64,000 bases of DNA from Burkholderiales bacterium (lineage in GTDB: Bacteria > Pseudomonadota > Gammaproteobacteria > Burkholderiales > Burkholderiaceae_C): positions 10,694 through 74,693 of the forward strand of contig JAIOOS010000001.1 of the NCBI GenBank assembly GCA_021414305.1, written 5' to 3'. Below, piece by piece: positions 1-64,000 of the stretch. Positions within the stretch are counted from its first letter, which is position 1. Each line of letters starts with the position of its first letter. Made by a program: the position numbers and the translations under genes. The notes under the pieces were generated by a model. The model worked only from the letters and a program-made list of their open reading frames with translations, was not told the DNA's origin and did not search any database.

Positions 1-387
1 CACGACCAGCACCCGCATCCGCGGCTCTGGGGAACCTTTCCGCGCGTCCTCGGCCACTACAGCCGCGACCTCGGCCTGTTCCCGCTCGAGACCGCCGTGC
101 ACAAGATGACCGGCCTCTCGGCGCGCCAGTTCCGCCTCGCCGACCGCGGCGAAATCCGCGCCGGCGCCTATGCCGATGTGGTCGTGTTCGACGCGGCGAC
201 GATACGCGACACGGCGACGTTCGAGCTGCCGAAGGCGCGTGCCGCGGGCATCGACCTCGTGCTGGTGAACGGCGAGGTTGCCTATCGCCGCGACGCCGAC
301 GAACCGGGAAGAAGCGGGCGGTTCCTGGCTCGGGAGCGGAGTTCGGGACGGGTTCTCAAGGCGGGGGACGTTGCGGCGCCGCCTTGA
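1..387 (+). CDS. N-acyl-D-amino-acid deacylase / amidohydrolase family, C-terminal part (truncated by window start)
   Basis: Frame 1 is open from base 1: HPHPRLWGTFPRVLGHYSRDLGLFPLETAVHKMTGLSA...RGEIRAGAYADVVVFD...GIDLVLVNG, the typical D-aminoacylase C-terminus. Confidence 0.85.
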   Translation, partial: HDQHPHPRLWGTFPRVLGHYSRDLGLFPLETAVHKMTGLSARQFRLADRGEIRAGAYADVVVFDAATIRDTATFELPKARAAGIDLVLVNGEVAYRRDADEPGRSGRFLARERSSGRVLKAGDVAAPP

Positions 388-585
388 CCGACTTCACGAA
401 GGCCGGATCGGCATTGCCGAGCCGGGTGCTCCGGCTCGCAACCCGGCCATCGGCGTCGAGCAGGATCGACGCGGTCGTGTGGTTGAAGTCGCCGCTCTTC
501 AGGGCACGGTACTGGATGCCCAGCATTGCGCCGGCCTATCAAGCTGGTTCACCAATGAAAGGGGCGGACTGACGAGTTCGGTTCC

Positions 586-599
586 TTGAGCGACATCAA
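586..599. promoter_or_regulatory. FNR/FnrL-type binding box upstream of hemN
   Basis: TTGAG-CGAC-ATCAA, 1 mismatch to the TTGAT-N4-ATCAA consensus, 34 bp upstream of the hemN ATG. Confidence 0.7.
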
Positions 600-632
600 G
601 CCGAAACGCCCGGGACGCAGTCACCATGGGTC

Positions 633-2039
633 ATGTCCGCCGTCCTGACGCTTGCCCACGCCCAGTCGCTGCTCACCCCCGAGTTCCTGGGCAAGTTCGA
701 CACGCCCGGGCCCCGGTACACGTCGTACCCGACCGCGGATCGGTTCGCCGCCGGCTTCCTCCCGTCCGATGCGATCAGGGCGCTGGCGCACAACAGGACG
801 ACCAACGCCGCCGCGCCGCTGTCGCTGTATGTGCACATCCCCTTCTGCGAGCAGCTCTGCTACTACTGCGCCTGCAACAAGATCATCACCAAGCACCATG
901 AACGCGCCGCCGAGTACCTGGGGGCGCTCGAGCGGGAGCTGGAGCTGGTGACGGCGGAGATGGGGAGCGGCCGTGTCGTCTCTCAACTGCATCTGGGTGG
1001 CGGCTCGCCCACCTTCCTGTCGGACGAGGAGCTGGGCAGGCTCATGCAAGGCCTGCGGTCGAGGTTCGAGTTCACGCCGGACTCCGAGATCTCGATCGAG
1101 GTCGACCCGCGCACGGTCACGCCGGCGCGACTGGGCGCACTTCGGGCGATGGGATTCAATCGCCTGAGCTTCGGCGTGCAGGACTTCGACCCCGAGGTCC
1201 AGAAGGCGGTGCATCGGGTCCAGTCTTTCGAGAGCGTGCGCGACCTGATGATCAGCGCGCGAGACCTGGGCTTCGCGTCGATCAACGCCGACCTCATCTA
1301 CGGCCTGCCGAAGCAGACTCCGGAGAGCTTTGCGCGAACCATCCGGCAGATCGGCGAGTTGCGGCCCGATCGCATCGCCCTGTACGCCTACGCCCACCTG
1401 CCCGAGCGGTTCAAGCCGCAGCGCCGCATCATCGACCATGACTTGCCGAGTGGCCCGCAACGCGTGGTGATGCTGGGCGACGCCATCGGCGGGTTCCTGT
1501 CGCGCGACTACCAGTACATCGGCATGGACCACTTCGCGCTGCCCGGCGATTCGCTGGCCGTGGCGAAGCGGGAAGGGCGCTTGCACCGCAACTTCCAGGG
1601 CTACAGCACCCAGCCGGACTGCGACCTGGTGGCGTTGGGCGTCTCCGCCATCGGCCGGATCGGCGCGACGTACTACCAGAACGCGAAGACTCTCCCGGAG
1701 TACTACGAGGCGCTGCGGCAGGGCCTGCTTCCGGTCGTGCGCGGCTACACGCTCACGCAGGACGACACCATCCGTGCCGACGTGATCATGGCCCTCATGT
1801 GCCAGGGGCACGTGGAGTTCTCGAGCCTGGAGGCCAGGCACGGCATCCGCATGAAGGATTACTTCGCCGCTGAGCTGGCGGCCCTGGAGAGTCTGGCCGA
1901 GGCCCGCCTCGTCGTGATTGCCGGCGGCTCGCTGCAGGTGACGCTGGCGGGATGGTTCCTGGTGCGCGCCATCGCCATGGTGTTCGATCGCCACTTGCAG
2001 GCTGCAAAGGACCGGCGCAGCTTCTCCCGCGTCGTCTGA
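633..2039 (+). CDS. hemN: Oxygen-independent coproporphyrinogen III oxidase (radical SAM)
   Basis: GPRYTSYPTA N-terminus, LYVHIPFC, CxxxCxxC (CEQLCYYC), HLGGGSP, HRNFQGY. Confidence 0.95.
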   Translation: MSAVLTLAHAQSLLTPEFLGKFDTPGPRYTSYPTADRFAAGFLPSDAIRALAHNRTTNAAAPLSLYVHIPFCEQLCYYCACNKIITKHHERAAEYLGALERELELVTAEMGSGRVVSQLHLGGGSPTFLSDEELGRLMQGLRSRFEFTPDSEISIEVDPRTVTPARLGALRAMGFNRLSFGVQDFDPEVQKAVHRVQSFESVRDLMISARDLGFASINADLIYGLPKQTPESFARTIRQIGELRPDRIALYAYAHLPERFKPQRRIIDHDLPSGPQRVVMLGDAIGGFLSRDYQYIGMDHFALPGDSLAVAKREGRLHRNFQGYSTQPDCDLVALGVSAIGRIGATYYQNAKTLPEYYEALRQGLLPVVRGYTLTQDDTIRADVIMALMCQGHVEFSSLEARHGIRMKDYFAAELAALESLAEARLVVIAGGSLQVTLAGWFLVRAIAMVFDRHLQAAKDRRSFSRVV

Positions 2040-2046
2040 GGGCTGT

Positions 2047-3165
2047 TCATCGCGCTGGAGCGACGGCCTTCCACCCCAGCACGTGCAGGTGCAGGTTCTG
2101 CACGTACAGACGGTCGGCGGTCTCGGTGAGGCCGGTGGTCTCGGGGTAGGCGCCCGACGGGTCCTGCAGGTCGGCAAGGACCTTGCCGTCTTCGCTGAAC
2201 GCCATCACGTGGCCGTAGCGCTTGGGCAGCGGCCACAGCGCGCGCGGCAGGCGCAGCGTGAGCTCGCGCATGAAGGGCTTTCCGGCCATCGCGTCGATGT
2301 CCGGGCTGCGGGGACCTGAGAAGCCGAGCCAGATGCGGCCTTCCTGGCCGCGCATCAGGTTGTCGGGGTAGCCGGGCAGGTTATCGAACAGGATGCTCGC
2401 CTGCGACGGCGAAGCGCCCTTGCCCAGGTCGACGTCGCTGGCCGCGACGCTGACCTTCCATACCCGGTACTTTCCCGTCTCGGCGACGAACAGGCTCTGC
2501 TCGTCGCTGCTCAGCGCCACGCCGTTGGCGAAGCTCAGCCCCTTGACGACGATGCGGGTCGCGTTGGCCGCGGGGTCGTACTCGAGGATGCGGCCTGTGG
2601 AGGCCTGCTCGATGATGTCGAGCACCGCGGCCTCGAACGTGCCGCCCCACTGTGCCGGACCGAAGCGCGCCGAGGCATCGCTGAAGTAGACCTTGCCCGT
2701 CTTCGCGACCACCACCGCATCGGCGTAGCGGATCGGATCGCCGCCGACCTTGTCTGTGAGCAGCGTCACCTTGCGGTCGGGATCGATCGCGAGCAGGCCC
2801 TTCACCGCGTCGGCGGCGATCAGCCGGCCGGCGGCATCGAAGGCGAAGCCGAGGACGCGGCCGCCGGTGTTGGCGAACACCTCCTGCGCCGAGCCGTCGG
2901 GATTCATGCGCACGATGTTGCCGCTGGCCATCGCGGCATAGAGCTTGCCGTCGCGCCCGAGCACGATGTGCTCGGGGCCTGCCTCGGCGCCGAGCTGGAT
3001 CAGCGTGAGGCCGGCGAGCTTGTCGTTTGCCGCATGCGGCCCGGTGTAGCCCGGTGCGGCAGGCGCCTTCCAGGCGACGGCGTGGATGGGCACGGGCCAC
3101 AGGCCGAGATATGCCGCGAGCAGCAGCAGGAGGACCGCAACCGTCCAGACAATCCGCTTGATCAT
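2047..3165 (-). CDS. SMP-30/gluconolactonase/strictosidine-synthase-like beta-propeller protein with N-terminal membrane anchor
   Basis: Start MIKRIVWTVAVLLLLLAAYLGLWP after a GGGGGAG RBS; GPEHIV, GGRVLG, YFSDAS, FANGVALS, NLPGYPDN motifs. The upstream part of the track ORF is a shadow frame. Confidence 0.85.
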   Translation of the reverse strand: MIKRIVWTVAVLLLLLAAYLGLWPVPIHAVAWKAPAAPGYTGPHAANDKLAGLTLIQLGAEAGPEHIVLGRDGKLYAAMASGNIVRMNPDGSAQEVFANTGGRVLGFAFDAAGRLIAADAVKGLLAIDPDRKVTLLTDKVGGDPIRYADAVVVAKTGKVYFSDASARFGPAQWGGTFEAAVLDIIEQASTGRILEYDPAANATRIVVKGLSFANGVALSSDEQSLFVAETGKYRVWKVSVAASDVDLGKGASPSQASILFDNLPGYPDNLMRGQEGRIWLGFSGPRSPDIDAMAGKPFMRELTLRLPRALWPLPKRYGHVMAFSEDGKVLADLQDPSGAYPETTGLTETADRLYVQNLHLHVLGWKAVAPAR

Positions 3166-3315
3166 TCTTGTCTCCCCCGGCGCTGTCCTGCCTCCCAGGC
3201 GAACCGCGACAGCAAACGATAGCGGCTTTCGAGCGCGGCGAACACCTTCGGCCAGCGCGGCGCCGGAACTATCCTCGCTCCGGTGTGGATCCGGGCTTGA
3301 ACGGAGGAGCGAAGC

Positions 3316-4677
3316 GTGCAGATCGAGCAAGAGCTTGCCCAGTTCGTCTGCGAGCTGCAGGTTGCCGACGTGCCTGCATCGGCGCAGCGGGTGATGCGCC
3401 AGATGGTCATGGCGGTCGTCGGCACCGGCATCGCCGGCGCCGACGAGGACGGCATCGTGGCATTGCGCGACCTCCTGCGCGAGGCAGGCGGAACGCCTCA
3501 GGCGACGACGCTCGTGTTCGGCGATCGCCTTCCGGCGCACTCGGCCGCGCAGTTCAACGGCACGATGTGCCGCGCCCTCGACTACTGCGACGCGATGGCG
3601 CCTGGGCCGCACATCGGCTCGGCCCTGTTCCCGGCGGCGCTGGCCGCCGCCGAGCTCGCCGGCGGTTGCAGCGGCGGCGAGTTCATGGCGGCGTTGGCGG
3701 CGGGCGCCGAGCTCAGCTCGCGCCTCAACCTGAGCGAGGCCCAGTACGACGGTTTCGATCCGACCGGGATCGCGGTGCCGTTTTCCGCCGCTGCCGCCGC
3801 GTCGCGCATCCTGAAGCTCACGCCAGAGCAGACGCTGCATGCGCTCGCGCTGGTCTTCAACCGCTGTGGCGGCAGCTTCCAGAGCCACGTGGACGGCTCG
3901 CTCGGTGTGCGCTTCGTGCAGGGCTGGGTGGCCGAGGCCGGCGTGCAATGCGCGCAGCTGGCCCGGCGCGGCGTTACCGGTCCGGTGAACTTCCTGACCG
4001 GTCACTACGGCTATCGCCACCTCTATGGCCGCGGCACCCTGGACCCCGGGGCGATCGCCGCGAATCTCGGCCGGGAGTGGCTGCTGCACCGGATGGTCTT
4101 CAAGAAGTATCCGAGCTGCGGCGTCACGCAAGGGATGACCGAGCTCGCCCTGGCGCTCGTCGGCGAGGGCCTGCAAGCGCAGGATGTCCGATCGGTCGAA
4201 GTCCGGCTGCCGCCCTACGCCTTCAAGCTGGTGGGCAAGGCGTTCGACCCGGGCGCGAATCCGCGCGTGGACGCGCAGTTCAGCGCCGCCTACTGCGTCG
4301 CGAACGCCGTGGTCCGCCGTTCGTCGAAACTGCAGCACTTCGCGCCGGCGCAGGTCTTCGATCCGGCGTTGCGCGAGATGATCGAGCGCATCGAGGTCGT
4401 CCCCGAACCGGCCATGAATGCCCGCGGGCACGCCGCCGTCGATCTCGATGTCACTACCAACGACGGCCTGACCCGCAAGCGCGGCCTCGACATTCCGCCG
4501 GGCTTCCCGGGCGCGGACCTCGACGACGACCAGCATCTGGCCCGCTTCCGTGATTGTCTTGGCTACGCGCCGATGCGGGTGGCCTCGGCGCAAGCCGATC
4601 GCTTGCTGGAGACCCTGCAGGGCATCGCTCGCCTGGACGACGTTCGCTCGCTCGTTCCCCTGCTCGTCGTTCGATGA
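3316..4677 (+). CDS. MmgE/PrpD family protein (paralog 1)
   Basis: GGAGGA RBS and GTG start; AQFNGTMCRALDYCD, HIGSALFPAALAAAE, KKYPSC, AQFSAAYCVA motifs. Confidence 0.85.
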   Translation: MQIEQELAQFVCELQVADVPASAQRVMRQMVMAVVGTGIAGADEDGIVALRDLLREAGGTPQATTLVFGDRLPAHSAAQFNGTMCRALDYCDAMAPGPHIGSALFPAALAAAELAGGCSGGEFMAALAAGAELSSRLNLSEAQYDGFDPTGIAVPFSAAAAASRILKLTPEQTLHALALVFNRCGGSFQSHVDGSLGVRFVQGWVAEAGVQCAQLARRGVTGPVNFLTGHYGYRHLYGRGTLDPGAIAANLGREWLLHRMVFKKYPSCGVTQGMTELALALVGEGLQAQDVRSVEVRLPPYAFKLVGKAFDPGANPRVDAQFSAAYCVANAVVRRSSKLQHFAPAQVFDPALREMIERIEVVPEPAMNARGHAAVDLDVTTNDGLTRKRGLDIPPGFPGADLDDDQHLARFRDCLGYAPMRVASAQADRLLETLQGIARLDDVRSLVPLLVVR

Positions 4678-4696
4678 GCCAGGTTCGGCGACAGGA

Positions 4697-6055
4697 TCAA
4701 GCGCCCAGGATCGGTCCGATCGATGCGGTCGTCGAGAGCTGCCAGGTCCGGTCGATCACGGACCGCATTTCGTCGGCATCGGCAGCGCCGGAGAACGCCG
4801 CCAGGCGCAGCGCCTTGGCCTCCAGTTCGGCGCGGCTGAGACTGTTGCCCGGATCGCCCTTGGGTTCGTCGACGCGACCGCTCAGCACTCGACCGTCCCG
4901 CGTCTGCACGGTCACCTTGCCGATCCAGCGCGCCGGGTAGGCGCGATCGACCTCGTCGTCGAGCTGCATCGACACCCGGTCGCGCAGCGCCATCACGTCG
5001 GACCGGCGATAGTCTTGCTCGAAGTCGGCGAGGCTCGCCGAGCCGTTGCAGGCGATGAGGCCGAGCACGGTGCCCATCGAGAACTTCGACTGGTGCACCG
5101 TGCGCGGGTCGACCACCGGGCCGAGCACGTCGATCGCGCCCTGGTGAACGTGCGCCGTCACCCGCTCGATCTGTTCCACCGGCACGGCGTGCGCCTTCAG
5201 CACCTGCTGCAGCGCGTCGGCCGCCGGATGGGTGTGGCGGCAGGAGGCGTGGAACTTGAACGAGGTCTCGGCCAGCGCCCAGCGCTCGCCGAGACGATCG
5301 ACCAGGCGAGCCGGGTCGGCGTCTTTCGACATCCCCGCCGCGAGCCCTTGCGGCCCCTCGAGGATCTGCCGTGCGCCGGTGAGGCCTTCGCGCGCGAGAT
5401 GGGCCGACATCAGGCCGGCCGAGGCCGCGTGAGCGGTGTGCAGCTGCTTCGAATCGGCGGCGTCGCGGAGAAACTCCCACAGGCCCGCGGCCTGCGTGCC
5501 GGCCGAGCCGAAGGCATGCAGCATCTGCGTCGGCGAGAGGCCGAGCAGGTGGCCGGTGGCGGCGGCGGCGGCGAGCGTGCCGGCCGTTCCGGTGGTGTGG
5601 AAGATCTTGTAGTGCGAGCGGCCGAGGAACTCGCCGATGCGGATGCCCACCTCGTAGCCGACCACCGAAGCCGTCAGCAGCTCGGCACCGGAGGAGCCGA
5701 GCGCCTGGGCCGTGGCCAGGGCCGCCGGAAACACGACCGCGGCCGGATGGAACACCGAGCCGTTGTGCACGTCGTCCTGCTCGGCGAAGTGGGAAGACGC
5801 GGCGTTGACCATCGCTGCAAAGTAGGGCGTGCTGCTGCCGCGACTGATGAGGATTTCCGAGGGGCCGCTGGTCGGCCCCATGAGCCGCGCGAAGGTCGCT
5901 ATCGCCTCCACCGGCCGCGCCCCCTTGCCGGCGAGGGCCGAGGCGAGCCAGTCGAGAAGCAGGTCCTCGGCGCGGCGGATCACCGGTTCGGGAATGCGGT
6001 CGTGGCGAAGCTCGGCGGCGAACGTCGCCAGTGCCTGCGTGGGGCGGTCGGTCAT
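4697..6055 (-). CDS. MmgE/PrpD family protein (paralog 2; methylsuccinate/itaconate-cluster type)
   Basis: ASSHFAEQDDVH, HPAAVVFP, HTTGT, KQLHTAHAA, KFHASCRHTH, SKFSM, PKGDP motifs. Confidence 0.9.
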   Translation of the reverse strand: MTDRPTQALATFAAELRHDRIPEPVIRRAEDLLLDWLASALAGKGARPVEAIATFARLMGPTSGPSEILISRGSSTPYFAAMVNAASSHFAEQDDVHNGSVFHPAAVVFPAALATAQALGSSGAELLTASVVGYEVGIRIGEFLGRSHYKIFHTTGTAGTLAAAAATGHLLGLSPTQMLHAFGSAGTQAAGLWEFLRDAADSKQLHTAHAASAGLMSAHLAREGLTGARQILEGPQGLAAGMSKDADPARLVDRLGERWALAETSFKFHASCRHTHPAADALQQVLKAHAVPVEQIERVTAHVHQGAIDVLGPVVDPRTVHQSKFSMGTVLGLIACNGSASLADFEQDYRRSDVMALRDRVSMQLDDEVDRAYPARWIGKVTVQTRDGRVLSGRVDEPKGDPGNSLSRAELEAKALRLAAFSGAADADEMRSVIDRTWQLSTTASIGPILGA

Positions 6056-6067
6056 GATGCGGTCCGG

Positions 6068-7258
6068 TCAGAGGGCATTCGCGGCTCGCAGGCCGGCCGT
6101 TTCGGCGGCCGTGTAGCCGAGCTCGGCCAGCAGCGCGTCGGTGTGCTCGCCGAGGGCCGGCACCGCATCCATGCGCACCGAGGACGGCCCGGCTGCGCCG
6201 GGCGGCAGCAGCGCCGGGATCGGGCCGGCCGGCGTGGCCACGTCGACCCAGCGATCGCGGGCCCGGAGCTGGGCATGCTGCCAGACCGCGCGCATGTCGT
6301 TGACGTTCGCGTTGGCGATCCGGGCCGCCTCGAGGCGACTGACGATCTCTTCGGCAGTGAGGCTCGCGAAAGCGTCCACGATCAGCGCATACAGCTCGGC
6401 GCGAGCGCCCGTCCGCTTCGAGTTGGACGAGAAGCGCGGGTCGACGGCCAGGGCCGGCTGGCGCAGCACCTGCTCGCAGAAGACCGTCCACTCGCGCTCG
6501 TTCTGCAGGCCGAGCATCACCGTCCTGCCGTCGCCGGCGGGAAAAGGCCCGTAGGGATAGATCGTCGCGTGCGCGGCACCGGCGCGCGGCGGCGGCTCGG
6601 CGCCGGCGTAGGCGTAGTACATCGGGTAGCCCATCCACTCGACCATGCTCTCGAGCATGGAGACGTCGATGCGCGTGCCCTCGCCGGTGCGGCCGCGGGC
6701 GATCAGCGCGGCCAGGATGTTCGAGTAGGCATACATGCCGGCGGCGATGTCGGCGATCGAGCAGCCGGCCTTGGCCGGCTCCTGTGGCGTTCCCGTCACC
6801 GAGAGGAAGCCCGACTCGCTCTGGATCAGCAGGTCGTAGGCCTTCTTGTCGCGATACGGCCCGGGGCGCGCCGGATCGTCGCCATAGCCCGAGATGTCGC
6901 AGACGATGAGCCGGGGATGCGCGGCGTGCAGCGCCTCGAAGGAAAGGCCGAGCCGGGCCGAGGCGCCGGGCGCCAGGTTCTGCACCAGCACGTCGGCCCG
7001 GGCGAGCAGCTTCTTCAGCACCTCGACCGCTTGCGGGTGCTTGAGGTCGAGCGTCACGCTCTCCTTGGAGCGGTTGGTCCACACGAAGTGCGAGGCCAGC
7101 CCTTCGACGCGCTCGTCGTAGGCGCGGGCGAAGTCGCCGGCGCCCGGCCGCTCGACCTTGATCACCCGGGCGCCGAGGTCGGCGAGCTGGCGGGTGCAGA
7201 ACGGCGCGGCGATCGCGTGCTCGAGCGCGACGACGACGATGCCTTCGAGCGGCAGCAT
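6068..7258 (-). CDS. CaiB/BaiF (class III) CoA-transferase, itaconate CoA-transferase-like
   Basis: MLPLEGIVVVALEHAIAAPFCTRQLADLGARVIKVERPG.GDFAR.YD; NRSKESVTLDLK; start overlaps the upstream stop (TGATG). Confidence 0.9.
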   Translation of the reverse strand: MLPLEGIVVVALEHAIAAPFCTRQLADLGARVIKVERPGAGDFARAYDERVEGLASHFVWTNRSKESVTLDLKHPQAVEVLKKLLARADVLVQNLAPGASARLGLSFEALHAAHPRLIVCDISGYGDDPARPGPYRDKKAYDLLIQSESGFLSVTGTPQEPAKAGCSIADIAAGMYAYSNILAALIARGRTGEGTRIDVSMLESMVEWMGYPMYYAYAGAEPPPRAGAAHATIYPYGPFPAGDGRTVMLGLQNEREWTVFCEQVLRQPALAVDPRFSSNSKRTGARAELYALIVDAFASLTAEEIVSRLEAARIANANVNDMRAVWQHAQLRARDRWVDVATPAGPIPALLPPGAAGPSSVRMDAVPALGEHTDALLAELGYTAAETAGLRAANAL

Positions 7259-8421
7259 CAGAAGGAGCGCGGCAGTCCGAGCACGTGCTCGGCCACGTAC
7301 GAGAGGATCAGGTTGGTCGAGATCGGCGCCACCTGGTAGAGGCGCGTCTCGCGGAACTTGCGCTCGACGTCGTATTCGTCGGCGAAGCCGAAGCCGCCGT
7401 GGAACTGGATGCAGGCATTGGCCGCCTCCCAGCTCGCCTTGGCGGCGAGGTACTTCGCCATGTTCGCCTCGGCGCCGCACGGCTGGTGCGCGTCGTACAG
7501 GTCGCATGCCTGCCAGCGCATCAGGTCCGCGGCCTCGACCTCGATGTGCGCCTCGGCGATCGGGAACTGCACGCCCTGGTTCTGGCCGATCGGCCGGCCG
7601 AAGACGACCCGGTCCTTCACATAGCGCGTGACCCGGTCGATGAACCAGTGGCCGTCGCCTATGCATTCGGCGGCGATCAGCGTGCGCTCGGCATTGAGGC
7701 CGTCGAGGATGTACCTGAAGCCCTTGCCTTCCTCGCCGATCAGGTTCTCGGCCGGAATCTCGAGGTTCTCGAAGAACAGCTCGTTGGTCTCGTGGTTCAC
7801 CATGTTCGGGATCGGCCGCACCTCGAGGCCCCGGCCGATCGCCTCGCGCAGGTCGACGATGAAGATCGACATGCCCTCCGACTTCTTCTTCACCTCGGCG
7901 AGCGGCGTGGTGCGCGCCAGCAGGATCATCAGGTCGGAGTGCTGCACGCGCGAGATCCAGACCTTCTGCCCGTTGACCTCGTAGCGGCCGTCCTTGCGCA
8001 CGGCCACGGTCTTGATCTTCGTCGTGTCGGTGCCGGTGCCCGGCTCGGTGACCGCCATCGACTGCAGGCGCAGATCGCCGCTGGCGATGCGCGGCAGGTA
8101 GAGGCGCTTCTGCGCCTCGGAGCCGTGGCGTAGCAGCGTGCCCATGTTGTACATCTGGCCGTGGCAGGCGCCGGCGTTGCCGCCCGAGCGGTTGATCTCT
8201 TCCATGATCACGGAGGCCTCGGCCAGGCCCAGGCCCGAGCCGCCGTACTCCTGCGGGATCATCGCCGCCAGCCAGCCGGCCCCGGTCAGCGCGGTGACGA
8301 AGGCCTCGGGGTAGCCGCGCCGCGAATCGACCTCGCGGAAGTAGGCGTCGGGGAAGGCCTTGCACAGGTCGCGCACGCCTTCGCGGATGTCGCCGTGGCG
8401 GGCGGTACGGGGAGCGGTCAT
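7258..8421 (-). CDS. Acyl-CoA dehydrogenase
   Basis: IPQEYGGSGLG, MAVTEPGTGTD, NGQKVWIS, GLNAER, RVVFGRPIGQNQGVQF, HGGFGFADEYDVER motifs; an alternative start exists at 8430. Confidence 0.92.
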   Translation of the reverse strand: MTAPRTARHGDIREGVRDLCKAFPDAYFREVDSRRGYPEAFVTALTGAGWLAAMIPQEYGGSGLGLAEASVIMEEINRSGGNAGACHGQMYNMGTLLRHGSEAQKRLYLPRIASGDLRLQSMAVTEPGTGTDTTKIKTVAVRKDGRYEVNGQKVWISRVQHSDLMILLARTTPLAEVKKKSEGMSIFIVDLREAIGRGLEVRPIPNMVNHETNELFFENLEIPAENLIGEEGKGFRYILDGLNAERTLIAAECIGDGHWFIDRVTRYVKDRVVFGRPIGQNQGVQFPIAEAHIEVEAADLMRWQACDLYDAHQPCGAEANMAKYLAAKASWEAANACIQFHGGFGFADEYDVERKFRETRLYQVAPISTNLILSYVAEHVLGLPRSF

Positions 8422-8685
8422 CGGCACCATGCGATTGGCCGCCAATGCTACAGACCTGGTTCCGGTCCGGGCGCTTCCGGCGCGCGATATGCGGCCCATG
8501 AACTGGGCGCCCGCGTCACTGGCGCTCCACGCCCGCCTTCTGCCGTAGCCGCGCTCCTACAACGCTTTGGGAATTCGGACGGTAGCCGCTGCATGGCATC
8601 GCTCGCTAGTCTCCCTTCGCTACCAAGCAAACGTCTAGATCTCTCGATCCACCGGCCGCTGGCGGCCTCAACCGAGGAACAAGGT

Positions 8686-9741
8686 ATGAACCCGAATCAA
8701 ACAAGAATGGTCACCGGTCTCTTCCCCGACCGAGACACGGCGGAACGAGCCTACGGCGACATTTCGTCGCGCGGCTACGGCCGCGACGACCTGCATCTCG
8801 TCATGAGCGACGACACGCGCAAGCGGCATTTCATGGACTCGGATGCCACGCAGACCGAGCTCGGCAGCAAGGCCGCCGAAGGCGCGGGTGTCGGCGCGGG
8901 AATCGGCGGCGCCATCGGCGCGACGTTGGCGGCCATCGCTGCGATCGGCACGTCGGTGGCCATTCCCGGCCTCGGCCTGGTGATTGCCGGCCCGCTCGCT
9001 GCCGGGCTCGCCGGTGCAGGCGCTGGCGGTGCTGCCGGTGGCCTGCTCGGCGCGCTGGTCGGCGCCGGGATTCCCGAGGAGCGGGTGAAGCACTACGAAG
9101 CCGGCATCAAGGACGGCGGCATCCTGATGGGCGTCACGCCCCGCTCGGATGACGACGCGCGCTACTTCGAGAGCCGGTGGCAGGAACATAAGGGCCAGCA
9201 CGTCCTCGGCACCGGCGTCGGCGCAACCGCCGGCGCAGCGACGGGTGCCGCCGTTGGCGCCGTGGGCGGCCCGGTCGGCATGGTGGCGGGTGCCGCCGTT
9301 GGCGCCGTGGCCGGCGGCCTCGCGGGCAAGGGTGCTGCCGAAGTCGTGAATCCCAAGGCGGGCGACGATCGCGGCGATCACAACCTCGCCACGGGCGTGG
9401 GTGCTGGCGGCGGGGCGGTGGCCGGAGCCACCCTCGGCGCGGTAGGCGGCCCGATCGGGATGGCCGCCGGTGGTGTGGTGGGCGCCGTGGCAGGCGGCCT
9501 GGCAGGGCAGGGGACCGCCGAAGTGGCGAACCCGACCCGCCAGGATGATCTCCACGAGCACAACCTCGCAACCGGCGTTGGCGCGGGCAGCGGCGCGCTT
9601 GCAGGCGCAGCGGTGGGAGCCGTTGGCGGACCGGTCGGCATGGCCGCCGGTGCGGCCATCGGCGCCGTCGCTGGCGGTGCTGCGGGCAAGGGCGCAGGCG
9701 GCGTGGTCAATCCGAAGCCCGGCGACAAGTCGCGCGCGTAA
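8686..9741 (+). CDS. General-stress (YflT/17M-like) N-terminal domain fused to glycine-zipper repeats; membrane protein
   Basis: GAGGA RBS; VTGLFPDRDTAERAY N-terminus; GxxxG-rich hydrophobic segments; IPEERVKHYEAGIKDGGILMGV. Confidence 0.75.
   Translation: MNPNQTRMVTGLFPDRDTAERAYGDISSRGYGRDDLHLVMSDDTRKRHFMDSDATQTELGSKAAEGAGVGAGIGGAIGATLAAIAAIGTSVAIPGLGLVIAGPLAAGLAGAGAGGAAGGLLGALVGAGIPEERVKHYEAGIKDGGILMGVTPRSDDDARYFESRWQEHKGQHVLGTGVGATAGAATGAAVGAVGGPVGMVAGAAVGAVAGGLAGKGAAEVVNPKAGDDRGDHNLATGVGAGGGAVAGATLGAVGGPIGMAAGGVVGAVAGGLAGQGTAEVANPTRQDDLHEHNLATGVGAGSGALAGAAVGAVGGPVGMAAGAAIGAVAGGAAGKGAGGVVNPKPGDKSRA
9199..9738 (+). repeat. Three tandem 180-bp (60-aa) glycine-zipper coding repeats
   Basis: Units start at 9199, 9379 and 9559 (H[VN]L[GA]TGVGA...GAVGGP[VI]GM...GAVAGG.AG.G...V.NP). 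Confidence 0.9.
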
Positions 9742-9755
9742 CTTCCTGACCTGAC

Positions 9756-9783
9756 CGAAAGCGGAGGTTCGCCTCCGCTTTCG
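9756..9783. terminator. Perfect hairpin, probable bidirectional terminator between convergent genes
   Basis: CGAAAGCGGAGG-TTCG-CCTCCGCTTTCG: 12-bp perfect stem with a UUCG tetraloop. Confidence 0.85.
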
Positions 9784-9868
9784 CATTTCTGAAGCTCCTT
9801 CGTTTGCCGGCGGCCTGGACGGCTGCTCGCGCGGCGGAGCACCGCGAGCGGCAGGTCCTGGATCGGCT

Positions 9869-10675
9869 TCAGGCGCTGGCCATCAGCGCGTCGTCGAAGA
9901 TCGCGACCGCGCGCGTCCAGCCGGCGGATGCGCCGCGGATCTTGTGCGGGAAGCAACTGACAAAGAAGCCGTCGGCGGGGAGCGACTCGAGGTTGTGGAG
10001 TTTCTCGATGTGGCAGTAGCCGATGTCGCGGCCGGCCTTGTGGCCTTCCCAGATCAGCGACGCGTCCTGCGTCTCGCCGTATTTCTTCGCGGTGTGCACG
10101 AACGGCGCGTCCCAGCTCCAGGCGTCGGTGCCGGTGAGCCGCACGCCGCGCTCCAGCAGGTACATCGTCGCCTCGTAGCCCATGCCCGCGCCGGAGGAAA
10201 CGTAGTCGCCGTGGCCGTAGCGCGAGCCGGCGCGGGTGTTGACCATCACGATCTCGAGCGGCTCGAGCACATGGCCGACGCGCTTCAGCTCGGCCTCGAC
10301 GTCCTCGGCCGTGACGACATAGCCGTCTTCGAAGTGGCGGAAGTCCAGCTTTACGCCCGGCTGGAAGCACCATTCGAGCGGTACCTCGTGGATGGCGATC
10401 GCGCGCTCCTTCTGGCCGAGCGCCTTGTTCATCGTCGAGTGGAAGTGATAGGGCGCGTCGAGGTGGGTGCCGTTGTGGGTGGAGAGCTGCACCAGCTCGA
10501 CGGCCCAGCCTTCGCCGTCGGGCAGGTCTTCCTTCTTCAGTCCGGGAAAGAACGGGGCGATCTGCTCGAAGCTCTGCTCGTGCGTGAAGTACTGGATCTT
10601 CGGCGCGAAGGCCGGCGGATCGGAGAGCACGTCGTTCTCCAGGAAGATCGAGAGGTCGACGAATCGTCGGGCCAT
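9869..10675 (-). CDS. Cyclase family (kynurenine-formamidase-like) metal-dependent hydrolase
   Basis: HNGTHLDAPYH matches the HxGTHxDxPxH signature; GTDAWSWD; HIEKLHNL. Confidence 0.9.
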   Translation of the reverse strand: MARRFVDLSIFLENDVLSDPPAFAPKIQYFTHEQSFEQIAPFFPGLKKEDLPDGEGWAVELVQLSTHNGTHLDAPYHFHSTMNKALGQKERAIAIHEVPLEWCFQPGVKLDFRHFEDGYVVTAEDVEAELKRVGHVLEPLEIVMVNTRAGSRYGHGDYVSSGAGMGYEATMYLLERGVRLTGTDAWSWDAPFVHTAKKYGETQDASLIWEGHKAGRDIGYCHIEKLHNLESLPADGFFVSCFPHKIRGASAGWTRAVAIFDDALMASA

Positions 10676-10711
10676 GAGGGAGTTCCTTTCAGCGATGCGG
10701 CCAGCGCAGTC

Positions 10712-12025
10712 TCAGGGAATCGGGTAGGGCTGCTCGTCGCGCGTGTTCAGCGCGATGTCGCGATAGTGCGCGCGCCAGGCGGGCTCCGGATAGCTTGCCG
10801 GATCGCGCGGCGCCAGGTAGTCGACGATGTCGAAGTGATTCACGTTGTGGCCGAGCACCCCATCGTCGAGCCGCGCCGTGCCGGCGATGTGCGACATGAT
10901 CGAGCGGCAGAGCAGGGCGTAGGCCCACGGCGCGGCACCGATGCCGTCGAGGCCGACGCTGGGGAAGTAGAGGTTGGCGGCATCGAGGCTGCGGAAGATG
11001 CAGCCGCATCGTGCGGCCAGGGCGCCGAGAGTGCGGATCGAGCCGATCGCGGGCGACTCGAAGTACGAGAGGTCGACGGCGTAGCCGGTGCCCCAGAGCA
11101 GCAGATCGGCCTCCACCCGATGACCGTCGGAGAGGACGACCGTGCGACCGTCCAGGCTTTCGACGCTGCCCGGGTGGCGCTCGATGCGCGCGAAATGCTC
11201 CAGCATGCCGGCGCGTCCCGGAATGAGCTGGTCGCGCCGCACGTCGAAGTCGTGGGCGGGCATGATCTCCACGATGCCGAACTTCTCGTAGCGCGAGCGC
11301 ATGTCGGCGCCGATGGCGGCGCTCTGCTCCTCGGCCGTCATGCCGCTGGCCTGCATGCGCGCGAATCCGCGCACGCTGCCGGCGATGTGCTTGGGCTTGC
11401 GCGTGGGCGCGAACCACTTCAGCCCGCGATAGACCCAGACGACGCGGCGCGCCCCGTATAGCAGGCACAGCTCGAGCAGGTCGAAGGCCGAGGCGCCGCC
11501 GCCCACGACGACGACGTCTCGTCCGGTGAGCACGGTCGGGTCGTCGAGCGCGCTCGAGTGAACCTCGCGCACCTGGCTCTGCGAGCGCGCGACCGGCGGA
11601 ATCAGCGGCGTGTTGTGCGCGCCGGTCGCGGCGACGAGATGCCGCGCGCGCACGCGCCCCTGCGGCGTCGCCAGCTCCCAGCCCGAATCGCTGGCGCGGG
11701 CCTGCAGCACGGGCGCATTCAGCCGGATGCCGTCGGCCAGGCTGAACTTGTCTACCCAGGCTTCGATGTTGGCGAGGATGTGCGGCTGCGTCGCGCCGTG
11801 CAGCGGCAAACCGGCCAGAGCCCAGTCGGCCGGGCTGATCTGGATGTCCTGCCACGCAGGCAGGTCTCGCCACAGACCGCCGACACGACCTTGCCTCTCG
11901 AGCACGACCGCATCGAGGCCGGCCCGACGCGCGTACGCCAGGGCCACGACACCCGCCAGGCCGCCGCCGACGATCGCCACGTCGAAGAGCCTGTCGGCGT
12001 CGCCCATGAGCGCTTGATCCGGCAT
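10712..12025 (-). CDS. Flavin-containing monooxygenase-like NAD(P)/FAD oxidoreductase
   Basis: Two Rossmann motifs (VGGGLAG, VGGGASA), GGLW, ATGAHNTP, LWGTGY; start uncertain (12025 or 12007). Confidence 0.75.
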   Translation of the reverse strand: MPDQALMGDADRLFDVAIVGGGLAGVVALAYARRAGLDAVVLERQGRVGGLWRDLPAWQDIQISPADWALAGLPLHGATQPHILANIEAWVDKFSLADGIRLNAPVLQARASDSGWELATPQGRVRARHLVAATGAHNTPLIPPVARSQSQVREVHSSALDDPTVLTGRDVVVVGGGASAFDLLELCLLYGARRVVWVYRGLKWFAPTRKPKHIAGSVRGFARMQASGMTAEEQSAAIGADMRSRYEKFGIVEIMPAHDFDVRRDQLIPGRAGMLEHFARIERHPGSVESLDGRTVVLSDGHRVEADLLLWGTGYAVDLSYFESPAIGSIRTLGALAARCGCIFRSLDAANLYFPSVGLDGIGAAPWAYALLCRSIMSHIAGTARLDDGVLGHNVNHFDIVDYLAPRDPASYPEPAWRAHYRDIALNTRDEQPYPIP

Positions 12026-12123
12026 GGGGCCCGACTCTAGCCGGGCATATTCGCAGGGCATAGCACTTTCGATTTCACGCTCGCTTCGAACGGCTCGCAC
12101 GGCCCGGCGCCAAGCTGCCGGCC

Positions 12124-13263
12124 ATGCAATTCGATCTCCTCGTCGTCGGCGCGAGCTTCGCCGGAATCGCCTGCGCACGCGAGGCCGCACTGGCCGGCCA
12201 ACGCGTCTGCGTCATCGATCGCAAGCCCCATCCGGGCGCGCGCCTGCACACCACCGGACTGCTCGTTCGCGAGGTCGCCGAGATCGGCTGGCTGCAGGCG
12301 ATGCCCGCCGCCTTGACGCGCCCGATTCCCGCGGTGTGCGTCTACGCGCCGTCGATGCGCCACGTTCGGCTCCAGGCCTCCGGCTACCACTTCCTGGCCA
12401 CCGACACGGGAGGCCTGCTGCGATGGATGGTCGAGCAGGCCCGGTGTGTCGGCGTCGTCTTCTGCTGGGGAACGGCGCTGTCTTCGCTGGTGCGAGACGA
12501 AGGCGGCTGGAGCGTGAACCGGTCGTTTCGCGCGCGATACCTCGTCGGCGCCGACGGGCCGCATTCGAAGGTGGCCCGGCTGTGCGGGCTCAGCGCGAAC
12601 CGGGAATTCCTCGCCGGCATCGAGCTCGAGTTCGCCGGCGGCAGGCTGCACGACGCCCAGGCCCTGCATTGCCTCGTCGATCGGCGGCTCGCTCCCGGCT
12701 ACATCGGTTGGGCGTTTCAAGGCGTGGGCATGCTGCAGCTCGGCTTCGCTCGCCGGCACGCGGTGGGCCAGGCCGTGGACGTCGCCGCGTTGCTCGATCG
12801 CCTTGCTCCGCTCATCGGCGAGCGGGCGGCCCGGCCGAGCGGCAGGCGCGGGGGGATGATCCCGTGCGGCGGCGTGCTGCCGCGAGTGTTCGGCGATCGC
12901 GTGCTTCTGGTGGGCGACGCCGCAGGGTTGGTTTCGCCGCTCACCGCGGGAGGGATTCACACCGCGCTTCGCTACGGCAGCATGGCCGGGTCCGCCGCCG
13001 CCGACTGGCTGCGCGGACGCGCGCCGCAGCCGGCCGAAACGCTGCGCGGACGCTATCCGGCGTTCGCGATCAAGCGCGCCCTGCGCTGGGCGTTCGACCG
13101 TTTCCAGTCCGATCGACTGACCGAGTGGGCGATCGGGTCGCGCCTGTCGCGATCGGTGATCGGACGCCTGTACTTCCACAAGCGCAGCGCGGCGAGCGAC
13201 GTGCTGCCCGCTCCGCCGCTCGGGCCTTCGAAGGCGCCCGCCGAAAGAGACCAGGCCGGTTGA
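12124..13263 (+). CDS. FAD-dependent oxidoreductase, geranylgeranyl-reductase/FixC-like family
   Basis: FDLLVVGASFAG, LVGADG, GYIGWAF, GMIPCGG, LLVGDAAGLVSPLTAGGI motifs. Confidence 0.75.
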   Translation: MQFDLLVVGASFAGIACAREAALAGQRVCVIDRKPHPGARLHTTGLLVREVAEIGWLQAMPAALTRPIPAVCVYAPSMRHVRLQASGYHFLATDTGGLLRWMVEQARCVGVVFCWGTALSSLVRDEGGWSVNRSFRARYLVGADGPHSKVARLCGLSANREFLAGIELEFAGGRLHDAQALHCLVDRRLAPGYIGWAFQGVGMLQLGFARRHAVGQAVDVAALLDRLAPLIGERAARPSGRRGGMIPCGGVLPRVFGDRVLLVGDAAGLVSPLTAGGIHTALRYGSMAGSAAADWLRGRAPQPAETLRGRYPAFAIKRALRWAFDRFQSDRLTEWAIGSRLSRSVIGRLYFHKRSAASDVLPAPPLGPSKAPAERDQAG

Positions 13264-13275
13264 CGGCGGGGCGCC

Positions 13276-13995
13276 TTAGTCCCGGCGACCGAAACAGCGC
13301 GCAACCAGCAACGCGAGGATGCCGCCGGCGATCTCGGAAACCACGAACCCCGGAACGCTCGCAGGGGCAATGCCCGCGAACGTGTCGGTGAACATCCGCC
13401 CCAGCGTCGCGGCGGGATTCGCGAACGACGTCGACGCCGTGAACCAGTAGGCCGCGCCGATGTACAGGGCGACCGCTGCTGCGACCCGGCCGGAAGGAAC
13501 ACGAAAAATCACGAGGATCAGGCCGAACGTCGCGACCGCTTCCGCGAGCCATTGGGCCGGGCCCGCTCGCACCTTCGCGGAGAACTGGAGGATCTCCACG
13601 TCGAACATCGCATGGGCGAGCCAGGCGCCGAGCACGGCCCCGGCGAGCTGCGCCGCCACGTAAGGCAGGAGCAAGGACCGGGAGAGATCACCCCGAACCG
13701 TCGACACGAGCGAGACGACCGGATTGAAGTGCGCTCCGCTGATCGGCCCGAACACCTCGATCAGCACGTAGAGCCCGCCCACCGTGGCGGCGGTGTTCGC
13801 GAGCAGGGCGAGAGCCGCGTTGCCGCCAGCGAGGCGCTCGCCCATGATTCCCGAGCCGATCACGACGGTGAGGAGCAGCAGCGTTCCCAGCGCTTCGGCG
13901 AAGACACGGCGCAAGGCATCGGCCGGATCGGCCGTTGCCGCCGCTTCAGCGTTTGCCAATGCCGCGAAGCTCGTGTTGCGTCGCCATGGCATCAA
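13276..13995 (-). CDS. aqpS: MIP/aquaglyceroporin channel of AqpS type (arsenite efflux)
   Basis: SGAHFNPVVS and TASTSFANPAA loops; located at the end of the ars operon; start uncertain (overlaps arsC). Confidence 0.85.
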   Translation of the reverse strand: MMPWRRNTSFAALANAEAAATADPADALRRVFAEALGTLLLLTVVIGSGIMGERLAGGNAALALLANTAATVGGLYVLIEVFGPISGAHFNPVVSLVSTVRGDLSRSLLLPYVAAQLAGAVLGAWLAHAMFDVEILQFSAKVRAGPAQWLAEAVATFGLILVIFRVPSGRVAAAVALYIGAAYWFTASTSFANPAATLGRMFTDTFAGIAPASVPGFVVSEIAGGILALLVARCFGRRD

Positions 13996-14440
13996 GCGTC
14001 GACAGAGGCAAGGCGAGCATCAGGTCGATGCGGCGCTTCAACGTGACGGCGGCATCCCGGAAGGCGAGTCGCACCTCCTCCGGCGTGCCGCTCACGGCCG
14101 CGGGGTCCGGCATGCCCCAGTGCGCTGTCATGGGATGACCCGGCCAGACGGGGCAGACCTCACCGGCGGCGCTGTCGCAGACGGTGAAGATGAAATCCAT
14201 CGACGGTGCGGCGGGCGCGGCGAACTCGTCCCAGTTCTTGCTCCGCGCGCCGGTTGCCGGGATGCCCAGGGAACCGAGCGCATCGAGCGCGCCCGGGTTG
14301 ACGGTGCCGGTCGGGTGGCTGCCGGCCGAGTACGCGCGAAAGCGTCCCCTGCCGGCGTGGTTCAGCAAGGCCTCCGCCAGAATCGACCGCGCCGAGTTGC
14401 CGGTGCAGATGAACAGGACGTTGTAGGGTTTCTCGCTCAT
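13946..14440 (-). CDS. arsC: Arsenate reductase, LMW-PTPase (thioredoxin-coupled) family
   Basis: MSEKPYNVLFICTGNSARSILAE (CX5R), FTVCD, CPVWPG, HWGMPDP. Confidence 0.92.
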   Translation of the reverse strand: MSEKPYNVLFICTGNSARSILAEALLNHAGRGRFRAYSAGSHPTGTVNPGALDALGSLGIPATGARSKNWDEFAAPAAPSMDFIFTVCDSAAGEVCPVWPGHPMTAHWGMPDPAAVSGTPEEVRLAFRDAAVTLKRRIDLMLALPLSTLDAMATQHELRGIGKR

Positions 14441-14448
14441 GCGCCGTC

Positions 14449-14922
14449 TCAGCAGCAGGACGCCTGCTTTGCCGCCGGAGCGGCGGCAGGTCCAGCCGCG
14501 GTCGCCGCGCAGCAGGCGGCTTCGGACCTCGCCTTCGACTTCGGCTCCTCGCTGAACACCGGGATGCTCGCCAGCGTATGGAAGTGCTCCCAAGCGATGC
14601 CCTGCGGGTCGGTGACCCAATGCTTCTCGCTGCGCGCGTAGCAGCAGCTGACGGCGCCCTCGTCGAGAAGCGTCATGTCGGCGGCCCGCGCGCGCGCCTT
14701 CAACTCCGCCAGCTCCTCGTCCGTGTCGGTCTGGATGCCGAGGTGGTCGACGCCGGGCTTTGCGCCCCGCGTGGAGATGGCGAAATTGATGCGCGGATCC
14801 TCGAGCATCCACTTGGCATAGTCGGCCTCGAGCCGCGCCGGCTCGGCGGCGAACATGTTCGAGTAGAACGCGACGCTGGCCTGCAGGTCGTCGACATGGG
14901 CGTGGACGTGAAATCGCTTCAT
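14449..14922 (-). CDS. arsI: ArsI/CadI-family VOC metalloenzyme (putative C-As lyase)
   Basis: MKRFHVH, YAKWMLEDPRINFAIS, HLGIQ, vicinal CCYARSEK, DPQGIAWEHFH; GGAG RBS. Confidence 0.85.
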   Translation of the reverse strand: MKRFHVHAHVDDLQASVAFYSNMFAAEPARLEADYAKWMLEDPRINFAISTRGAKPGVDHLGIQTDTDEELAELKARARAADMTLLDEGAVSCCYARSEKHWVTDPQGIAWEHFHTLASIPVFSEEPKSKARSEAACCAATAAGPAAAPAAKQASCC

Positions 14923-14942
14923 GGTGGTCTCTCCGGTTGGGC

Positions 14943-15266
14943 TCAGCAGCAGGACGCCGCCGACTCTGAAACGGCGCACTGCGCCCCCTGGCAGCAGTTC
15001 TCGGTGAGGTAGCCGAGCACGGCGTTCATGCGCTCGTACGCGGCGCGGTAGATGATGTTGCGGCTGGCTCGCTCCTGCGTGACCAGGCCGGCGTGGCCGA
15101 GCTCCTTCAGGTGGAAGGAGAGGGTGTTGGCGGGTATCGCCAGGCCTTCGGCCATGGTGCCGGGCGTCATGCCGTTCTGGCCAGCCACCACCAGGGCACG
15201 GAATACCTGCAGCCGCACCGGGTGCGCCAGTGCTGCCAGCGACTGGACGATGTCCTCTTGTTCCAT
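14943..15266 (-). CDS. arsR: ArsR/SmtB family As(III)-responsive repressor with C-terminal Cys site
   Basis: LAALAHPVRLQVFRALV, NTLSFHLKEL, LTENCC motif. Confidence 0.92.
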   Translation of the reverse strand: MEQEDIVQSLAALAHPVRLQVFRALVVAGQNGMTPGTMAEGLAIPANTLSFHLKELGHAGLVTQERASRNIIYRAAYERMNAVLGYLTENCCQGAQCAVSESAASCC

Positions 15267-15292
15267 ACTTCGAGAATACCGGAAATATGGAA
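15261..15292. promoter_or_regulatory. Putative ArsR operator (11-10-11 inverted repeat overlapping the arsR start codon)
   Basis: TTCCATACTTC-N10-GAAATATGGAA, 10/11 complementary. Confidence 0.65.
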
Positions 15293-15338
15293 TGTGTGCA
15301 ATCGGCCTTGGCCGGGTGCCTACCTCGAGCCGCGGGAG

Positions 15339-15749
15339 CTAGCCCACGACTTCGGCAGTCTCGCTGGTCCAGCGCTCCTGCGCGAGCCTGTCGGGCCAGG
15401 CGGAGCCGACGTTGAGCAGCGTCATCCAGGTCTCGGCCAGCTTGCCGGCCTCGATTCGATAGAGCTGCATGCCCGCTCGAGTCCGCGTCTCGCCGGTGCC
15501 TGGGTGGGTCCACTTGAGGGTGAAACGAAACCAGGCCCGGTTGTCGGCAAAGGTGTGTTCGTAGACGACGAAGCGGGTGTTCGGCCGTTCGGTCCGGGCG
15601 ATGGCGATCTCCGCGGCGTAGGACTCCGGCGTGACCGTGCGATTGCCCGCTTCGTCGTGCCGCAGGTAGAGCTGTCCGATGCAGCCCGGGATCAGGTCGT
15701 ACTCGCCCTGATGCCAGACGCGCTCCCAGCGGTCGAAGAGATCGATCAC
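15339..15749 (-). CDS. SnoaL/NTF2-like (ester cyclase) small protein
   Basis: GGAGGA RBS 9 nt before the GTG at 15749; WERVWHQGEYDLI...RAWFRFT...GMQLYRIEAGKLAETW NTF2-like pattern. Confidence 0.65.
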   Translation of the reverse strand: MIDLFDRWERVWHQGEYDLIPGCIGQLYLRHDEAGNRTVTPESYAAEIAIARTERPNTRFVVYEHTFADNRAWFRFTLKWTHPGTGETRTRAGMQLYRIEAGKLAETWMTLLNVGSAWPDRLAQERWTSETAEVVG

Positions 15750-15841
15750 GTTCTGAATTCCTCCCGGGGCGAAGCCCGACCCGCCCGGATTCTGCGCCAC
15801 GCAGCGCCCGTCCCGCCGAGCACCTATCCACGCGTGGCCGG

Positions 15842-16783
15842 ATGATGCAAGCTCGGGGCTCCGTGCAGAGCCTACCGATCATCGACATCGCGGAGCTGGG
15901 GTCCGACGACCCGGCGGCCCGCCGCCGCGTGGCGGCACGCGTCGGCACAGCTTGCCGCGAGGTCGGATTCTTCCTGATCACCGGCCACGGCGTCGCGCCG
16001 GCCCTGGTCGCCGACACGTTCGCCGCCAGCGCAGCCTTCTTCGCCCAACCGGCGGAGTTCAAGGCCGCGATGGCGATCGGCAGGCTCGGCAGCAATCGCG
16101 GCTACGTGGGCCCGGGCGTCGAGGCCCTCGACGAGAACGGTGGGCCCGACCGCAAGGAAGCCTTCAACCTGATCTGGACCGACGGGCGCGACCGGCCTGC
16201 CAACGTCTGGCCGGAGCTGCCGGGCTTCCGGGCGGTCGTGCAACGCTATTTCGACGCATTGCTCGAGGTCGGGCGCCGACTGCACCGCGCCTTCGCCATC
16301 GACCTGCGTCTCGACGAGCAGTTCTTCCGCGACAAGCTCGACCGCCCGCAGGCGACCCTGCGGCTGCTGCACTACCCCGCGGCGCCCGCGAATGCGCCGC
16401 CCGGACAGCTTGGCGCCGGCACGCATACCGACTACGGCAACGTGACGCTGCTCGCCACCGATGGCGTGGCCGGCCTGCAGGTGCGGCGGCGCGACGGCAC
16501 CTGGGTCGACGCACCGGCACCGGCGGGCGCCTTCATCTGCAACATCGGCGACTGCCTGATGCGCTGGACCAACGACATCTACGTCTCGACCCCGCACCGC
16601 GTGCTCGAGCCCGCCGCGGAGCGCTATTCGATCGCCATGTTCGTCGACCCCAATCCCGAGGCCATCGTGAGCGCGATCCCGTCCTGCGTGACCGAAGGCG
16701 AGCCGCCCCGTCATGCACCCGTCAGCGCACGCGCGTATCTCGAGCAGCGGTTCGCCTCCACCTACCGGCCGCGTCCGGCCTGA
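15842..16783 (+). CDS. 2-oxoglutarate/Fe(II) dioxygenase, isopenicillin N synthase-like family
   Basis: LPIIDI, GFFLITGHG, HTDYG (HxD), GLQV, STPHRV (distal His), RYS (2OG-binding RxS). Confidence 0.92.
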   Translation: MMQARGSVQSLPIIDIAELGSDDPAARRRVAARVGTACREVGFFLITGHGVAPALVADTFAASAAFFAQPAEFKAAMAIGRLGSNRGYVGPGVEALDENGGPDRKEAFNLIWTDGRDRPANVWPELPGFRAVVQRYFDALLEVGRRLHRAFAIDLRLDEQFFRDKLDRPQATLRLLHYPAAPANAPPGQLGAGTHTDYGNVTLLATDGVAGLQVRRRDGTWVDAPAPAGAFICNIGDCLMRWTNDIYVSTPHRVLEPAAERYSIAMFVDPNPEAIVSAIPSCVTEGEPPRHAPVSARAYLEQRFASTYRPRPA

Positions 16784-16806
16784 AGTCCTGCAAGGAGCGA
16801 GTGAGC

Positions 16807-17160
16807 ATGCAATCCCTGAGCACCTCCATCATCGAGAGCTGGCACGCTCATGTGTACTTCGATGCATCGAGCCGGGAGGCGGCGCGAGCCTTGCGAGAGA
16901 CCATCGAGACGGAGCTGGTCGGTCGAATGGAGATGGGGCGCTTTCACGAGAAGCCGGACGGCCCGCATCCGATGTGGAGCTACCAGTTGGCCTTCCCTGC
17001 GGCCGGCTTCCCTCAGATCGTCGGCTGGCTGGCGCTGAACCACGGCGCCCTCGACGTGTTCATCCATCCGAACACCGGCGACGAGCTGCGCGACCACCGG
17101 GACTGCGCCCTCTGGCTGGGCAAGTCCCACGTTCTCGACCTGGCGGCCCTGGCCGATTGA
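16807..17160 (+). CDS. DOPA 4,5-dioxygenase family protein (short Amanita-like type)
   Basis: WHAHVYF, GPHP, LDVFIHPNTG..LRDH...LWLG motifs; ATG at 16807 after a GGAG RBS. Confidence 0.85.
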   Translation: MQSLSTSIIESWHAHVYFDASSREAARALRETIETELVGRMEMGRFHEKPDGPHPMWSYQLAFPAAGFPQIVGWLALNHGALDVFIHPNTGDELRDHRDCALWLGKSHVLDLAALAD

Positions 17161-17172
17161 AAGGAAGCACCC

Positions 17173-17775
17173 ATGGACCCGATCTCGAGTCGCCTGCTCG
17201 TTGCCGCACTGGCAGCGGGATTTCCGCTCCTCGCCGGCGCGCAGGCACTGCCCGACGATTGCAGCTCGGCCGCGGCGCCGAAGCAGCCGGTGGAAGCCTC
17301 GATCCTCGGCACGAAGTTCACGCCGAAGGCGGTGAACTTGCGCTCGACGGGCTATGTCAAGACCGAGAGCGAGCAATTCGATTCGTACCGTCTGGAGCTG
17401 ATGAGCGAAGACGGCATCTCGGCGCCGCTCGAGGTCGGCGTGACGTTCATCGTGCCCAAGGGCGCGAAGATCGAGGGCAAGGTGTTCCGGCGGCTCGCGA
17501 CCAAGGACCGCTCCAGGCAGCCGATGGCTTCGAAGGCGGGATCCGAGATCGAGGTCCAGGGCTGGTCGTTCAAGAACCGCCCGGCGAAGGCCGATTCGGA
17601 CCACACCGGTCATCTCGCGTCGCTGCGGCTCGAGTTCGGCCAGCGCAAGGGCGACACGATCCCCGGAAACATCTACCTGTGCGTGGCGCGAGGCCAGACG
17701 ACGATGTTCGACAAGACGCCGACGAAAGAGGAAAGCTACGCCGTCGGCGCATTCGTGGCGAAGATCGACAAGTAG
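17173..17775 (+). CDS. Hypothetical exported protein
   Basis: AAGGAAG RBS; signal peptide ending AQA; good codon usage; no family recognised. Confidence 0.7.
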   Translation: MDPISSRLLVAALAAGFPLLAGAQALPDDCSSAAAPKQPVEASILGTKFTPKAVNLRSTGYVKTESEQFDSYRLELMSEDGISAPLEVGVTFIVPKGAKIEGKVFRRLATKDRSRQPMASKAGSEIEVQGWSFKNRPAKADSDHTGHLASLRLEFGQRKGDTIPGNIYLCVARGQTTMFDKTPTKEESYAVGAFVAKIDK

Positions 17776-17854
17776 ACGACCTGGCGCAAGGCGCGCGTCC
17801 GCCGTCGAGCGCGACGACGATCTCGCGCTGCCCGGGCGAACGCACGGGCGGCCG

Positions 17855-17872
17855 TGTCTCAACGGGTTTACA
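17855..17872. promoter_or_regulatory. PpsR/CrtJ site upstream of hip-bchIDO
   Basis: TGT-CTCAACGGGTTT-ACA = TGT-N12-ACA; an extra TGTCAA half-site at 17880. Confidence 0.75.
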
Positions 17873-17943
17873 GTGTCAGTGTCAACCAATCGGCAGCCGC
17901 GGCCGTGAAGTTGCCATGACCTGTCCCCTGCCACGGAGAACCC

Positions 17944-18255
17944 ATGAACTCTCGCCGTCTCTTCATTCGCCTCACCGTCCTCGGGGGCGCCGCGCTCCTG
18001 GCCGCGCGCGAGGCCCTGGCCGATGCGCCGGTGCTCGACGAAAAGGATCCGCAGGCGGTGGCCCTCGGCTACGTGGCCGACGCGGCCCGGGTCAACAAGG
18101 CGAAGTACCCCGCCTACACGGCGGGGCAGGCGTGCTCGAACTGCCAGTTCTATCAGGGCAAGGCCGGCAGTCCGATGGCGCCGTGCCCGCTCTACGGCGG
18201 CAAGCAGGTCGCCGCCAAGGGCTGGTGCAGCGCCTACGCCAAGAAGGTCGGCTAG
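17944..18255 (+). CDS. hip: High-potential iron-sulfur protein (HiPIP) with Tat signal
   Basis: SRRLFI twin-arginine signal; A.ALGYV.DA; C..C (CSNC) ...CPLY...GWCSAY four-Cys pattern. Confidence 0.93.
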   Translation: MNSRRLFIRLTVLGGAALLAAREALADAPVLDEKDPQAVALGYVADAARVNKAKYPAYTAGQACSNCQFYQGKAGSPMAPCPLYGGKQVAAKGWCSAYAKKVG

Positions 18256-18273
18256 GGCAGCGGCCGCCCGCGC

Positions 18274-19293
18274 ATGCGACTCGCCTTCCCGTTCTCGGCC
18301 ATCGTCGGCCAGGACGAGATGAAGCTGGCCATCCTGGTCGCCGCCGTCGATGCGACGGTCGGCGGCGTACTCGTCTTCGGTGATCGCGGCACCGGCAAGT
18401 CGACCGCGGTGCGGGCGCTGGCGGCGCTGCTGCCGAAGATGCGGGCCGTCGTCGGCTGCCCGTACGGCTGCGACCCCGCGGCGATGGCGGCTTCGTGCAG
18501 CTTCTGCGCCGGGGTCGGCGCGGCGGCGAAGTCGCGGCTCGTCCCGGTGCCGGTGGTCGACCTGCCGCTCGGCGCCACCGAGGACCGCGTGGTCGGCGCC
18601 CTCGATCTCGAGCGCGCGCTCTCGCATGGCGTCAAGTCGTTCGAGCCGGGCCTGCTTGCGCGGGCCAACCGCGGCTTTCTCTATGTCGATGAAGTCAACC
18701 TGCTCGAGGACCACCTCGTCGACCTGCTGATCGACGTGGCGGCTTCCGGCGAGAACGTGGTCGAGCGCGAAGGCTTGAGCGTTCGCCATCCGGCGCGCTT
18801 CGTCCTGGTCGGCAGCGGCAATCCCGAGGAAGGCGAGCTGCGGCCGCAACTGCTCGACCGCTTCGGCCTGTCGGTCGAGGTGACCACGCCCGCCGACCTG
18901 GCCTCGCGCATCGAGGTGGTCAAGCGGCGCGAAGCCTTCGAGCGCGACGGCGCAGCCTTCGTCGCGCACTGGCACAAGGAAGACGAGCGGGTTCGCCGAC
19001 GCATCGTCGCGGCCCGCGCGCGCATCGCCACGGTCGTCGTGCCGGACGCGACGCTCGAGCGCGGCGCGCGCCTGTGCATGGCGCTCGGCACCGACGGCCT
19101 GCGCGGCGAGCTGACGCTGATGCGCGCCGCCCGCGCCGTCGCCGCACTCGAGGGCGACGCGGTCGTCGGCGACGCCCACCTCAAGCGCGTCGCCGCCCCG
19201 GCGCTGCGCCATCGCCTTCGCCGCAACGTGCTGGACGACGCCGGCTCGACGGTTCGCGTCGAGCGCGCGGTGGCCGAGCTGTTCCCGGCCTGA
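18274..19293 (+). CDS. bchI: Magnesium chelatase ATPase subunit I
   Basis: FPFSAIVGQDEMK, GDRGTGKST, DLPLGATEDRVVG, ANRGFLYVDEVNLL, GSGNPEEGELRPQLLDRFG. Confidence 0.97.
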   Translation: MRLAFPFSAIVGQDEMKLAILVAAVDATVGGVLVFGDRGTGKSTAVRALAALLPKMRAVVGCPYGCDPAAMAASCSFCAGVGAAAKSRLVPVPVVDLPLGATEDRVVGALDLERALSHGVKSFEPGLLARANRGFLYVDEVNLLEDHLVDLLIDVAASGENVVEREGLSVRHPARFVLVGSGNPEEGELRPQLLDRFGLSVEVTTPADLASRIEVVKRREAFERDGAAFVAHWHKEDERVRRRIVAARARIATVVVPDATLERGARLCMALGTDGLRGELTLMRAARAVAALEGDAVVGDAHLKRVAAPALRHRLRRNVLDDAGSTVRVERAVAELFPA

Positions 19294-19329
19294 GCCGGGC
19301 CGGATACCGGGGGCAGCGCGCCGGCCGTC

Positions 19330-21201
19330 ATGACTCCCGGCAGCGATTCGCCCTCCATCCCGGTTTCCGAGGCCGCGGCCGCGGCGTGGCTCGCGGTCCG
19401 CCTGTTCGCGATCGATCCGGCGGCCCTCGGCGGGATCGTCGTGCGCGCGGCCGCGGGGCCGGTGCGTGATCGCTGGCTCGCCGACCTGCGCGCGGCGCTG
19501 CCGGCGGGGACGCCGTGGCGAGCGGTACCGGTGCACGTCGACGAGGAGCGGCTGCTCGGCGGCATCGACCTCGCCGCGACCTTGCAAGGCGGCCGGCCGG
19601 TCGCGCAGCGCGGCGTGCTCGCGGAATCCGACGGCGGAGTCGTGCTCCTGGCGATGGCCGAGCGCGCTGCGCGGGCGACGGTCGCTCACCTGGCGGCCGC
19701 GCTCGACCAGGGCGAGGTCGTCTGCGCCCGGGACGGGATCGCGCTGCGCGAGCCGGCCCGCTTCGGCGTGCTCGCGCTCGACGAGAGCGCCGAAGACGAC
19801 GCGCCGGTCAGCGACGTCCTGCTCGACCGCTGCGCCTTCCATGTCGACCTGCGGGCCGTCGCCTGGCGCGAGCTCGAGCACCTGCGCGACGAGCCGGCGC
19901 GGGTCGGCATCGCCGCCGCGCGTGCGCTCTATCCGCGGGTCATCGCCGAGGCGCCGGTGGTCGAGGCCCTGTGCGCCGCGGCGCAGGCGCTCGGCGTGAT
20001 GTCGGTCCGCGCCTGCCTGTTCGCGCTGCGCGCGGCCCGGTTGGCCGCCGCCTCGGCCGGCCGCACGACGGTGTCGGACGAGGACGCGACGCTGGCCGCC
20101 CGGCTCGTTCTCGGACCTCGCGCCACGCGCCTGCCGGCACCGCCGGAGCAGAGCGAGGATCAGGCAGCCGAATCGGAGGCAGCCGATCGCTCGGAGAACG
20201 ACTCGGAAGAGTCGGCCGACGCCGCTCGCGACGCCACCGCGGACGCGGAAGATGCTGCCGACCCGCCCGGACCGACAGAGCCTGCCGCCGAAGCCCTCGA
20301 CGATCGCGTGCTCGCCGCCGCTGCGGCGGCCATTCCGGCCGGCTTGCTGGCCCGGCTCACCGCGCTCGATGCCCGGGGCATGACGCGACTCGCATCGGGC
20401 CGCGCGGGCGCCTTGCAGAAGAGCCGCAACCGCGGTCGTCCGGCAGGGGTTCGACGCGAGCGGCCCCGCGGCGGCGCACGCCTCGACGTGATCGCAACGC
20501 TGCGCGCGGCGGTGCCCTGGCAGAAGCTGCGCGGCCGAGAAAGCAGCGCGCCGACCGCAGGCGAGGGCGCATCGCCGTTGCGCATCCGCGCCGAGGACTT
20601 TCACGTCGGCCGCTTCAAGCAACGCGGGCGCACCACCACCGTGTTCGCCGTCGACGCCTCCGGCTCGTCGGCCCTGCATCGGCTCGCCGAGGCGAAGGGC
20701 GCGGTCGAGCTGCTGCTGGCCGAGTGCTACGTGCGCCGCGACAGCGTCGCGGTCATCGGCTTTCGCGGCCGCGACGCGGAGCTGCTGTTGCCGCCGACGC
20801 GCTCGCTGGTGCGGGCGAAGCGCTCGCTGGCCGAGCTGCCGGGCGGTGGCGGAACGCCGCTCGCCGCCGGCCTCGACGCGGCGCGCGAGCTGGCCGTCGC
20901 CCTGCGCCGGCGCGGCGAGACGCCGGTGGTCGTCGTGCTGAGCGACGGTCGCGCCAACGTCGCGCGCGACGGCAGCCCCGGCCGGCCGCGCGCCGAGGCC
21001 GAGGCCCGCGGCGCCGCGCGGACGATCCGCGAGGAGGGCGTCGTTGCGCTCTTCATCGACACCTCGGCGCAGCCGCATCCGCTGGCGCGCGAGCTGGCCA
21101 CCGAGATGGGCGCCCGCTACCTGCCGTTGCCGCACGCAGAGGCCGCTTCGCTCTCAGCCGCCGTGCGGAGCGCCGCGCTGCCGGGCGAGCGCAGGCGCTG
21201 A
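19330..21201 (+). CDS. bchD: Magnesium chelatase subunit D
   Basis: Degenerate AAA N-terminus, acidic Pro-rich linker, vWA domain with DASGS MIDAS, GGGGTPL, SDGRAN. Confidence 0.95.
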   Translation: MTPGSDSPSIPVSEAAAAAWLAVRLFAIDPAALGGIVVRAAAGPVRDRWLADLRAALPAGTPWRAVPVHVDEERLLGGIDLAATLQGGRPVAQRGVLAESDGGVVLLAMAERAARATVAHLAAALDQGEVVCARDGIALREPARFGVLALDESAEDDAPVSDVLLDRCAFHVDLRAVAWRELEHLRDEPARVGIAAARALYPRVIAEAPVVEALCAAAQALGVMSVRACLFALRAARLAAASAGRTTVSDEDATLAARLVLGPRATRLPAPPEQSEDQAAESEAADRSENDSEESADAARDATADAEDAADPPGPTEPAAEALDDRVLAAAAAAIPAGLLARLTALDARGMTRLASGRAGALQKSRNRGRPAGVRRERPRGGARLDVIATLRAAVPWQKLRGRESSAPTAGEGASPLRIRAEDFHVGRFKQRGRTTTVFAVDASGSSALHRLAEAKGAVELLLAECYVRRDSVAVIGFRGRDAELLLPPTRSLVRAKRSLAELPGGGGTPLAAGLDAARELAVALRRRGETPVVVVLSDGRANVARDGSPGRPRAEAEARGAARTIREEGVVALFIDTSAQPHPLARELATEMGARYLPLPHAEAASLSAAVRSAALPGERRR

Positions 21202-21208
21202 GGTCGCG

Positions 21209-22090
21209 ATGCCGGCCGGGCTGGAGTGGGAACGCGACGGCGCGGCCTGGCCGAACCGCGAGGCGAGCCGCTTCGTCCCCGCCGGCGGCCTGCGCTGGCA
21301 CGTGCAGACGCGCGGCCAGGGACCGGCCGTCCTGCTGCTGCACGGCACCGGCGCCTCCTCCCATTCCTGGCGTGACCTGCTGCCGCTGCTCGGCGAGCGC
21401 TTCACCGTGATCGCGCCCGACCTGCCCGGACACGGCTTCACCTCGAAGGCCGTTGGCGACGGCATGTCGCTGCCCGGCATGGGCAGGCTCGTCGCCCAGC
21501 TGTTGAAGGTGCTCGGTGTCGAGCCGGAGTTCGTGGTCGGCCACTCCGCTGGCGCCGCGATCGCGGCCCGCATGAGCCTCGACGGTCGGCTCGCGCCGCG
21601 GGCCCTGGTCAGCCTCAACGGCGCCTTCCTGCCGTTCGCCGGCGCGCTGCGCGTGTTCTCGCCGGTGGCGAAGTTTCTCGCCTCGACTTCGCTTGCCGCT
21701 CGCCTCGCCGCGGTTCGGGCGCGCGATCCGCGGGCGGTCGGCCGCCTGCTGGCGTCGACCGGGTCGACGCTCGACGCGCGCGGCACCGCGCTCTACGCGC
21801 AGCTCGTGCAGAGCGCCGGTCACGTCGCCGGTGCCCTGGCGATGATGGCGAGCTGGGACCTCGACGGGCTGCCGCGCGAGCTCCGACGGCTCTCCGCGCT
21901 GGTGCTGCTGCTCGTGGGCGAGAACGACCTGACCGTGTCGCCGCAGCAGGCGTCGCGCGTGGCGGCGCTGCTGCCGCACGCCGAAGTCGAACGCCTGCCG
22001 GGCCTCGGCCACCTGGCGCACGAGGAACAGCCGCAGCTCGTGGCCGAGCGGATCTGCGCGTTCCTCGGCCGGGCCTCAGCCGCCGCCTGA
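21209..22090 (+). CDS. bchO: Alpha/beta hydrolase BchO
   Basis: WPNREASRFV, LLHGTGAS.HSW, DLPGHGF, GHSAG nucleophile elbow, GHLAHEE; follows bchD. Confidence 0.92.
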   Translation: MPAGLEWERDGAAWPNREASRFVPAGGLRWHVQTRGQGPAVLLLHGTGASSHSWRDLLPLLGERFTVIAPDLPGHGFTSKAVGDGMSLPGMGRLVAQLLKVLGVEPEFVVGHSAGAAIAARMSLDGRLAPRALVSLNGAFLPFAGALRVFSPVAKFLASTSLAARLAAVRARDPRAVGRLLASTGSTLDARGTALYAQLVQSAGHVAGALAMMASWDLDGLPRELRRLSALVLLLVGENDLTVSPQQASRVAALLPHAEVERLPGLGHLAHEEQPQLVAERICAFLGRASAAA

Positions 22091-23020
22091 AGCTTCGATC
22101 AAGGGCGCGTCGTGGGCGCGCAGGTAGGCCTCGCCGTTTTCGAGCATCGCGTAGCGGAACGCCTCGGCGGCGGGCGAGAGCACCTTGGAGAGCAGGTGCA
22201 CCAGGTTCCAGGTCTTGACGATCGGCGTGCCCTCGACCTCCAGGCGCGCGATCAGGCCGTTGCGCAATTCCAGACCCAGGGTGTGCAGCGAGAGGAAGCT
22301 CAGGCCCAGGCCCGCCATCACCGCCTGCTTGATCGTCTCGTTGCTCGACATCTCCATGGCGATGCGTGGCCGGAAGCCCTGCGCCTCGAAGAACTCTTCC
22401 ATCGCCTTGCGCGTGCCCGAGCCGGGCTCGCGGACGATGAAGGGCAGGTCGGCGAGGAGCGCCACGGGCAGCGATTCGCGGCCGAGCAGGCGATGGCCGA
22501 CCGGCGCGACAAAGACGAGAGGATGGGCGGCGAACGGCTCGCTGCGGGTCGCCATTTCCTTGGGTGGCCGGCCCATCACCGCCAGGTCGATCTCGCCTTC
22601 GTGCAGCAGCGCCAGCAGCTGCTCGCGGTTGCCGCTCACCTGCAGGCGAACCTCGACGCTCGGATGTTCTTCGCAGAACTGCGCCAGCAGGCGCGGCACG
22701 AAGTACTTGGCGGTGCTGACGAGGCCGACGTCGAGGCGGCCGCCCTCGACCCGGCGCAGGCGCGCCATCGCGTCCTCGGCGTCCTTCAGCGTCGCCAGCA
22801 GCCGCTTGGCATAGATCAGGAAGTACTCGCCGGTCGTCGTCAGCGAGATGGCCCGGCCGCGCCGGTCGAAGAGCGGCAGGCCGAGCGCGGATTCGAGCTC
22901 CTTGACCTGCATCGTCACCGCGGGAGGGGTCAGGTGCAGGGCCTCGGCCGCACGGACGAAGCTGAGCCGCCGGGCCACCTCCGAGAAGACCCGCAGTTGG
23001 CGGAACGTGACGTTCTTCAT
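22076..23020 (-). CDS. cbbR: LysR-family regulator of the cbb operon
   Basis: MKNVTFRQLRVF, SFVRAAEALHLTPPAVTMQVK, STAKYFVPRLL, REPGSGTR, SNETIKQAV; divergent from cbbL. Confidence 0.93.
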   Translation of the reverse strand: MKNVTFRQLRVFSEVARRLSFVRAAEALHLTPPAVTMQVKELESALGLPLFDRRGRAISLTTTGEYFLIYAKRLLATLKDAEDAMARLRRVEGGRLDVGLVSTAKYFVPRLLAQFCEEHPSVEVRLQVSGNREQLLALLHEGEIDLAVMGRPPKEMATRSEPFAAHPLVFVAPVGHRLLGRESLPVALLADLPFIVREPGSGTRKAMEEFFEAQGFRPRIAMEMSSNETIKQAVMAGLGLSFLSLHTLGLELRNGLIARLEVEGTPIVKTWNLVHLLSKVLSPAAEAFRYAMLENGEAYLRAHDAPLIEASGGG

Positions 23021-23033
23021 TAAGCGTTCCTGA
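23021..23033. promoter_or_regulatory. Putative CbbR (LysR) box in the cbbR-cbbL intergenic region
   Basis: TAA-GCGTTCC-TGA (TNA-N7-TNA, T-N11-A) immediately upstream of the cbbR start. Confidence 0.45.
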
Positions 23034-23055
23034 ATCGAAGCGCAAGCAAGTTTGA

Positions 23056-24606
<1,551 letters not shown>

Positions 24607-24619
24607 GGAGCCGCCGATC

Positions 24620-25057
24620 ATGATGACCAACACCGGGCAGCGCCTGACGCAGGGCCAGTTCTCCTTCCTGCCCGACCTGAGCGACGCGCAGATCGCGGCC
24701 CAGGTCGACTACGCCCTCGGCAAGGGCTGGGCGATCGGCATCGAGTACACCGACGACCCGCATCCGAGGAATACGTACTGGGAGATGTTCGGCAACCCGA
24801 TGTTCGACCTGCGCGACGCCGCGGCGATCGTGATGCACATCGGCGAATGCCGGAAGACCTTCCCCAACCACTACGTGCGCGTCACTGCCTTCGACGCGAC
24901 GCGCGGCTGGGAGACGCCGCGCATGTCGTATCTCGTCAACCGGCCGAAGCGCGAGCCGGGCTTCGGCCTGGCGCGCACCGAGATGGAGGGCCGCAACATC
25001 CGCTACCGCATTTCCTCGTACGCGACCGATCGTCCGGAAGGCGAGCGCTACGAGTGA
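24620..25057 (+). CDS. cbbS: RuBisCO small subunit, red-type
   Basis: [45 protein letters not shown] beta-hairpin extension. Confidence 0.97.
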
Positions 25058-25959
25058 GCGCGACCGCCGCCCCGCGCACCGTCGCCGAGGTCCTGGCCGA
25101 GAGCCAGGTCGAGGCCATCCTCGGCGAGCTCGACCGCGACCTGGTCGGCCTGGCGCCGGTGAAGGCGCGGATCCGCGACATCGCGGCGCTCCTCGTCATC
25201 GACAAGCTGCGCGCCGACCTCGGCCTTTCGGCCGAGAACCCGTCGCTGCACATGAGCTTCACCGGCAACCCGGGCACCGGCAAGACCTCGGTGGCGATGC
25301 GGATGGCGAAGATCCTGCATGGCCTCGGGTATGTGCGCAAAGGTCACCTGGTGGCGGTGACGCGCGACGACCTCGTCGGCCAGTACATCGGCCACACCGC
25401 ACCGAAGACGCGCGAGGTGCTCAAGCGCGCCATGGGCGGGGTGCTCTTCATCGACGAGGCCTACTACCTCTACCGGCCGGAGAACGAGCGCGACTACGGC
25501 CAGGAAGCGATCGAGATCCTGCTGCAGACGATGGAGAACCAGCGCGACGACCTGGTCGTGATCTTCGCCGGCTACGGCTCGCGGATGGAGACCTTCTTCA
25601 AGTCGAACGCGGGCCTCAGCTCGCGCATCGCCCACCACCTGGAGTTTCCCGACTACGACGAGCCCGAGCTGCTGCAGATCGCCGACCGCATGCTCGAGGA
25701 GCGCAGCTACCGCTTCGGTGCCGACGCGCGCGACGCCTTCGCCGAGTACCTGCACCGGCGCCTCGGCCAGCCGCACTTCGCCAACGCGCGCAGCGTGCGC
25801 AACGCGCTCGACCGGGCGCGGCTGCGCCAGGCGAGCCGGCTGTTCGCCGAGCGCGAGCGCGCGCTGACCCGGGAGGAGCTGACGACGATCGTGCCCGAGG
25901 ACATCCGCGCCAGCCGCCTGTTCGCCGCCCGTCCGGCGGAAGCGGAGGCCAACCCGTGA
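25054..25959 (+). CDS. cbbX: Red-type RuBisCO activase (AAA+)
   Basis: GTG start overlapping the cbbS stop; [51 protein letters not shown]. Confidence 0.96.
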
Positions 25960-26996
25960 CCATTCGCCTGGCGGAGTGGCTCGACGACCAGCCGGCCGCG
26001 CTCGGCGACGTGATCTCCGCGCTGGCGCTCGCCTGCCAGGAAATATCGACCGCGATCTCGCTCGGGCCGCTCGCGGGCCTGCACGGCAAGGGCGAGGGCC
26101 ACAACACGCACGGCGAGGCGCAGCACAAGCTCGATGTCTTCGCCGATCGCTGCATCGCCGGCACGCTGGCGGTCTCGCACCACGTGGCCGGCTGGGCGAG
26201 CGAGGAGCAGGAGCTGCCCACGCTCTCGCCGAGCCATGGCGAGCAGGGCGAGTACCTGGTGGTGTTCGACCCGCTCGACGGCTCCTCGAACATCGACGCC
26301 AACATCAGCGTCGGCACGATCTTCTCGGTGCTGAAGCATCCGTTTCGCGGCACGCCGCCGGGCGAGGCGGGGTTCCTGCAACCCGGGCGGCGCCAGGTGG
26401 CCGCGGGCTATGCGGTGTACGGGCCGGCCACCCTGCTGGTGCTTTCGTGCGGTGACGGCGTCGCCGCGTTCACGCTCGATCGGCGCGAGCGCGTCTGGCA
26501 GCTCACGAGCCCGGAGCTGCGCATTTCCGAGCAGACGCGCGAGTTCGCGATCAACGCCTCGAACCAGCGCTTCTGGGAAAAGCCGGTGCAGCGCTATGTC
26601 GCCGAATGCCTGGCCGGCACCGAGGGTCCGCGCGCAGCCGACTTCAACATGCGCTGGGTGGCCAGCCTGGTCGCCGAGGTGCACCGGATCTTCAGCCGCG
26701 GCGGTGTCTTCATGTACCCGCGCGACAACAAGGAGCCGAGGAAGGCCGGGCGGCTGCGCCTGATGTACGAGGCGGCGCCGATGGCCTTTCTGGTCGAGCA
26801 GGCGGGCGGCGCGGCCGTCACCGGCACCCAGGCCCTGCTCGACATCGTGCCCGACACGCTGCACCAGAAGGTGCCCGTGATCCTCGGCTCCAAGGGCGAG
26901 GTCGAGCGGATCGTCCGCTACCACGCCGACCCGCACGAGAACACGCACTGGCCGCTGTTCAAGGAGCGGTCGCTCTTCGTTCCGCCCGCCGGCTGA
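25956..26996 (+). CDS. cbbF: Fructose-1,6-bisphosphatase class 1
   Basis: [51 protein letters not shown]. Confidence 0.95.
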
Positions 26997-27019
26997 AGGC
27001 GCGCTCCGGAGAAAGCCGC

Positions 27020-27895
27020 ATGTCGAAGAAGCATCCCATCATCGCCGTCACCGGCTCGAGCGGGGCCGGCACGACGACGGTCAAGCGCGTGTTCGAGAAC
27101 ATCTTCCGCCGCGAAGGCATCTCCGCCGCGGTGATCGAGGGCGACGCGTTCCATCGCTATCCGCGCAAGGAGATGAAGGAGCTCATCGCCGCCGCCGACC
27201 GCGACGGCCGGCCGATGAGCCACTTCGGCCCGGAGGCGAACGAGTGGGGCGTGCTCGAGCAGCAGTTCCGCACCTACGGCGAGACCGGGCGCTGCGAGTC
27301 GCGCCTGTACCTGCACAGCGACGAGGAGGCGGCGCCGTGGAAGCAGCCGCCCGGCACCTTCACGCCCTGGCAGCAGACGCGGGCCGACACCGACCTGCTG
27401 TTCTACGAAGGCCTGCACGGCTGCGTGAAGACGGGCGATGTCGACCTGGTCCGCCACGTCGACCTGAAGCTCGGCGTGGTGCCGATCATCAACCTCGAAT
27501 GGATCCAGAAGATCCACCGCGACACCCGCGACCGCGGCTACTCCAAGGAAGGCGTGACCGACACCATCCTGCGCCGGATGCACGACTACGTGCACTACAT
27601 CTGCCCGCAGTTCGGCGAGACCGACATCAACTTCCAGCGCGTGCCGATCGTCGACACCTCCGATCCGTTCATCGCCCGCGACATTCCCACCGCGGGGGAG
27701 AGCGTCGTCGTCGTCCGCTTCCGCAACCCGCGCGGCATCGACTTCTCGTACCTGCTGGCGATGATCGACCAGTCGTACATGTCGCGCGCCAACACCATCG
27801 TCGTGCCCGGCGCGCGCATGGACCTGGCGATGCAGCTGATCCTCACCCCGCTGATCCTTCGCCTGATGGACATTCGCCGGGCGCAGCACCACTAG
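27020..27895 (+). CDS. cbbP: Phosphoribulokinase (proteobacterial type)
   Basis: MSKKHPIIAVTGSSGAGTT, EGDAFHRY, LLFYEGLHG, INLEWIQKIHRD, INFQRVP.VDTS. Confidence 0.97.
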   Translation: MSKKHPIIAVTGSSGAGTTTVKRVFENIFRREGISAAVIEGDAFHRYPRKEMKELIAAADRDGRPMSHFGPEANEWGVLEQQFRTYGETGRCESRLYLHSDEEAAPWKQPPGTFTPWQQTRADTDLLFYEGLHGCVKTGDVDLVRHVDLKLGVVPIINLEWIQKIHRDTRDRGYSKEGVTDTILRRMHDYVHYICPQFGETDINFQRVPIVDTSDPFIARDIPTAGESVVVVRFRNPRGIDFSYLLAMIDQSYMSRANTIVVPGARMDLAMQLILTPLILRLMDIRRAQHH

Positions 27896-27921
27896 GCCCT
27901 CACCGAGCGGATATCCGGGGT

Positions 27922-27939
27922 TGTCAGAATGATCTGACA
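27922..27939. promoter_or_regulatory. PpsR/CrtJ site upstream of crtI
   Basis: TGTCAG-AATGAT-CTGACA, a TGT-N12-ACA site with perfect 6-bp arms. Confidence 0.85.
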
Positions 27940-27955
27940 CTCCTAGGATCAGACA

Positions 27956-29497
27956 ATGTTGACGGTCGAGCGGTCGCAGTCGAGAGTCGGATCCGCCGAC
28001 GAGCGGCCTCACGCGATCGTCATCGGCAGCGGCTTCGGCGGCCTGGCGGCTGCCGTGCGCCTGGGCGCGCGCGGCTACCGCGTCAGCGTCCTCGAGAAGC
28101 TGGAGGCGCCCGGCGGCCGCGCCTTCGTTCATCGCCAGGACGGCTTCACCTTCGACGCCGGCCCCACGGTCATCACCGCGCCGTTCCTGTTCGAGGAGCT
28201 GTGGGCGCTGGCCGGAAGGCGCCTCGCCGACGACGTCGACCTGCGCCCGGTCGCGCCGTTCTACCGCATCGTCTTCGACGACGGCGAGCGCTTCGAGTAC
28301 AGCGGCGACGCCGCGGCGATGCGCGCCGAGGTGCAGCGCATCGCCCCCGACGACGTCGCCGGCTACGAGCGCTTCCTCGCGGCCAGCGAGGCGATCTTCC
28401 GGGTCGGCTTCGAGGAGCTCGGCGACAAGCCTTTCGATTCCTGGACCGACATGGTCAGGGTCGCGCCCGACCTGCTGCGCCTCGAAGGCTATCGCACGGT
28501 CTGGTCGCTCGCGTGCAAGCACGTGCGCGATCCGCGCCTGCGCGTGGTGCTCACCTTCCAGTCGCTGCTGGTCGGCGGCAATCCGTTCGCGACGACCTCG
28601 GTGTACTGCCTGATCGCGTTTCTCGAGCGGCGCTGGGGCATCCACTTTCCGATGGGCGGCACAGGCAGCCTGGTGAACGGGCTGGTCGGGCTGATCGAAG
28701 GGCAGGGCGGCTCGGTGCGTTGCAGCGCCGGCGTGGCGCAGATCACCGTCGAGGCCGGCCGGGCGACCGGCGTGCGCCTGGAAAACGGCGAGGCGCTCGC
28801 CGCCGACGTGGTGGTCTCGAACGCAGACTCGGCCTGGACCTACCGGCACCTGCTCGCGCCCGAGCACCGCAAGCGCTGGACCGACAAGCGCATCGAGCGG
28901 GCGCGCTACTCGATGAGCCTGTTCGTCTGGTACTTCGGCACGCGCCGCCGCTACGAGGAGGTGGCGCATCACACCATCCTGCTCGGCCCGCGCTACCGCG
29001 AGCTGCTCGGCGACGTGTTCGACAGGAAGGTGCTGGCCGAGGACTTCAGCCTCTACCTGCACCGGCCCACCGCGACCGACCCGTCGCTCGCGCCGCCCGG
29101 CTGCGACGCGTTCTACGTCCTCTCGCCGGTGCCGCATCTCGAGAGCGGCACCGACTGGGCGAGCGTCGGCGAAAGCTATCGGCGGGCGATCGAATCCCGG
29201 CTCGAGGAAAAGCTCCTGCCCGGTCTGAGAAACGAAATCGTCAGCTCGCGCCTGCTCACGCCGCAGGACTTCCAGGATCGGCTCTCCTCGTTTCGCGGCG
29301 CGGCCTTCAGCCTCGAGCCGGTGCTCACGCAGAGCGCGTGGTTCCGGCCGCACAACCGCAGCGAAGAGGTCGACCGGCTCTACCTCGTCGGCGCCGGAAC
29401 CCATCCCGGCGCCGGCCTGCCCGGCGTGCTCTCCTCGGCACGCGTTCTCGACACGGTGGTCCCGCATGCAGACCTCATCGCTCGCGCTCGCAGCTGA
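27956..29497 (+). CDS. crtI: Phytoene desaturase
   Basis: IGSGFGGLAAA, FTFDAGPTVITAP, LLVGGNPF, SAWFRPHN, LYLVGAGTHPGAGLPGVL.SA. Confidence 0.96.
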   Translation: MLTVERSQSRVGSADERPHAIVIGSGFGGLAAAVRLGARGYRVSVLEKLEAPGGRAFVHRQDGFTFDAGPTVITAPFLFEELWALAGRRLADDVDLRPVAPFYRIVFDDGERFEYSGDAAAMRAEVQRIAPDDVAGYERFLAASEAIFRVGFEELGDKPFDSWTDMVRVAPDLLRLEGYRTVWSLACKHVRDPRLRVVLTFQSLLVGGNPFATTSVYCLIAFLERRWGIHFPMGGTGSLVNGLVGLIEGQGGSVRCSAGVAQITVEAGRATGVRLENGEALAADVVVSNADSAWTYRHLLAPEHRKRWTDKRIERARYSMSLFVWYFGTRRRYEEVAHHTILLGPRYRELLGDVFDRKVLAEDFSLYLHRPTATDPSLAPPGCDAFYVLSPVPHLESGTDWASVGESYRRAIESRLEEKLLPGLRNEIVSSRLLTPQDFQDRLSSFRGAAFSLEPVLTQSAWFRPHNRSEEVDRLYLVGAGTHPGAGLPGVLSSARVLDTVVPHADLIARARS

Positions 29498-30569
29498 GAG
29501 CGACCTCATCGCGCCGCCGGGCGGCACGATGGCTCCCGCCGATCTCGCGGCCTGCCGCAGGATGCTCGCCAACGGCTCGCGCACCTTCCTCGCCGCGTCG
29601 CACCTGCTGCCGCGCTCGGTGCGCGACCCGGCGTGCGCGCTCTATGCGTTCTGCCGCATCGCCGACGACGCGATCGATGCCGCGCCGCCCGGCGGCATCG
29701 ACGCCGCCCTCGCAGGCCTGCGGCGCCGCCTCGACATCGCCTACGGCGGCGAGGGCGGCCGGCCTGGCGGCGACGCCGTCGACCGCGCCTTCGCCGCGGT
29801 CGTGCATTGCTTCGCGATCCCGCGCGCCTTGCCCGAGGCCTTGCTCGAGGGCTTCGCCTGGGACGTCTCCGGCCGACGCTACGAGTCGCTCGCCGAGTTG
29901 CAGGACTACGCCGCGCGCGTCGCCGGCACCGTCGGCGCCATGATGGCCCTGGTCATGGGAACCGCGTCGGCCTCGGCGCTGGCCCGTGCCTGCGATCTCG
30001 GCGTGGCGATGCAGCTTTCGAACATCGCCCGCGACGTCGGCGAGGACGCGCGCGCCGGCCGCATCTACCTGCCGCTCGAATGGCTTCGCGACGCCGGCCT
30101 CGACGTCGACGCTTGGCTCGCGGCGCCGCGCTTCGAGCCATGCATCGGCGCTGCGGTGGCCCGCCTGCTGGAGCAGGCCGAGCTGCTGTACTCGCGTGCC
30201 GAAGCGGGCGTGGCCGAGCTGCCGTGGGGCTGCCGCGTCGGCATCGACGCGGCCCGGTCGCTGTATCGCGAGATCGGCCGCGAGGTGGCTCGGCGCGGCT
30301 GCAACTCGGTCGATCGCCGGGCCGTGGTGTCGCCGCGGCGCAAGGCGGCCTTGCTCGCGGGCGCCGCGGTACGCGTGCGCCCGCGCCCGCGGAGCGACGC
30401 CGCGCCGCTGGCTGCGACGCGCTACCTGGTCGATGCTTCGGTGGCGGCGGCGAAGGCATCGCCGCGGCGGGCGGTCGAGCCGTCGCCGGGACGCGTCGCC
30501 TGGTTGATCGACCTGTTCGAGCGCCTCGAGCGCCAGGACCAGCGCGGCGCCGCGAGAAGCGCGCGCTGA
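29466..30569 (+). CDS. crtB: Phytoene synthase
   Basis: GSRTF..AS, LYAFCR.ADDAID, YAARVAGTVG, LGVAMQLSNIARDVGED, GRIYLP. Confidence 0.95.
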   Translation: MQTSSLALAAESDLIAPPGGTMAPADLAACRRMLANGSRTFLAASHLLPRSVRDPACALYAFCRIADDAIDAAPPGGIDAALAGLRRRLDIAYGGEGGRPGGDAVDRAFAAVVHCFAIPRALPEALLEGFAWDVSGRRYESLAELQDYAARVAGTVGAMMALVMGTASASALARACDLGVAMQLSNIARDVGEDARAGRIYLPLEWLRDAGLDVDAWLAAPRFEPCIGAAVARLLEQAELLYSRAEAGVAELPWGCRVGIDAARSLYREIGREVARRGCNSVDRRAVVSPRRKAALLAGAAVRVRPRPRSDAAPLAATRYLVDASVAAAKASPRRAVEPSPGRVAWLIDLFERLERQDQRGAARSAR

Positions 30570-30583
30570 GCGAAGCGACCGGC

Positions 30584-30772
30584 GTGGATCGACCGCCGCT
30601 GATCGTTCTGGAAGTCGTGCTCGGTGGCCTCGTTCCGCTCGGCTGGGCCGTGTGGGAGCTGATGTCCTTGCGCCGCGACCGCAAGCGCCAGGAGCGCGAA
30701 GCGAGGGGCATGGAAGGGGCTGACGGCGCTGCGCCCGAACCGGACGTCGCGCGGGAAGACCGCCGGGCTTGA
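30584..30772 (+). CDS. Small putative single-pass membrane protein after crtB
   Basis: GTG start; MDRPPLIVLEVVLGGLVPLGWAVWELMSLRRDRKRQ = hydrophobic helix followed by a positive-inside cluster. Confidence 0.45.
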   Translation: MDRPPLIVLEVVLGGLVPLGWAVWELMSLRRDRKRQEREARGMEGADGAAPEPDVAREDRRA

Positions 30773-30791
30773 ACTCCGGCGCGCGCGAAGG

Positions 30792-32021
30792 TCAACGGCG
30801 CCGCGGCATGCGAAACGGCAGCATCGCCTGCACCCAGGGCGAGGCGAAGCGATCGAGATCGAGGCTCTCGTGCACGGCCGTGACGTCCTCGCCGAGGAGG
30901 CGCGAGCGCAGCAGCGAGCGGGCGTAGAACGGGCCGTCTTCGAGGCTGGCGACGATCTCGGCCCGCCCGTCCGCGTCGCTGCGCGTGGCCCGCTGGATGC
31001 GCCATGCCGATCGGGGCAGCGCCTGAGGCGCGGGCGCCGCCAGGGCCAGGGTGGCCGTGCTGCCGGGCTCGAAGCGCAGCGCCAGGCCGAGCTCGCTGCC
31101 GTCGCGCCGCGTCACGTCGTACAGCACCGACGTGCGGCCCGAAGCCGAGCGGGCGCGCGACCAGTGCCAGCGGGCGAAGTCGCGCTCCAGCGGTCGCGTG
31201 CCGTGGTTGCTGTCGAAGTAACCGTGGCCGCTCCAGCGGCTTGCGGGCTGCGCGAGGTCCACCTCGATCCCGGCACAGGGCGCGATCGGCCGCCAGCGAT
31301 GGTGGCCGGCCGCATCGAGCGCGTGGTCGGCGTCGGGCAGCGAGCTTGCCGACAGCCGAACCGTGCCGCGGATGCGCGAGGGCCAGGGCGCGGTGACCTC
31401 GTCGAGCGCGATCGACAGGCTGGCGCCATCCCACGCCAGCGCGCTGCGGCCGATGCGAAGGCTCGTCGCGCTGCGTTCGACCGAGCGCGCGCCGCGCTCG
31501 GTCATCGCCCAGCGCCTGCCGTCGCTGCCGTAGAGCGCGACGTTGACGGCCGCGTGCTCGAGCGGATCGGCATCGCCGCGGCGTCGTGCCCACGCGTAAT
31601 AGGGCGAGAAGACGCTGCCGAGGAAGGCGATGATCGTCAGCCCGCGCGTTCCGTCGTCGCTCAGCGCATCGATGTACCACCATGCGTAGCCGGAATCGGG
31701 AATCGGGCGGTCGAAGCCCGGTCCCGGGCCCGGTCGGCCAAGAGGCTCGTGGCCGCCTGCCGACCCGAGAGCGCCGCCATCGGCACGCCCGGACCGGGAT
31801 GCACCGAGCCCCCCGCGAGATACAGCCCCGGGATCGCGCTGCGTGCCCCCGGCCGGCTGAACGAAGCCGCCCAGCCGTGCGAGGCCTGGCCGTAGAGCGC
31901 CCCACCGCTGCCCGGATAGAGCCGCGCGAAGTCGACCGGCGTCGTCGTCACGGTCCGCGCCGGGTCGCTCCGGATCTGCAATCCGTTGCGCGCCAGCACG
32001 TTCGACATTCGTTCCTGGCAT
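30792..32021 (-). CDS. crtC: Carotenoid 1,2-hydratase (hydroxyneurosporene synthase); start uncertain, conserved core begins near 31720
   Basis: GYAWWYIDALSDDG, IIAFLGSVFSPYY, WAMTERG, H.WRPIAP, GHGYFDSN.G, DGPFYARS, HESLDLDRF, MLPFRMPR. Confidence 0.9.
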   Translation of the reverse strand: MPGTNVERAGAQRIADPERPGADRDDDAGRLRAALSGQRWGALRPGLARLGGFVQPAGGTQRDPGAVSRGGLGASRSGRADGGALGSAGGHEPLGRPGPGPGFDRPIPDSGYAWWYIDALSDDGTRGLTIIAFLGSVFSPYYAWARRRGDADPLEHAAVNVALYGSDGRRWAMTERGARSVERSATSLRIGRSALAWDGASLSIALDEVTAPWPSRIRGTVRLSASSLPDADHALDAAGHHRWRPIAPCAGIEVDLAQPASRWSGHGYFDSNHGTRPLERDFARWHWSRARSASGRTSVLYDVTRRDGSELGLALRFEPGSTATLALAAPAPQALPRSAWRIQRATRSDADGRAEIVASLEDGPFYARSLLRSRLLGEDVTAVHESLDLDRFASPWVQAMLPFRMPRRR

Positions 32022-33268
32022 CTGGACACCTCCTGGGGATCGAACGTCGCGGCGTCGCCGTTGGCGGGGGCGTTGACGAGGCAGAGCAGTCGTTCCGGAT
32101 CGGCGTTCGGCCGGGCGCCGGCGTCGTCGCGGTCCTGCGCGCAGACGTAGACGGTCGGATCGCGAGGCACCTGGCCGCGTTTGAAGATCGCATCGAACTC
32201 GTCGCGATAGTCGGCGCCGAAGAAGACGTTGTGGCGCAGCAGCGGAAAGCCGTCGCCGTGGCCGACGACGTTCCACGTCAGGGCGGAAAGCGATCGTCGC
32301 GCCTGGGGGGTGGCTCGCACCGCGCTGCGTGCGCCGCTGCCGAGCAGCCCGCCGGCGAGCGCCGCGACGTCGCCATTGAAGATCACGGCATCGGCGCCGA
32401 TGAGCTCGCTGCCGCCATCGTCCGCGTCGATCCGGACCCCGGTCGCCCGGCCGCCCTCGACGACGACCTCGCGAACGTCGCAGCCGAGGCGGATCGTTGC
32501 GCCGAGTTGTGTGGCCAGGCGGGCGAGCGCGCGCGCGATGCCGTGCATTCCGCCGTCGACCAGCCAGACGCCCTGCTGCTCGACGTGGGCCACGAGCATC
32601 AGCGTCGCCGGCGCGGCGAACGGCGACGAGCCGCAATAGGTGGCGTAGCGCCCGAACAACTGTTGCAGGCGCGGGTCGCGGAACGACTCGCCGAGCGCGC
32701 TCCAGAGGGTGGAGAAGGGCGCGATCCGCAGCAGCCCCGGCAGGCCGCGCCAGCCGGCGCGCGCCGTCAGCGAGAGGGGCGTCGGCCGCGCGGCCCGCAG
32801 GAACGGACGCTCGAGCGTGCCGTAGACGTCGGCAGCGCGGGCGCAGAACGCGCGATAGCGACGCCCTTCGCCGGGTCCGGCGAACGCGGCGATCGCGTCG
32901 ACCGAACGGTCGATGTCGGCGAACAGGTCGAGCCGCTCGGACTCGCTCCATGCGTGTCGAGCGAGCGTTTCCACCGACCGGGTCGGCAGGTGGGCATCGA
33001 GGTCGACGCCGGCATCCGCGAACAGCTCCTCGAAGACCCAGCGCATCGTGAAGACGGTGGGGCCGGCGTCGAGAGGGCGGTCGCCGATCATCACTTCACG
33101 CAGCTTGCCGCCGGGCGTGCCGGCGCGCTCCACGACGAGAACCTCGACGCCGCGGCGGGCCAGGTCGATCGCCGCCGCCAGCCCGCCGACACCGGCGCCG
33201 ACGATCACCGCTCGCGCCGCCCCGGCGTCCCGGCGAGGGTTTCGCGGCAATTGACGCTGCTCGCTCAT
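31661..33268 (-). CDS. crtD: 1-hydroxycarotenoid 3,4-desaturase
   Basis: VGAGVGGLAAA, DAGPTVFTMRWVFE, LFGRYATYCGSSP, HNVFF, GGSVHPGPGVPMAALSG. Confidence 0.95.
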   Translation of the reverse strand: MSEQRQLPRNPRRDAGAARAVIVGAGVGGLAAAIDLARRGVEVLVVERAGTPGGKLREVMIGDRPLDAGPTVFTMRWVFEELFADAGVDLDAHLPTRSVETLARHAWSESERLDLFADIDRSVDAIAAFAGPGEGRRYRAFCARAADVYGTLERPFLRAARPTPLSLTARAGWRGLPGLLRIAPFSTLWSALGESFRDPRLQQLFGRYATYCGSSPFAAPATLMLVAHVEQQGVWLVDGGMHGIARALARLATQLGATIRLGCDVREVVVEGGRATGVRIDADDGGSELIGADAVIFNGDVAALAGGLLGSGARSAVRATPQARRSLSALTWNVVGHGDGFPLLRHNVFFGADYRDEFDAIFKRGQVPRDPTVYVCAQDRDDAGARPNADPERLLCLVNAPANGDAATFDPQEVSRCQERMSNVLARNGLQIRSDPARTVTTTPVDFARLYPGSGGALYGQASHGWAASFSRPGARSAIPGLYLAGGSVHPGPGVPMAALSGRQAATSLLADRARDRASTARFPIPATHGGTSMR

Positions 33269-33269
33269 G

Positions 33270-33313
33270 TGTCTATTCTGATTGACATTAGATCTGTTCA
33301 ACAAAGATTGACA
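33270..33313. promoter_or_regulatory. Tandem PpsR sites in the divergent crtD/crtE promoter
   Basis: TGTCTATTCTGATTGACA (33270-33287, canonical), 8-bp spacer, then GTTCAACAAAGATTGACA (33296-33313, degenerate left arm). Confidence 0.8.
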
Positions 33314-33328
33314 TCACGAGGAGCGAAC

Positions 33329-34213
33329 TTGCTGCAACTCACGACGCGAATCGCAGGGGCGGTGGAGGCTGCAGTGGCAGCGGGCGAAGCACAAGGGTGT
33401 CCGCCGACGCTGGCGGCGGCGATCCGGCATGCCGTCTTCCCCGGCGGAGCGCGGATTCGCCCGCAACTCTGCATCGCCGTCGCAGGAGCCTGCGGCGACG
33501 ACGATCCGCGCCTTGCCGACGCCGCTGCCACGGCGATCGAACTGCTGCACTGCGCCTCGCTCGTCCACGACGACCTGCCGTGCTTCGACGACGCGGCCTT
33601 CCGCCGCGGCGCGCCCTCGGTGCACAGCGCCTTCGGCGAGCGGATCGCGGTCCTCGCCGGCGACGCCTTGATCGTCCTCGCCTTCCAGACTCTCGCGACC
33701 GGCGCCGCGCGATCCCCGGGCCGGCTGGCCCCGCTCCTCGGTACTCTGGGGCGCGGCGTCGGCATGCCGTTCGGCATCGTCGCCGGCCAGGCCTGGGAGT
33801 GCGAGCCGCAGGTCGATCTTTCCGACTACCAGCGGGCCAAGACCGGCGCCCTTTTCGCCGCCGCGACGATGGCCGGCGCGCAGGCGGCTGGTTCGGAGCC
33901 CGAGCCGTGGCGCGCGTTCGGCGAGTGGCTGGGCGAGGCCTACCAGGTTGCCGACGACATTCGCGACGCGGCCTTCGATCCCGACCTGATCGGCAAGCCC
34001 ACGGGTCGCGACGTCGCCCTCGGCCGTCCGAGCGTGGCCCGCGAGCTGGGCGTGCGCGAAGCGATCCGTCGCTTCGAGAAACTGGTGGCGAGCTGCGCGG
34101 CGGCGATTCCCGCGTGCCGGGGCGCGTCGCGCCTGCGCGCGCTGGTGCAGGTCGAATCGGAGCGCCTCGTGCCCAAGGCCTGGACCGAGCAGCTGGAACG
34201 CATCGCCGCCTGA
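33329..34213 (+). CDS. crtE: Geranylgeranyl diphosphate synthase
   Basis: TTG start after a GAGGAG RBS; FPGGARIRPQL, HCASLVHDDLPCFDD, AGQAWE, YQRAKTGALF, YQVADD. Confidence 0.94.
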   Translation: MLQLTTRIAGAVEAAVAAGEAQGCPPTLAAAIRHAVFPGGARIRPQLCIAVAGACGDDDPRLADAAATAIELLHCASLVHDDLPCFDDAAFRRGAPSVHSAFGERIAVLAGDALIVLAFQTLATGAARSPGRLAPLLGTLGRGVGMPFGIVAGQAWECEPQVDLSDYQRAKTGALFAAATMAGAQAAGSEPEPWRAFGEWLGEAYQVADDIRDAAFDPDLIGKPTGRDVALGRPSVARELGVREAIRRFEKLVASCAAAIPACRGASRLRALVQVESERLVPKAWTEQLERIAA

Positions 34214-34234
34214 GCGGCGCGCCGGTCGAGCGCG

Positions 34235-35416
34235 ATGTCCCTGCTGTCACGCGCCGAAACGCCACCGCCTGCGTCGTCGAGGCCGTGGCGGGATCGCTGG
34301 CTGGCGTGGCGCGACCGCTGCCTGGCCAGCCCGGCGTTCCAGCGCCACGCCGCCCGGTTCCGGCCGACGCGGGCGATCGCGCGCAAGCGCGCATCGCAGG
34401 TGTTCGATCTGGTCGCGGGCTTCGTCTACTCCCAGGTGCTGCTGGCCTGCGTCAGGCTCGACCTCTTCGACGTGCTGGCCGAAGGGCCGCAGACGCTCGA
34501 TGCGCTCGCGGCGCGGCTCGGGCTCGAAGGCGTCGCGGCCGAACGGTTGCTGGCCGCGGCCGTCGCCCTGAGGCTGGTCGAGCGGCGCAGCGGCGGGCGC
34601 TACGGGCTGGGCGTGCTCGGCGCGCCGCTGGTCGGCAACGCCGGCCTCGCGGCGATGATCGAGCACCACTCGCTGCTCTACGCGGACCTGGCCGACCCGG
34701 TGGCCTTGCTGCGCGGCAACGCGCCCGGACGACTGGCCGCCTACTGGCCCTACGCGGGCCTTCCGGATCCGGCGCAGGCCGGCGGCGATGACGTCGTGCC
34801 GTATTCGGCGCTGATGGCCGCCTCGCAGCCTTTGGTGGCCGACGCGATCCTCGACGCGATCGACCTCGGCGCGCATCACTGCCTGCTCGATGTCGGCGGC
34901 GGCGACGGCAGTTTCCTCGTCGCCGCAGCGGCGCGCGCGCCCGAGCTCGAGCTGCGCCTGTTCGACCTGCCTGCCGTTGCCGAGTTGGCGACCCGGCGCT
35001 TCATCGCCGCGGGCCTGCAGGCCCGTGCGCGGGCGACCGGTGGCAGCTTCCTGGTCGACCGACTTCCCGAGGGCGCCGACCTCGCCACCCTGGTTCGCGT
35101 GCTGCACGACCACGACGACGCCCGAGTCATGACCTTGCTGCGCGCCGTGCGCGAGGCGCTCCGGCCCGGCGGCACGCTGGTCGTCGCCGAGCCGATGGCC
35201 GAAACGCCGGGTGCCGAGGCGATGGGCGACGCGTACTTCGGTTTCTATCTCCTCGCCATGGGGCGGGGTCGGCCGCGCACGAGCGAGCGGCTCGCGGAGA
35301 TGCTGGCCGCGGCGGGTTTCGTTGCGATACGCGCCCTCGCGACGGCGCAGCCGCTGCAGGCCCGGCTGCTCGTTGCTCGCACGTCATCCGCGAAAACCCT
35401 GAAGCCAAAACCGTAA
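34235..35416 (+). CDS. crtF: Hydroxyneurosporene/demethylspheroidene O-methyltransferase
   Basis: FDLVAGFVYSQVL, MIEHH..LY.DL.DP, LLDVGGGDG SAM motif, VRVLHDH, DAYFGFYLLAMGRG. Confidence 0.95.
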   Translation: MSLLSRAETPPPASSRPWRDRWLAWRDRCLASPAFQRHAARFRPTRAIARKRASQVFDLVAGFVYSQVLLACVRLDLFDVLAEGPQTLDALAARLGLEGVAAERLLAAAVALRLVERRSGGRYGLGVLGAPLVGNAGLAAMIEHHSLLYADLADPVALLRGNAPGRLAAYWPYAGLPDPAQAGGDDVVPYSALMAASQPLVADAILDAIDLGAHHCLLDVGGGDGSFLVAAAARAPELELRLFDLPAVAELATRRFIAAGLQARARATGGSFLVDRLPEGADLATLVRVLHDHDDARVMTLLRAVREALRPGGTLVVAEPMAETPGAEAMGDAYFGFYLLAMGRGRPRTSERLAEMLAAAGFVAIRALATAQPLQARLLVARTSSAKTLKPKP

Positions 35417-35455
35417 ACCAAGATTGACAGCGCAAACAGTAAGCCTAAGATGACA
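35412..35455 (+). promoter_or_regulatory. bchC promoter with tandem PpsR sites over -35/-10
   Basis: CGTAAACCAAGATTGACA, 8-bp spacer, AGTAAGCCTAAGATGACA; TTGACA (35424-35429) and TAAGAT (35446-35451) separated by 16 bp. Confidence 0.85.
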
Positions 35456-35540
35456 TCGTGATTCGGCCCCTTGCAGTCTTCTCCCCCCGCGACGCGGCCT
35501 CGACCGTGGCGGTCGTGGAGCGGACGAAGAGGTCGCCGGG

Positions 35541-36497
35541 ATGAACACCCTGGCCGTGGTTCTCGAGCGACCCGAGCACCTGGCGCTCAGCCGCCTCGAA
35601 CTGACCGCAGCAGGGGCCAAGGACCTGGTCGTCGAGATCGCCCACAGCGGCATCAGCACCGGGACCGAAAAGCTGCTCTGGACCGGCCGCATGCCGAGCT
35701 TTCCCGGCATGGGCTATCCCCTCGTTCCCGGCTACGAATCGGTGGGCATCGTCAGCCACGCCGGGCCGGAATCGGGGCACCGCGTCGGCGACCATGTCTT
35801 CGTTCCGGGCGCGCGCTGCTTCGGCGAGGTGCGCGGCCTGTTCGGCGGCGCCGCATCGCGGCTCGTGGTCGACGGCGCCCGCGTGGTCCCCATCGACGCC
35901 GCGCTTGGCGAGCAGGGCGTGCTGCTCGCGCTCGCCGCCACCGCGTATCACGCGGTCGCCGGTGAAGAGCGGCTCGGCGGATCGATCACGCCGCCCGACC
36001 TGATCGTCGGCCACGGCGTGCTCGGTCGCCTGCTCGCGCGCCTCACGGTCGCCGCCGGCTACGCGCCGCCCACCGTCTGGGAGCTCAATCCGGAGCGCCA
36101 GGGCGGCGCCGAGGGCTACGCGGTGGTCAACCCCGACGACGATGCCCGGCGCGACTACCGCGCCATCTACGACGTCAGCGGCGACGCCTCGATCCTCGAT
36201 GCGCTGATCGCCCGCCTCGCCCCCGGCGGCGAGGTCGTGCTCGCCGGCTTCTACAGCGATCGCCTCTCGTTCGCCTTCGCGCCCGCCTTCATGCGCGAGG
36301 CGCGGGTGCGCGCCGCCGCCGAATGGCAGAAGCCCGACCTGCTCGCGGTGCGCGAGCTGATCGAGGCGGGCCGGGTCTCGCTCGACGGCCTGATCACCCA
36401 CCGCGAGCGCGCCGAGCGCGCGGCTCGCGCCTACCCGGTCGCGTTCGGCGACTCGGCCTGTCTGAAGATGGTCCTCGACTGGAGAGAGTGCGCATGA
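35541..36497 (+). CDS. bchC: 3-hydroxyethyl bacteriochlorophyllide a dehydrogenase
   Basis: [60 protein letters not shown]. Confidence 0.96.
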
Positions 36498-37510
36498 GCC
36501 AGGCATCCGCGGTTCCGGCATCGGCCCCGGTCAAGTTCATGGAGCGGTTGCGCGCCGAAGCGGCGATCGAGCCCGATCCCGTGCCGACGACCTCGCCGGC
36601 GGCGAAGACGACGCAGATCATCGCGATCTACGGCAAGGGCGGCATCGGCAAGAGCTTCACCCTCGCCAACCTCAGCTACATGATGGCGCAGCTCGGCAAG
36701 AAGGTGCTGCTGATCGGCTGCGACCCGAAGAGCGACACGACCTCGCTGCTGTTCGGCGGCCGGGCCTGCCCGACCATCATCGAGACCTCGTCGAAGAAGA
36801 AGCTGGCTGGCGAGACGGTCGCGATCGGCGACGTCTGCTTCAAGCGCGACGGCGTGTTCGCGATGGAGCTCGGCGGACCCGAGGTCGGCCGCGGCTGCGG
36901 CGGGCGCGGCATCATTCACGGCTTCGAGACGCTCGAGAAGCTGGGCTTCCACGACTGGGGCTTCGACTACGTGCTGCTCGATTTCCTGGGCGACGTGGTC
37001 TGCGGCGGCTTCGGCCTGCCGATCGCCCGCGACATGTGCCAGAAGGTCATCGTCGTCGGCTCGAACGACCTGCAGTCGCTCTACGTCGCCAACAACGTCT
37101 GCTCCGCGGTCGAGTACTTCAGGAAGCTCGGCGGCAACGTCGGCGTCGCCGGCATGGTGATCAACAAGGACGACGGCACCGGCGAGGCCGCGGCCTTCGC
37201 CGAGCGCGCCGGCATCCCGGTGCTCTCGGCGATTCCGGCCAACGACGACATCAGGAAGAAGAGTGCGAGCTACGAGATCATCGGCCGCCCCGGCACCGAG
37301 TGGGCGCCGCTGTTCGAGACGCTGGCGACCAACGTCGCCGAGGCGCCGCCGGTGCGGCCGAAGCCGCTCTCGCAGGACGAACTGCTCGGCCTGTTCTCGG
37401 CCGATTCGACCGGCCGCAACGTCGTCCTCGAGCCGGCGACGATCTTCGACATGGTCGGCAAGAACGAGATCGTCAAGCCGACGCTCGAAGTGGTCTACGA
37501 CACGGTGTGA
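36494..37510 (+). CDS. bchX: Chlorophyllide a reductase iron protein
   Basis: [57 protein letters not shown]. Confidence 0.97.
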
Positions 37511-39108
37511 TGGTGCATCGCGTCATCCCCCTCACCCCAGCCCTCTCCCCCTCCGGGGGCGAGGGAGCAGGAACTCCCTCTCCCGCCGGGGCGGGAGAGG
37601 GCCGGGGTGAGGGTGGCGGCGACGGGCTCGGCTGCCACTCCGGCAAGACGCAGATGCACGCGGCGGCGATGGCCGCCGGCAAGAGCGAGGTGCTCGCCCA
37701 GTACGCGCACGACTACCCCGTCGACGCCAAGGCCGGTCCGCACGACCAGCCGCAGAGCATGTGCCCGGCCTTCGGGTCGCTGCGCGTCGGCCTGCGCATG
37801 CGCCGCACCGCGACCATCCTCTCCGGCTCGGCCTGCTGCGTCTACGGCCTGACCTTCACCTCGCACTTCTACGGCGCGCGGCGCAGCGTCGGCTACGTGC
37901 CGTTCAACTCGGAGACGCTGGTCACCGGCAAGCTGTTCGAGGACATCCGCGACGCCGTTCACAAGCAGGCCGATCCCGCGCACTACGACGCGATCGTCAT
38001 CATCAACCTGTGCGTGCCGACGGCCAGCGGCGTGCCGCTGAAGCTGCTGCCGCGCGAGATCAACGGCGTTCGCATCATCGGCATCGACGTGCCGGGGTTC
38101 GGCGTGCCGACCCACGCCGAGGCCAAGGACGTGCTCGCCGGCGCGATGCTGAAGTACGCGCGCGGCGAGGTCGAGGCCGGCCCGGTGCAGGCACCGAAGA
38201 ACGGCCGCTCCGAGAAGCCCACCGTCACCCTCCTCGGCGAGATGTTCCCGGCCGACCCGATGATCATCGGCGCGATGCTCGAGCCGCTGGGGCTGGCGGC
38301 GGGGCCGGTGGTGCCGACGCGCGAGTGGCGCGAGCTCTATGCGGCGCTCGACGGCTCGGTGCTGGCGGCGATCCATCCCTTCTACACGGCGAGCATCCGC
38401 GAGTTCCAGGCCGCCGGCCGGCCCGTGGTCGGCTCGGCACCGGTGGGCTGCGACGGCACCGAGGCATGGCTGCAGGCGATCGGCACGACCGCCAACGTCG
38501 CGCAGGAGAAGATCGACGCGGCCAAGAACCGCTTCCTGCCCGCGATCCGCGGCGCGCTCGCGAAGATGCCGATCAAAGGTCGCATCACGCTCTCCGGCTA
38601 CGAAGGCTCGGAGCTGCTGGTCGGCCGCCTGATGGTCGAAAGCGGCGCCGATCTGCGCTATGTCGGCACCGCCTGCCCGAAGACAGCCTGGAGCGACACC
38701 GACCGGCAGTGGCTCGAGGCGAAGGGCGTACACGTCCAGTACCGCGCTTCGCTCGAGCAGGACCTGGCGGCGATGCGCGAGTGGCAACCCGACCTCGCGA
38801 TCGGCACCACGCCCGTCGTGCAGGCCGCCAAGCAGGCCTCCATTCCGGCGCTGTATTTCACGAACCTGATCTCCGCCCGGCCCCTGATGGGCCCGGCCGG
38901 CGCCGGCTCGCTGGCGCAGGTGATCAACGGGGCGATCGGCAACAAGGCCCGGTTCGACGCGATGAGCGAGTTCTTCGGCGGCGCCGGCAAGGACCACGCC
39001 GCCGGCGTCTGGGAAGCGACGCCGAAGGACCGCCCCGAATTCAAGGCCGAAACGCGCCGCCAGATGGAAAAGCTGGCCAAGAAGCGCAAAGCCGAACAGA
39101 TGATCTGA
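37510..39108 (+). CDS. bchY: Chlorophyllide a reductase subunit Y
   Basis: [56 protein letters not shown]; GC-rich repeat near the N-terminus. Confidence 0.96.
37529..37613. repeat. 85-bp cruciform palindromic element (copy A) inside the 5' end of bchY
   Basis: Terminal inverted arms CCCTCACCCCAGCCCTCTCCC / GGGAGAGGGCCGGGGTGAGGG (20/21) plus two internal CCCTCTCCC...GGG(A/C)GAGGG hairpins. Confidence 0.85.
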
Positions 39109-39122
39109 AGGCCACTGCGCAC

Positions 39123-40601
39123 ATGTTCGTCATCGACCACGATCGCGCCGGCGGCTACTGGGGAGCCGTCTACGTGTTCACCGCGATCAAGGGCCTGCAG
39201 GTCGTGATCGACGGCCCGGTCGGCTGCGAGAACCTGCCGGTGACCTCGGTGCTGCACTACACCGACGCGCTGCCGCCGCACGAGCTGCCGATCGTCGTCA
39301 CCGGCCTGGCCGAGGAGCAGCTCGGCCGCGAGGGCACCGAAGGGGCGATGAAGCGGGCCCACGCGGTGCTCGATCCGGACCTGCCCTCGGTCGTCGTCAC
39401 CGGCTCGATCGCCGAGATGATCGGCGGCGGCGTCACGCCGCAGGGCACCAACATCCAGCGCTTCCTGCCGCGCACCATCGACGAAGACCAGTGGCAGTGC
39501 GCCAACCGGGCGATGTTCTGGCTCTGGTCGGAGTACGGCCTGCGCAAGGTGCCGCAGAGGAAACCCTTCGCCGATCGACCCGCCGGCGAGAAGCCGCGCG
39601 TCAACATCATCGGCCCGTGCTACGGCACCTTCAACATGCCGAGCGACCTGGCCGAGATCCGCCGCCTGGTGCAGGGCATCGGCGCGGAAGTGAACATGGT
39701 GTTCCCGCTCGGCTCGCACCTGGCCGACGTGTCGCGCCTGGTCGAGGCCGACGTGAACATCTGCATGTACCGCGAGTACGGCCGGATGCTGTGCGAGGCG
39801 CTCGAGCGCCCGTACCTGCAGGCGCCGATCGGCCTGCACTCGACGACCAAGTTCCTGCGCTCACTGGGCAACTTGCTGCAACTCGACCCCGAGCCCTTCC
39901 TCGAGCGCGAGAAGCACACCACGACCAAACCGATCTGGGATCTGTGGCGCTCCGTGACGCAGGATTTTTTCGGCACGGCCAGCTTTGCCGTCGTCGCCAG
40001 CGAAACCTATACGCGGGGGCTGCGCCACTTCCTCGAGGAAGAGATGGGCCTGCCCTGCAACTTCGCCGTGCCGCGCCTGGCCGGGCAGAAGACCGACAAC
40101 GAGGCGATCCGCGCCCTCTGCCGCGAGAAGCAGCCGCTCGTGATGTTCGGCAGCTACAACGAGCGCATGTACCTGGCCGAGACGGCCGGCACGTCGATGA
40201 TGCGGCCGACCTTCATCCCGGCGTCGTTTCCGGGGGCGATCATCCGCCGCCACACCGGCACGCCCTTCATGGGCTACGCCGGCGCCACCTACGTCATCCA
40301 GGAATTCTGCAACGCCCTGTTCGACGCGCTGTTCCATATCCTGCCGCTCGGCACCGAGCTCGACAAGGTCGACCCGACCCCAGCCCGGCTCGCCGACGAG
40401 CCCGCCCGGGCCTGGGACGACGAAGCGCAGGCGCTGCTCTCGGAGTTCGTTCAGACCGAGCCGGTGCTCGTGCAGATCTCCGCCGCCAAGCGGCTTCGCG
40501 ACCGCGCCGAGCGCGACGCCAGGCGCGCTGGCGAGGAACGCGTCACCGCGGCACGCGTGGCGCGCTCGCGCGATGCCCTGCGCCAGGGGGAGCCGGCATG
40601 A
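39123..40601 (+). CDS. bchZ: Chlorophyllide a reductase subunit Z
   Basis: [44 protein letters not shown]-terminal PCP_red-like WDDEA...[14 protein letters not shown]. Confidence 0.96.
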
Positions 40602-40736
40602 ACCGGCCGTCGGATCGAATCGCTCGCGCCACGCGAGCACCCAGCTTGCCGGAGCGGCTCGTCCGCCCCGGCCGGTCCATTCGCGCGGGAGACGCGCGGT
40701 CCCGGCCGCGAGGCCTAACGAAGAGGAGTCATTCCT

Positions 40737-40886
40737 ATGCTTGAAGAGAGAAGGGGCTCGCTGTCCGGGCTCACGGAACAGGAAGCGAAAGAGTTTCATG
40801 GCATTTTCATCACGAGCTTCATCGTGTTCACGATCATCGCCATCGTCGCTCACGTCCTGGTCTGGAACTGGCGGCCCTGGCTGTAG
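40737..40886 (+). CDS. pufB: LH1 antenna beta polypeptide (49 aa, below the ORF-track cutoff)
   Basis: Translated by hand: [49 protein letters not shown]; GAGGAG RBS. Confidence 0.96.
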
Positions 40887-40907
40887 CGGCGCGCCCGAGG
40901 CACTGCA

Positions 40908-41132
40908 ATGGCTGACATGACGAGCGTCGCACCGCACGACCTGAAGAAGAGCGACACCGTCGCCTTCGTCGGGATCTTCGTCGCGAGTTTCGTCCTGTTC
41001 CTGGCAATCGCACTTTTCGCTCAGCTTCTGAGATGGGAATGGCGTGCCTGGTTGCCGGGGGCCGAGGGCGAGAAATCGTTGATCCATGGCGTGAAGTCTG
41101 CGGTCTACACCTTCATGTCCAACCTCACCTAG
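40908..41132 (+). CDS. Divergent LH1 beta-like polypeptide with His39 replaced by Gln and a 25-aa C-terminal extension
   Basis: Ungapped alignment to PufB, 17/38 identical over residues 12-49, W.WR.WL kept; GAGG RBS. Confidence 0.8.
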   Translation: MADMTSVAPHDLKKSDTVAFVGIFVASFVLFLAIALFAQLLRWEWRAWLPGAEGEKSLIHGVKSAVYTFMSNLT

Positions 41133-41144
41133 GAGAGCTGACCC

Positions 41145-41339
41145 ATGTGGAGAATCTGGTTGCTATTCGATCCGCGCAGAGCGCTGGTCGCCTTGTTCAC
41201 GTTCCTGTTCGCGCTCGCGCTGCTGATCCATTTCATCCTGCTCAGCACCGACCGCTTCAACTGGCTCGACGGCCCGCACAAGGCGCGCGCCGCAGCGACG
41301 GCGGCGATGCCGGCGGCGATGCCGGCACCGACGAAATAA
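41145..41339 (+). CDS. pufA: LH1 antenna alpha polypeptide
   Basis: [17 protein letters not shown]...[17 protein letters not shown]. Confidence 0.97.
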
Positions 41340-41362
41340 CGAGCGCATCGAAGAGAAAGAAA

Positions 41363-41409
41363 GTGAAGGCAGACCTGGCGCGGGCGCAGCCCGGCAGGTC
41401 GGCTTTCAC
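41363..41409 (+). other. pufA-pufL intercistronic stem-loop
   Basis: GTGAAGGC-A-GACCTG...CAGGTC-G-GCTTTCAC long imperfect hairpin. Confidence 0.7.
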
Positions 41410-41472
41410 CGAATCGGGCGCGGCACCGTCGCGCCGCAGAGAACCGAGGGTCCCTGATCGGGGGAATCGACC

Positions 41473-42297
41473 ATGGCCATGCTGAGCTTCGAGAGGAAAT
41501 ACCGCGTTCGCGGCGGCACGCTGATCGGCGGCGATCTGTTCGACTTCTGGGTCGGCCCGTTCTTCGTCGGCTTCTTCGGCGTCACCACGGCCTTCTTCGC
41601 CTCGATAGGCACGCTGCTCATCGTCTGGGGCGCGTCGCAGGGCCCGACCTGGAATCTCTGGCAGATCTCGATCGCGCCCCCCGACCTTTCCTACGGCCTC
41701 GGCATGGCGCCGCTGCTCAAGGGCGGCCTCTGGCAGCTGATCACGATCTGCGCGATCGGCTCGTTCGTTTCCTGGATGCTGCGCGAGGTGGAGATCTGCC
41801 GCAAGCTCGGCATCGGCTACCACGTGCCCTTCGCCTTCGGCGTCGCGATCTTCGCGTACGTCTCGCTGGTGGTGATCCGGCCGCTGCTGATGGGCGCCTG
41901 GGGACACGGCTTTCCGTACGGGATCATGAGTCACCTCGACTGGGTCTCGAACACCGGCTACCAGTACCTGCACTTCCACTACAACCCCGCGCACATGATC
42001 GCGGTGAGCTTCTTCTTCGCCACCGTGTTCGCGCTCTCGCTGCACGGCGCGCTGATCCTCTCTTCCACCAACCCGGCGCGTGGCGAGACGGTGAAGACGG
42101 TCGAGCACGAGAACACCTTCTTCCGCGACACGATCGGCTATTCGATCGGCACGCTCGGCATCCACCGGCTCGGGCTGTTCCTGGCGCTTTCGGCGGCGTT
42201 CTGGAGCGCGATCTGCATCATTCTCAGCGGCCCGTTCTGGACCCGTGGCTGGCCCGAGTGGTGGAGCTGGTGGCTCAACCTGCCCGTGTGGCGCTGA
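41473..42297 (+). CDS. pufL: Reaction centre L subunit
   Basis: [47 protein letters not shown]. Confidence 0.98.
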
Positions 42298-42340
42298 CCG
42301 GTTGCTGATCCGGCCCTGACAAGAACGAGGAGACGGCGAG

Positions 42341-43321
42341 ATGGCGCTCGAGTACCAGAATCTGTTCACGACGGTGCAGGCCGTCTCCCCCGCCTATGCC
42401 GGCGTGCCGCTCGGGCGCGACCAGGCCGAGCGGACCCGCGGCACCGGCCACGTGCACCTGCTCGGCCGGATCGGCGACGCGCAGCTCGGGCCGATCTACC
42501 TCGGCTTCTTCGGCGTCGCCTCGCTGCTCTGCGGCTTCATCTGCATCGAGATCATCGGTCTCAACATGCTGGCCTCGGTGAACTGGGACCCGGTGCAGTT
42601 CATCCGCCAGCTCCCCTGGCTGGCGCTGGAGCCGCCGCCGGCCAAGTACGGCCTGTCGATACCGCCGCTCAACGAGGGCGGCTGGTGGCGCATCGCCGGC
42701 TTCTTCCTCACCTGCTCGGTGCTGTTCTGGTGGGTGCGCATGTACCGCAGGGCGCGGGCGCTCGGCATGGGCACGCACGTCGCCTGGGCCTTCGCCGCGG
42801 CGATCTGGCTGATGCTCGTGCTCGGCTTCATCCGGCCGCTGCTGATGGGCAACTTCGCCGAGGCCGTGCCGTTCGGGATCTTCCCGCACCTCGACTGGAC
42901 CGCCGCGTTCTCGATCCGCTACGGCAACCTCTTCTACAACCCTTTCCACATGCTCTCGATCGCGTTCCTCTACGGCGCGACGCTGCTGTTCGCGATGCAC
43001 GGCGCGACCATCCTCGCGGTCAGCCGGTTCGGCGGCGAGCGCGAGATCGAGCAGATCGTCGATCGCGGCACCGCCTCCGAGCGGGCGGCCCTCTTCTGGC
43101 GCTGGACCATGGGCTTCAACGCGACCATGGAATCGATCCACCGCTGGGCCTGGTGGTTCGCCGTGCTCTGCCCGCTGTGCGGCGGCATCGGCATCCTGCT
43201 CACCGGCACGGTGGTCGACAACTGGTATCTGTGGGCGGTGAAGCACCACATCGCGCCGATGTACCCCTCGGTCTTTCCGGCGGTCGTCGATCCTTCGCTG
43301 CTCCAGGGAGCCAAGCCATGA
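42341..43321 (+). CDS. pufM: Reaction centre M subunit
   Basis: [61 protein letters not shown]. Confidence 0.98.
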
Positions 43322-44364
43322 GCAATCGCATCAACGGGCTCGCGATCGTCGCCGCGGTCGCGGGCGCGGCGCTGCTCTCGGCCTGCGAGCCGCCGCCGGT
43401 GAACAGCGTGCAGCGCGGCTATCGCGGCACCGGCATGGTCGAGGTCTACCGTCCGGCCGCGGTGGCCGCGGCGGCCACCCTCAACGCGCCGCCGGCGCCC
43501 TCGGCCGCGGCCTCGCCCGACGGCCCGCGCGCCTCGCAGGTGTTCAAGAACGTGAAGGTGCTCGGCGACCTGAGCGCCGGCGAGTTCGCCCAGATCATGG
43601 TCGACATGACCGCCTGGGTGGCGCCGCAGCAGGGCTGCACCTACTGCCACGCCGCGACCGACTTCGCCGACGACTCGCTCTACACCAAGGTCGTCTCGCG
43701 GCGCATGCTGCAGATGACGCAGCACATCAACGCCGACTGGAAGACGCACGTCGCCGAGACCGGAGTCACCTGCTACACCTGCCATCGCGGCAACAACGTG
43801 CCGGCCAACGTATGGTTCCGCTCCGCCGAGGCGGCGAAGATGCCGGGCATGCTCGGCAACAAGGCCGGGCAGAACGCGCCGGCGGTGCAGGTGGGCCTGA
43901 CCTCGCTACCGAACGATCCGTTCTCCAGCTTCATTGGCGCGAACGAGGAGATCCGCGTCGTCGCGCCCGCTGCCTTGCCGACCAAGGGCGACCACCCGTC
44001 GATGATCAAGCAGACCGAGGCGACCTACGGCCTGATGATGCACATGTCGAAATCGCTCGGCGTCAACTGCACCTACTGCCACAACACGCGCTCGTTCGCG
44101 TCGTGGGACTCGAGCACGCCGCAGCGGGCGACCGCGTACTACGGCATCCGCATGACCCGCGACCTGAACAGCGCCTACCTCGCCCCGCTCGCCGGCGTGT
44201 TTCCGGCGAACCGGCTGGGACCCACCGGCGACGTGCCGAAGCTCAACTGCGCCACTTGCCACCAGGGCGCGTACAAGCCGCTCTACGGCGCCGACATCCT
44301 CAAGGGCCATCCCGGCCTGACGGGCGGCGTGAAGGTTGCGGCAGCCGCCAGCGCGCCGGGCTGA
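43318..44364 (+). CDS. pufC: RC-bound tetraheme cytochrome c subunit (lipoprotein)
   Basis: Lipobox LLSAC; QRGYRGTGM; four CxxCH motifs (CTYCH, CYTCH, CTYCH, CATCH). Confidence 0.97.
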
Positions 44365-44429
44365 GAGCGGAGAGCGGAGCCCCGGCCGAGTCCTTATGAT
44401 CGGCCGATGCAAGTTCCACGGCGGCAAGC

Positions 44430-45077
44430 GTGAGTTCGCGCCTTGCCGAACGCCTTCGGGCCGAGACGCGGGAGCTGCATACGCTCGCCGAGCGCAGCCC
44501 CTTCATGTCGACGCTCCTGCGCGGCCGGATGGACCGCAGCGCCTACGTCGCGCTGCTGCGCAACCTGCAGGCGATCTACGCGGCGCTCGAGCCGGCGTTG
44601 CGTAGGCATGCCGCGCACCCGGCCCTCGCGGCGTTGCACGATCCGGCCCTGGCCCGCAGCGAATCGCTGCGCGACGACCTCGCTGTCGTCGACTCCGGCG
44701 CGCGCGCCGATGACCCGGTCCAGCCGGCGACGCTTCGTTATGTGGAGCGATTGCGCGAGCTCGATGCCGAACGTCCCGAGTTGCTGCTCGCGCATGCCTA
44801 CGTTCGCTACCTCGGCGACCTGAGCGGGGGGCAGTTGCTGAGCGGCATCGTCGCCCGCAGCCTGGGCCTTCCGTCGGGCCGCGGTGTTGCCTTCTACGAT
44901 TTCGGCGACGCCGACGCCACGGCAGCGCTCGCCGGAACGTTTCGCCACGGCCTGGCCACCGCGGTGATCGACGACGAGGACGCGGTCGTCGCCGAGGCCC
45001 GGCTCGCCTTCGAATGGCACCGCCGCTTGTTCGAGGAGCTCGCCGCGGCCCACGGGCTCGCGACCGACGCGGCCTAG
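44430..45077 (+). CDS. bphO: Biliverdin-producing heme oxygenase (BphO/HemO type)
   Basis: LRAETRELH..AE (proximal His), AHAYVRYLGDLSGGQ, FYDF, EARLAF; convergent with the phytochrome gene. Confidence 0.92.
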   Translation: MSSRLAERLRAETRELHTLAERSPFMSTLLRGRMDRSAYVALLRNLQAIYAALEPALRRHAAHPALAALHDPALARSESLRDDLAVVDSGARADDPVQPATLRYVERLRELDAERPELLLAHAYVRYLGDLSGGQLLSGIVARSLGLPSGRGVAFYDFGDADATAALAGTFRHGLATAVIDDEDAVVAEARLAFEWHRRLFEELAAAHGLATDAA

Positions 45078-45095
45078 GCGGCAGCCGCCCGCGGC

Positions 45096-47300
45096 TCAGC
45101 CGCCGAAGCTGCGGATTCGCGCGTAGAGCATGGTCGCGCGCCGGGTCGAGGCCTCGACCTCTTCGAGCAGCGGCGCCACCGAAGGCTCGCTGCTGCCGTC
45201 GGCGATATCCATCGCAGCCAGGCTGGCGTTGGCGAGGATCGCCGCCATCAGGTCGCCATGCGCGCCCGGGCCGCCGCCGCGTGTCTCGGGGCGTACCTCG
45301 TCGTCGCCCGCCTGCGTCAGCGACTGCTCGAGGTGACGGCGTGCCTCGGCGACCCGGTGGCTGTCGGTCAGGTCGACGAGGATGACGAAGAAGCCGAGCA
45401 CCGAGCCGTCGCGCGCCGCGACCAGCTCGGTGCGCACCGCCACCGGCAAGGTGCCGCCGGCCACGAGATGCAGGGCCATCTCGCCGCGCCAGGATCGGCG
45501 GTCGTCGGCGACGGCGCGCAGAACGCGGCGCATCTGCTCGGGCGCCTCGAACAGGTCCGCCAGCTCGCCCTTGGCGAGCATGTCCAGGGTGCTCGTCCTT
45601 CCGCCGGCGATGCCGGTGCGCCGCAGCGCCGCGAAAGCGTCGTTGGCGAACAGCGTGTGGCCCTGCACGTCGGCGATGACGACCGGCTCCTTCGAGCTGC
45701 CGATCAGGGCGCGGATGTGGCTGAGCTGATGCTCGGCGATGAGGAGCCGCACCGCGTTGATCTGGACGATGATGTCGATCAGCGAATTGCCGAAGGCCCG
45801 GCCGAGGGCGATCTCGCTCCCGGTCCAGGGCAGCGCGGTGCCGCGCACGATCTCCGACCAGGCGGCGAACGAGCGCCGCGGGGAGAGCTCGAGCGGATCG
45901 TTGCCGACCACCGGCTTGGAAGGGTCGCCGGCCCAGGTCACGGTCAGGAGTTGTTCCTTGCGGAACCAGAGCAGGTAGTCGGGCCGCGAGGCCGAGAGCT
46001 TGACCGCGAGCACGCCGCTCGCCGTCGGGGTGAGCGAATCGAGCGCCGGGTTGGCGCGCGACACCGAGTTGCAGCTGAACAGGCCATCGACGCCCTGCGG
46101 CTCGATCCATTGCAGAAGCGCGCGCAGCTCGGCCGTGGAGGGCACCTCGCCCGCGGTGAGAAGCTCGCCGTCGTGGAACAGGGCCGCGCCGGTGGCCTCG
46201 AGCGGCTGCAGCAGGTTGCGCGGATTGCGGAACAGCGCGAGCCGCCAGTCGCCCTCGGTCGAGGTCGCCTCGACCAGCCGCTGCTCGAGGCGACGCACCT
46301 GGATCGCGCCCTGGGCATGCGCGTAGTTCTCGATCGCCGCGATGCGCGTGGAGACCACCTCGGCCAGGAGGTCGGCCGCGGAACGGACCGAGAAGCGGAG
46401 GTTGCGCGCCGAGTAGTGGTGGCAGGCGATGAGGCCCCACAGGCGCCCTTCGCGGACCAGCGAGACCACGAGGGTCGCCGTCACGCCCATGTTCTTCAGG
46501 TACTGCAGGTGCAGCGGCGACATGCTGCGCAGGTAGCACATCGACATGTCGAGCTCGTCGGCGCTGCCGGGAACGAGCCGCGGCTGCAGCAGCGCCGGCT
46601 GGTAGTGGACGTCGACGAGCACGCGCAGGCGGTTGCGCAGGTAGAGCTCGCGCGCCCGCTGCGGGATGTCGGAGGCCGGGTAGTGGTGACCGAGCAGCGA
46701 CTCGAGGCGGGGATCGCGCGCCTCGGCGATGATCTTGCCGTGACCGTCGGGGTCGAACTTGTAGACCATGACCCGGTCGTAGCCGAGCATGTCGCGGAAG
46801 GTGCGGACCACGGCATCGGCGAGCTGGCCGATCGACGTGGCGGCGCTGAAGCGCTGGACCGCGTCGCTGAGCGCCTCGGTCAGCGCCGCCGGGCCGATGC
46901 TCACGGTCTCGACGGCGGCCCCGGCCGGAGCGATCGGCTCGATCTCGGCGAGCAGCAGGTCGGCACGCACGCGATGCACCGTTCCCTCGAACTCGCGCAA
47001 TTCGCCGCCAACGCGCAGGCTGCAATGCAGGGGCGCCGGCTCGGCCAGGTCGGGCGACAGGGCGAGGGTGCGCAGGCGCGCGTCGATGTCGCCGCCCAGC
47101 TCGACCAGCGGTTGCCGGAGCAGGCTCTCCACCGCCAGGCCGAGCAGCGCGGGGGCATTGGCGCTGACCTGGACGATGCGCAGCGCCGGTTCCTGGATTG
47201 CCAGCAGCAGCCCGTGCGGTTGCACCGAGCCGGCCAGATGGATCAGCTCACGTTCGCAATTGCTGAGATCGGCCTGGCCGAACGGCGGGCTGCTGAGCAC
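45096..47300 (-). CDS. bphP: Bacteriophytochrome, BphP1 type (PAS-GAF-PHY-PAS-HOS, no histidine kinase)
   Basis: N-terminal Cys (CERELIHLAGSVQPHG), YPASDIP, MSPLHLQYLKNMGV, LWGLIACHH, PRRSF tongue; C-terminal PAS and helical HOS-like tail. Confidence 0.93.
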   Translation of the reverse strand: MLSSPPFGQADLSNCERELIHLAGSVQPHGLLLAIQEPALRIVQVSANAPALLGLAVESLLRQPLVELGGDIDARLRTLALSPDLAEPAPLHCSLRVGGELREFEGTVHRVRADLLLAEIEPIAPAGAAVETVSIGPAALTEALSDAVQRFSAATSIGQLADAVVRTFRDMLGYDRVMVYKFDPDGHGKIIAEARDPRLESLLGHHYPASDIPQRARELYLRNRLRVLVDVHYQPALLQPRLVPGSADELDMSMCYLRSMSPLHLQYLKNMGVTATLVVSLVREGRLWGLIACHHYSARNLRFSVRSAADLLAEVVSTRIAAIENYAHAQGAIQVRRLEQRLVEATSTEGDWRLALFRNPRNLLQPLEATGAALFHDGELLTAGEVPSTAELRALLQWIEPQGVDGLFSCNSVSRANPALDSLTPTASGVLAVKLSASRPDYLLWFRKEQLLTVTWAGDPSKPVVGNDPLELSPRRSFAAWSEIVRGTALPWTGSEIALGRAFGNSLIDIIVQINAVRLLIAEHQLSHIRALIGSSKEPVVIADVQGHTLFANDAFAALRRTGIAGGRTSTLDMLAKGELADLFEAPEQMRRVLRAVADDRRSWRGEMALHLVAGGTLPVAVRTELVAARDGSVLGFFVILVDLTDSHRVAEARRHLEQSLTQAGDDEVRPETRGGGPGAHGDLMAAILANASLAAMDIADGSSEPSVAPLLEEVEASTRRATMLYARIRSFGG

Positions 47301-48754
47301 TACGGTTCACCCTGATCGGCACCGGCTGAAGACTGTCGAAGGTCGGACGAATCGGAGCCTGCGACCTGAACGATGCGCTCGCGGCCGACGCCGAGCAGCA
47401 GCGCGGCGGCCTCGGCATTGCCGCTGCTTCGCGTCAGCGCGAGCCGGATGAAGTGGTGCTCCGCCAGGACGCCGGTGTCATGGAGCAGGGTGGCCAGGGG
47501 CAGCTCGCCGAGGCGCCCGGCCAGCAGCTCGAGGCCTTCGCGCAGCGACTGCGGCAGCGGCTCGGGCGCAGGGGTCGCGACCCTGGCCCTGTGGATCGTG
47601 AAGCCGATGCACTCCTGGTCGCCCTCGGTGAGGAGGGTGGCCGAAATGTCGATGCTCTCGGCGGCGCCCTGCGCCGGCCGGACCGTCGCCGGGAAGTGCC
47701 GCACGACCCCGTGCCGACGTACCTGCGAGAGCAGCTCCTCCAGCGGCCGCTCGGCGCTGCCCAGCCACTCGACCAGCGGCCGGCTGCGCGCCTGGTCCTC
47801 GTTGCGCAGTTGCAGCAGGGCCAGCAACGCCGGGTTGGCGAACTGGATCCGGCCGCTCGAGTCGGTCACCACGACGGCGTCCTGCCCCGTTTCTGACGAC
47901 CCGGCGGACATCGCGCCGGCAGCGTCGAGCGAAGCGGTGGCGGCTGTCTCCGAGCGGACGCGTACCAGCAGGCGCATCGCGTCGTTGGCGCGAAACGAGG
48001 TCGCGGCGACGCTGGCGGTGACGACGCTGCCGAGCAGCCGGGCGCGGATCTCGCCGCTCTGGCCGCTGCTGCGCGCGGTGGTCAGCAGCTCGTTGACCGC
48101 GCCGCGCGAGGGATGGCCGAAGCCGACGGCCACGTGCTTTCCGACCAGCTGCTCGCCGGCGCTGGCGAAGAGGCGCACCGCCGAAGGGTTGATGTCGAGG
48201 ATCAGGAACGACTCCGGGTCGACGATCAGCACCGCGTCGGTCGCCACTTGGGCCAGCAGGCGATGGCGCGACTCCGCCTGGCGCGCGTTCCAGTAGCCGC
48301 GCTCCATGTCGCGCTGCGTCTCGATGAAGCGTTCCTGGATCGCGGCGATCGCCCGCATGTCGCGGCCGACCGCGAGCACCGGCCCATGTTCGCCGAGGCG
48401 GATCGCCGTGTAGGCGATGGGCACGGTCGCGCCCGACTGCAGGGGATGGTTGACCTCGCGCCGCCGGGCGATGCCCTGGCTGGAAGCCTCCTTGAGCAGC
48501 TTTTCGATCTTGCCGCGGGTGTCGCCGCTGACGGTGTCGACCCAGGGCTGGCCGACCCACGACGAGGCGGCCGGCGCGATCGGATCGGTCTCGCCCTGCT
48601 CGACGTTGCGGATCACGCCGGCATCGTCGATCACCAGGGCGATGTCGCTGGACAGCGCCACGAAGGTCCGGGCCAGCTCGGGCGCCCATGCGGACAGCTT
48701 GCCGAGGTCGAGCGGATCGCTCGCGGAGGGGCTCACGTCCTCAGTCTTTCGCAC
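47300..48754 (-). CDS. ppsR: PpsR2-like PAS-PAS-PAS regulator with a degenerate C-terminal HTH
   Basis: DIALVID..GVI, RRREVNH, AVGRDMRAIA.IQERF...Q..MERGYW Q-linker, PAS repeats; stop overlaps the bphP start (TAGTG). Confidence 0.88.
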   Translation of the reverse strand: MRKTEDVSPSASDPLDLGKLSAWAPELARTFVALSSDIALVIDDAGVIRNVEQGETDPIAPAASSWVGQPWVDTVSGDTRGKIEKLLKEASSQGIARRREVNHPLQSGATVPIAYTAIRLGEHGPVLAVGRDMRAIAAIQERFIETQRDMERGYWNARQAESRHRLLAQVATDAVLIVDPESFLILDINPSAVRLFASAGEQLVGKHVAVGFGHPSRGAVNELLTTARSSGQSGEIRARLLGSVVTASVAATSFRANDAMRLLVRVRSETAATASLDAAGAMSAGSSETGQDAVVVTDSSGRIQFANPALLALLQLRNEDQARSRPLVEWLGSAERPLEELLSQVRRHGVVRHFPATVRPAQGAAESIDISATLLTEGDQECIGFTIHRARVATPAPEPLPQSLREGLELLAGRLGELPLATLLHDTGVLAEHHFIRLALTRSSGNAEAAALLLGVGRERIVQVAGSDSSDLRQSSAGADQGEP

Positions 48755-48847
48755 ACGGGTGCCATGTAAAGCATATCCCTCGCGGCCGCGAGGGAGGGGC
48801 GGCCGGGCGGTCGATTCTAAGTGGCCGCGTCGCGGCCCGGCCGACGA

Positions 48848-49642
48848 CTAGGAAGGGCCGGTGCCCAATCGTTCACCCGCGGCCGGGGCGCGCGAGCGCA
48901 GGCCCCAGTTCCAGATCGCCGTCGAGGGCAGCGGCAGCACCATGAACCAGTGCTCCAGGATCGCCAGCGACAGCAGCGTGGCGGCGAAGGTGAGGGCGGT
49001 GGTTTCGTAGGCGCCGATGCCGCTGGCCAGCGCCGCCTGCCACACCAGCACCGCGAGCCAGGTCGAGGCGGCGACCACCACCGGGAACAGCGAATTCATG
49101 CGGGCGCGGCGGAAGTAGCTCTGCAGGTAGCCCAGGTGCGCGGGCAGGAACTCCTCGCTCAGGTTGCGCACGCCGAGGAAGATGTTGAGCTTGGCGCTCT
49201 GTCGCATCACCCACAGGATGGCGAAGGTCCACAGGCCGGTGCGGTTCGGCTGTCCCCAGGTCGCCGCGATCACGCCGGCGCCCAGCACCAGCAGCGCCAG
49301 CTCGTGGTGCGCCACCGTCTGGAAGGCGAGCGCCGCCCGGTGCCAGCCGCGCGCCCCCGGCGGGCAGGCGATGCGGCGCGGTCCGGTGACCATGCCTAGC
49401 AGGAAGGCGACTTCCTGCCAGGCCCAGATGAGGAGCGCGCAGGCGAACGCGCAGTAGGCGGCGGCCGGCGTCTCGATGGCGCTGCTCGCATGCAGGCCGA
49501 CGAAGCCGAGCATCGCCAGCACGGTGGCGCCGAGCATCGTCCACTTGAACGTGCGGGGCGGCTTGCCGTCGAGATACAGGATCACGCCGGTGCTGAACCA
49601 CCAAAGGAACAGCGTGAACAGCAGCGGTGCCGCGTAGATCAT
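48848..49642 (-). CDS. puhE: Photosynthetic complex assembly protein PuhE
   Basis: LFLWWFSTGVIL, HHELAL, WVMRQSAKLNIFLGVRN, ILEHWFMVLPL. Confidence 0.93.
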   Translation of the reverse strand: MIYAAPLLFTLFLWWFSTGVILYLDGKPPRTFKWTMLGATVLAMLGFVGLHASSAIETPAAAYCAFACALLIWAWQEVAFLLGMVTGPRRIACPPGARGWHRAALAFQTVAHHELALLVLGAGVIAATWGQPNRTGLWTFAILWVMRQSAKLNIFLGVRNLSEEFLPAHLGYLQSYFRRARMNSLFPVVVAASTWLAVLVWQAALASGIGAYETTALTFAATLLSLAILEHWFMVLPLPSTAIWNWGLRSRAPAAGERLGTGPS

Positions 49643-49644
49643 CG

Positions 49645-50706
49645 CTACCAGGCCGGCCGCATCCGCACGGCCTGCGGCAGGTCGTGGCGCCGCACCGGCA
49701 GCAAGTACAGGCGGGCGAAGGTGGCGACACCGGCGACCGCGCCGGCCGCCTGGCGCAGGCGCCCGAGCAGGCCGCCGCGGGCCTTCGCCGCGGCCATCGC
49801 CTGCGAGATCTCGAACAGCCGCTCGAGGCCGCGGCGGAAGGCCGGATGGTCGACGTCGAGCGTCACCGGGAACACCTGCTTCGAGATCTCCGAGGTGATG
49901 CGGAACACCGTGTAGTCGTATTCGTCGGGATCGAGACCCATTGCCATGTGCAGCTTCGGCCGCGTGTGGTCGCGGACGTACATCGTGGCGTAGACCGCGA
50001 GCAGGAAGAAGCGGATCCAGAGCATGTTGCCGCCGCGCAGCAGGTCCGGGTTGGCGCGCATGATCAGGGCGAACGATTCGCCATGCCGGAATTCGTCGTT
50101 GCACCAGCGCTCGAACCAGCGAAAGATCGGATGGAAGCGCTTCTCGGGGTGGCGCTCGAGCTGGCGAAAGATCGTGATGTAGCGCGCGTAGCCGATCTTC
50201 TCGGACAGGTAGGTCGCGTAGAAGATGTACTTGGGCTTGAAGTAGGTGTAGGCCTTGGTGCGCTTGAGGTTGCCGAGGTCGACGCCGAGGTCGAAGTCCT
50301 TCAGCGACTGGTTGATGAAGCCGGCGTGGCGCGACTCGTCGCGCGCCATGTAGCGCATGAGCTGCTTGATGTCGGGGTTGCTGACGTTCTTCTGGATCTC
50401 GTTGTAGAGCACGCAGCCGGAGAATTCGGAGGTGATCGAGCTGATCAGGAAGTCGAGGAACTCCTGGCGGATCTCGTCGGGCAGGGCCTTCACCTCCTCG
50501 GCGAACTCGGGCGTGCGCTGGAAGTGGTCGTGGTTGTTGTCGCCTTCGTACTCCTGCATCATCAGGTTCCACTCGGCCCTCACCGAGGAGACGTCGAGCC
50601 GGTCCATCGCGGCGTAGTCGGTGCTGTAGAACTTGGGGCTCAGCAGCGTGTTCGAGAGCGCCTTCTCGTGAACGTCGTCGCGCGACGCGATGATGCGGGA
50701 GGTCAT
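49645..50706 (-). CDS. acsF: Aerobic Mg-protoporphyrin IX monomethyl ester cyclase
   Basis: [10 protein letters not shown], diiron motifs [30 protein letters not shown]. Confidence 0.97.
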
Positions 50707-50707
50707 G

Positions 50708-51175
50708 TCAGTTCCTCGGCTGCAGCGCCGCCTGCTTCTCGGCGGCGCTCAGCATGTGGGCGAACTCGGCGGCGTTGGTCGGGCCGAACGATTCCAGGTC
50801 GACGCGACGGCCGGTCGCGGGGTCGAGCAGGGTGAGGCGCCCATCGGCCCGGGCGACCAGGCGAAAGGGCTGGTCCGCGCCGATGCCCTGGCGCTTGCGC
50901 TCGCGCGCCAGGCCGCGCAGCGTGCCGCGAACGAAGCCGCTTTCGCCCACCACGTTGTCGATCAGCCGGCCGCTCGCCGCGTCGAGCACGGCGATGCTGC
51001 CGTCGGCGCGGTCGACGAAGCGCAGCTCGCTCTCGGCGACGGCGGCGGCGTCGGGCGGCGTGATCGGCATGCCGGAGACGCGCACCGCGGCGACGGCGGC
51101 GATGCTGGCCAGCACCAGCGCGCAGGCGGCGGCGATCGGCCACTGCGGATGACGGGCGGGGGCGCTGTCGTCCAT
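50708..51175 (-). CDS. puhC: Photosynthetic complex assembly protein PuhC
   Basis: [46 protein letters not shown]. Confidence 0.93.
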
Positions 51176-51178
51176 GGC

Positions 51179-51877
51179 TCAGCGCGCGGCCGACAGGCCG
51201 TGCGGACGGCGCACCGCGGTGACGGGCAGCGACATCGGCTCGGGTCGCGCCGCAGTCTGCGAACGTGCCGCCGAGACCGCGATTCCCCGGGCCTGGCTCC
51301 AGGCTTGCGAGAGGAGGCGCGCCACGCGGGCGGCATCGTCGATGGAGCGCAGCATCGGCTCGGTCTTGCGCACGCGCCACGGCCGGGCATGCGGCCAGAG
51401 GTGCAGGTAGGCGATCTTGTCGGCGCCGGAGAGCGAGAGGGCGATCTCGCCGGTCGAGCCGCGGTCGGGCCGGAAGGCCGCCGCTTCGATCTGCGCGTAG
51501 GGCAGGTTGTAGGTCACGGTCAGGACGATGCCGACGCGCATGACGACCCGCTTGTCGGTGATCGTGTAGACCGTCGTCCTGCTGGTGAGCCAGGCCAGCA
51601 GCACGACCATGCCGAGCGCGAACAGGGCGGCCGGCAGCAGCCACAGCATCGCGACGACGCCGTCGACGGCGCTGCCGCCCTGGGCCCAGACGGTCGTTGC
51701 CCGGGCGAGCAGGATGATGCCGAAGTAGACCGCCAGGGTGCGCGCGTGAAAGGCCCGCTCGACCAGCGCGGAGAACACCGGCGCGCCCTGCCAGAGCAGT
51801 CGCTCGTCGGCCGGCAGCGGCTCGGGCAGGCCGTGCTCGGCTTCGAACTCGTGCTCTTCAGCGGGGGCGTGGCTCAC
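51179..51877 (-). CDS. puhB: Photosynthetic complex assembly protein PuhB
   Basis: EHEFEAEHGLPEPLP..ERLLWQGAP, YTITDKRVVMRVG, YLHLWPHARPW. Confidence 0.93.
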   Translation of the reverse strand: MSHAPAEEHEFEAEHGLPEPLPADERLLWQGAPVFSALVERAFHARTLAVYFGIILLARATTVWAQGGSAVDGVVAMLWLLPAALFALGMVVLLAWLTSRTTVYTITDKRVVMRVGIVLTVTYNLPYAQIEAAAFRPDRGSTGEIALSLSGADKIAYLHLWPHARPWRVRKTEPMLRSIDDAARVARLLSQAWSQARGIAVSAARSQTAARPEPMSLPVTAVRRPHGLSAAR

Positions 51878-52647
51878 AACAGCGGCTCCGCACGGTCGGC
51901 GGTGGCGTAGAGGGTGCCGGCGCCGTAGTACGCCATCACGCGCTCTTCCTCGAGGAAGGTCACGCTGTCGGCATCGGCCGACTGCGGCACGCCGGCGAAG
52001 TCGCTGCCCTTGATCGAGTCGACCCCGACCTCGCGCTTGCCGATGCGCGAGAAGTTGACCGGAAGCAGCACGGTGCTGCGCCCGGCCACGCCGGCGCCGG
52101 TCTCGACTTCGAGGTAGCGGACGACCACCTCGGACCGATCGACCCAGACGTCGCGGACCACGCCGCCGGCGACGCCGTCGCAGCCGTAGACCGGCAGGCC
52201 GCGCGGATCGACGTCCCTCGGCGAGAGGTCGAAGTCGGCGGCGACGCGCAGCGGCACGATCCGCGCCTGGCCGTCGATCGTCACGTCGGCCACGTCGCGC
52301 CGTTGCGCATACGCGCCCGGGCCGATGCCGGCGCGCATCGCCGCGCCCACCGGCGTGAGCGGGGCGCCCGGAAAGTCGCCGGTCGGCGTGGCGTTGACCG
52401 TGCCGGCCACCTCGGCCGGCCGTGGCACGGTGACCGTCGTTCCGTCTGCCAGCAGGTAGGTCTTCGGCGAAGGCAGGCCGGGGAAGCCGACGATCCGGTT
52501 GCGGCCGGGCACGTTCGACTCGAGCGGATAGCCCTCGCGCTTGTTCTCCTGGTGCAGGTAGTAGATCAGCCCGGCGAAGAAGATCCAGAACGCGTAGAGC
52601 ACGAGCTGGGCGACGTCGATGTACTGCGTGATGGCGCCTGATTGCAT
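51874..52647 (-). CDS. puhA: Reaction centre H subunit
   Basis: GAITQYIDVAQLVLYAFWIFFAGLIYYL..E.KREGYPLE, DPRGLPV.G.DG, EEERVMAYYGAG.LY. Confidence 0.97.
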   Translation of the reverse strand: MQSGAITQYIDVAQLVLYAFWIFFAGLIYYLHQENKREGYPLESNVPGRNRIVGFPGLPSPKTYLLADGTTVTVPRPAEVAGTVNATPTGDFPGAPLTPVGAAMRAGIGPGAYAQRRDVADVTIDGQARIVPLRVAADFDLSPRDVDPRGLPVYGCDGVAGGVVRDVWVDRSEVVVRYLEVETGAGVAGRSTVLLPVNFSRIGKREVGVDSIKGSDFAGVPQSADADSVTFLEEERVMAYYGAGTLYATADRAEPLL

Positions 52648-52693
52648 GGCGGGTCTCCTCTGGCGAACGTGACGATCGGGGAACGGTCTGTGG

Positions 52694-54121
52694 CTACCCG
52701 GGAAATTCGGCGAGGCCGAACTTTCCGGGTTGCGCGGCGGGGCGAACCCCGGTCTGGCGAACGAGCGGGCCGAGCGCGACGAGCGTCGCGAACAGCAGGT
52801 ACATCTCGATGTGATAGACGAAGCTGTAGCCGGTGGCCGGGCTGGTGAGCGCGGGCCCCAGCGCGCCGTGCACGGCGGCGAGCGAGACCGCGTCGCGGAT
52901 CGCGCCGCCCAGGCCGATCGAGAGTCCGGCGCAGGTGGCCTGCACCGCGCCCCAGGCGCCGAGCGCCAGGCCGATCAGGCCGCCGCTTTCGAGGTTCATC
53001 GCCGAGATCAGCGTGCCGACCGAGAACAGGCCGCCGCCGAAGCCGATCAGCATTGCGCCGATCCGGAACAGGCCGGGCGACTGCAGGGGCTCGGCGAAGA
53101 TCACGGCCGAGAAGGCAACGATGCCGGCGAGCGCGCCGAACGCGGCGACGCGGTGCGCGTCGACGCCGCGGCCGAGCCAGCGTGCGGCCAGGGCGAAGGC
53201 GGCGAGCGCGCCGGCGGCCATGGTCGCGGTGAGCGTGGTCGTGGCGCTGACCGAGAGCTTCAGGATCTCGCCGCCGTAAGGCTCGAGGATGATGTCCTGC
53301 ATGTTGAAGGCGGCGGTGCCGAGGCCGACCGCGACCAGGAAGCGCAGCGACCGCCCGTGCGCCGCGAAGCGGGCCCAGGTCTCGCGGAACCGCGGCCGCG
53401 GCGCGCTCCGGTCGACGTGCACCGTCGAGCGCGGCTCCTGCTTCCAGAGGGCGACGATGTTGAGCGCCATCGTCACCATCGCCGCGCCCTGCACCACCTG
53501 GATCAGGCGCAGCGACGAGAAGTCGGCCAGCAGCAGGCCGAAGGCGAGGCCGGAGACGACCATGCCGAGCAGCAGCATCACGTACATCAGGGCGACGACG
53601 CGGGGTCGCGCCTCCTTCGGCGCCAGGTCGGTGGCGAGGGCGAGGCCGGCCGTTTGCGTCGTCTGCAGGCCGGCGCCGACCATCAGGAAGGCGAGGGCGG
53701 CGCCGGCGTCGCCGACCCAGGCCGGGCCGATGCGGTCGCCCGACATCAGGATCAGCGCGAACGGCATGATTGCCAGGCCGCCGAACTGGATCAGCGTTCC
53801 CATCCACAGGTAGGGCACGCGCTTCCAGCCGAGGAACGAGCGGTGCGTGTCGGAGCGAAAGCCGATCAGGGCGCGGAACGGCGCGAACACCAGCGGCAGC
53901 CCGACCATGAGCGAGACCAGCCAGGCGGCCATGCCCATCTCGACGATCATCACGCGGTTGAGCGTGCCGATCAGCAGCACCGTCGCCATGCCGACCGACA
54001 CCTGGAACAGCGAGAGCCGCAGCAGCCGCGGCAGCGGCAGCTCGGTGGTGGCCGCGTCGGCGAACGGCAGGAAGCCGGGCGCCACGTGCGTCCAGACCCG
54101 GGAGACGCGCAGGCGCTTCAT
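52694..54121 (-). CDS. lhaA: LH1 assembly factor LhaA (PucC-family MFS protein)
   Basis: FLPFADAAT.ELPL.RLLRLSLFQVSVGM, GTLNRVMIVE, QDIILEPYGG, GAWGAVQAT. Confidence 0.93.
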   Translation of the reverse strand: MKRLRVSRVWTHVAPGFLPFADAATTELPLPRLLRLSLFQVSVGMATVLLIGTLNRVMIVEMGMAAWLVSLMVGLPLVFAPFRALIGFRSDTHRSFLGWKRVPYLWMGTLIQFGGLAIMPFALILMSGDRIGPAWVGDAGAALAFLMVGAGLQTTQTAGLALATDLAPKEARPRVVALMYVMLLLGMVVSGLAFGLLLADFSSLRLIQVVQGAAMVTMALNIVALWKQEPRSTVHVDRSAPRPRFRETWARFAAHGRSLRFLVAVGLGTAAFNMQDIILEPYGGEILKLSVSATTTLTATMAAGALAAFALAARWLGRGVDAHRVAAFGALAGIVAFSAVIFAEPLQSPGLFRIGAMLIGFGGGLFSVGTLISAMNLESGGLIGLALGAWGAVQATCAGLSIGLGGAIRDAVSLAAVHGALGPALTSPATGYSFVYHIEMYLLFATLVALGPLVRQTGVRPAAQPGKFGLAEFPG

Positions 54122-54816
54122 GCCGTGACGAGCTCCAGCGCCTGCGAGGTGTAGAAGCCGCTCGAGACGCGCTCGGTGCGGCCGCAGCGCCAGGCGGCGA
54201 GCCACGGGTCGGCGGCGATCGCCTGGCGCAGGCGCCCCTCGGCGATCGGCTCGATGAACGGAGCCCGGTCCTGGCGCGGGAACAGGCGGCCGACCGCGAT
54301 CATGGTCGCCAGCAAGGGATTGCTCGGCGCGAAGGTGAAGACGACCGAGCGCCGGGCGCGCGCCGCCAGCGTGCCGAGGGCGCCGACCGTGTCGGCCTGG
54401 GCGTAGTGGATCAGCGAGTCCATGCCGACGATGTGATCGAAGTAGCCGAGCGCCGGATCGAGCATGTCGCCCGAGTGGAAGTCGATCTGCGCCGCGAGCT
54501 CGGCCGGAACGCGTTCCTCGGCGAGCTCGACGAGCGTCGGCGAGAGGTCGATCGCGACGACGCGGGCGCCGCGCCGCGCCGCTTCGACCGCGAGCGCGCC
54601 GGTGCCGCAGCCGGCGTCGAGGATGCGGGCGCCGTGCAGGTCGGCCGGCAGCCAGCCGAGCAGGGTGGCGCGCATCCGGTCGCGGCCGGCGCGCACGGTG
54701 GCGCGGATGCCGCTCACCTTGGCGGTCGAGGTGAGCCGCGCCCAGGCGTCGGCGGCGGTGCGATCGAAGTAGCGTTCGATCGTCGCCCGGCGGGCCAGAT
54801 AGGTCGTCTCGCTCAT
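54118..54816 (-). CDS. bchM: Mg-protoporphyrin IX methyltransferase
   Basis: YFDRTA..AW.RLTS, TVRAGRD.MR, LDAGCGTG, MDSLIHY, SGFYTSQALE. Confidence 0.96.
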   Translation of the reverse strand: MSETTYLARRATIERYFDRTAADAWARLTSTAKVSGIRATVRAGRDRMRATLLGWLPADLHGARILDAGCGTGALAVEAARRGARVVAIDLSPTLVELAEERVPAELAAQIDFHSGDMLDPALGYFDHIVGMDSLIHYAQADTVGALGTLAARARRSVVFTFAPSNPLLATMIAVGRLFPRQDRAPFIEPIAEGRLRQAIAADPWLAAWRCGRTERVSSGFYTSQALELVTA

Positions 54817-54832
54817 GGCGTCGTGCGGCAGC

Positions 54833-59578
<4,746 letters not shown>

Positions 59579-59607
<29 letters not shown>

Positions 59608-61201
59608 AGAGGGTCTCGACCGTGATCGTCGGCATGCCGCGCTCGCTGGCGTAGCGCTCGGTGTTGCGCCGGGCCCGGCCGCGAACGAAGAAGGGAATCT
59701 TGTGCAGCTCGCGCTCGGCGTCGGGCGCCCAGCCGACCGCGATCGCCGAGCCCTCACCCTGGCCCTCTCCCGCCGGGCGGGAGAGGGAGGAATGCACTTC
59801 GGGCTCCCTCTCCCGCTCGCGGGAGAGGGCGGGGGGTGAGGGTGCAGCACTCGTGCCCGAGCCCAGATGCGAAGGCGCCGCATCGGCATGGAACTCGAAG
59901 TCGCCGCGGAACATGCCGATCAGGTGCTCCTCGAGACCCATCATCAGCGGGTGCACGAAGGCGTCGAACAGGCCGTTGGCGCCCTCGAAGCCCATCTGCG
60001 GCGAGTAGCGCGCAGGGAAGTCCTGCACGTGAACCGGGCCGGAGATCACCGCGCAGGGAACGCGCAGCCGCTTGGCGATGTGCCGCTCCATCTGCGAGCC
60101 GAGCACCAGGTCGGGCTGCAGCGCCTCGACCTGCGCTTCGACCTCGAGGTAGTCGTCGCTGATCAGGGGCTCGACGCCGTACTTCTTCGCCGCCTCGCGG
60201 ACCTCGCGTGCGAACTCGCGGGCGTAGGTGCCGATGCCGCAGACCGTGAAGCCGAGCTCCTCGGCGGCGACGCGCGCCGCGGCGACGGCGTGGGTCGCGT
60301 CGCCGAAGACGAAGACGCGCTTGCCTTCCAGGTAGGTCGAGTCGACCGAGCGCGCGTACCAGGTCGCGCGCGCTTCGTTGGCCGCGAGGACGGGCGCGGG
60401 GTCGATGCCGGCCAGCGCCGCGACCTCGGCGATGAACTCGCGCGTCGCGCCGGTGCCGATCGGGATGGTCTTCGTCGCCGGCTGGCCGAAGCTGCGGGTC
60501 AGCCACTGCGCGGCGATCGACGCGACTTCCGGGTAGAGCACGACGTTGAAGTCCGCGTCGCCCAGCCGGGCGATGTCTTCCGGGCCGGCGCCGAGCGGCG
60601 CGACGACGTTGATCGCCACGCCGAGCTGGCCGAGCAGGGCGCTGATCTCCTTCAGGTCGTCGCGGTGGCGAAAGCCGAGCGCGCACGGGCCGAGGATGTT
60701 GCAGCTCGGCTTGACCGCGGGGTCCCTGGCCGGCCGAACCCAGCCCGGCGCAGGCGCCTTCGGACCGGCGAGCGTGCGCACGACCTGATAGAAGGTCTCG
60801 GCGGCGCCCCAGTTCTCCTTGCGCTGATACGAGGGCAGCTCGAGCGCCACGACCGGAATGGGCAGGTCGAGCGCCTTCGCCAGGCCGCCCGGATCGTCCT
60901 GGATCAGCTCGGCGGTGCAGGATGCGCCGACCAGCATCGCCTTCGGCGCGAAGCGCTGGTAGGCGTCGCGGGCCGCGTTCTTGAACAGCTCGGCCGTGTC
61001 GCTGCCGAGGTCGCGCGCCTGGAAGGTGGTGTAGGTGACGGGCGGGCGGCGCGGCAGCCGCTCGATCATCGTGAACAGCAGGTCGGCGTAGGTGTCGCCC
61101 TGCGGCGCGTGCAGCACGTAGTGCACGTCCTTCATCGCCGTGGCGATGCGCATCGCGCCGACGTGCGGCGGGCCTTCGTAGGTCCAGAGCGTGAGTTGCA
61201 T
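59579..61201 (-). CDS. bchB: DPOR subunit B
   Basis: [52 protein letters not shown]-terminal [15 protein letters not shown]. Confidence 0.97.
59751..59842. repeat. 92-bp cruciform palindromic element (copy B) inside the bchB linker
   Basis: CCCTCACCCTGGCCCTCTCCC ... GGGAGAGGGAG ... CTCCCTCTCCC ... GGGAGAGGGCGGGGGGTGAGGG; same architecture as copy A. Confidence 0.85.
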
Positions 61202-61205
61202 CGGC

Positions 61206-63091
<1,886 letters not shown>

Positions 63092-63302
63092 CTACAGTCC
63101 GCGAAAAGCAGAACGAAATGGACGCTTGTCAAAGCGATGGGTGCACCGATTGACGCTGCCGGCACACGGCAGTAGAAGCTTGGATATCGCGACCCGAAGG
63201 GCAGGAACAGCCCGGTCTCGCGATCGGTTCGTCGCCGTCTGCGGCATGGGCGGCGGCGAACCCTCAACGGCTGCACGACGAAGGCATTCGCGAGGAGACG
63301 AC

Positions 63303-64000
63303 ATGGAGAGCTTGCCGCAGGAATACCCGACAGGCGAAGGCGTTCCGAGGGCTCCCGGTCGACCTGAGTGCGAGGAGCTCCTGCCCGCGCTCGCCGTGGC
63401 CGAGGCGGCCAACGACATGCGAATGGCCCAGCTCGTGCGGGCGATCGAGCAGGAGATCATTCCGCGGCTCATGCTCGCGCACCGGGCCAGCGCCGATGCG
63501 CCCGTGCGCACGGCCGACAAGGGTCGCTCGCTCGGCCCCGACGAGGTCCGGCACTTCGCCAAGCTGGTTCTCTCGGCGGACGAAGACGCGGCGTTTTCCG
63601 CCGTGCTGGCCTATCGCGCCGACGACGTATCGATCGAATCGATCTACCTCGACCTGCTCGCGCCGACCGCCCGCTATCTCGGCGATCTGTGGACCGAGGA
63701 CCTCTGCAACTTCACCGACGTGACGGTCGGGCTGGGCCGGCTCCAGCGCGTCCTGCGCGAGCTCAGTCCGGCGTTCGGCCTGGCGAGCGACGACTCGGCC
63801 GAGAACCTCAGCGTCCTGCTCCTGCCCAGTCCCGGCGAGCAGCACACCTTCGGCCTGGTCATGGTCGGCGAGTTCTTCCGTCGCGCAGGCTGGGAAGTGA
63901 GTGGCGGCGCCTGGACCACCGGCGCCGACGCGTCGACGCTGGTCGCCGGCGAGTGGTTCGACGCGGTCGGCTTTTCCCTCGGCGCCGAGATCCACCTGGA
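63303..64000 (+). CDS. aerR: Cobalamin-binding photoregulator AerR/PpaA (truncated by window end; absent from the ORF track)
   Basis: GAGGAG RBS, ATG at 63303; hand translation gives IEQEIIPRLMLAH, IYLDLLAPTARYLGDLW..D.CNF.DVTVGLGRLQ, PGEQHTFG, FFRRAGW; divergent from bchF. Confidence 0.9.
   Translation, partial: MESLPQEYPTGEGVPRAPGRPECEELLPALAVAEAANDMRMAQLVRAIEQEIIPRLMLAHRASADAPVRTADKGRSLGPDEVRHFAKLVLSADEDAAFSAVLAYRADDVSIESIYLDLLAPTARYLGDLWTEDLCNFTDVTVGLGRLQRVLRELSPAFGLASDDSAENLSVLLLPSPGEQHTFGLVMVGEFFRRAGWEVSGGAWTTGADASTLVAGEWFDAVGFSLGAEIHL

Follow-up and report, generated by a model that had tools for sequence, protein, structure and literature searches.

In the 64,000-nucleotide stretch of DNA that was analysed (the window), two short palindromic elements, A and B, were found in frame inside bchY and bchB, and both are probably dispersed BoxC-type repeat pairs that became fixed and are tolerated as extra linker in the encoded proteins. 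An insertion carried along as a tolerated passenger in disordered linkers is the most likely account, rather than a new mechanism. The BoxC or triplex motif has been on record for some 30 years and is present in hundreds of bacterial genomes; its presence in E. coli and other Proteobacteria, also under the name PIT, was reportedly described by Bachellier et al. in the 1990s and by Hoyne et al. in 2000. We know of no transposase or mobility mechanism and of no assigned function for this BoxC/PIT/triplex-motif family. The window holds only these two pairs.

Element A (37529..37613, without assigned strand) is a GC-rich palindrome of 85 nt that occupies codons 7 to 35 of bchY and starts 19 nt past the A of the ATG at 37510. 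It is composed of two BoxC/TM-type units of about 37 nt in inverted orientation, with the tails outside, each following the plan CCCTCNCCC-loop-GGGAGAGGG-N3-GGGTGAGGG with GC-extended stems. The left unit (37529..37565) reads CCCTCGCCC-CCGGAGG-GGGAGAGGG-CTG-GGGTGAGGG on the minus strand and fits a relaxed triplex-motif pattern. The right unit (37576..37613, plus strand) reads CCCTCTCCC-GCCGGGGC-GGGAGAGGG-CCG-GGGTGAGGG, was found by pattern match and is comparable to Table 1 of PMC4666352. Between them lies the 10-nt spacer AGCAGGAACT (37566..37575, without strand), which is the loop of the long hairpin. The units start with CCCTC and end with GAGGG, and the flanking sequences are GCGTCATC and TGGCGGCG. 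The 21-nt terminal arms (37529-37549 and 37593-37613) are paired at 20 of 21 positions, and the longest arms measure 31 nt with 87% complementarity. The 21-nt arm pattern gave three matches in the window (0.01 expected), a number equalled in none of 100 shuffles. In the right internal hairpin the 12-nt arms (37576-37587 and 37590-37601) pair perfectly; the left one, CCCTCTCCCCC / GGGGGCGAGGG, matches at 10 of 11 positions by eye.

Element B (59751..59842, without assigned strand) is the second inverted pair. Pattern matching placed its units at 59751-59787 on the minus strand and 59806-59842 on the plus strand, with an 18-nt spacer. The host gene bchB (59579..61201, minus strand), encoding DPOR subunit B, was identified from homologues, with 758 bits to PDB 8vqi_B. 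The element is translated, as 31 residues, in the BchB linker, a hypervariable, Ala/Pro-rich region of about 25-80 residues among homologues. A first-pass annotation had described the 85-bp element with its 21-bp arms, its start 19 nt after the bchY ATG, its in-frame reading as 29 residues ahead of the GCH start of BchY and a second copy in bchB. The coordinates and anatomy were borne out, the distance to the ATG could be read directly from the sequence, the 29-residue reading was correct, and element B is the second copy.

Folding of the RNA from 37520 to 37625 yielded -88.1 kcal/mol (z = -6.98), which none of 200 shuffles attained; the energies for element A ranged from -80 to -88 kcal/mol. 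The unusually stable structure expected by the first-pass annotation was thus recovered, and of its cruciform the two internal hairpins were present, but the minimum-energy fold was one long imperfect hairpin. A single hairpin and a cruciform with two side hairpins are both possible for element A. Nowhere in the window did an Rfam family reach its gathering score.

The bchY gene (chlorophyllide a reductase subunit Y; 37510..39108, plus strand, 532 codons) has its true start at 37510, where the bchX stop codon TGA (37508-37510) overlaps the ATG (37510-37512) in an ATGA coupling junction (37508..37512, plus strand) that is also present in the related locus L001. The homologues, 80-95% identical, have N-termini of the form M..VIPIVP...GDG[LM]GCHSGK, and 118 of 120 carry a conserved VIP[IL] 5' of the element position and a GDGxGCHSGx segment downstream. 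P7, G41, C42 and H43 were invariant in an alignment of 40 sequences. The alignments confirmed that element A lies in the true bchY frame, and by this comparison it must be translated, because VIP[IL] is conserved 5' and GCH 3' of it and no in-frame ATG, GTG or TTG occurs between codon 2 and Met49. In the source annotation the gene call P0001, of 484 aa, begins at Met49 (37654..37656, plus strand), which would leave the element untranslated and the palindrome in the bchX-bchY spacer. Such a start is highly improbable. P0001 lacks the GCH segment that 118 of 120 homologues carry upstream of Met49, and the M-x-H-x-VIP[IL] start upstream of the element is conserved too. Substitutions in the element also favour third codon positions: the right halves of the window copy and L001 differ by eight, of which six fall at such positions (p about 0.02, our own binomial estimate), and the codon changes are six synonymous and two non-synonymous. 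From these alignments the source call was judged wrong and truncated by 48 codons at the repeat. Among the other homologues a truncated start call recurs only in P0015, where a frameshift in a contig of 2x coverage accounts for it; P0015 was rejected as a third carrier, its site being empty. Coverage was zero in an RNA run of the same sample.

The BchY segment between VIPI and GDG varies among orthologues in sequence and in length, from roughly 2 to 25 residues. A sequence search of the PDB found no BchY or COR structure. An AlphaFold2 model of BchY built with 40 homologues had a mean pLDDT of 55.8, with residues 1-50 and 65-231 below 50; being poor throughout, it does not bear specifically on whether the insert is disordered. 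Searching proteins with the insert peptide of 41 residues returned no candidate sharing three words, a negative that carries no weight since P0007, which has several words in common with the peptide, was missed as well.

All four units of the window contain the three 9-nt blocks in the order CCCTCNCCC ... GGGNGAGGG ... GGGNGAGGG with no block mismatches. To judge from these blocks, element A is a relative or variant of the BoxC/PIT/"TMECO" intrastrand-triplex motif with GC-extended stems; the folds computed for the units were Watson-Crick ones. The comparison drew on Holder et al. 2015 (PMC4666352), whose consensus and Table 1 give, for example, CCCTCTCCCTGTGGGAGAGGGCCGGGGTGAGGGC, along with five inverted pairs from E. 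coli K-12. The strict published pattern requires a first loop of 3-6 nt and a second loop of exactly 3 nt (PMC4666352), and none of the four window units matched it. Their first and second loops measure 8/3, 7/3, 7/3 and 6/4 nt, so that, unlike E. coli BoxC, the first loop is 6-8 nt and one second loop is 4 nt. The first loop is this long because G:C pairs extend the hairpin stem, and since the strict loop pattern was missed the units were filed as a variant, not as strict members. In other respects they resemble E. coli BoxC, with the same block order, a CCG second loop corresponding to E. coli 'type B', occurrence as singles and inverted pairs, probably many copies and no known transposase. 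The window pairs have their tails outside, whereas by our reading of Table 1 (PMC4666352) they point inside in four of the five pairs known from E. coli K-12. A further difference concerns location: all 23 motif copies of E. coli K-12 are intergenic (PMC4666352), but both window pairs lie in frame inside the coding sequences of bchY and bchB. The motif can thus become part of a protein.

Further copies, as the first-pass annotation had anticipated, were found in the source sample as well as in bchB. The source metagenome run contained about 40 contigs matching the element, with a summed depth of 500-1388 against 50.7 in the flanks, or 10-27 times the single-copy depth. Several matching pieces had a depth of 45-55x, equal to that of the genome itself. 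Depth is the only means of attributing a contig of this run to the source genome, and such attributions are not certain. Copies matching the right unit with 85% identity across 40 nt are present in 4461 of 5426 E. coli genomes, at a median of five places per genome, and no annotated feature lay under the ten matches listed. The tail-plus-stem pattern occurred in more than 120 IMG/VR stretches, and units were also found in frame within Pfam-supported phage genes for a portal protein, a serine recombinase and a methyltransferase-glycosyltransferase. In metagenomes, the pattern of a unit lying 20-50 nt ahead of GCH in bchY was matched only once, by chance, in a GGGAGAGGGAG ribosome-binding region. 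When a genome collection was scanned with BchY, the best match listed was 85% identical, and neither the source species nor its closest relatives were among the matches listed.

Alignment of orthologues, the check proposed for finding empty sites, did reveal them among the closest BchY and BchB sequences. Empty bchY sites were present in L003, the nearest with 91% nucleotide identity, and in L002, L127, L128 and L211; empty bchB sites were present in L125 and P0122. The closest BchY relatives of the window (P0002, P0003 and P0005) are without the element. Filled sites occurred at bchY of L001, where an internal deletion of 21 nt has reduced the fold to -43.8 kcal/mol from -79.9 kcal/mol in the window, and at bchB of L124 (-77.1 kcal/mol) and L126 (-50.4 kcal/mol). 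These three are decaying copies at the same sites, and the L001 deletion resembles the partial internal deletions of E. coli palindromic pairs that leave a hairpin. The insertions in bchY and bchB are old and not ongoing, since they are shared with diverged MAGs and decay there. In the gene tree of BchY the sister of the window is P0002 and that of P0007 is P0016, both of them empty; the distribution of the element is at odds with the tree, so simple vertical inheritance is insufficient. Compared with the empty sites, native linker codons have been replaced and not simply interrupted. Seeding by microhomology through template switching, for which the native ATCCCCATCACGCCC of L127 resembles the CCCTCACCC tail, received no support from the comparison of L132 with L209/L210.

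These sites also bear on the possibility that a recently active non-autonomous transposon, a MITE or REPIN with its transposase elsewhere in the genome, hit both bchY and bchB. The terminal inverted arms, the discrete unit, the recurrence of its joints at 37528/9 and 37615/6 in other contigs of the source run, the multiple copies and the empty orthologous sites would all suit a transposon. We nevertheless give this origin only a slim chance. Neither a target-site duplication nor a flanking direct repeat was present at the borders of element A, native codons were replaced, and both insertions are common to diverged MAGs and decaying, hence old. In E. coli, moreover, no link was found between the motif and mobile elements by Holder et al. 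(PMC4666352). The first-pass annotation had seen a mobile repeat in the process of inserting peptides into BchY and had sought target duplications. Its dispersed family stands; the MITE with terminal inverted repeats gives way to a BoxC/PIT inverted pair lacking a target-site duplication, and the insertion under way to an old one. The points that could have overturned its account all fell in its favour, as empty sites exist, further copies exist and the start codon is upstream of the element.

REPINs, as reportedly described by Bertels and Rainey (2011), are doublets of REPs in inverted orientation that depend for their mobility on RAYT, an IS200/IS605-like Y1 transposase. Elements A and B are like REPINs in consisting of two inverted short palindromic units that form one long hairpin, in being dispersed and in their non-coding origin. 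The REPs mobilised by RAYT reportedly have a conserved tetranucleotide, GTAG or CGTC, as the head of each unit (Nunvar, 2010; Di Nocera, 2013), which by eye the window units lack, a further point against a transposon; unlike REPs, they carry a third (tail) block. To our knowledge there is no RAYT for the BoxC/triplex-motif family. The Rickettsia RPE, as reportedly described by Ogata et al. (2000), is a palindromic repeat inserted in frame in conserved protein genes and translated. Element A shares with it the in-frame insertion at tolerant positions of conserved proteins, a resemblance in behaviour only: RPEs are AT-richer, 100-150 bp long and without triplex blocks, and unrelated in sequence, size and host clade. 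The earlier comparison with RPEs and with Caulobacter CIR elements concerned analogies and not relatives. The core hairpin of element A is the same as that of the CCCTCTCCC-XX(X)-GGGAGAGGG repeats of Enterobacter sp. 638, of which there are about 100 copies per genome, at gene 3' ends, where they are presumed terminators, and which have not been reported within coding sequence (PMC2869309).

The stability of the palindrome and its position next to the ATGA stop/start overlap would also suit a hairpin kept at the bchX/bchY boundary for a regulatory role, with the peptide as a by-product. Such a hairpin might shield the upstream bchC-bchX mRNA from 3' exonucleases, or it might tie bchY translation to ribosomes arriving from bchX and so set the COR subunit ratio. 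REP-type hairpins can reportedly stabilise upstream mRNA (Newbury et al., 1987, are named for this), and hairpins serve segmental mRNA stability in the puf operon. In a Rhizobacter MAG (L132), which is unrelated, a different TM pair occupies the same bchX/bchY junction and its close relatives are empty; this recurrence could mean that the site is selected and not merely tolerant. Photosynthesis-cluster DNA of about 90 genomes, about 1.4 Mb in all, carried units at no sites other than those named here. A regulatory hairpin is nevertheless unlikely, and the sequence comparisons weakly disfavour it. In L001 the palindrome has decayed while the peptide was kept through mostly synonymous changes, the opposite of selection on structure, and the closest relatives P0002, P0003 and P0005 do without the element. 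Masking of the start codon by element A was rejected, as the calculated unpaired probability around the start codon was 0.39, against 0.30 to 0.59 in empty orthologues, making the start region no less accessible than theirs. A search for an intrinsic terminator found no terminator-like site, and PIT elements in E. coli were reported to lack promoter or terminator activity (PMC4666352).

A wider proposal makes the bchX/bchY boundary a selected landing site at which the window/L001 lineage and the Rhizobacter MAG acquired their pairs independently. The hairpin would set the BchX:BchYZ expression ratio or the stability of mRNA segments of the bchCXYZ-puf superoperon, the peptide would be its price, and the family, supposedly confined to intergenic DNA, would repeatedly supply linker peptides to enzymes and phage proteins. 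This proposal is regarded as rather improbable. If the recurrence at the junction does reflect function, it would provide the first testable role for the motif family.

Under the preferred explanation, fixation and tolerance of a dispersed repeat pair, one copy would have been fixed between the M-x-H-x-VIP[IL] start of BchY and the invariant GDGxGCH motif, and a second would have settled in the BchB linker. Two of the three frames of the pair are open, which may be why it survived, and the frame used encodes a peptide rich in Gly, Pro, Ser, Ala and Glu and without predicted structure, which would be tolerated as a flexible linker. We infer a disordered linker, a neutral insert and the route by which the unit arrived. 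After fixation the element would have been inherited with the gene, or exchanged together with the 5' end of the gene, and would have decayed by point mutation and internal deletion. Paired units stand in frame in two essential bacteriochlorophyll-synthesis genes and persist through speciation. For annotation, the repeat is a source of error in both directions, as it can shorten a gene call, here that of the source bchY, or give false N-terminal extensions. An example of the latter, made possible by the two open frames, is a mechanically derived bchH ORF.

The bchX stop codon (TGA, 37508-37510, plus strand) overlaps the ATG of bchY at 37510 as ATGA, and the 532-codon bchY frame extends on the plus strand from there to 39108. 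The 85-nt palindromic element A (37529-37613) lies within this gene, its first base 19 bases past the A of the ATG. The G+C content of the window is 70.3%. The 21-nt ends of the element pair with a single mismatch (20 of 21 positions), confirming the arms given in the first-pass annotation; the longest arms comprise 31 nt (87%), and those of the right internal hairpin are 12 nt long and perfectly complementary. The end pattern was matched three times in the window, with 0.01 matches expected, and the third match revealed element B (59751-59842) inside bchB, where a second copy had already been claimed. No further copies were found in the 64-kb window.

Folded as RNA, the 85 nt of element A by themselves gave -79.9 kcal/mol, and positions 37520-37625 gave -88.1 kcal/mol (z = -6.98). 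The minimum-energy fold is one long imperfect hairpin, and the cruciform originally proposed is an alternative fold. A hairpin of such extreme stability, adjoining the bchX/bchY coupling junction, could be a functional structural RNA, a reading that we consider unlikely. The calculated accessibility of the start region (0.39) was, however, no lower than in orthologues with an empty site (0.30-0.59), and no terminator was found.

The 120 best BchY homologues came from Burkholderiales-like organisms, the closest named ones from Caldimonas sp. MAGs. Their N-termini combine an initial sequence of M-x-x-(P)-V/T-I-P-I type, a linker that differs widely in length and sequence, and the motif GDG[LM]GCHSG; P7, G41, C42 and H43 showed no variation in an alignment of 40 sequences. 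The window protein begins with MVHRVIPL followed by element A. Since conserved motifs flank the element on both sides, and no alternative in-frame start (ATG, GTG or TTG) occurs between codon 2 and Met49, element A must be translated, as had been proposed from the sequence alone. The source gene call P0001 (484 amino acids) starts at Met49 (37654) and leaves out 48 codons, among them those of the invariant GCH motif; it is thus a truncated call, and the true start is not located downstream of the element. Element A was apparently the cause of this miscall (37510-37656). In the stretch of element A common to the window and the related locus L001, six of the eight substitutions fell on third codon positions (p ~0.02, our own binomial estimate), with six synonymous and two non-synonymous codon changes; this pattern gives a hint of translation. 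Only one other homologue, P0015, was called with a truncated start, owing to a frameshift in a contig of 2x coverage (L211). There, a single additional G at 925-935 (GACGGGACTGGGC versus GACGGACTGGGC in locus L002) shifts the bchY frame, which is probably an assembly error.

Each half of the elements is a unit of about 37 nt with three 9-nt blocks: CCCTCNCCC, a loop, GGGAGAGGG, 3-4 bases and GGGTGAGGG. The halves are inverted relative to each other with the GGGTGAGGG tails facing outward. The same motif, named first BoxC, next PIT and then TMECO, was described by Holder et al. 2015 (PMC4666352) with the pattern CCCTCNCCC N3-6 GGGNGAGGG N3 GGGNGAGGG and 3610 occurrences in 262 proteobacterial genomes; single-stranded, it folds into a triplex in vitro. 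According to the same study, no promoter or terminator activity and no connection to mobile elements are known, and the DNA around the motif is more variable than control regions, including partial loss of palindromic pairs with a hairpin remaining. In Enterobacter sp. 638, the same core hairpin has been noted in about 100 copies (PMC2869309). Of the 5426 complete E. coli genomes, 4461 contained copies that match the right unit of element A with 85% identity over 40 nt, and no annotated feature lay beneath any of the ten matches listed. All 23 copies in E. coli K-12, with inverted pairs at five sites, are intergenic (PMC4666352), whereas the pairs of the window lie inside coding sequence. The tail-plus-stem pattern was found in at least 120 stretches in IMG/VR, mostly as single units among the matches shown. 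Because the elements depart from the strict published pattern, with a first loop of 6-8 nt due to G:C pairs extending the stem and one second loop of 4 nt, they are filed, by their sequence, as a GC-extended variant of the BoxC/PIT/TMECO family. The MITE identity suggested in the first-pass annotation was ruled out for element A by the absence of a target-site duplication, and a classical REP by the absence of a GTAG or CGTC head.

The nearest bchY relative, L003 (P0002; 91% nucleotide identity in the gene body, 97% in the bchX end), has a bchX-bchY spacer of 17 nt and an ordinary linker without the element, and the sites in L002, L127, L128 and L211 were also empty, as expected for an insertion. 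This absence from the nearest relatives argues against a functional RNA. In L001 (P0007, GCA_038258415.1; 84% nucleotide identity), a decayed element was present at the same position. A 21-nt deletion has removed its left hairpin and several blocks are mutated, and it folds at -43.8 kcal/mol; here the palindrome decays while the peptide is kept, which also speaks against an RNA function. According to a tree built from the BchY body, P0002, which is empty, is the sister of the window, and P0016, also empty, is the sister of P0007. Either an exchange of a short 5' segment between lineages or two hits at the same site would fit this distribution; exchange or common descent of the 5' segment appears favoured, because the window and L001 have in common the flanks, namely the ATGA overlap together with 21 identical bases among the first 24 of the coding sequence. 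The type of BchY N-terminus (M-x-H-x-VIPI versus MTG-x-TIPIAVAK) was discordant with the gene-body tree (37505-37640 compared with L001, L003 and L127), which suggests recombination within the bchY 5' end among these lineages.

Among 80 photosynthesis-cluster loci of other species (1.26 Mb), units occurred at one place only, L132 of a Rhizobacter sp. MAG (JANXWV010000063.1). A pair with its tails inside (units 348-380 and 412-446) fills the gap from the bchX stop (316-318) to the bchY VIPIVP codons (region 316-460), and the normal bchY start is lost, replaced by the pair. Between the two units an in-frame ATG occurs at 388, from which translation would yield MSAELARGSSPQPSPQRGEG-VIPIVP. L209 and L210, which are closely related to L132 (87-88% identity), are empty; they have a plain 16-nt spacer and MT[SA]PVIPIVP. 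Judged from these sequences, the L132 pair is an event independent of that in the window. The junction was hit twice, a point in favour of the structural RNA. Within about 146 kb drawn from the window and the six loci most closely related to it, units were confined to the sites in bchY and bchB.

The BchB linker downstream of APSHLG is Ala/Pro-rich, has a variable length of about 25-80 residues, and was poorly matched in a PDB alignment with well-aligned parts on either side. L124 (P0123; -77.1 kcal/mol) carried element B at the corresponding site, as did L126 (P0141; -50.4 kcal/mol) in a more decayed form; L125 (Caldimonas sp. MAG) and P0122 lacked it. Substitutions between the window and L124 were spread over the codon positions as 4, 5 and 5, as would be expected for a free linker. 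The linkers of P0138 and P0218 contain the short stretches PSPQPSAASQEREP and SLSPERRGG, which may be relics of more units. A mechanically called bchH-like ORF (55768-59889, minus strand) continues backwards across element B (59579-59889), which it reads in a second open frame; this N-terminal extension is false.

On either strand, two of the three frames of a pair are open and the remaining one has TGA within GGGTGAGGG, so start calling may err in both directions. Over most of their length, elements A and B use the same frame relative to the blocks (ALS...GEGxGEG), yielding peptides rich in Gly, Pro, Ser, Ala and Glu, and the frame in P0007, P0123 and P0141 is identical. In the IMG/VR loci, 40 of 131 units lay within frames that stay open for 60 codons or more on each side. 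Six of the ten longest unit-spanning frames, picked for their protein-like appearance, were scanned against Pfam, and support was solid in three. These encode a portal protein of a phage (PF04860, E = 2e-82), in which units follow the domain in frame (L045, single unit at about 5292-5324), a serine recombinase (PF00239) with a single unit directly after the resolvase domain (L120, about 8207-8239), and a protein with three tandem units, read in frame as SPQPSPEGEGDF x3, between Methyltransf_24 and Nucleotid_trans domains (L045, IMGVR_UViG_3300001580_000140, about 1940-2115). The last may be a fusion bridged by the repeat. A weaker portal-like ORF contained a single in-frame unit (L087, about 1897-1929). 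Since Pfam-supported genes carry them, in-frame units are, on this sequence evidence, not confined to the window.

Taken as a whole, the element is probably a passenger. A dispersed repeat would have landed in two segments tolerating any length and any sequence, by chance in an open and harmless reading frame, and would have been carried along thereafter, slowly eroding. In-frame palindromic repeats are known in Rickettsia, and the BoxC/triplex motif family itself is already known; no published description of in-frame units of this family was found. New are the translation of a GC-extended variant within two essential bacteriochlorophyll genes, the fact that it persists across lineages, and the recurrence of BoxC-type pairs at the bchX/bchY junction. 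The finding is modest, and its practical value lies in annotation.

The source metagenome X1, a freshwater run containing 98% of the sampled words of the window, was searched for additional copies. Among the X1 contigs aligned to the region, the flanks of element A had a depth of 50.7x. Forty contigs matched element A with at least 80% identity, several of them at 45-55x, resembling the depth of the source genome, to which these further copies, anticipated in the first-pass annotation, were assigned by depth alone. Summed depth was about 500-560 over the left half of element A, about 300 in the middle and 950-1390 over the right half. Six contigs (46-55x) connected 37615/6 to 37528/9 across 11-17 unrelated bases, so pairs or arrays of units occur elsewhere too and the borders originally assigned to element A are correct. 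One or two further contigs (37575-37614), whose word depths add up to about 520-570, matched the right unit except for 2 nt deleted at 37589; they look like a consensus into which about ten genomic copies have collapsed.

Follow-up and report, generated by a model that had tools for sequence, protein, structure and literature searches.

The BphP1-PpsR2 pair is the textbook example of how far-red light governs photosystem synthesis, and near-infrared optogenetic tools in wide use, the BphP1-PpsR2 and BphP1-QPAS1 pairs, derive from it. To our knowledge, the pair has so far been studied only in Rhodopseudomonas palustris and Bradyrhizobium. In R. palustris (RpBphP1/RpPpsR2/HmuO) ppsR2 abuts bphP1, the heme oxygenase gene is convergent with it, and the cluster carries a second, canonical PpsR1 together with AerR. 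All of this was also found at the locus described here. The two loci differ in placement: the R. palustris unit is located between cycA and aerR-bchF and has TGT-N12-ACA upstream, while the present one is located between puhE and pufC and has no such box. Photosynthetic Bradyrhizobium (BrBphP1/PpsR2) shares the gene triad and the logic of two PpsR proteins, and an AAP review lists a phytochrome with two PpsRs as a Bradyrhizobium feature (PMC12654162).

AppA-PpsR of Rhodobacter sphaeroides, AerR-CrtJ and LdaP-PpsR are photoreceptor antirepressor systems that work by protein-protein contact on PpsR. The light sensor steers expression of the photosynthesis gene cluster through contact with a PpsR-family protein in or close to its Q-linker, not by phosphorylation (PMC3949515, PMC12654162). 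The present genome resembles the AerR-CrtJ systems in that it also carries aerR. It differs in that the AppA, AerR and LdaP sensors are flavin- or B12-based and have the DNA-binding PpsR as their direct target, whereas here a bilin sensor is combined with a paralog that seems to be DNA-blind. This combination would add a layer to the pathway, in the order sensor, PpsR-like adaptor and PpsR1.

In the literature covered, which misses most subscription journals and the older Rubrivivax PpsR papers, the only mention of the module in Burkholderiales was a remark on the Ramlibacter MAG LF-Bin-46 (PMC11847603). This MAG is our locus L025, with the gene order ppsR2-bphP-HO-ppsR1. The remark does not connect the genes with BphP1/PpsR2, with photosynthesis clusters or with the HTH.

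Gene content and junctions of the module

The window, i.e., the whole stretch of DNA analyzed, is 64 kb long. An ORF check of the window gave a heme oxygenase (HO) gene, a kinase-less bphP and a ppsR paralog, situated as follows:

43321 to 44364, plus strand: pufC, the left neighbour (NF040706, 470 bits)
44430 to 45077, plus strand: heme oxygenase of bphO/hmuO type, 215 aa (Pfam PF01126, full profile)
45078 to 45095, between the strands: 18-bp spacer GCGGCAGCCGCCCGCGGC separating the convergent HO and bphP stops
45096 to 47300, minus strand: BphP1-type bacteriophytochrome, 734 aa (Pfam PAS_2, GAF and PHY plus PAS)
47298 to 47302, minus strand: TAGTG stop/start overlap of ppsR2 and bphP, giving translational coupling
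47300 to 48754, minus strand: PpsR paralog ("PpsR2"), 484 aa (TIGR02040)
48848 to 49642, minus strand: puhE, the right neighbour, in corrected frame (TIGR03055, 290 bits)
63090 to 64000, plus strand: aerR/ppaA, B12-binding (Pfam B12-binding), running off the window

The initial annotation had proposed that ppsR2 and bphP are coupled by TAGTG, and the junction sequence confirms this. The minus strand reads ...GGT GAA CCG TAG TGC TCA..., and the last base of the ppsR stop codon TAG also begins the bphP start codon GTG. The annotation was also right that the heme oxygenase gene follows pufC on the strand opposite to bphP, being separated from pufC by 65 bp, and that it converges on bphP with a gap of 18 bp (stops at 45077 and 45096). 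Independent support comes from a contig of the source metagenome with 53x depth, which covers 43300-49700 with 0 differences.

We confirmed the run bchF-N-B-H-L-M-lhaA-puhA-B-C-acsF. The module was found where it had been placed, between pufC and puhE at the end of the bch-lhaA-puh-acsF-puhE run, with changed coordinates for puhE. The ORF at 48873-49730 (minus strand) was rejected as puhE; it had no family match, is rich in Arg, Pro and Gly and is out of frame. With puhE at 48848-49642 the puhE-ppsR spacer is 93 bp.

This arrangement recurs in related loci. The ppsR gene was located upstream of bphP in 71 of 74 loci, and the two genes overlapped or were at most 4 nt apart in 49 of 77 (TAGTG in 19, TGATG in 11). 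HO was convergent with bphP within 400 bp in 52 of 75 loci. The initial annotation had likened the architecture to RpBphP1/BrBphP1, and the R. palustris and Bradyrhizobium loci indeed show the identical unit, with ppsR2 followed by bphP1 and HO pointing towards them. The genes are a real light-sensing module of heme oxygenase, kinase-less bacteriophytochrome and PpsR paralog in a Burkholderiales photosynthesis gene cluster.

The heme oxygenase matched Pfam Heme_oxygenase PF01126 with 178 bits (2e-52) over profile positions 2-204 of 204. The proximal histidine is His17 within ...ETRELHTLAE, and the identity to the HO beside bphP1 in R. palustris and Bradyrhizobium is 39%. By its sequence, the enzyme would supply biliverdin.

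A phytochrome of BphP1 type

The bphP product has PAS2 (aa 15-122), GAF (159-321), PHY (336-513) and PAS9 (528-649), followed by the HOS tail. Pfam gave PAS, PAS_4 and PAS_9 matches, all at residues 528-649, and no HisKA or HATPase domain. RpBphP1 (4GW9) is the best solved relative and has the same kinase-less PAS2-GAF-PHY-PAS9-HOS order. It was the top PDB relative with 573 bits, the next, unrelated phytochrome scoring 364 bits, and the 4GW9 alignment extends through the C-terminal PAS as far as residue 647. Cys15, DIP211, PRRSF474 and WAGDP456 are all present, and the corresponding motif classes (Cys15, DIP, PRxSF and W(A/G)G) are invariant or near-invariant in an alignment of 83 clade members that takes in two alphaproteobacterial references.

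The end of the protein was assigned as follows from the RpBphP1 alignment and AF2:

45099 to 45368, minus strand: HOS-like output tail (aa 645-734), made up of one helix and then a two-helix hairpin

The alignment of the tail with RpBphP1 and BrBphP1 reaches the C-terminus, the helices being 34% identical, and the tail shares with the RpBphP1 HOS region the pattern NAxLAA..I..G....A.LLE.V.S..R. AF2 placed helices after the PAS domain at 645-667, 680-702 and 708-733, with a moderate pLDDT of only 58-78 there, and these agree with the hJ'/hJ/hK description of HOS (PMC6899989). Across the Burkholderiales clade the mean pairwise identity of the tail is 0.67. The initial description of a phytochrome without kinase, ending in PAS plus a helical HOS-like tail, is thus borne out by Pfam, the RpBphP1 alignment and AF2. 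The protein combines the photosensory core motifs, the lack of a kinase, the C-terminal PAS and the HOS tail of the BphP1 type, and its gene is located directly 3' of a ppsR paralog with a heme oxygenase gene alongside. We know of no reliable sequence signature for bathy behaviour (Pfr dark state).

The PpsR paralog and its DNA-reading helix

The initial annotation had named the partner PpsR2. This label is justified, as a canonical ppsR1 follows aerR just beyond the right end of the window, about 15 kb from the module. We found it through locus L081, which overlaps the window at 55317-64000 with 100% identity and continues into a PpsR of 477 aa with 42.6 bits for HTH_8 and 520 bits for TIGR02040. 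Within the 64-kb window tblastn gave no second ppsR.

The bphP-linked paralog scored 294 bits with the PpsR-CrtJ profile TIGR02040 (cutoff 275; profile positions 3-431 of 442), compared to 473-520 bits for other PpsRs. It consists of N-PAS, Q-linker, PAS1, PAS2 and a degenerate HTH, the first four forming the body of PpsR/CrtJ. Residues 18-381 align to R. sphaeroides PpsR 4HH2, and the AF2 model (mean pLDDT 89.6) has three PAS folds and a long helix at 133-172. Another gene caller started the paralog at GTG 48736, which gives 478 aa.

The identity of the paralog to PpsR1 of the same genome is 37% overall and 50% in the Q-linker, which is the most conserved region between the two. In PpsR, oligomerisation and the binding of AppA take place through the Q-linker (PMC3949515). 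Within the paralog clade the mean pairwise identity is 0.63 for N-PAS, 0.72 for the Q-linker and 0.55 for PAS1. The paralog is 29-30% identical to the PpsR2 proteins of R. palustris and Bradyrhizobium (29% and 30%, respectively) compared to 33-37% to PpsR1s. In an NJ tree rooted at the midpoint, the paralogs from Burkholderiales clustered as a separate clade, apart from alphaproteobacterial PpsR2. Shared synteny argues for a common origin of the paralog and alphaproteobacterial PpsR2.

In its C-terminus the partner does not resemble a typical PpsR2 repressor, as HTH_8 is below threshold and the conserved recognition helix is missing:

47342 to 47479, minus strand: degenerate Fis-type HTH, aa 426-471, ...GNAEAAALLLGV-GRERIVQVAGSDS (HTH_8 sub-threshold)

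HTH_8 gave 15.5 bits (gathering threshold 22) over profile positions 6-32 of 42 only. The match stops short of the recognition helix, and the TIGR02040 match ends at 431 of 442. The full HTH_8 profile was matched by PpsR1 of the same genome (42.6 bits), by RpPpsR2 (47.4 bits, with LSRQSLYAKLNRYG) and by BrPpsR2 (49.9 bits). In place of the recognition helix LSRQSLY(V/A)KL(R/N)R(Y/F)G the paralog has GRERIVQVAGSDS, and the contact residues SRQSLYVKLRR are replaced by GRERIVQVAGS with a net charge of about 0. The same is true of all 73 bphP-linked Burkholderiales paralogs. A PpsR-HTH profile, built mostly from PpsR1 sequences and hence biased towards these, set the groups clearly apart: the paralog scored 15.4 bits and each of the 73 at most 28, while PpsR1s and alphaproteobacterial PpsR2s scored 77-98. 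The recognition helix has a mean pairwise identity of 0.22 in the paralog clade, where no other part of the protein is less conserved, compared to 0.87 in the PpsR1 clade. HTH helices 1-2 are partly kept, with A450, A451, L454 and G455 near-invariant. After G455 there were no near-invariant columns in the alignment of 86 homologs. In some lineages helices 1-2 are deleted altogether while the coupled gene is still kept.

Two technical causes of the odd tail were rejected. The canonical helix was found in no other reading frame, which speaks against a frameshift. An assembly error does not agree with the exact match of the 53x contig, nor with the same tail being present in L001, which comes from another sample.

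The fast-evolving C-terminal region, together with a TIGR02040 score barely over the cutoff, could also be taken to mean that the paralog is a functionless duplicate being lost, with the phytochrome signalling through something else. We consider this very improbable. Across the 86 homologs 60 columns are invariant and many more near-invariant (mean column identity 56%), about 70 species have an unbroken reading frame and the stop/start overlap with bphP is kept, the GC3 (0.91) is at the level usual for expressed genes here, and the AF2 fold is confident.

Our main reading, to which we give a probability of about 0.5, is that the locus encodes a BphP1-type bilin switch whose PpsR paralog signals indirectly via PpsR1, with separate promoters for ppsR2-bphP and HO. 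Biliverdin made by the heme oxygenase would be attached at Cys15 of the kinase-less phytochrome, red/far-red photoconversion would move the PAS9-HOS output, and this shift would alter binding to the PpsR paralog made from the same message just upstream. We infer the pathway up to this binding step from the R. palustris and Bradyrhizobium systems, to which homology is strong and with which synteny is shared. The paralog retains the N-PAS/Q-linker/PAS1/PAS2 body, i.e., the part for oligomerisation and partner binding, while the helix that reads TGT-N12-ACA, kept in every PpsR1 and alphaproteobacterial PpsR2, is replaced by non-conserved sequence. On this reading the light signal would reach the photosynthesis promoters indirectly. 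The paralog may not act as a classical repressor, and the output of the module probably goes through protein-protein contacts, perhaps with PpsR1. The paralog might serve PpsR1 as a light-titratable partner, e.g., by mixed oligomers or competition, while itself being off the operators.

The window contains eight sites of the PpsR operator type TGT-N12-ACA compared to 2.8 expected, located upstream of crtI (27922), crtD (33270), HiPIP-bchI (17855) and orf200. None adjoins the module, even when one mismatch was allowed. Upstream regions of alphaproteobacterial ppsR2 have one to three such boxes, three in the case of BrPpsR2.

A classical mechanism, in which the paralog represses by binding DNA as RpPpsR2 does, through an HTH that has diverged but still works, and is removed from photosynthesis promoters by the far-red-activated phytochrome, is a real possibility, though we would not wager on it. 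The gene triad and coupling are as in R. palustris and Bradyrhizobium, TIGR02040 is above its cutoff, HTH helices 1-2 are partly conserved, and some clade members retain an HTH-like helix, ITPESLxLRLQRHGL. AF2 gave three C-terminal helices, the third at residues 458-470 with pLDDT 83-96 and with Arg459 and Arg461 still in it; the region may thus have kept an HTH-like fold that binds DNA with a different specificity. Against this stand the sub-threshold HTH_8 with its unmatched, uncharged and poorly conserved recognition helix, the deletion of part of the HTH in sister lineages and the absence of PpsR boxes near the module. Should the helix still bind DNA, what we describe would come down to a further member of an already known family. 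A SAXS-based model pairs the HOS of RpBphP1 with the HTH of RpPpsR2 (PMC6899989). If this pairing is right, the C-terminus of the paralog may be evolving for that contact and not decaying.

To return to indirect signalling via PpsR1, helix decay with a conserved phytochrome-facing body leads to the testable prediction that the module signals by protein-protein contact in Burkholderiales, and suggests that the natural paralogs are already "QPAS-like" binding modules. More tentatively, and with some doubt, the bphP-linked paralog of Burkholderiales could be a light-gated adaptor that no longer binds DNA, in a relay of bilin sensor, PpsR-like decoy and PpsR1. If so, its only jobs would be to let the far-red phytochrome bind or release it and to engage PpsR1 or the partners of PpsR1, and the three-tier relay would be undescribed for any photosynthesis gene cluster.

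Transcription and distribution of the module

In the initial annotation, the puf transcript was taken to carry the chromophore supply and the puh transcript the sensor. This was not supported by the related loci, where puhE was located upstream in only 28 of 70 and pufC downstream in only 13 of 54, and where -10-like hexamers are conserved. The elements in question are:

44395 to 44400, plus strand: TATGAT, candidate -10 of HO, 30 nt upstream of the GTG start
48776 to 48795, minus strand: 20-bp perfect palindrome/hairpin TCCCTCGCGGCCGCGAGGGA in the ppsR2 leader, terminator-like
48814 to 48819, minus strand: TAGAAT, candidate -10 of ppsR2-bphP, 65 nt upstream of GTG 48754

The TAGAAT is 29 nt past the puhE stop. 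The same hexamer was found about 20-80 bp upstream of ppsR2 in 38 of 75 loci (0.0034 expected per 200 bp), loci without puhE upstream among them. TAT[G/C]AT was present within 100 bp upstream of HO in 28 of 56 loci (0.0026 expected per 100 bp), with -35 as modal position. Both hexamers are consensus matches recognised only through the comparison of loci, and a sigma-70 promoter scan gave no match. Their conservation argues against read-through from puf or puh and for two separate promoters, which probably serve ppsR2-bphP and HO, respectively. A single RNA run existed for the source sample, and it showed no coverage.

The leader hairpin was the sole terminator-like match in 43800-49900, with 1.5 such matches expected from shuffled sequence. 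In the 96%-related locus L001 a compensatory pair of changes preserves the palindrome (TCCATCGCGGCCGCGATGGA), and no conservation was found among related loci beyond L001. No terminators were found in the pufC-HO and HO-bphP gaps; fold z-scores at the HO-bphP spacer were -1.8 and -0.2 and not significant.

A scan of 185,579 species genomes gave 333 relatives. The best 80 of the 333 were nearly all from Burkholderiales, with identities of 61-96% to one another, and the closest were Burkholderiales MAGs and isolates. The betaproteobacterial host context given initially is therefore correct. The locus had further been called an alphaproteobacterial-type switch in a betaproteobacterial cluster. 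The BphP1 architecture and the host stand, but the implied oddity does not, given the makeup of the best 80 relatives. Judging from these comparisons, the module is common, widespread and old in Burkholderiales and not an oddity. Dozens of Burkholderiales species carry this deeply diverged version of BphP1-PpsR2, including cultured strains such as Rhizobacter sp. Root404, Variovorax sp. KK3, Ideonella sp. A288 and Piscinibacter defluvii SH-1, which broadens the ecological view of the pair and adds candidates for orthogonal pairs.

The first characterised members of the module were alphaproteobacterial, and its position differs from the alphaproteobacterial one, which would fit a recent import from an alphaproteobacterium with insertion between pufC and puhE. 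We regard such an import as highly unlikely. The identity to alphaproteobacterial counterparts is 43-44% for the phytochrome (RpBphP1 43%, BrBphP1 42.5%), and with the values given above for HO and the paralog this is below the 51% of PpsR1 and the 74% of BchN from the same cluster. The large Burkholderiales clade does not fit a recent import either. The GC content and GC3 of the module equal those of its flanks, and the exact layout of the window was found in eight related species.

The phytochrome module and its relatives

The three genes were found exactly where the initial annotation had placed them, with the TAGTG stop/start overlap of the ppsR paralog (ppsR2) and bphP and the 18-bp gap between bphP and the convergent heme oxygenase gene (HO) both as described.

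Genes of the module and its neighbor
44430-45077, plus strand: HO
45096-47300, minus strand: bphP
47300-48754, minus strand: ppsR paralog
48848-49642, minus strand: puhE, separated from the ppsR paralog by 93 bp

HO matched the Pfam heme-oxygenase family over its full length and by homology is biliverdin-making. The ppsR paralog narrowly passed the NCBIfam PpsR-CrtJ equivalog (TIGR02040; score 294 bits, cutoff 275) and aligned with R. sphaeroides PpsR across its three PAS domains. Homology shows it to be a PpsR-family partner co-translated with the phytochrome, with conserved PAS and Q-linker surfaces.

The 734-residue phytochrome was found to contain PAS_2, GAF, PHY and one further PAS domain and no kinase, as proposed. 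Its best solved relative is RpBphP1 from Rhodopseudomonas palustris (4GW9; 573 bits, the next unrelated phytochrome scoring 364). Cys15 and the DIP, PRxSF and W(A/G)G motifs were invariant or nearly so among 83 aligned phytochrome sequences. The suspected helical HOS-like tail aligned with the HOS region of RpBphP1 and was predicted to be helical: the AF2 model, with a modest mean pLDDT of 66, placed three helices after the PAS domain, one at 645-667 and two forming a hairpin at 680-702/708-733, which fits the description of HOS as hJ'/hJ/hK (PMC6899989). Mean pairwise identity of the HOS helices was 0.67 within the Burkholderiales clade. All features of BphP1-type membership open to sequence testing were present, and homology shows the protein to be a BphP1-type sensor with conserved HOS output.

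The RpBphP1 sequence was rebuilt from the PDB alignment and used to retrieve the R. palustris and Bradyrhizobium loci. Both carry ppsR1-bchG-pucC-bchP-tspO-...-cycA(-), then ppsR2 and bphP1 converging on HO and aerR, followed by bchF in the ppsR2 direction. The three-gene unit is identical to that of the window, in agreement with the architecture originally suggested, and only its place within the cluster differs. The phytochrome is 43.5% identical to its R. palustris counterpart, HO 39% and the ppsR paralog 29%, compared to 51% for PpsR1, 40% for AerR, 74% for BchN and 70% for BchB. Judged by these identities, the module is an old diverged lineage and not a recent import.

The phytochrome was used to scan 185,579 species, each represented by a single genome, and 333 relatives were found. 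The best 80 were 61-96% identical, included cultured strains and were nearly all labeled Burkholderiales (Caldimonas, Rhizobacter, Methylibium, Variovorax, Ideonella, Ramlibacter, Rubrivivax, Piscinibacter and Aquabacterium among the genera). The module had been taken for an alphaproteobacterial-type switch in a betaproteobacterial photosynthesis gene cluster; it is indeed a further member of the known BphP1 system, but no oddity, being ordinary within Burkholderiales. Among these 80, a ppsR paralog lay directly 5' of bphP in 71 of the 74 loci with enough sequence, overlapping it or at most 4 nt away in 49/77 (TAGTG in 19). HO was convergent within 400 bp in 52/75, puhE lay upstream in 28/70 and pufC downstream in 13/54, and eight loci had the exact layout of the window.

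Three loci with the synteny of the window and 62-65% phytochrome identity (L051, L058, L066) came from MAGs labeled Chitinophaga pinensis, Candidatus Intricatilinea gracilis and Gammaproteobacteria, which likely are binning or labeling errors. A 575-aa database protein (P0047) joins PpsR PAS domains to a phytochrome PAS_2 domain. This may be a natural fusion, formed by read-through where ppsR2 and bphP overlap, or else the gene call is frameshifted.

The C-terminal HTH of the ppsR paralog

The genome encodes two PpsR proteins. Contig L081, 100% identical to the window over 55317-64000, continues through aerR into a 477-aa canonical PpsR (PpsR1) and bchG.

Regulatory genes at the right end
63090-64000, plus strand: aerR, last gene, cut by the window edge
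L081:1880-4326: corresponding stretch of the overlapping contig, in which ppsR1 and bchG follow aerR; aerR/ppaA (B12-binding) is divergent from bchF

This second regulator pair is thus cut off by the window edge; by homology, PpsR1 and AerR are encoded in the same cluster as the module. PpsR1 scored 520 bits with TIGR02040 and 42.6 bits with HTH_8, and ends in ...LGLSRQSLYVKLRRFNIGD. The bphP-linked paralog shares 37% identity with PpsR1. Its C-terminus, ...GNAEAAALLLGV-GRERIVQVAGSDSSDLRQ..., reached only 15.5 bits with HTH_8 (gathering score 22); the alignment covered positions 6-32 of the 42 in the profile and broke off at the expected start of the recognition helix. In contrast, RpPpsR2 (47.4 bits) and Bradyrhizobium BrPpsR2 (49.9 bits) matched the entire profile. 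A PpsR-specific HTH profile made from PpsR1s and these two PpsR2s gave 77-98 bits for its source sequences, but at most 28 for 73/73 bphP-linked Burkholderiales paralogs and 15.4 for that of the window. The paralog clade equaled the PpsR1 clade in conservation of the N-PAS, Q-linker and PAS1 regions and dropped in the HTH.

Conservation in the paralog clade and the PpsR1 clade
N-PAS: 0.63 and 0.54
Q-linker: 0.72 and 0.73
PAS1: 0.55 and 0.50
HTH helices 1-2: 0.49 and 0.88
Recognition helix: 0.22 and 0.87

No near-invariant column was found past G455 in an 86-sequence alignment. In eight Rhizobacter-type loci (L008, L009, L011, L014, L018, L021, L023, L049) the paralog lacked about 20 residues across HTH helices 1-2, with the gene intact and the coupling to bphP kept. 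A frameshift as the cause of the tail was ruled out by a reading-frame check, and the tail is shared by L001, a 96%-related MAG of a different sample.

As in R. palustris, light would alter binding between phytochrome and paralog. Since the paralog has lost the conserved DNA-reading helix of the family, the signal would most likely reach promoters via PpsR1. The PpsR Q-linker is an oligomerization and AppA-binding interface (PMC3949515) and is the most conserved region between the two paralogs, so mixed oligomers with PpsR1, or competition, are plausible. The chief alternative is that DNA binding persists in the divergent helix and the mechanism is unchanged from that of R. palustris. The AF2 model of the window paralog (mean pLDDT 89.6) still has a helix at 458-470 (pLDDT 83-96), which speaks against total loss; the HTH fold may persist without the side chains that contact DNA.

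For the module in Burkholderiales, our literature search, with most subscription journals outside its scope and an earlier mention therefore possible, gave only a passing remark on an "atypical BphP" in a Ramlibacter MAG (PMC11847603). In a 2025 review, having a phytochrome together with two PpsRs is still ascribed to Bradyrhizobium (PMC12654162). Within the same literature the clade-wide HTH decay of the partner appears undescribed, which makes this variant worth a bench test.

Candidate promoters and regulatory sites

HO had been assigned to the puf message and the sensor to the puh message. A comparison across loci speaks against this. TAGAAT precedes the paralog by about 20-80 bp in 38/75 loci (0.0034 expected per 200 bp), also where puhE was not upstream, and TAT(G/C)AT at most 100 bp upstream of HO in 28/56 (0.0026 expected), most often 35 nt before the start codon. 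Where ppsR1 immediately precedes HO the genes abut and the latter hexamer is absent, as in nine compact loci with ppsR2-bphP converging on HO and ppsR1 (L019, L024, L025, L034, L036, L037, L042, L048, L062). Both hexamers resemble -10 elements, which would give the paralog and HO promoters of their own; transcripts may also extend into these genes from puf and puh.

Candidate regulatory sites
44395-44400, plus strand: TAT(G/C)AT, candidate -10 for HO, from locus comparison
48814-48819, minus strand: TAGAAT, candidate -10 for the paralog, from locus comparison
48776-48795, minus strand: perfect 20-bp palindrome (8+4+8) in the paralog leader, TCCCTCGCGGCCGCGAGGGA
17855: TGT-N12-ACA upstream of HiPIP-bchI
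17057: TGT-N12-ACA upstream of an unassigned 200-aa ORF (orf200, 17173-17775)

In L001 a pair of compensatory changes (C>A and G>T) keeps the palindrome intact; it may form a hairpin in RNA or serve as an operator for a protein. TGT-N12-ACA occurred eight times in the window (2.8 expected), upstream of crtI, crtD, HiPIP-bchI and orf200 among other places. None of the eight lay near the module, whereas alphaproteobacterial ppsR2 upstream regions have one to three such boxes.

The surrounding photosynthesis gene cluster

The window, from a freshwater metagenome, has a G+C content of about 70% and holds most of a photosynthesis gene cluster. Positions 43300-49700 showed zero differences to a 53x contig from the source metagenome run. 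Gene order is hemN and non-cluster genes, HiPIP-bchIDO, cbbR and the cbbLS-cbbX-fbp-prk operon, crtIB, crtD(-), a crtF-like gene, bchCXYZ, pufBALMC and HO, then the minus-strand run of bphP, ppsR paralog, puhE, acsF, puhCBA, lhaA and bchMLHBNF, and finally aerR. The HiPIP gene (17944-18255, Pfam HIPIP) lies directly 5' of bchI. Between bchO and crtI, at 22076-27895, is a complete Calvin-cycle unit with divergent cbbR, form I RuBisCO cbbL/cbbS, cbbX, fructose-bisphosphatase and phosphoribulokinase. An ORF at 48873-49730(-) was rejected as puhE, being an out-of-frame artifact overlapping the true gene. It still had 45-89% tblastn matches in related loci; conserved DNA gives conserved wrong-frame "proteins" in high-GC genomes.

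Follow-up and report, generated by a model that had tools for sequence, protein, structure and literature searches.

A 92-bp nested palindrome at 59751–59842 of the window, the 64,000-nt stretch of Burkholderiales DNA analyzed here, lies within the reading frame of bchB, which encodes subunit B of DPOR. Does this element, hereafter copy B, serve the gene that carries it, or does it merely reside there? Our analysis indicates that copy B is very probably a non-autonomous two-unit copy of the BoxC/PIT/TMECO repeat family and a tolerated passenger in the disordered linker of BchB, not a device.

Copy B is laid out as CCCTCACCC-TGG-CCCTCTCCC-GCCGGGC-GGGAGAGGG-(18-nt spacer)-CCCTCTCCC-GCTCGC-GGGAGAGGG-CGGG-GGGTGAGGG (Table 1). 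Either strand folds with a predicted energy of −83 to −88 kcal/mol (z = −8.5 to −8.9), forming one long hairpin as readily as a two-hairpin cruciform. An Rfam search of the region gave microRNA-like noise below the threshold and nothing else, so that it can be assigned to no known RNA family. The first-pass annotation had described a 92-bp element with the arms of another copy in the window, copy A, translated on the minus strand between the catalytic and PCP_red domains of BchB. Both observations were confirmed. Copy B encodes 31 residues in frame, and the global alignment of copies A and B scored 51.5, about 10 standard deviations above 2000 shuffles (0.36 ± 4.9, maximum 23.5), while random windows scored at most 16. 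The similarity thus exceeds that of the controls, and the element stands as observed. Expected 1.06 times in the window, the block GGGAGAGGG is present 7 times, and GGGTGAGGG, expected 0.57 times, is present 4 times, all within copies A and B. The annotation had further placed both copies in poorly conserved segments of paralogous proteins. The BchB linker is indeed hypervariable, but copies A and B do not occupy homologous positions, since BchY has BchN and not BchB as its paralogue.

Table 1 Coordinates of copy B, its relatives and the associated genes. Positions without a contig name are those of the window.
Feature	Position	Strand	Description
Copy B	59751..59842	.	Tail-to-tail inverted pair of BoxC/TMECO-type units; minus-strand translation is BchB residues 454-484
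Copy B, left unit	59751..59787	-	CCCTCTCCC-GCCCGGC-GGGAGAGGG-CCA-GGGTGAGGG; in the genome, C29:70444-70480
Copy B, spacer	59788..59805	.	Unique 18 nt, AGGAATGCACTTCGGGCT
Copy B, right unit	59806..59842	+	CCCTCTCCC-GCTCGC-GGGAGAGGG-CGGG-GGGTGAGGG
Copy A	37529..37613	.	85-bp tail-to-tail pair, BoxC/PIT/TMECO family; just after the bchX stop, at the 5' end of the bchY frame
bchB (DPOR subunit B)	59579..61201	-	540 aa, intact ORF
BchB interdomain linker	59732..59860	-	Residues 448-490, between SHLG and W491; hypervariable
bchB of G010 with decayed pair	C6:684776-686485	-	Pair at locus L008, about 1700-1850
Further intragenic copies	G000 contigs C1, C4, C9, C10, C11, C12, C13, C16, C26, C30		Loci L098-L111
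Only DUF559 (PF04480) gene of G000	C7:277836-278153		Bracketed by a tail-to-tail pair and a single unit
DUF559 gene with bracketing units	G000 C7:277783-278246		Locus L143, 1448-1911

Members of the BoxC/PIT/TMECO family are found with the search pattern CCCTCNCCC-N3-6-GGGNGAGGG-N3-GGGNGAGGG (Holder et al. 2015, PMC4666352). In the source genome (G000; 5.28 Mb in 30 contigs, 69.8% GC, 93.7% complete), this pattern gave 67 strict hits, whereas the reversed-pattern control gave 0. A census of units of the form CCCTCTCCC-loop-GGGAGAGGG-loop-GGGTGAGGG yielded 104 units at 73 loci. Of these loci, 42 have a single unit, 16 a head-to-head pair and 15, copies A and B among them, a tail-to-tail pair. 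Both halves of copy B carry all three 9-nt blocks without mismatch and fall outside the 67 strict hits, each having one loop that is 1 base too long for the published pattern. Loop 1 of the left unit measures 7 nt, 1 above the maximum, and loop 2 of the right unit measures 4 nt, a rare variant present in 5 of the 104 units. Loop lengths across all units are continuous (3–9 nt for loop 1, 2–5 nt for loop 2) with identical blocks, and copy B is therefore read as a loop-length variant. It belongs to the BoxC/PIT/TMECO family. Within the genus the family is patchily distributed, with 67 strict hits in G000, 29 in G010, 10–13 in three fragmented genomes and 0–5 elsewhere.

The first-pass annotation had taken conserved stems with variable loops as a sign of selection on secondary structure rather than on the peptide, and had suggested a covariation analysis on all genomic copies. 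This analysis, run on the 104 units, does not support that view. Each 9-nt block is identical in 93–96 of the 104 units, variation lies in the loops, and there is essentially no compensatory change: position 6 shows one compensatory G–C and 6 mismatches, and the stem extension has a GC/CG swap. Because the stems hardly vary, the covariation test itself is uninformative for structure. The third block is not part of the hairpin, and the dominant loop 1 in the genome, GCTTGC, extends the stem to 11 bp. As far as sequence can tell, block conservation is a sequence-specific trait of the family, common to E. coli BoxC, and not a locally selected fold.

The pairs offer few traces of how they spread. 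All 31 pair spacers (9–38 nt) differ from one another, so the pairs were not copied whole. A search for target-site duplications found flanking direct repeats no longer than in randomly paired flanks. A search for RAYT (Y1_Tnp, PF01797) matched the control genomes but nothing in this genome, which is 93.7% complete, and no other transposition footprint was found at the repeat loci.

We then considered the host protein. BchB matches the solved BchB structure 8vqi_B over its full length (residues 1–540, E 3e-227), and Pfam assigns Oxidored_nitro to residues 12–419 (E 2e-83) and PCP_red to residues 491–535 (E 2e-20). The linker between them has no consensus across 33 aligned orthologues. In the orthologue alignment for linker length, a check proposed with the annotation, the span from GLEEH to IPFFVRG varied from 63 to 121 aa across 84 other orthologues, which share no conserved residue between SHLG and the W of PCP_red. 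The AlphaFold monomer shows residues about 431–489 as coil with pLDDT of about 30–35 and a confident PCP_red; as the model is mediocre overall (mean pLDDT 68), it was consulted for the linker alone. Our literature search on disorder of the BchB C-terminus found nothing specific to this linker. Copy B has not lengthened the linker: the GLEEH-to-IPFFVRG span is 87 aa in this genome and 83 aa in the nearest relative, G005. Relative to G005, the linker lacks about 26 codons and has an AIAV motif after the element. Copy B thus appears to have replaced the middle of an older linker. This replacement counts against the passenger reading, as plain insertion does not explain it.

Just one other BchB, that of G010, carries a BoxC/TMECO repeat, which is absent from the remaining 83 of the 84 other orthologues. 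The G010 copy starts exactly six codons past SHLG, which is the codon of copy B, and in the same frame. It is a decayed pair with mismatched stems and a spacer of about 70 nt, longer than that of copy B, and here too the middle of the ancestral linker is replaced where the repeat sits. The rare loop 2 CGGG is common to the two copies, on opposite strands relative to the gene. In a BchB tree built with the linker left out, G000 groups with G005 and G013 (100/100), both without the element, and G010 falls in another clade (99/94), among element-free sequences. The phylogeny indicates that the two copies are of independent origin; most parsimoniously, one codon received two separate insertions or is a hot spot. 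Such recurrence could reflect something beyond passive tolerance, for example a target preference or a local benefit.

Residence in a reading frame is not peculiar to bchB. At least 17 of the 73 loci (copy B plus at least 16 others) lie in frame inside genes, in linkers or loops, with genes called by our own conservative GC3-based classifier plus Pfam. By the same GC3 classifier, 50.7% of random segments are coding (p = 3e-6 against 17/73), so the family is depleted from genes, yet far from excluded. All intragenic copies checked are interdomain or at a domain edge by Pfam. Copies with Pfam domains on both sides occur in PurL (two), oxoprolinase (two), UvrA, a 2049-aa UvrA paralogue, Mfd, DnaE, the E2 and E3 lipoyl linkers, GlpD, a 1410-aa FAD-oxidase/CCG protein and a Pyr_redox_2-BFD protein. 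Tail-to-tail pairs are intragenic at 9 of 15 loci; for the other two forms combined the figure is 8 of 58 (Fisher p = 6e-4). In the encoded peptides Gly accounts for 23% of residues, Pro for 21%, Ala and Glu for 10% each and Ser for 9%; the majority have the ending ...AGEG(R/W/Q)GEG.

Three further intragenic copies, likewise with Pfam domains on both sides, lie at junctions resembling fusions of neighboring genes. The frames they bridge join an OHCU decarboxylase with an M20 peptidase (L098, C1:36451-38361), a LivM-type permease with an ABC ATPase (L104, C13:414063-415916), and an ABC ATPase with UPF0261 (L107, C26:53418-56561). The genes joined in these frames are usually separate neighbors. 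The frames may represent gene fusions brought about by the repeat, or translation of the downstream gene may still begin at a start of its own.

The PurL loop (residues 687–716 in G000) allows the same site to be compared among species. It holds a pair in G000, the same pair at the same site in G011 and a collapsed remnant in G003, and it is clean and empty, with 3–4 residues, in at least six relatives. Three changes are inferred on the PurL tree, with which a single origin of the copies would be compatible, as would several. The blocks of the G000 and G011 copies are identical at 53 of 54 positions, their loops and spacer at about 50%, and the flanking coding DNA at 84% overall and 69–70% at third positions. 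Such block identity fits a sequence-specific requirement of the family, gene conversion or repeated insertion; the comparison does not demonstrate a locally selected RNA fold. A different palindromic family occupies the loop in G016 (L122; peptide ...AAKDS...ILRSAQDD...) and G022 (L126; ...SEAKDP...ILRSAHDD...), and three other relatives have unrelated inserts of 13–14 residues there. The PurL loop is a multi-family insertion hot spot. Collectively, the 73 loci, the coding depletion, the empty PurL sites and the hypervariable BchB linker support the earlier proposal of independent insertions that survive in tolerant linkers.

The family is also associated with a nuclease gene. The GGGTGAGGG blocks of the units that bracket the single DUF559 gene of G000 face this gene, the tail-to-tail pair is in frame with the N-terminus of its ORF, and six repeat loci lie within 19 kb of it (277.8–296.2 kb). 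G010 has a stand-alone DUF559 gene bracketed likewise, with units overlapping the ORF ends. In the rest of the genus, the seven genomes with a completeness of 90% or more have 0–3 strict hits and lack DUF559. Many of the relatives are represented by fragmented genomes, and in G001, G022 and G023 several strict hits lie 40–260 bases from contig ends; assemblies thus break at the repeats, which leads to underestimates of both copy number and DUF559 presence in these genomes.

This association extends to metagenomic DNA, in which we gathered 80 DUF559 loci by peptide patterns drawn from the nuclease domain only. TMECO units lie within 600 bp at 59 of them, against a background of 3 units in 575 kb. 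Of 53 nearest upstream units, 49 are plus-oriented, and all 45 nearest downstream units are minus-oriented, mostly within 60 bp. Tail-to-tail pairs usually form the 5′ end of these cassettes, and the loci without canonical units carry variant modules of a hairpin plus third block. In the three E. coli strains checked, the presence of DUF559 tracks repeat number. MG1655 has 23 units and the DUF559 gene ycjD, whose product is a Vsr-like PD-(D/E)XK protein; IHE3034 has one unit and no DUF559; and 55989, with 29 units (Holder et al. 2015, PMC4666352), has DUF559. In MG1655, the distance from ycjD to one unit downstream of it is 168 nt, and a duplicate of the ycjD 3′ end adjoins this unit. The region 3′ of ycjD (NC_000913.3:1351195-1351470; L153, 5195-5470) contains this BoxC unit, a degenerate hairpin next to the stop and the roughly 30-nt duplicate of the ycjD 3′ coding end, and it resembles what a second cassette or an insertion would leave behind.

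The DUF559–repeat association is an observation, and from it we infer that DUF559 mobilizes the repeats. A homing gene aimed at repeat pairs would be expected to give the same layout. The fuller proposal, in which BoxC/TMECO repeats are non-autonomous partners of a DUF559 (YcjD-type) cassette, spread in trans, and act as generators of linker diversity as well, is in our estimate a little short of probable. Among the papers searched, none links DUF559 or ycjD to repeats.

A course of events can be proposed for copy B as a tolerated passenger. The family has expanded to its present number in this Burkholderiales genome, and the cassette of the DUF559 (Vsr-like PD-(D/E)XK) nuclease on contig C7 would have spread it in trans. 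Copy B would have inserted into the hypervariable, disordered segment between the catalytic and PCP_red domains of BchB, taking the place of part of it. With no stop in this frame and a length that preserves it, the element is read through by ribosomes. The resulting peptide is hydrophilic, with Glu, Pro, Ser, Arg and Gly abundant, and would serve as linker; DPOR is probably unaffected, and copy B is presumably neutral at bchB. The conserved 9-nt blocks would reflect a family-wide need, either recognition by a protein or triplex and hairpin formation during spread.

Other readings of copy B were weighed against the same data. It is very unlikely that copy B is kept for a stable mRNA hairpin, acting as a ribosome pause or as a 3′–5′ exonuclease barrier or processing site that sets the bchB:bchH ratio. 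The minus (mRNA) strand does fold strongly (−83 kcal/mol, z = −8.5), the element lies 170–263 nt ahead of the bchB stop and the bchH start, and the same family occupies the same codon in a second BchB lineage. However, the two nearest relatives are among the many BchB orthologues that lack the element, the stems of the G010 copy are mismatched, and at least 16 unrelated genes also contain the element. A promoter and terminator scan found no promoter-like or terminator-like site and no U-tract near copy B, and earlier work cited in Holder et al. 2015 (PMC4666352) reported no promoter or terminator activity of the E. coli motif.

We also consider it improbable that copy B acts as fragile, recombinogenic DNA (triplex or cruciform) that drives turnover of the linker, whose hypervariability would then be partly a consequence of the repeats. 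About 80 BchB orthologues without the repeat have equally variable linkers, and what points to fragility is correlative: sequence variability around TMECO sites far exceeds that of control intergenic sites (Holder et al. 2015, PMC4666352), the ancestral linker middle is gone at the element in both G000 and G010, and the PurL site holds the repeat, its collapsed remnant, an unrelated palindromic family or unrelated short inserts, depending on the species. Finally, there is almost no chance that copy B is not an insertion at all, being instead ancestral low-complexity linker that resembles copy A, or an assembly artefact. Linkers in high-GC genomes are often rich in Pro, Ala and Gly, and contigs of the fragmented relatives often break at these repeats; both versions are nevertheless contradicted by the A/B similarity, by blocks identical to those of about 100 other units, and by flanks that on both sides are collinear in-frame bchB with every conserved residue present.

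Copy B alone, read as a tolerated passenger, is neat but ordinary: a selfish repeat in a floppy linker. More deserving of attention are the in-frame lifestyle of the family, its recurrence at identical sites (the BchB codon and the PurL loop) and its link to DUF559. A repeat family hitherto called intergenic is, in this lineage, a frequent in-frame resident of essential genes. Through its residence in dnaE, uvrA, mfd, purL and the E2/E3 linkers and its same-site recurrence in different species, the family shapes the linkers of proteins, and BoxC/TMECO repeats are to be expected there in annotation and structural work. The tight, oriented association with DUF559, which spans Beta- and Gammaproteobacteria and diverse metagenomic contigs, provides a concrete candidate enzyme for a 30-year-old orphan repeat. 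If this reading is true, it would explain the mobility and origin of BoxC/TMECO, unexplained since the 1990s, and would mean that in-frame insertion into protein linkers is frequent in GC-rich Burkholderiales, with at least 17 genes of this genome carrying units.

Several known systems resemble the repeats described here. A MITE identity was rejected, as no target-site duplication beyond chance was seen. REP/REPIN–RAYT systems (REPtrons) likewise have a single small nuclease gene flanked by inverted repeat copies and a repeat number that tracks this gene. The gene flanked here, however, is DUF559 (Vsr-like PD-(D/E)XK) rather than a HUH Y1 transposase, and spacers are not shared between pairs; with no RAYT in the genome, identity with a RAYT-mobilized REP/REPIN was rejected as well. 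Dimers of intragenic GTAG/CGTC REPs encode 20–30 residues, notably in uvrA, uvrB and replication or repair genes (Di Nocera et al. 2013, PMC3733652), and the G000 copies in UvrA, its paralogue, Mfd and DnaE recall this distribution, but the G000 units bear no GTAG or CGTC tag and the genome lacks RAYT. Rickettsia palindromic elements (reviewed in PMC10969869) are also palindromic, lie in frame in many unrelated housekeeping genes at positions that the fold can accommodate, and add a peptide. Copy B behaves similarly, in an intact ORF, with the frame kept and at a tolerant site, as do the copies at 16 further loci. There is no sequence relationship: the Rickettsia elements are about 100–150 bp, AT-rich, encode a conserved peptide and belong to reduced genomes of obligate intracellular bacteria, whereas the G000 units are 36 bp, GC-rich and read in several frames.

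The closest likeness is to BoxC/PIT/TMECO itself, a repeat of E. coli and other Proteobacteria. The three 9-nt blocks are the same and in the same order, CCCTCNCCC, GGGNGAGGG, GGGNGAGGG, separated by short variable loops, and the units occur singly or as inverted pairs, dispersed, highly over-represented and patchy between close relatives. Holder et al. 2015 (PMC4666352) listed near-identical E. coli sequences, described the copies as intergenic, found no function and detected an intrastrand purine-motif triplex by CD and NMR in vitro. That triplex was seen with E. coli oligonucleotides; the present repeats share the block sequence. In contrast to the intergenic E. coli BoxC, copy B and at least 16 other G000 copies are translated in frame.
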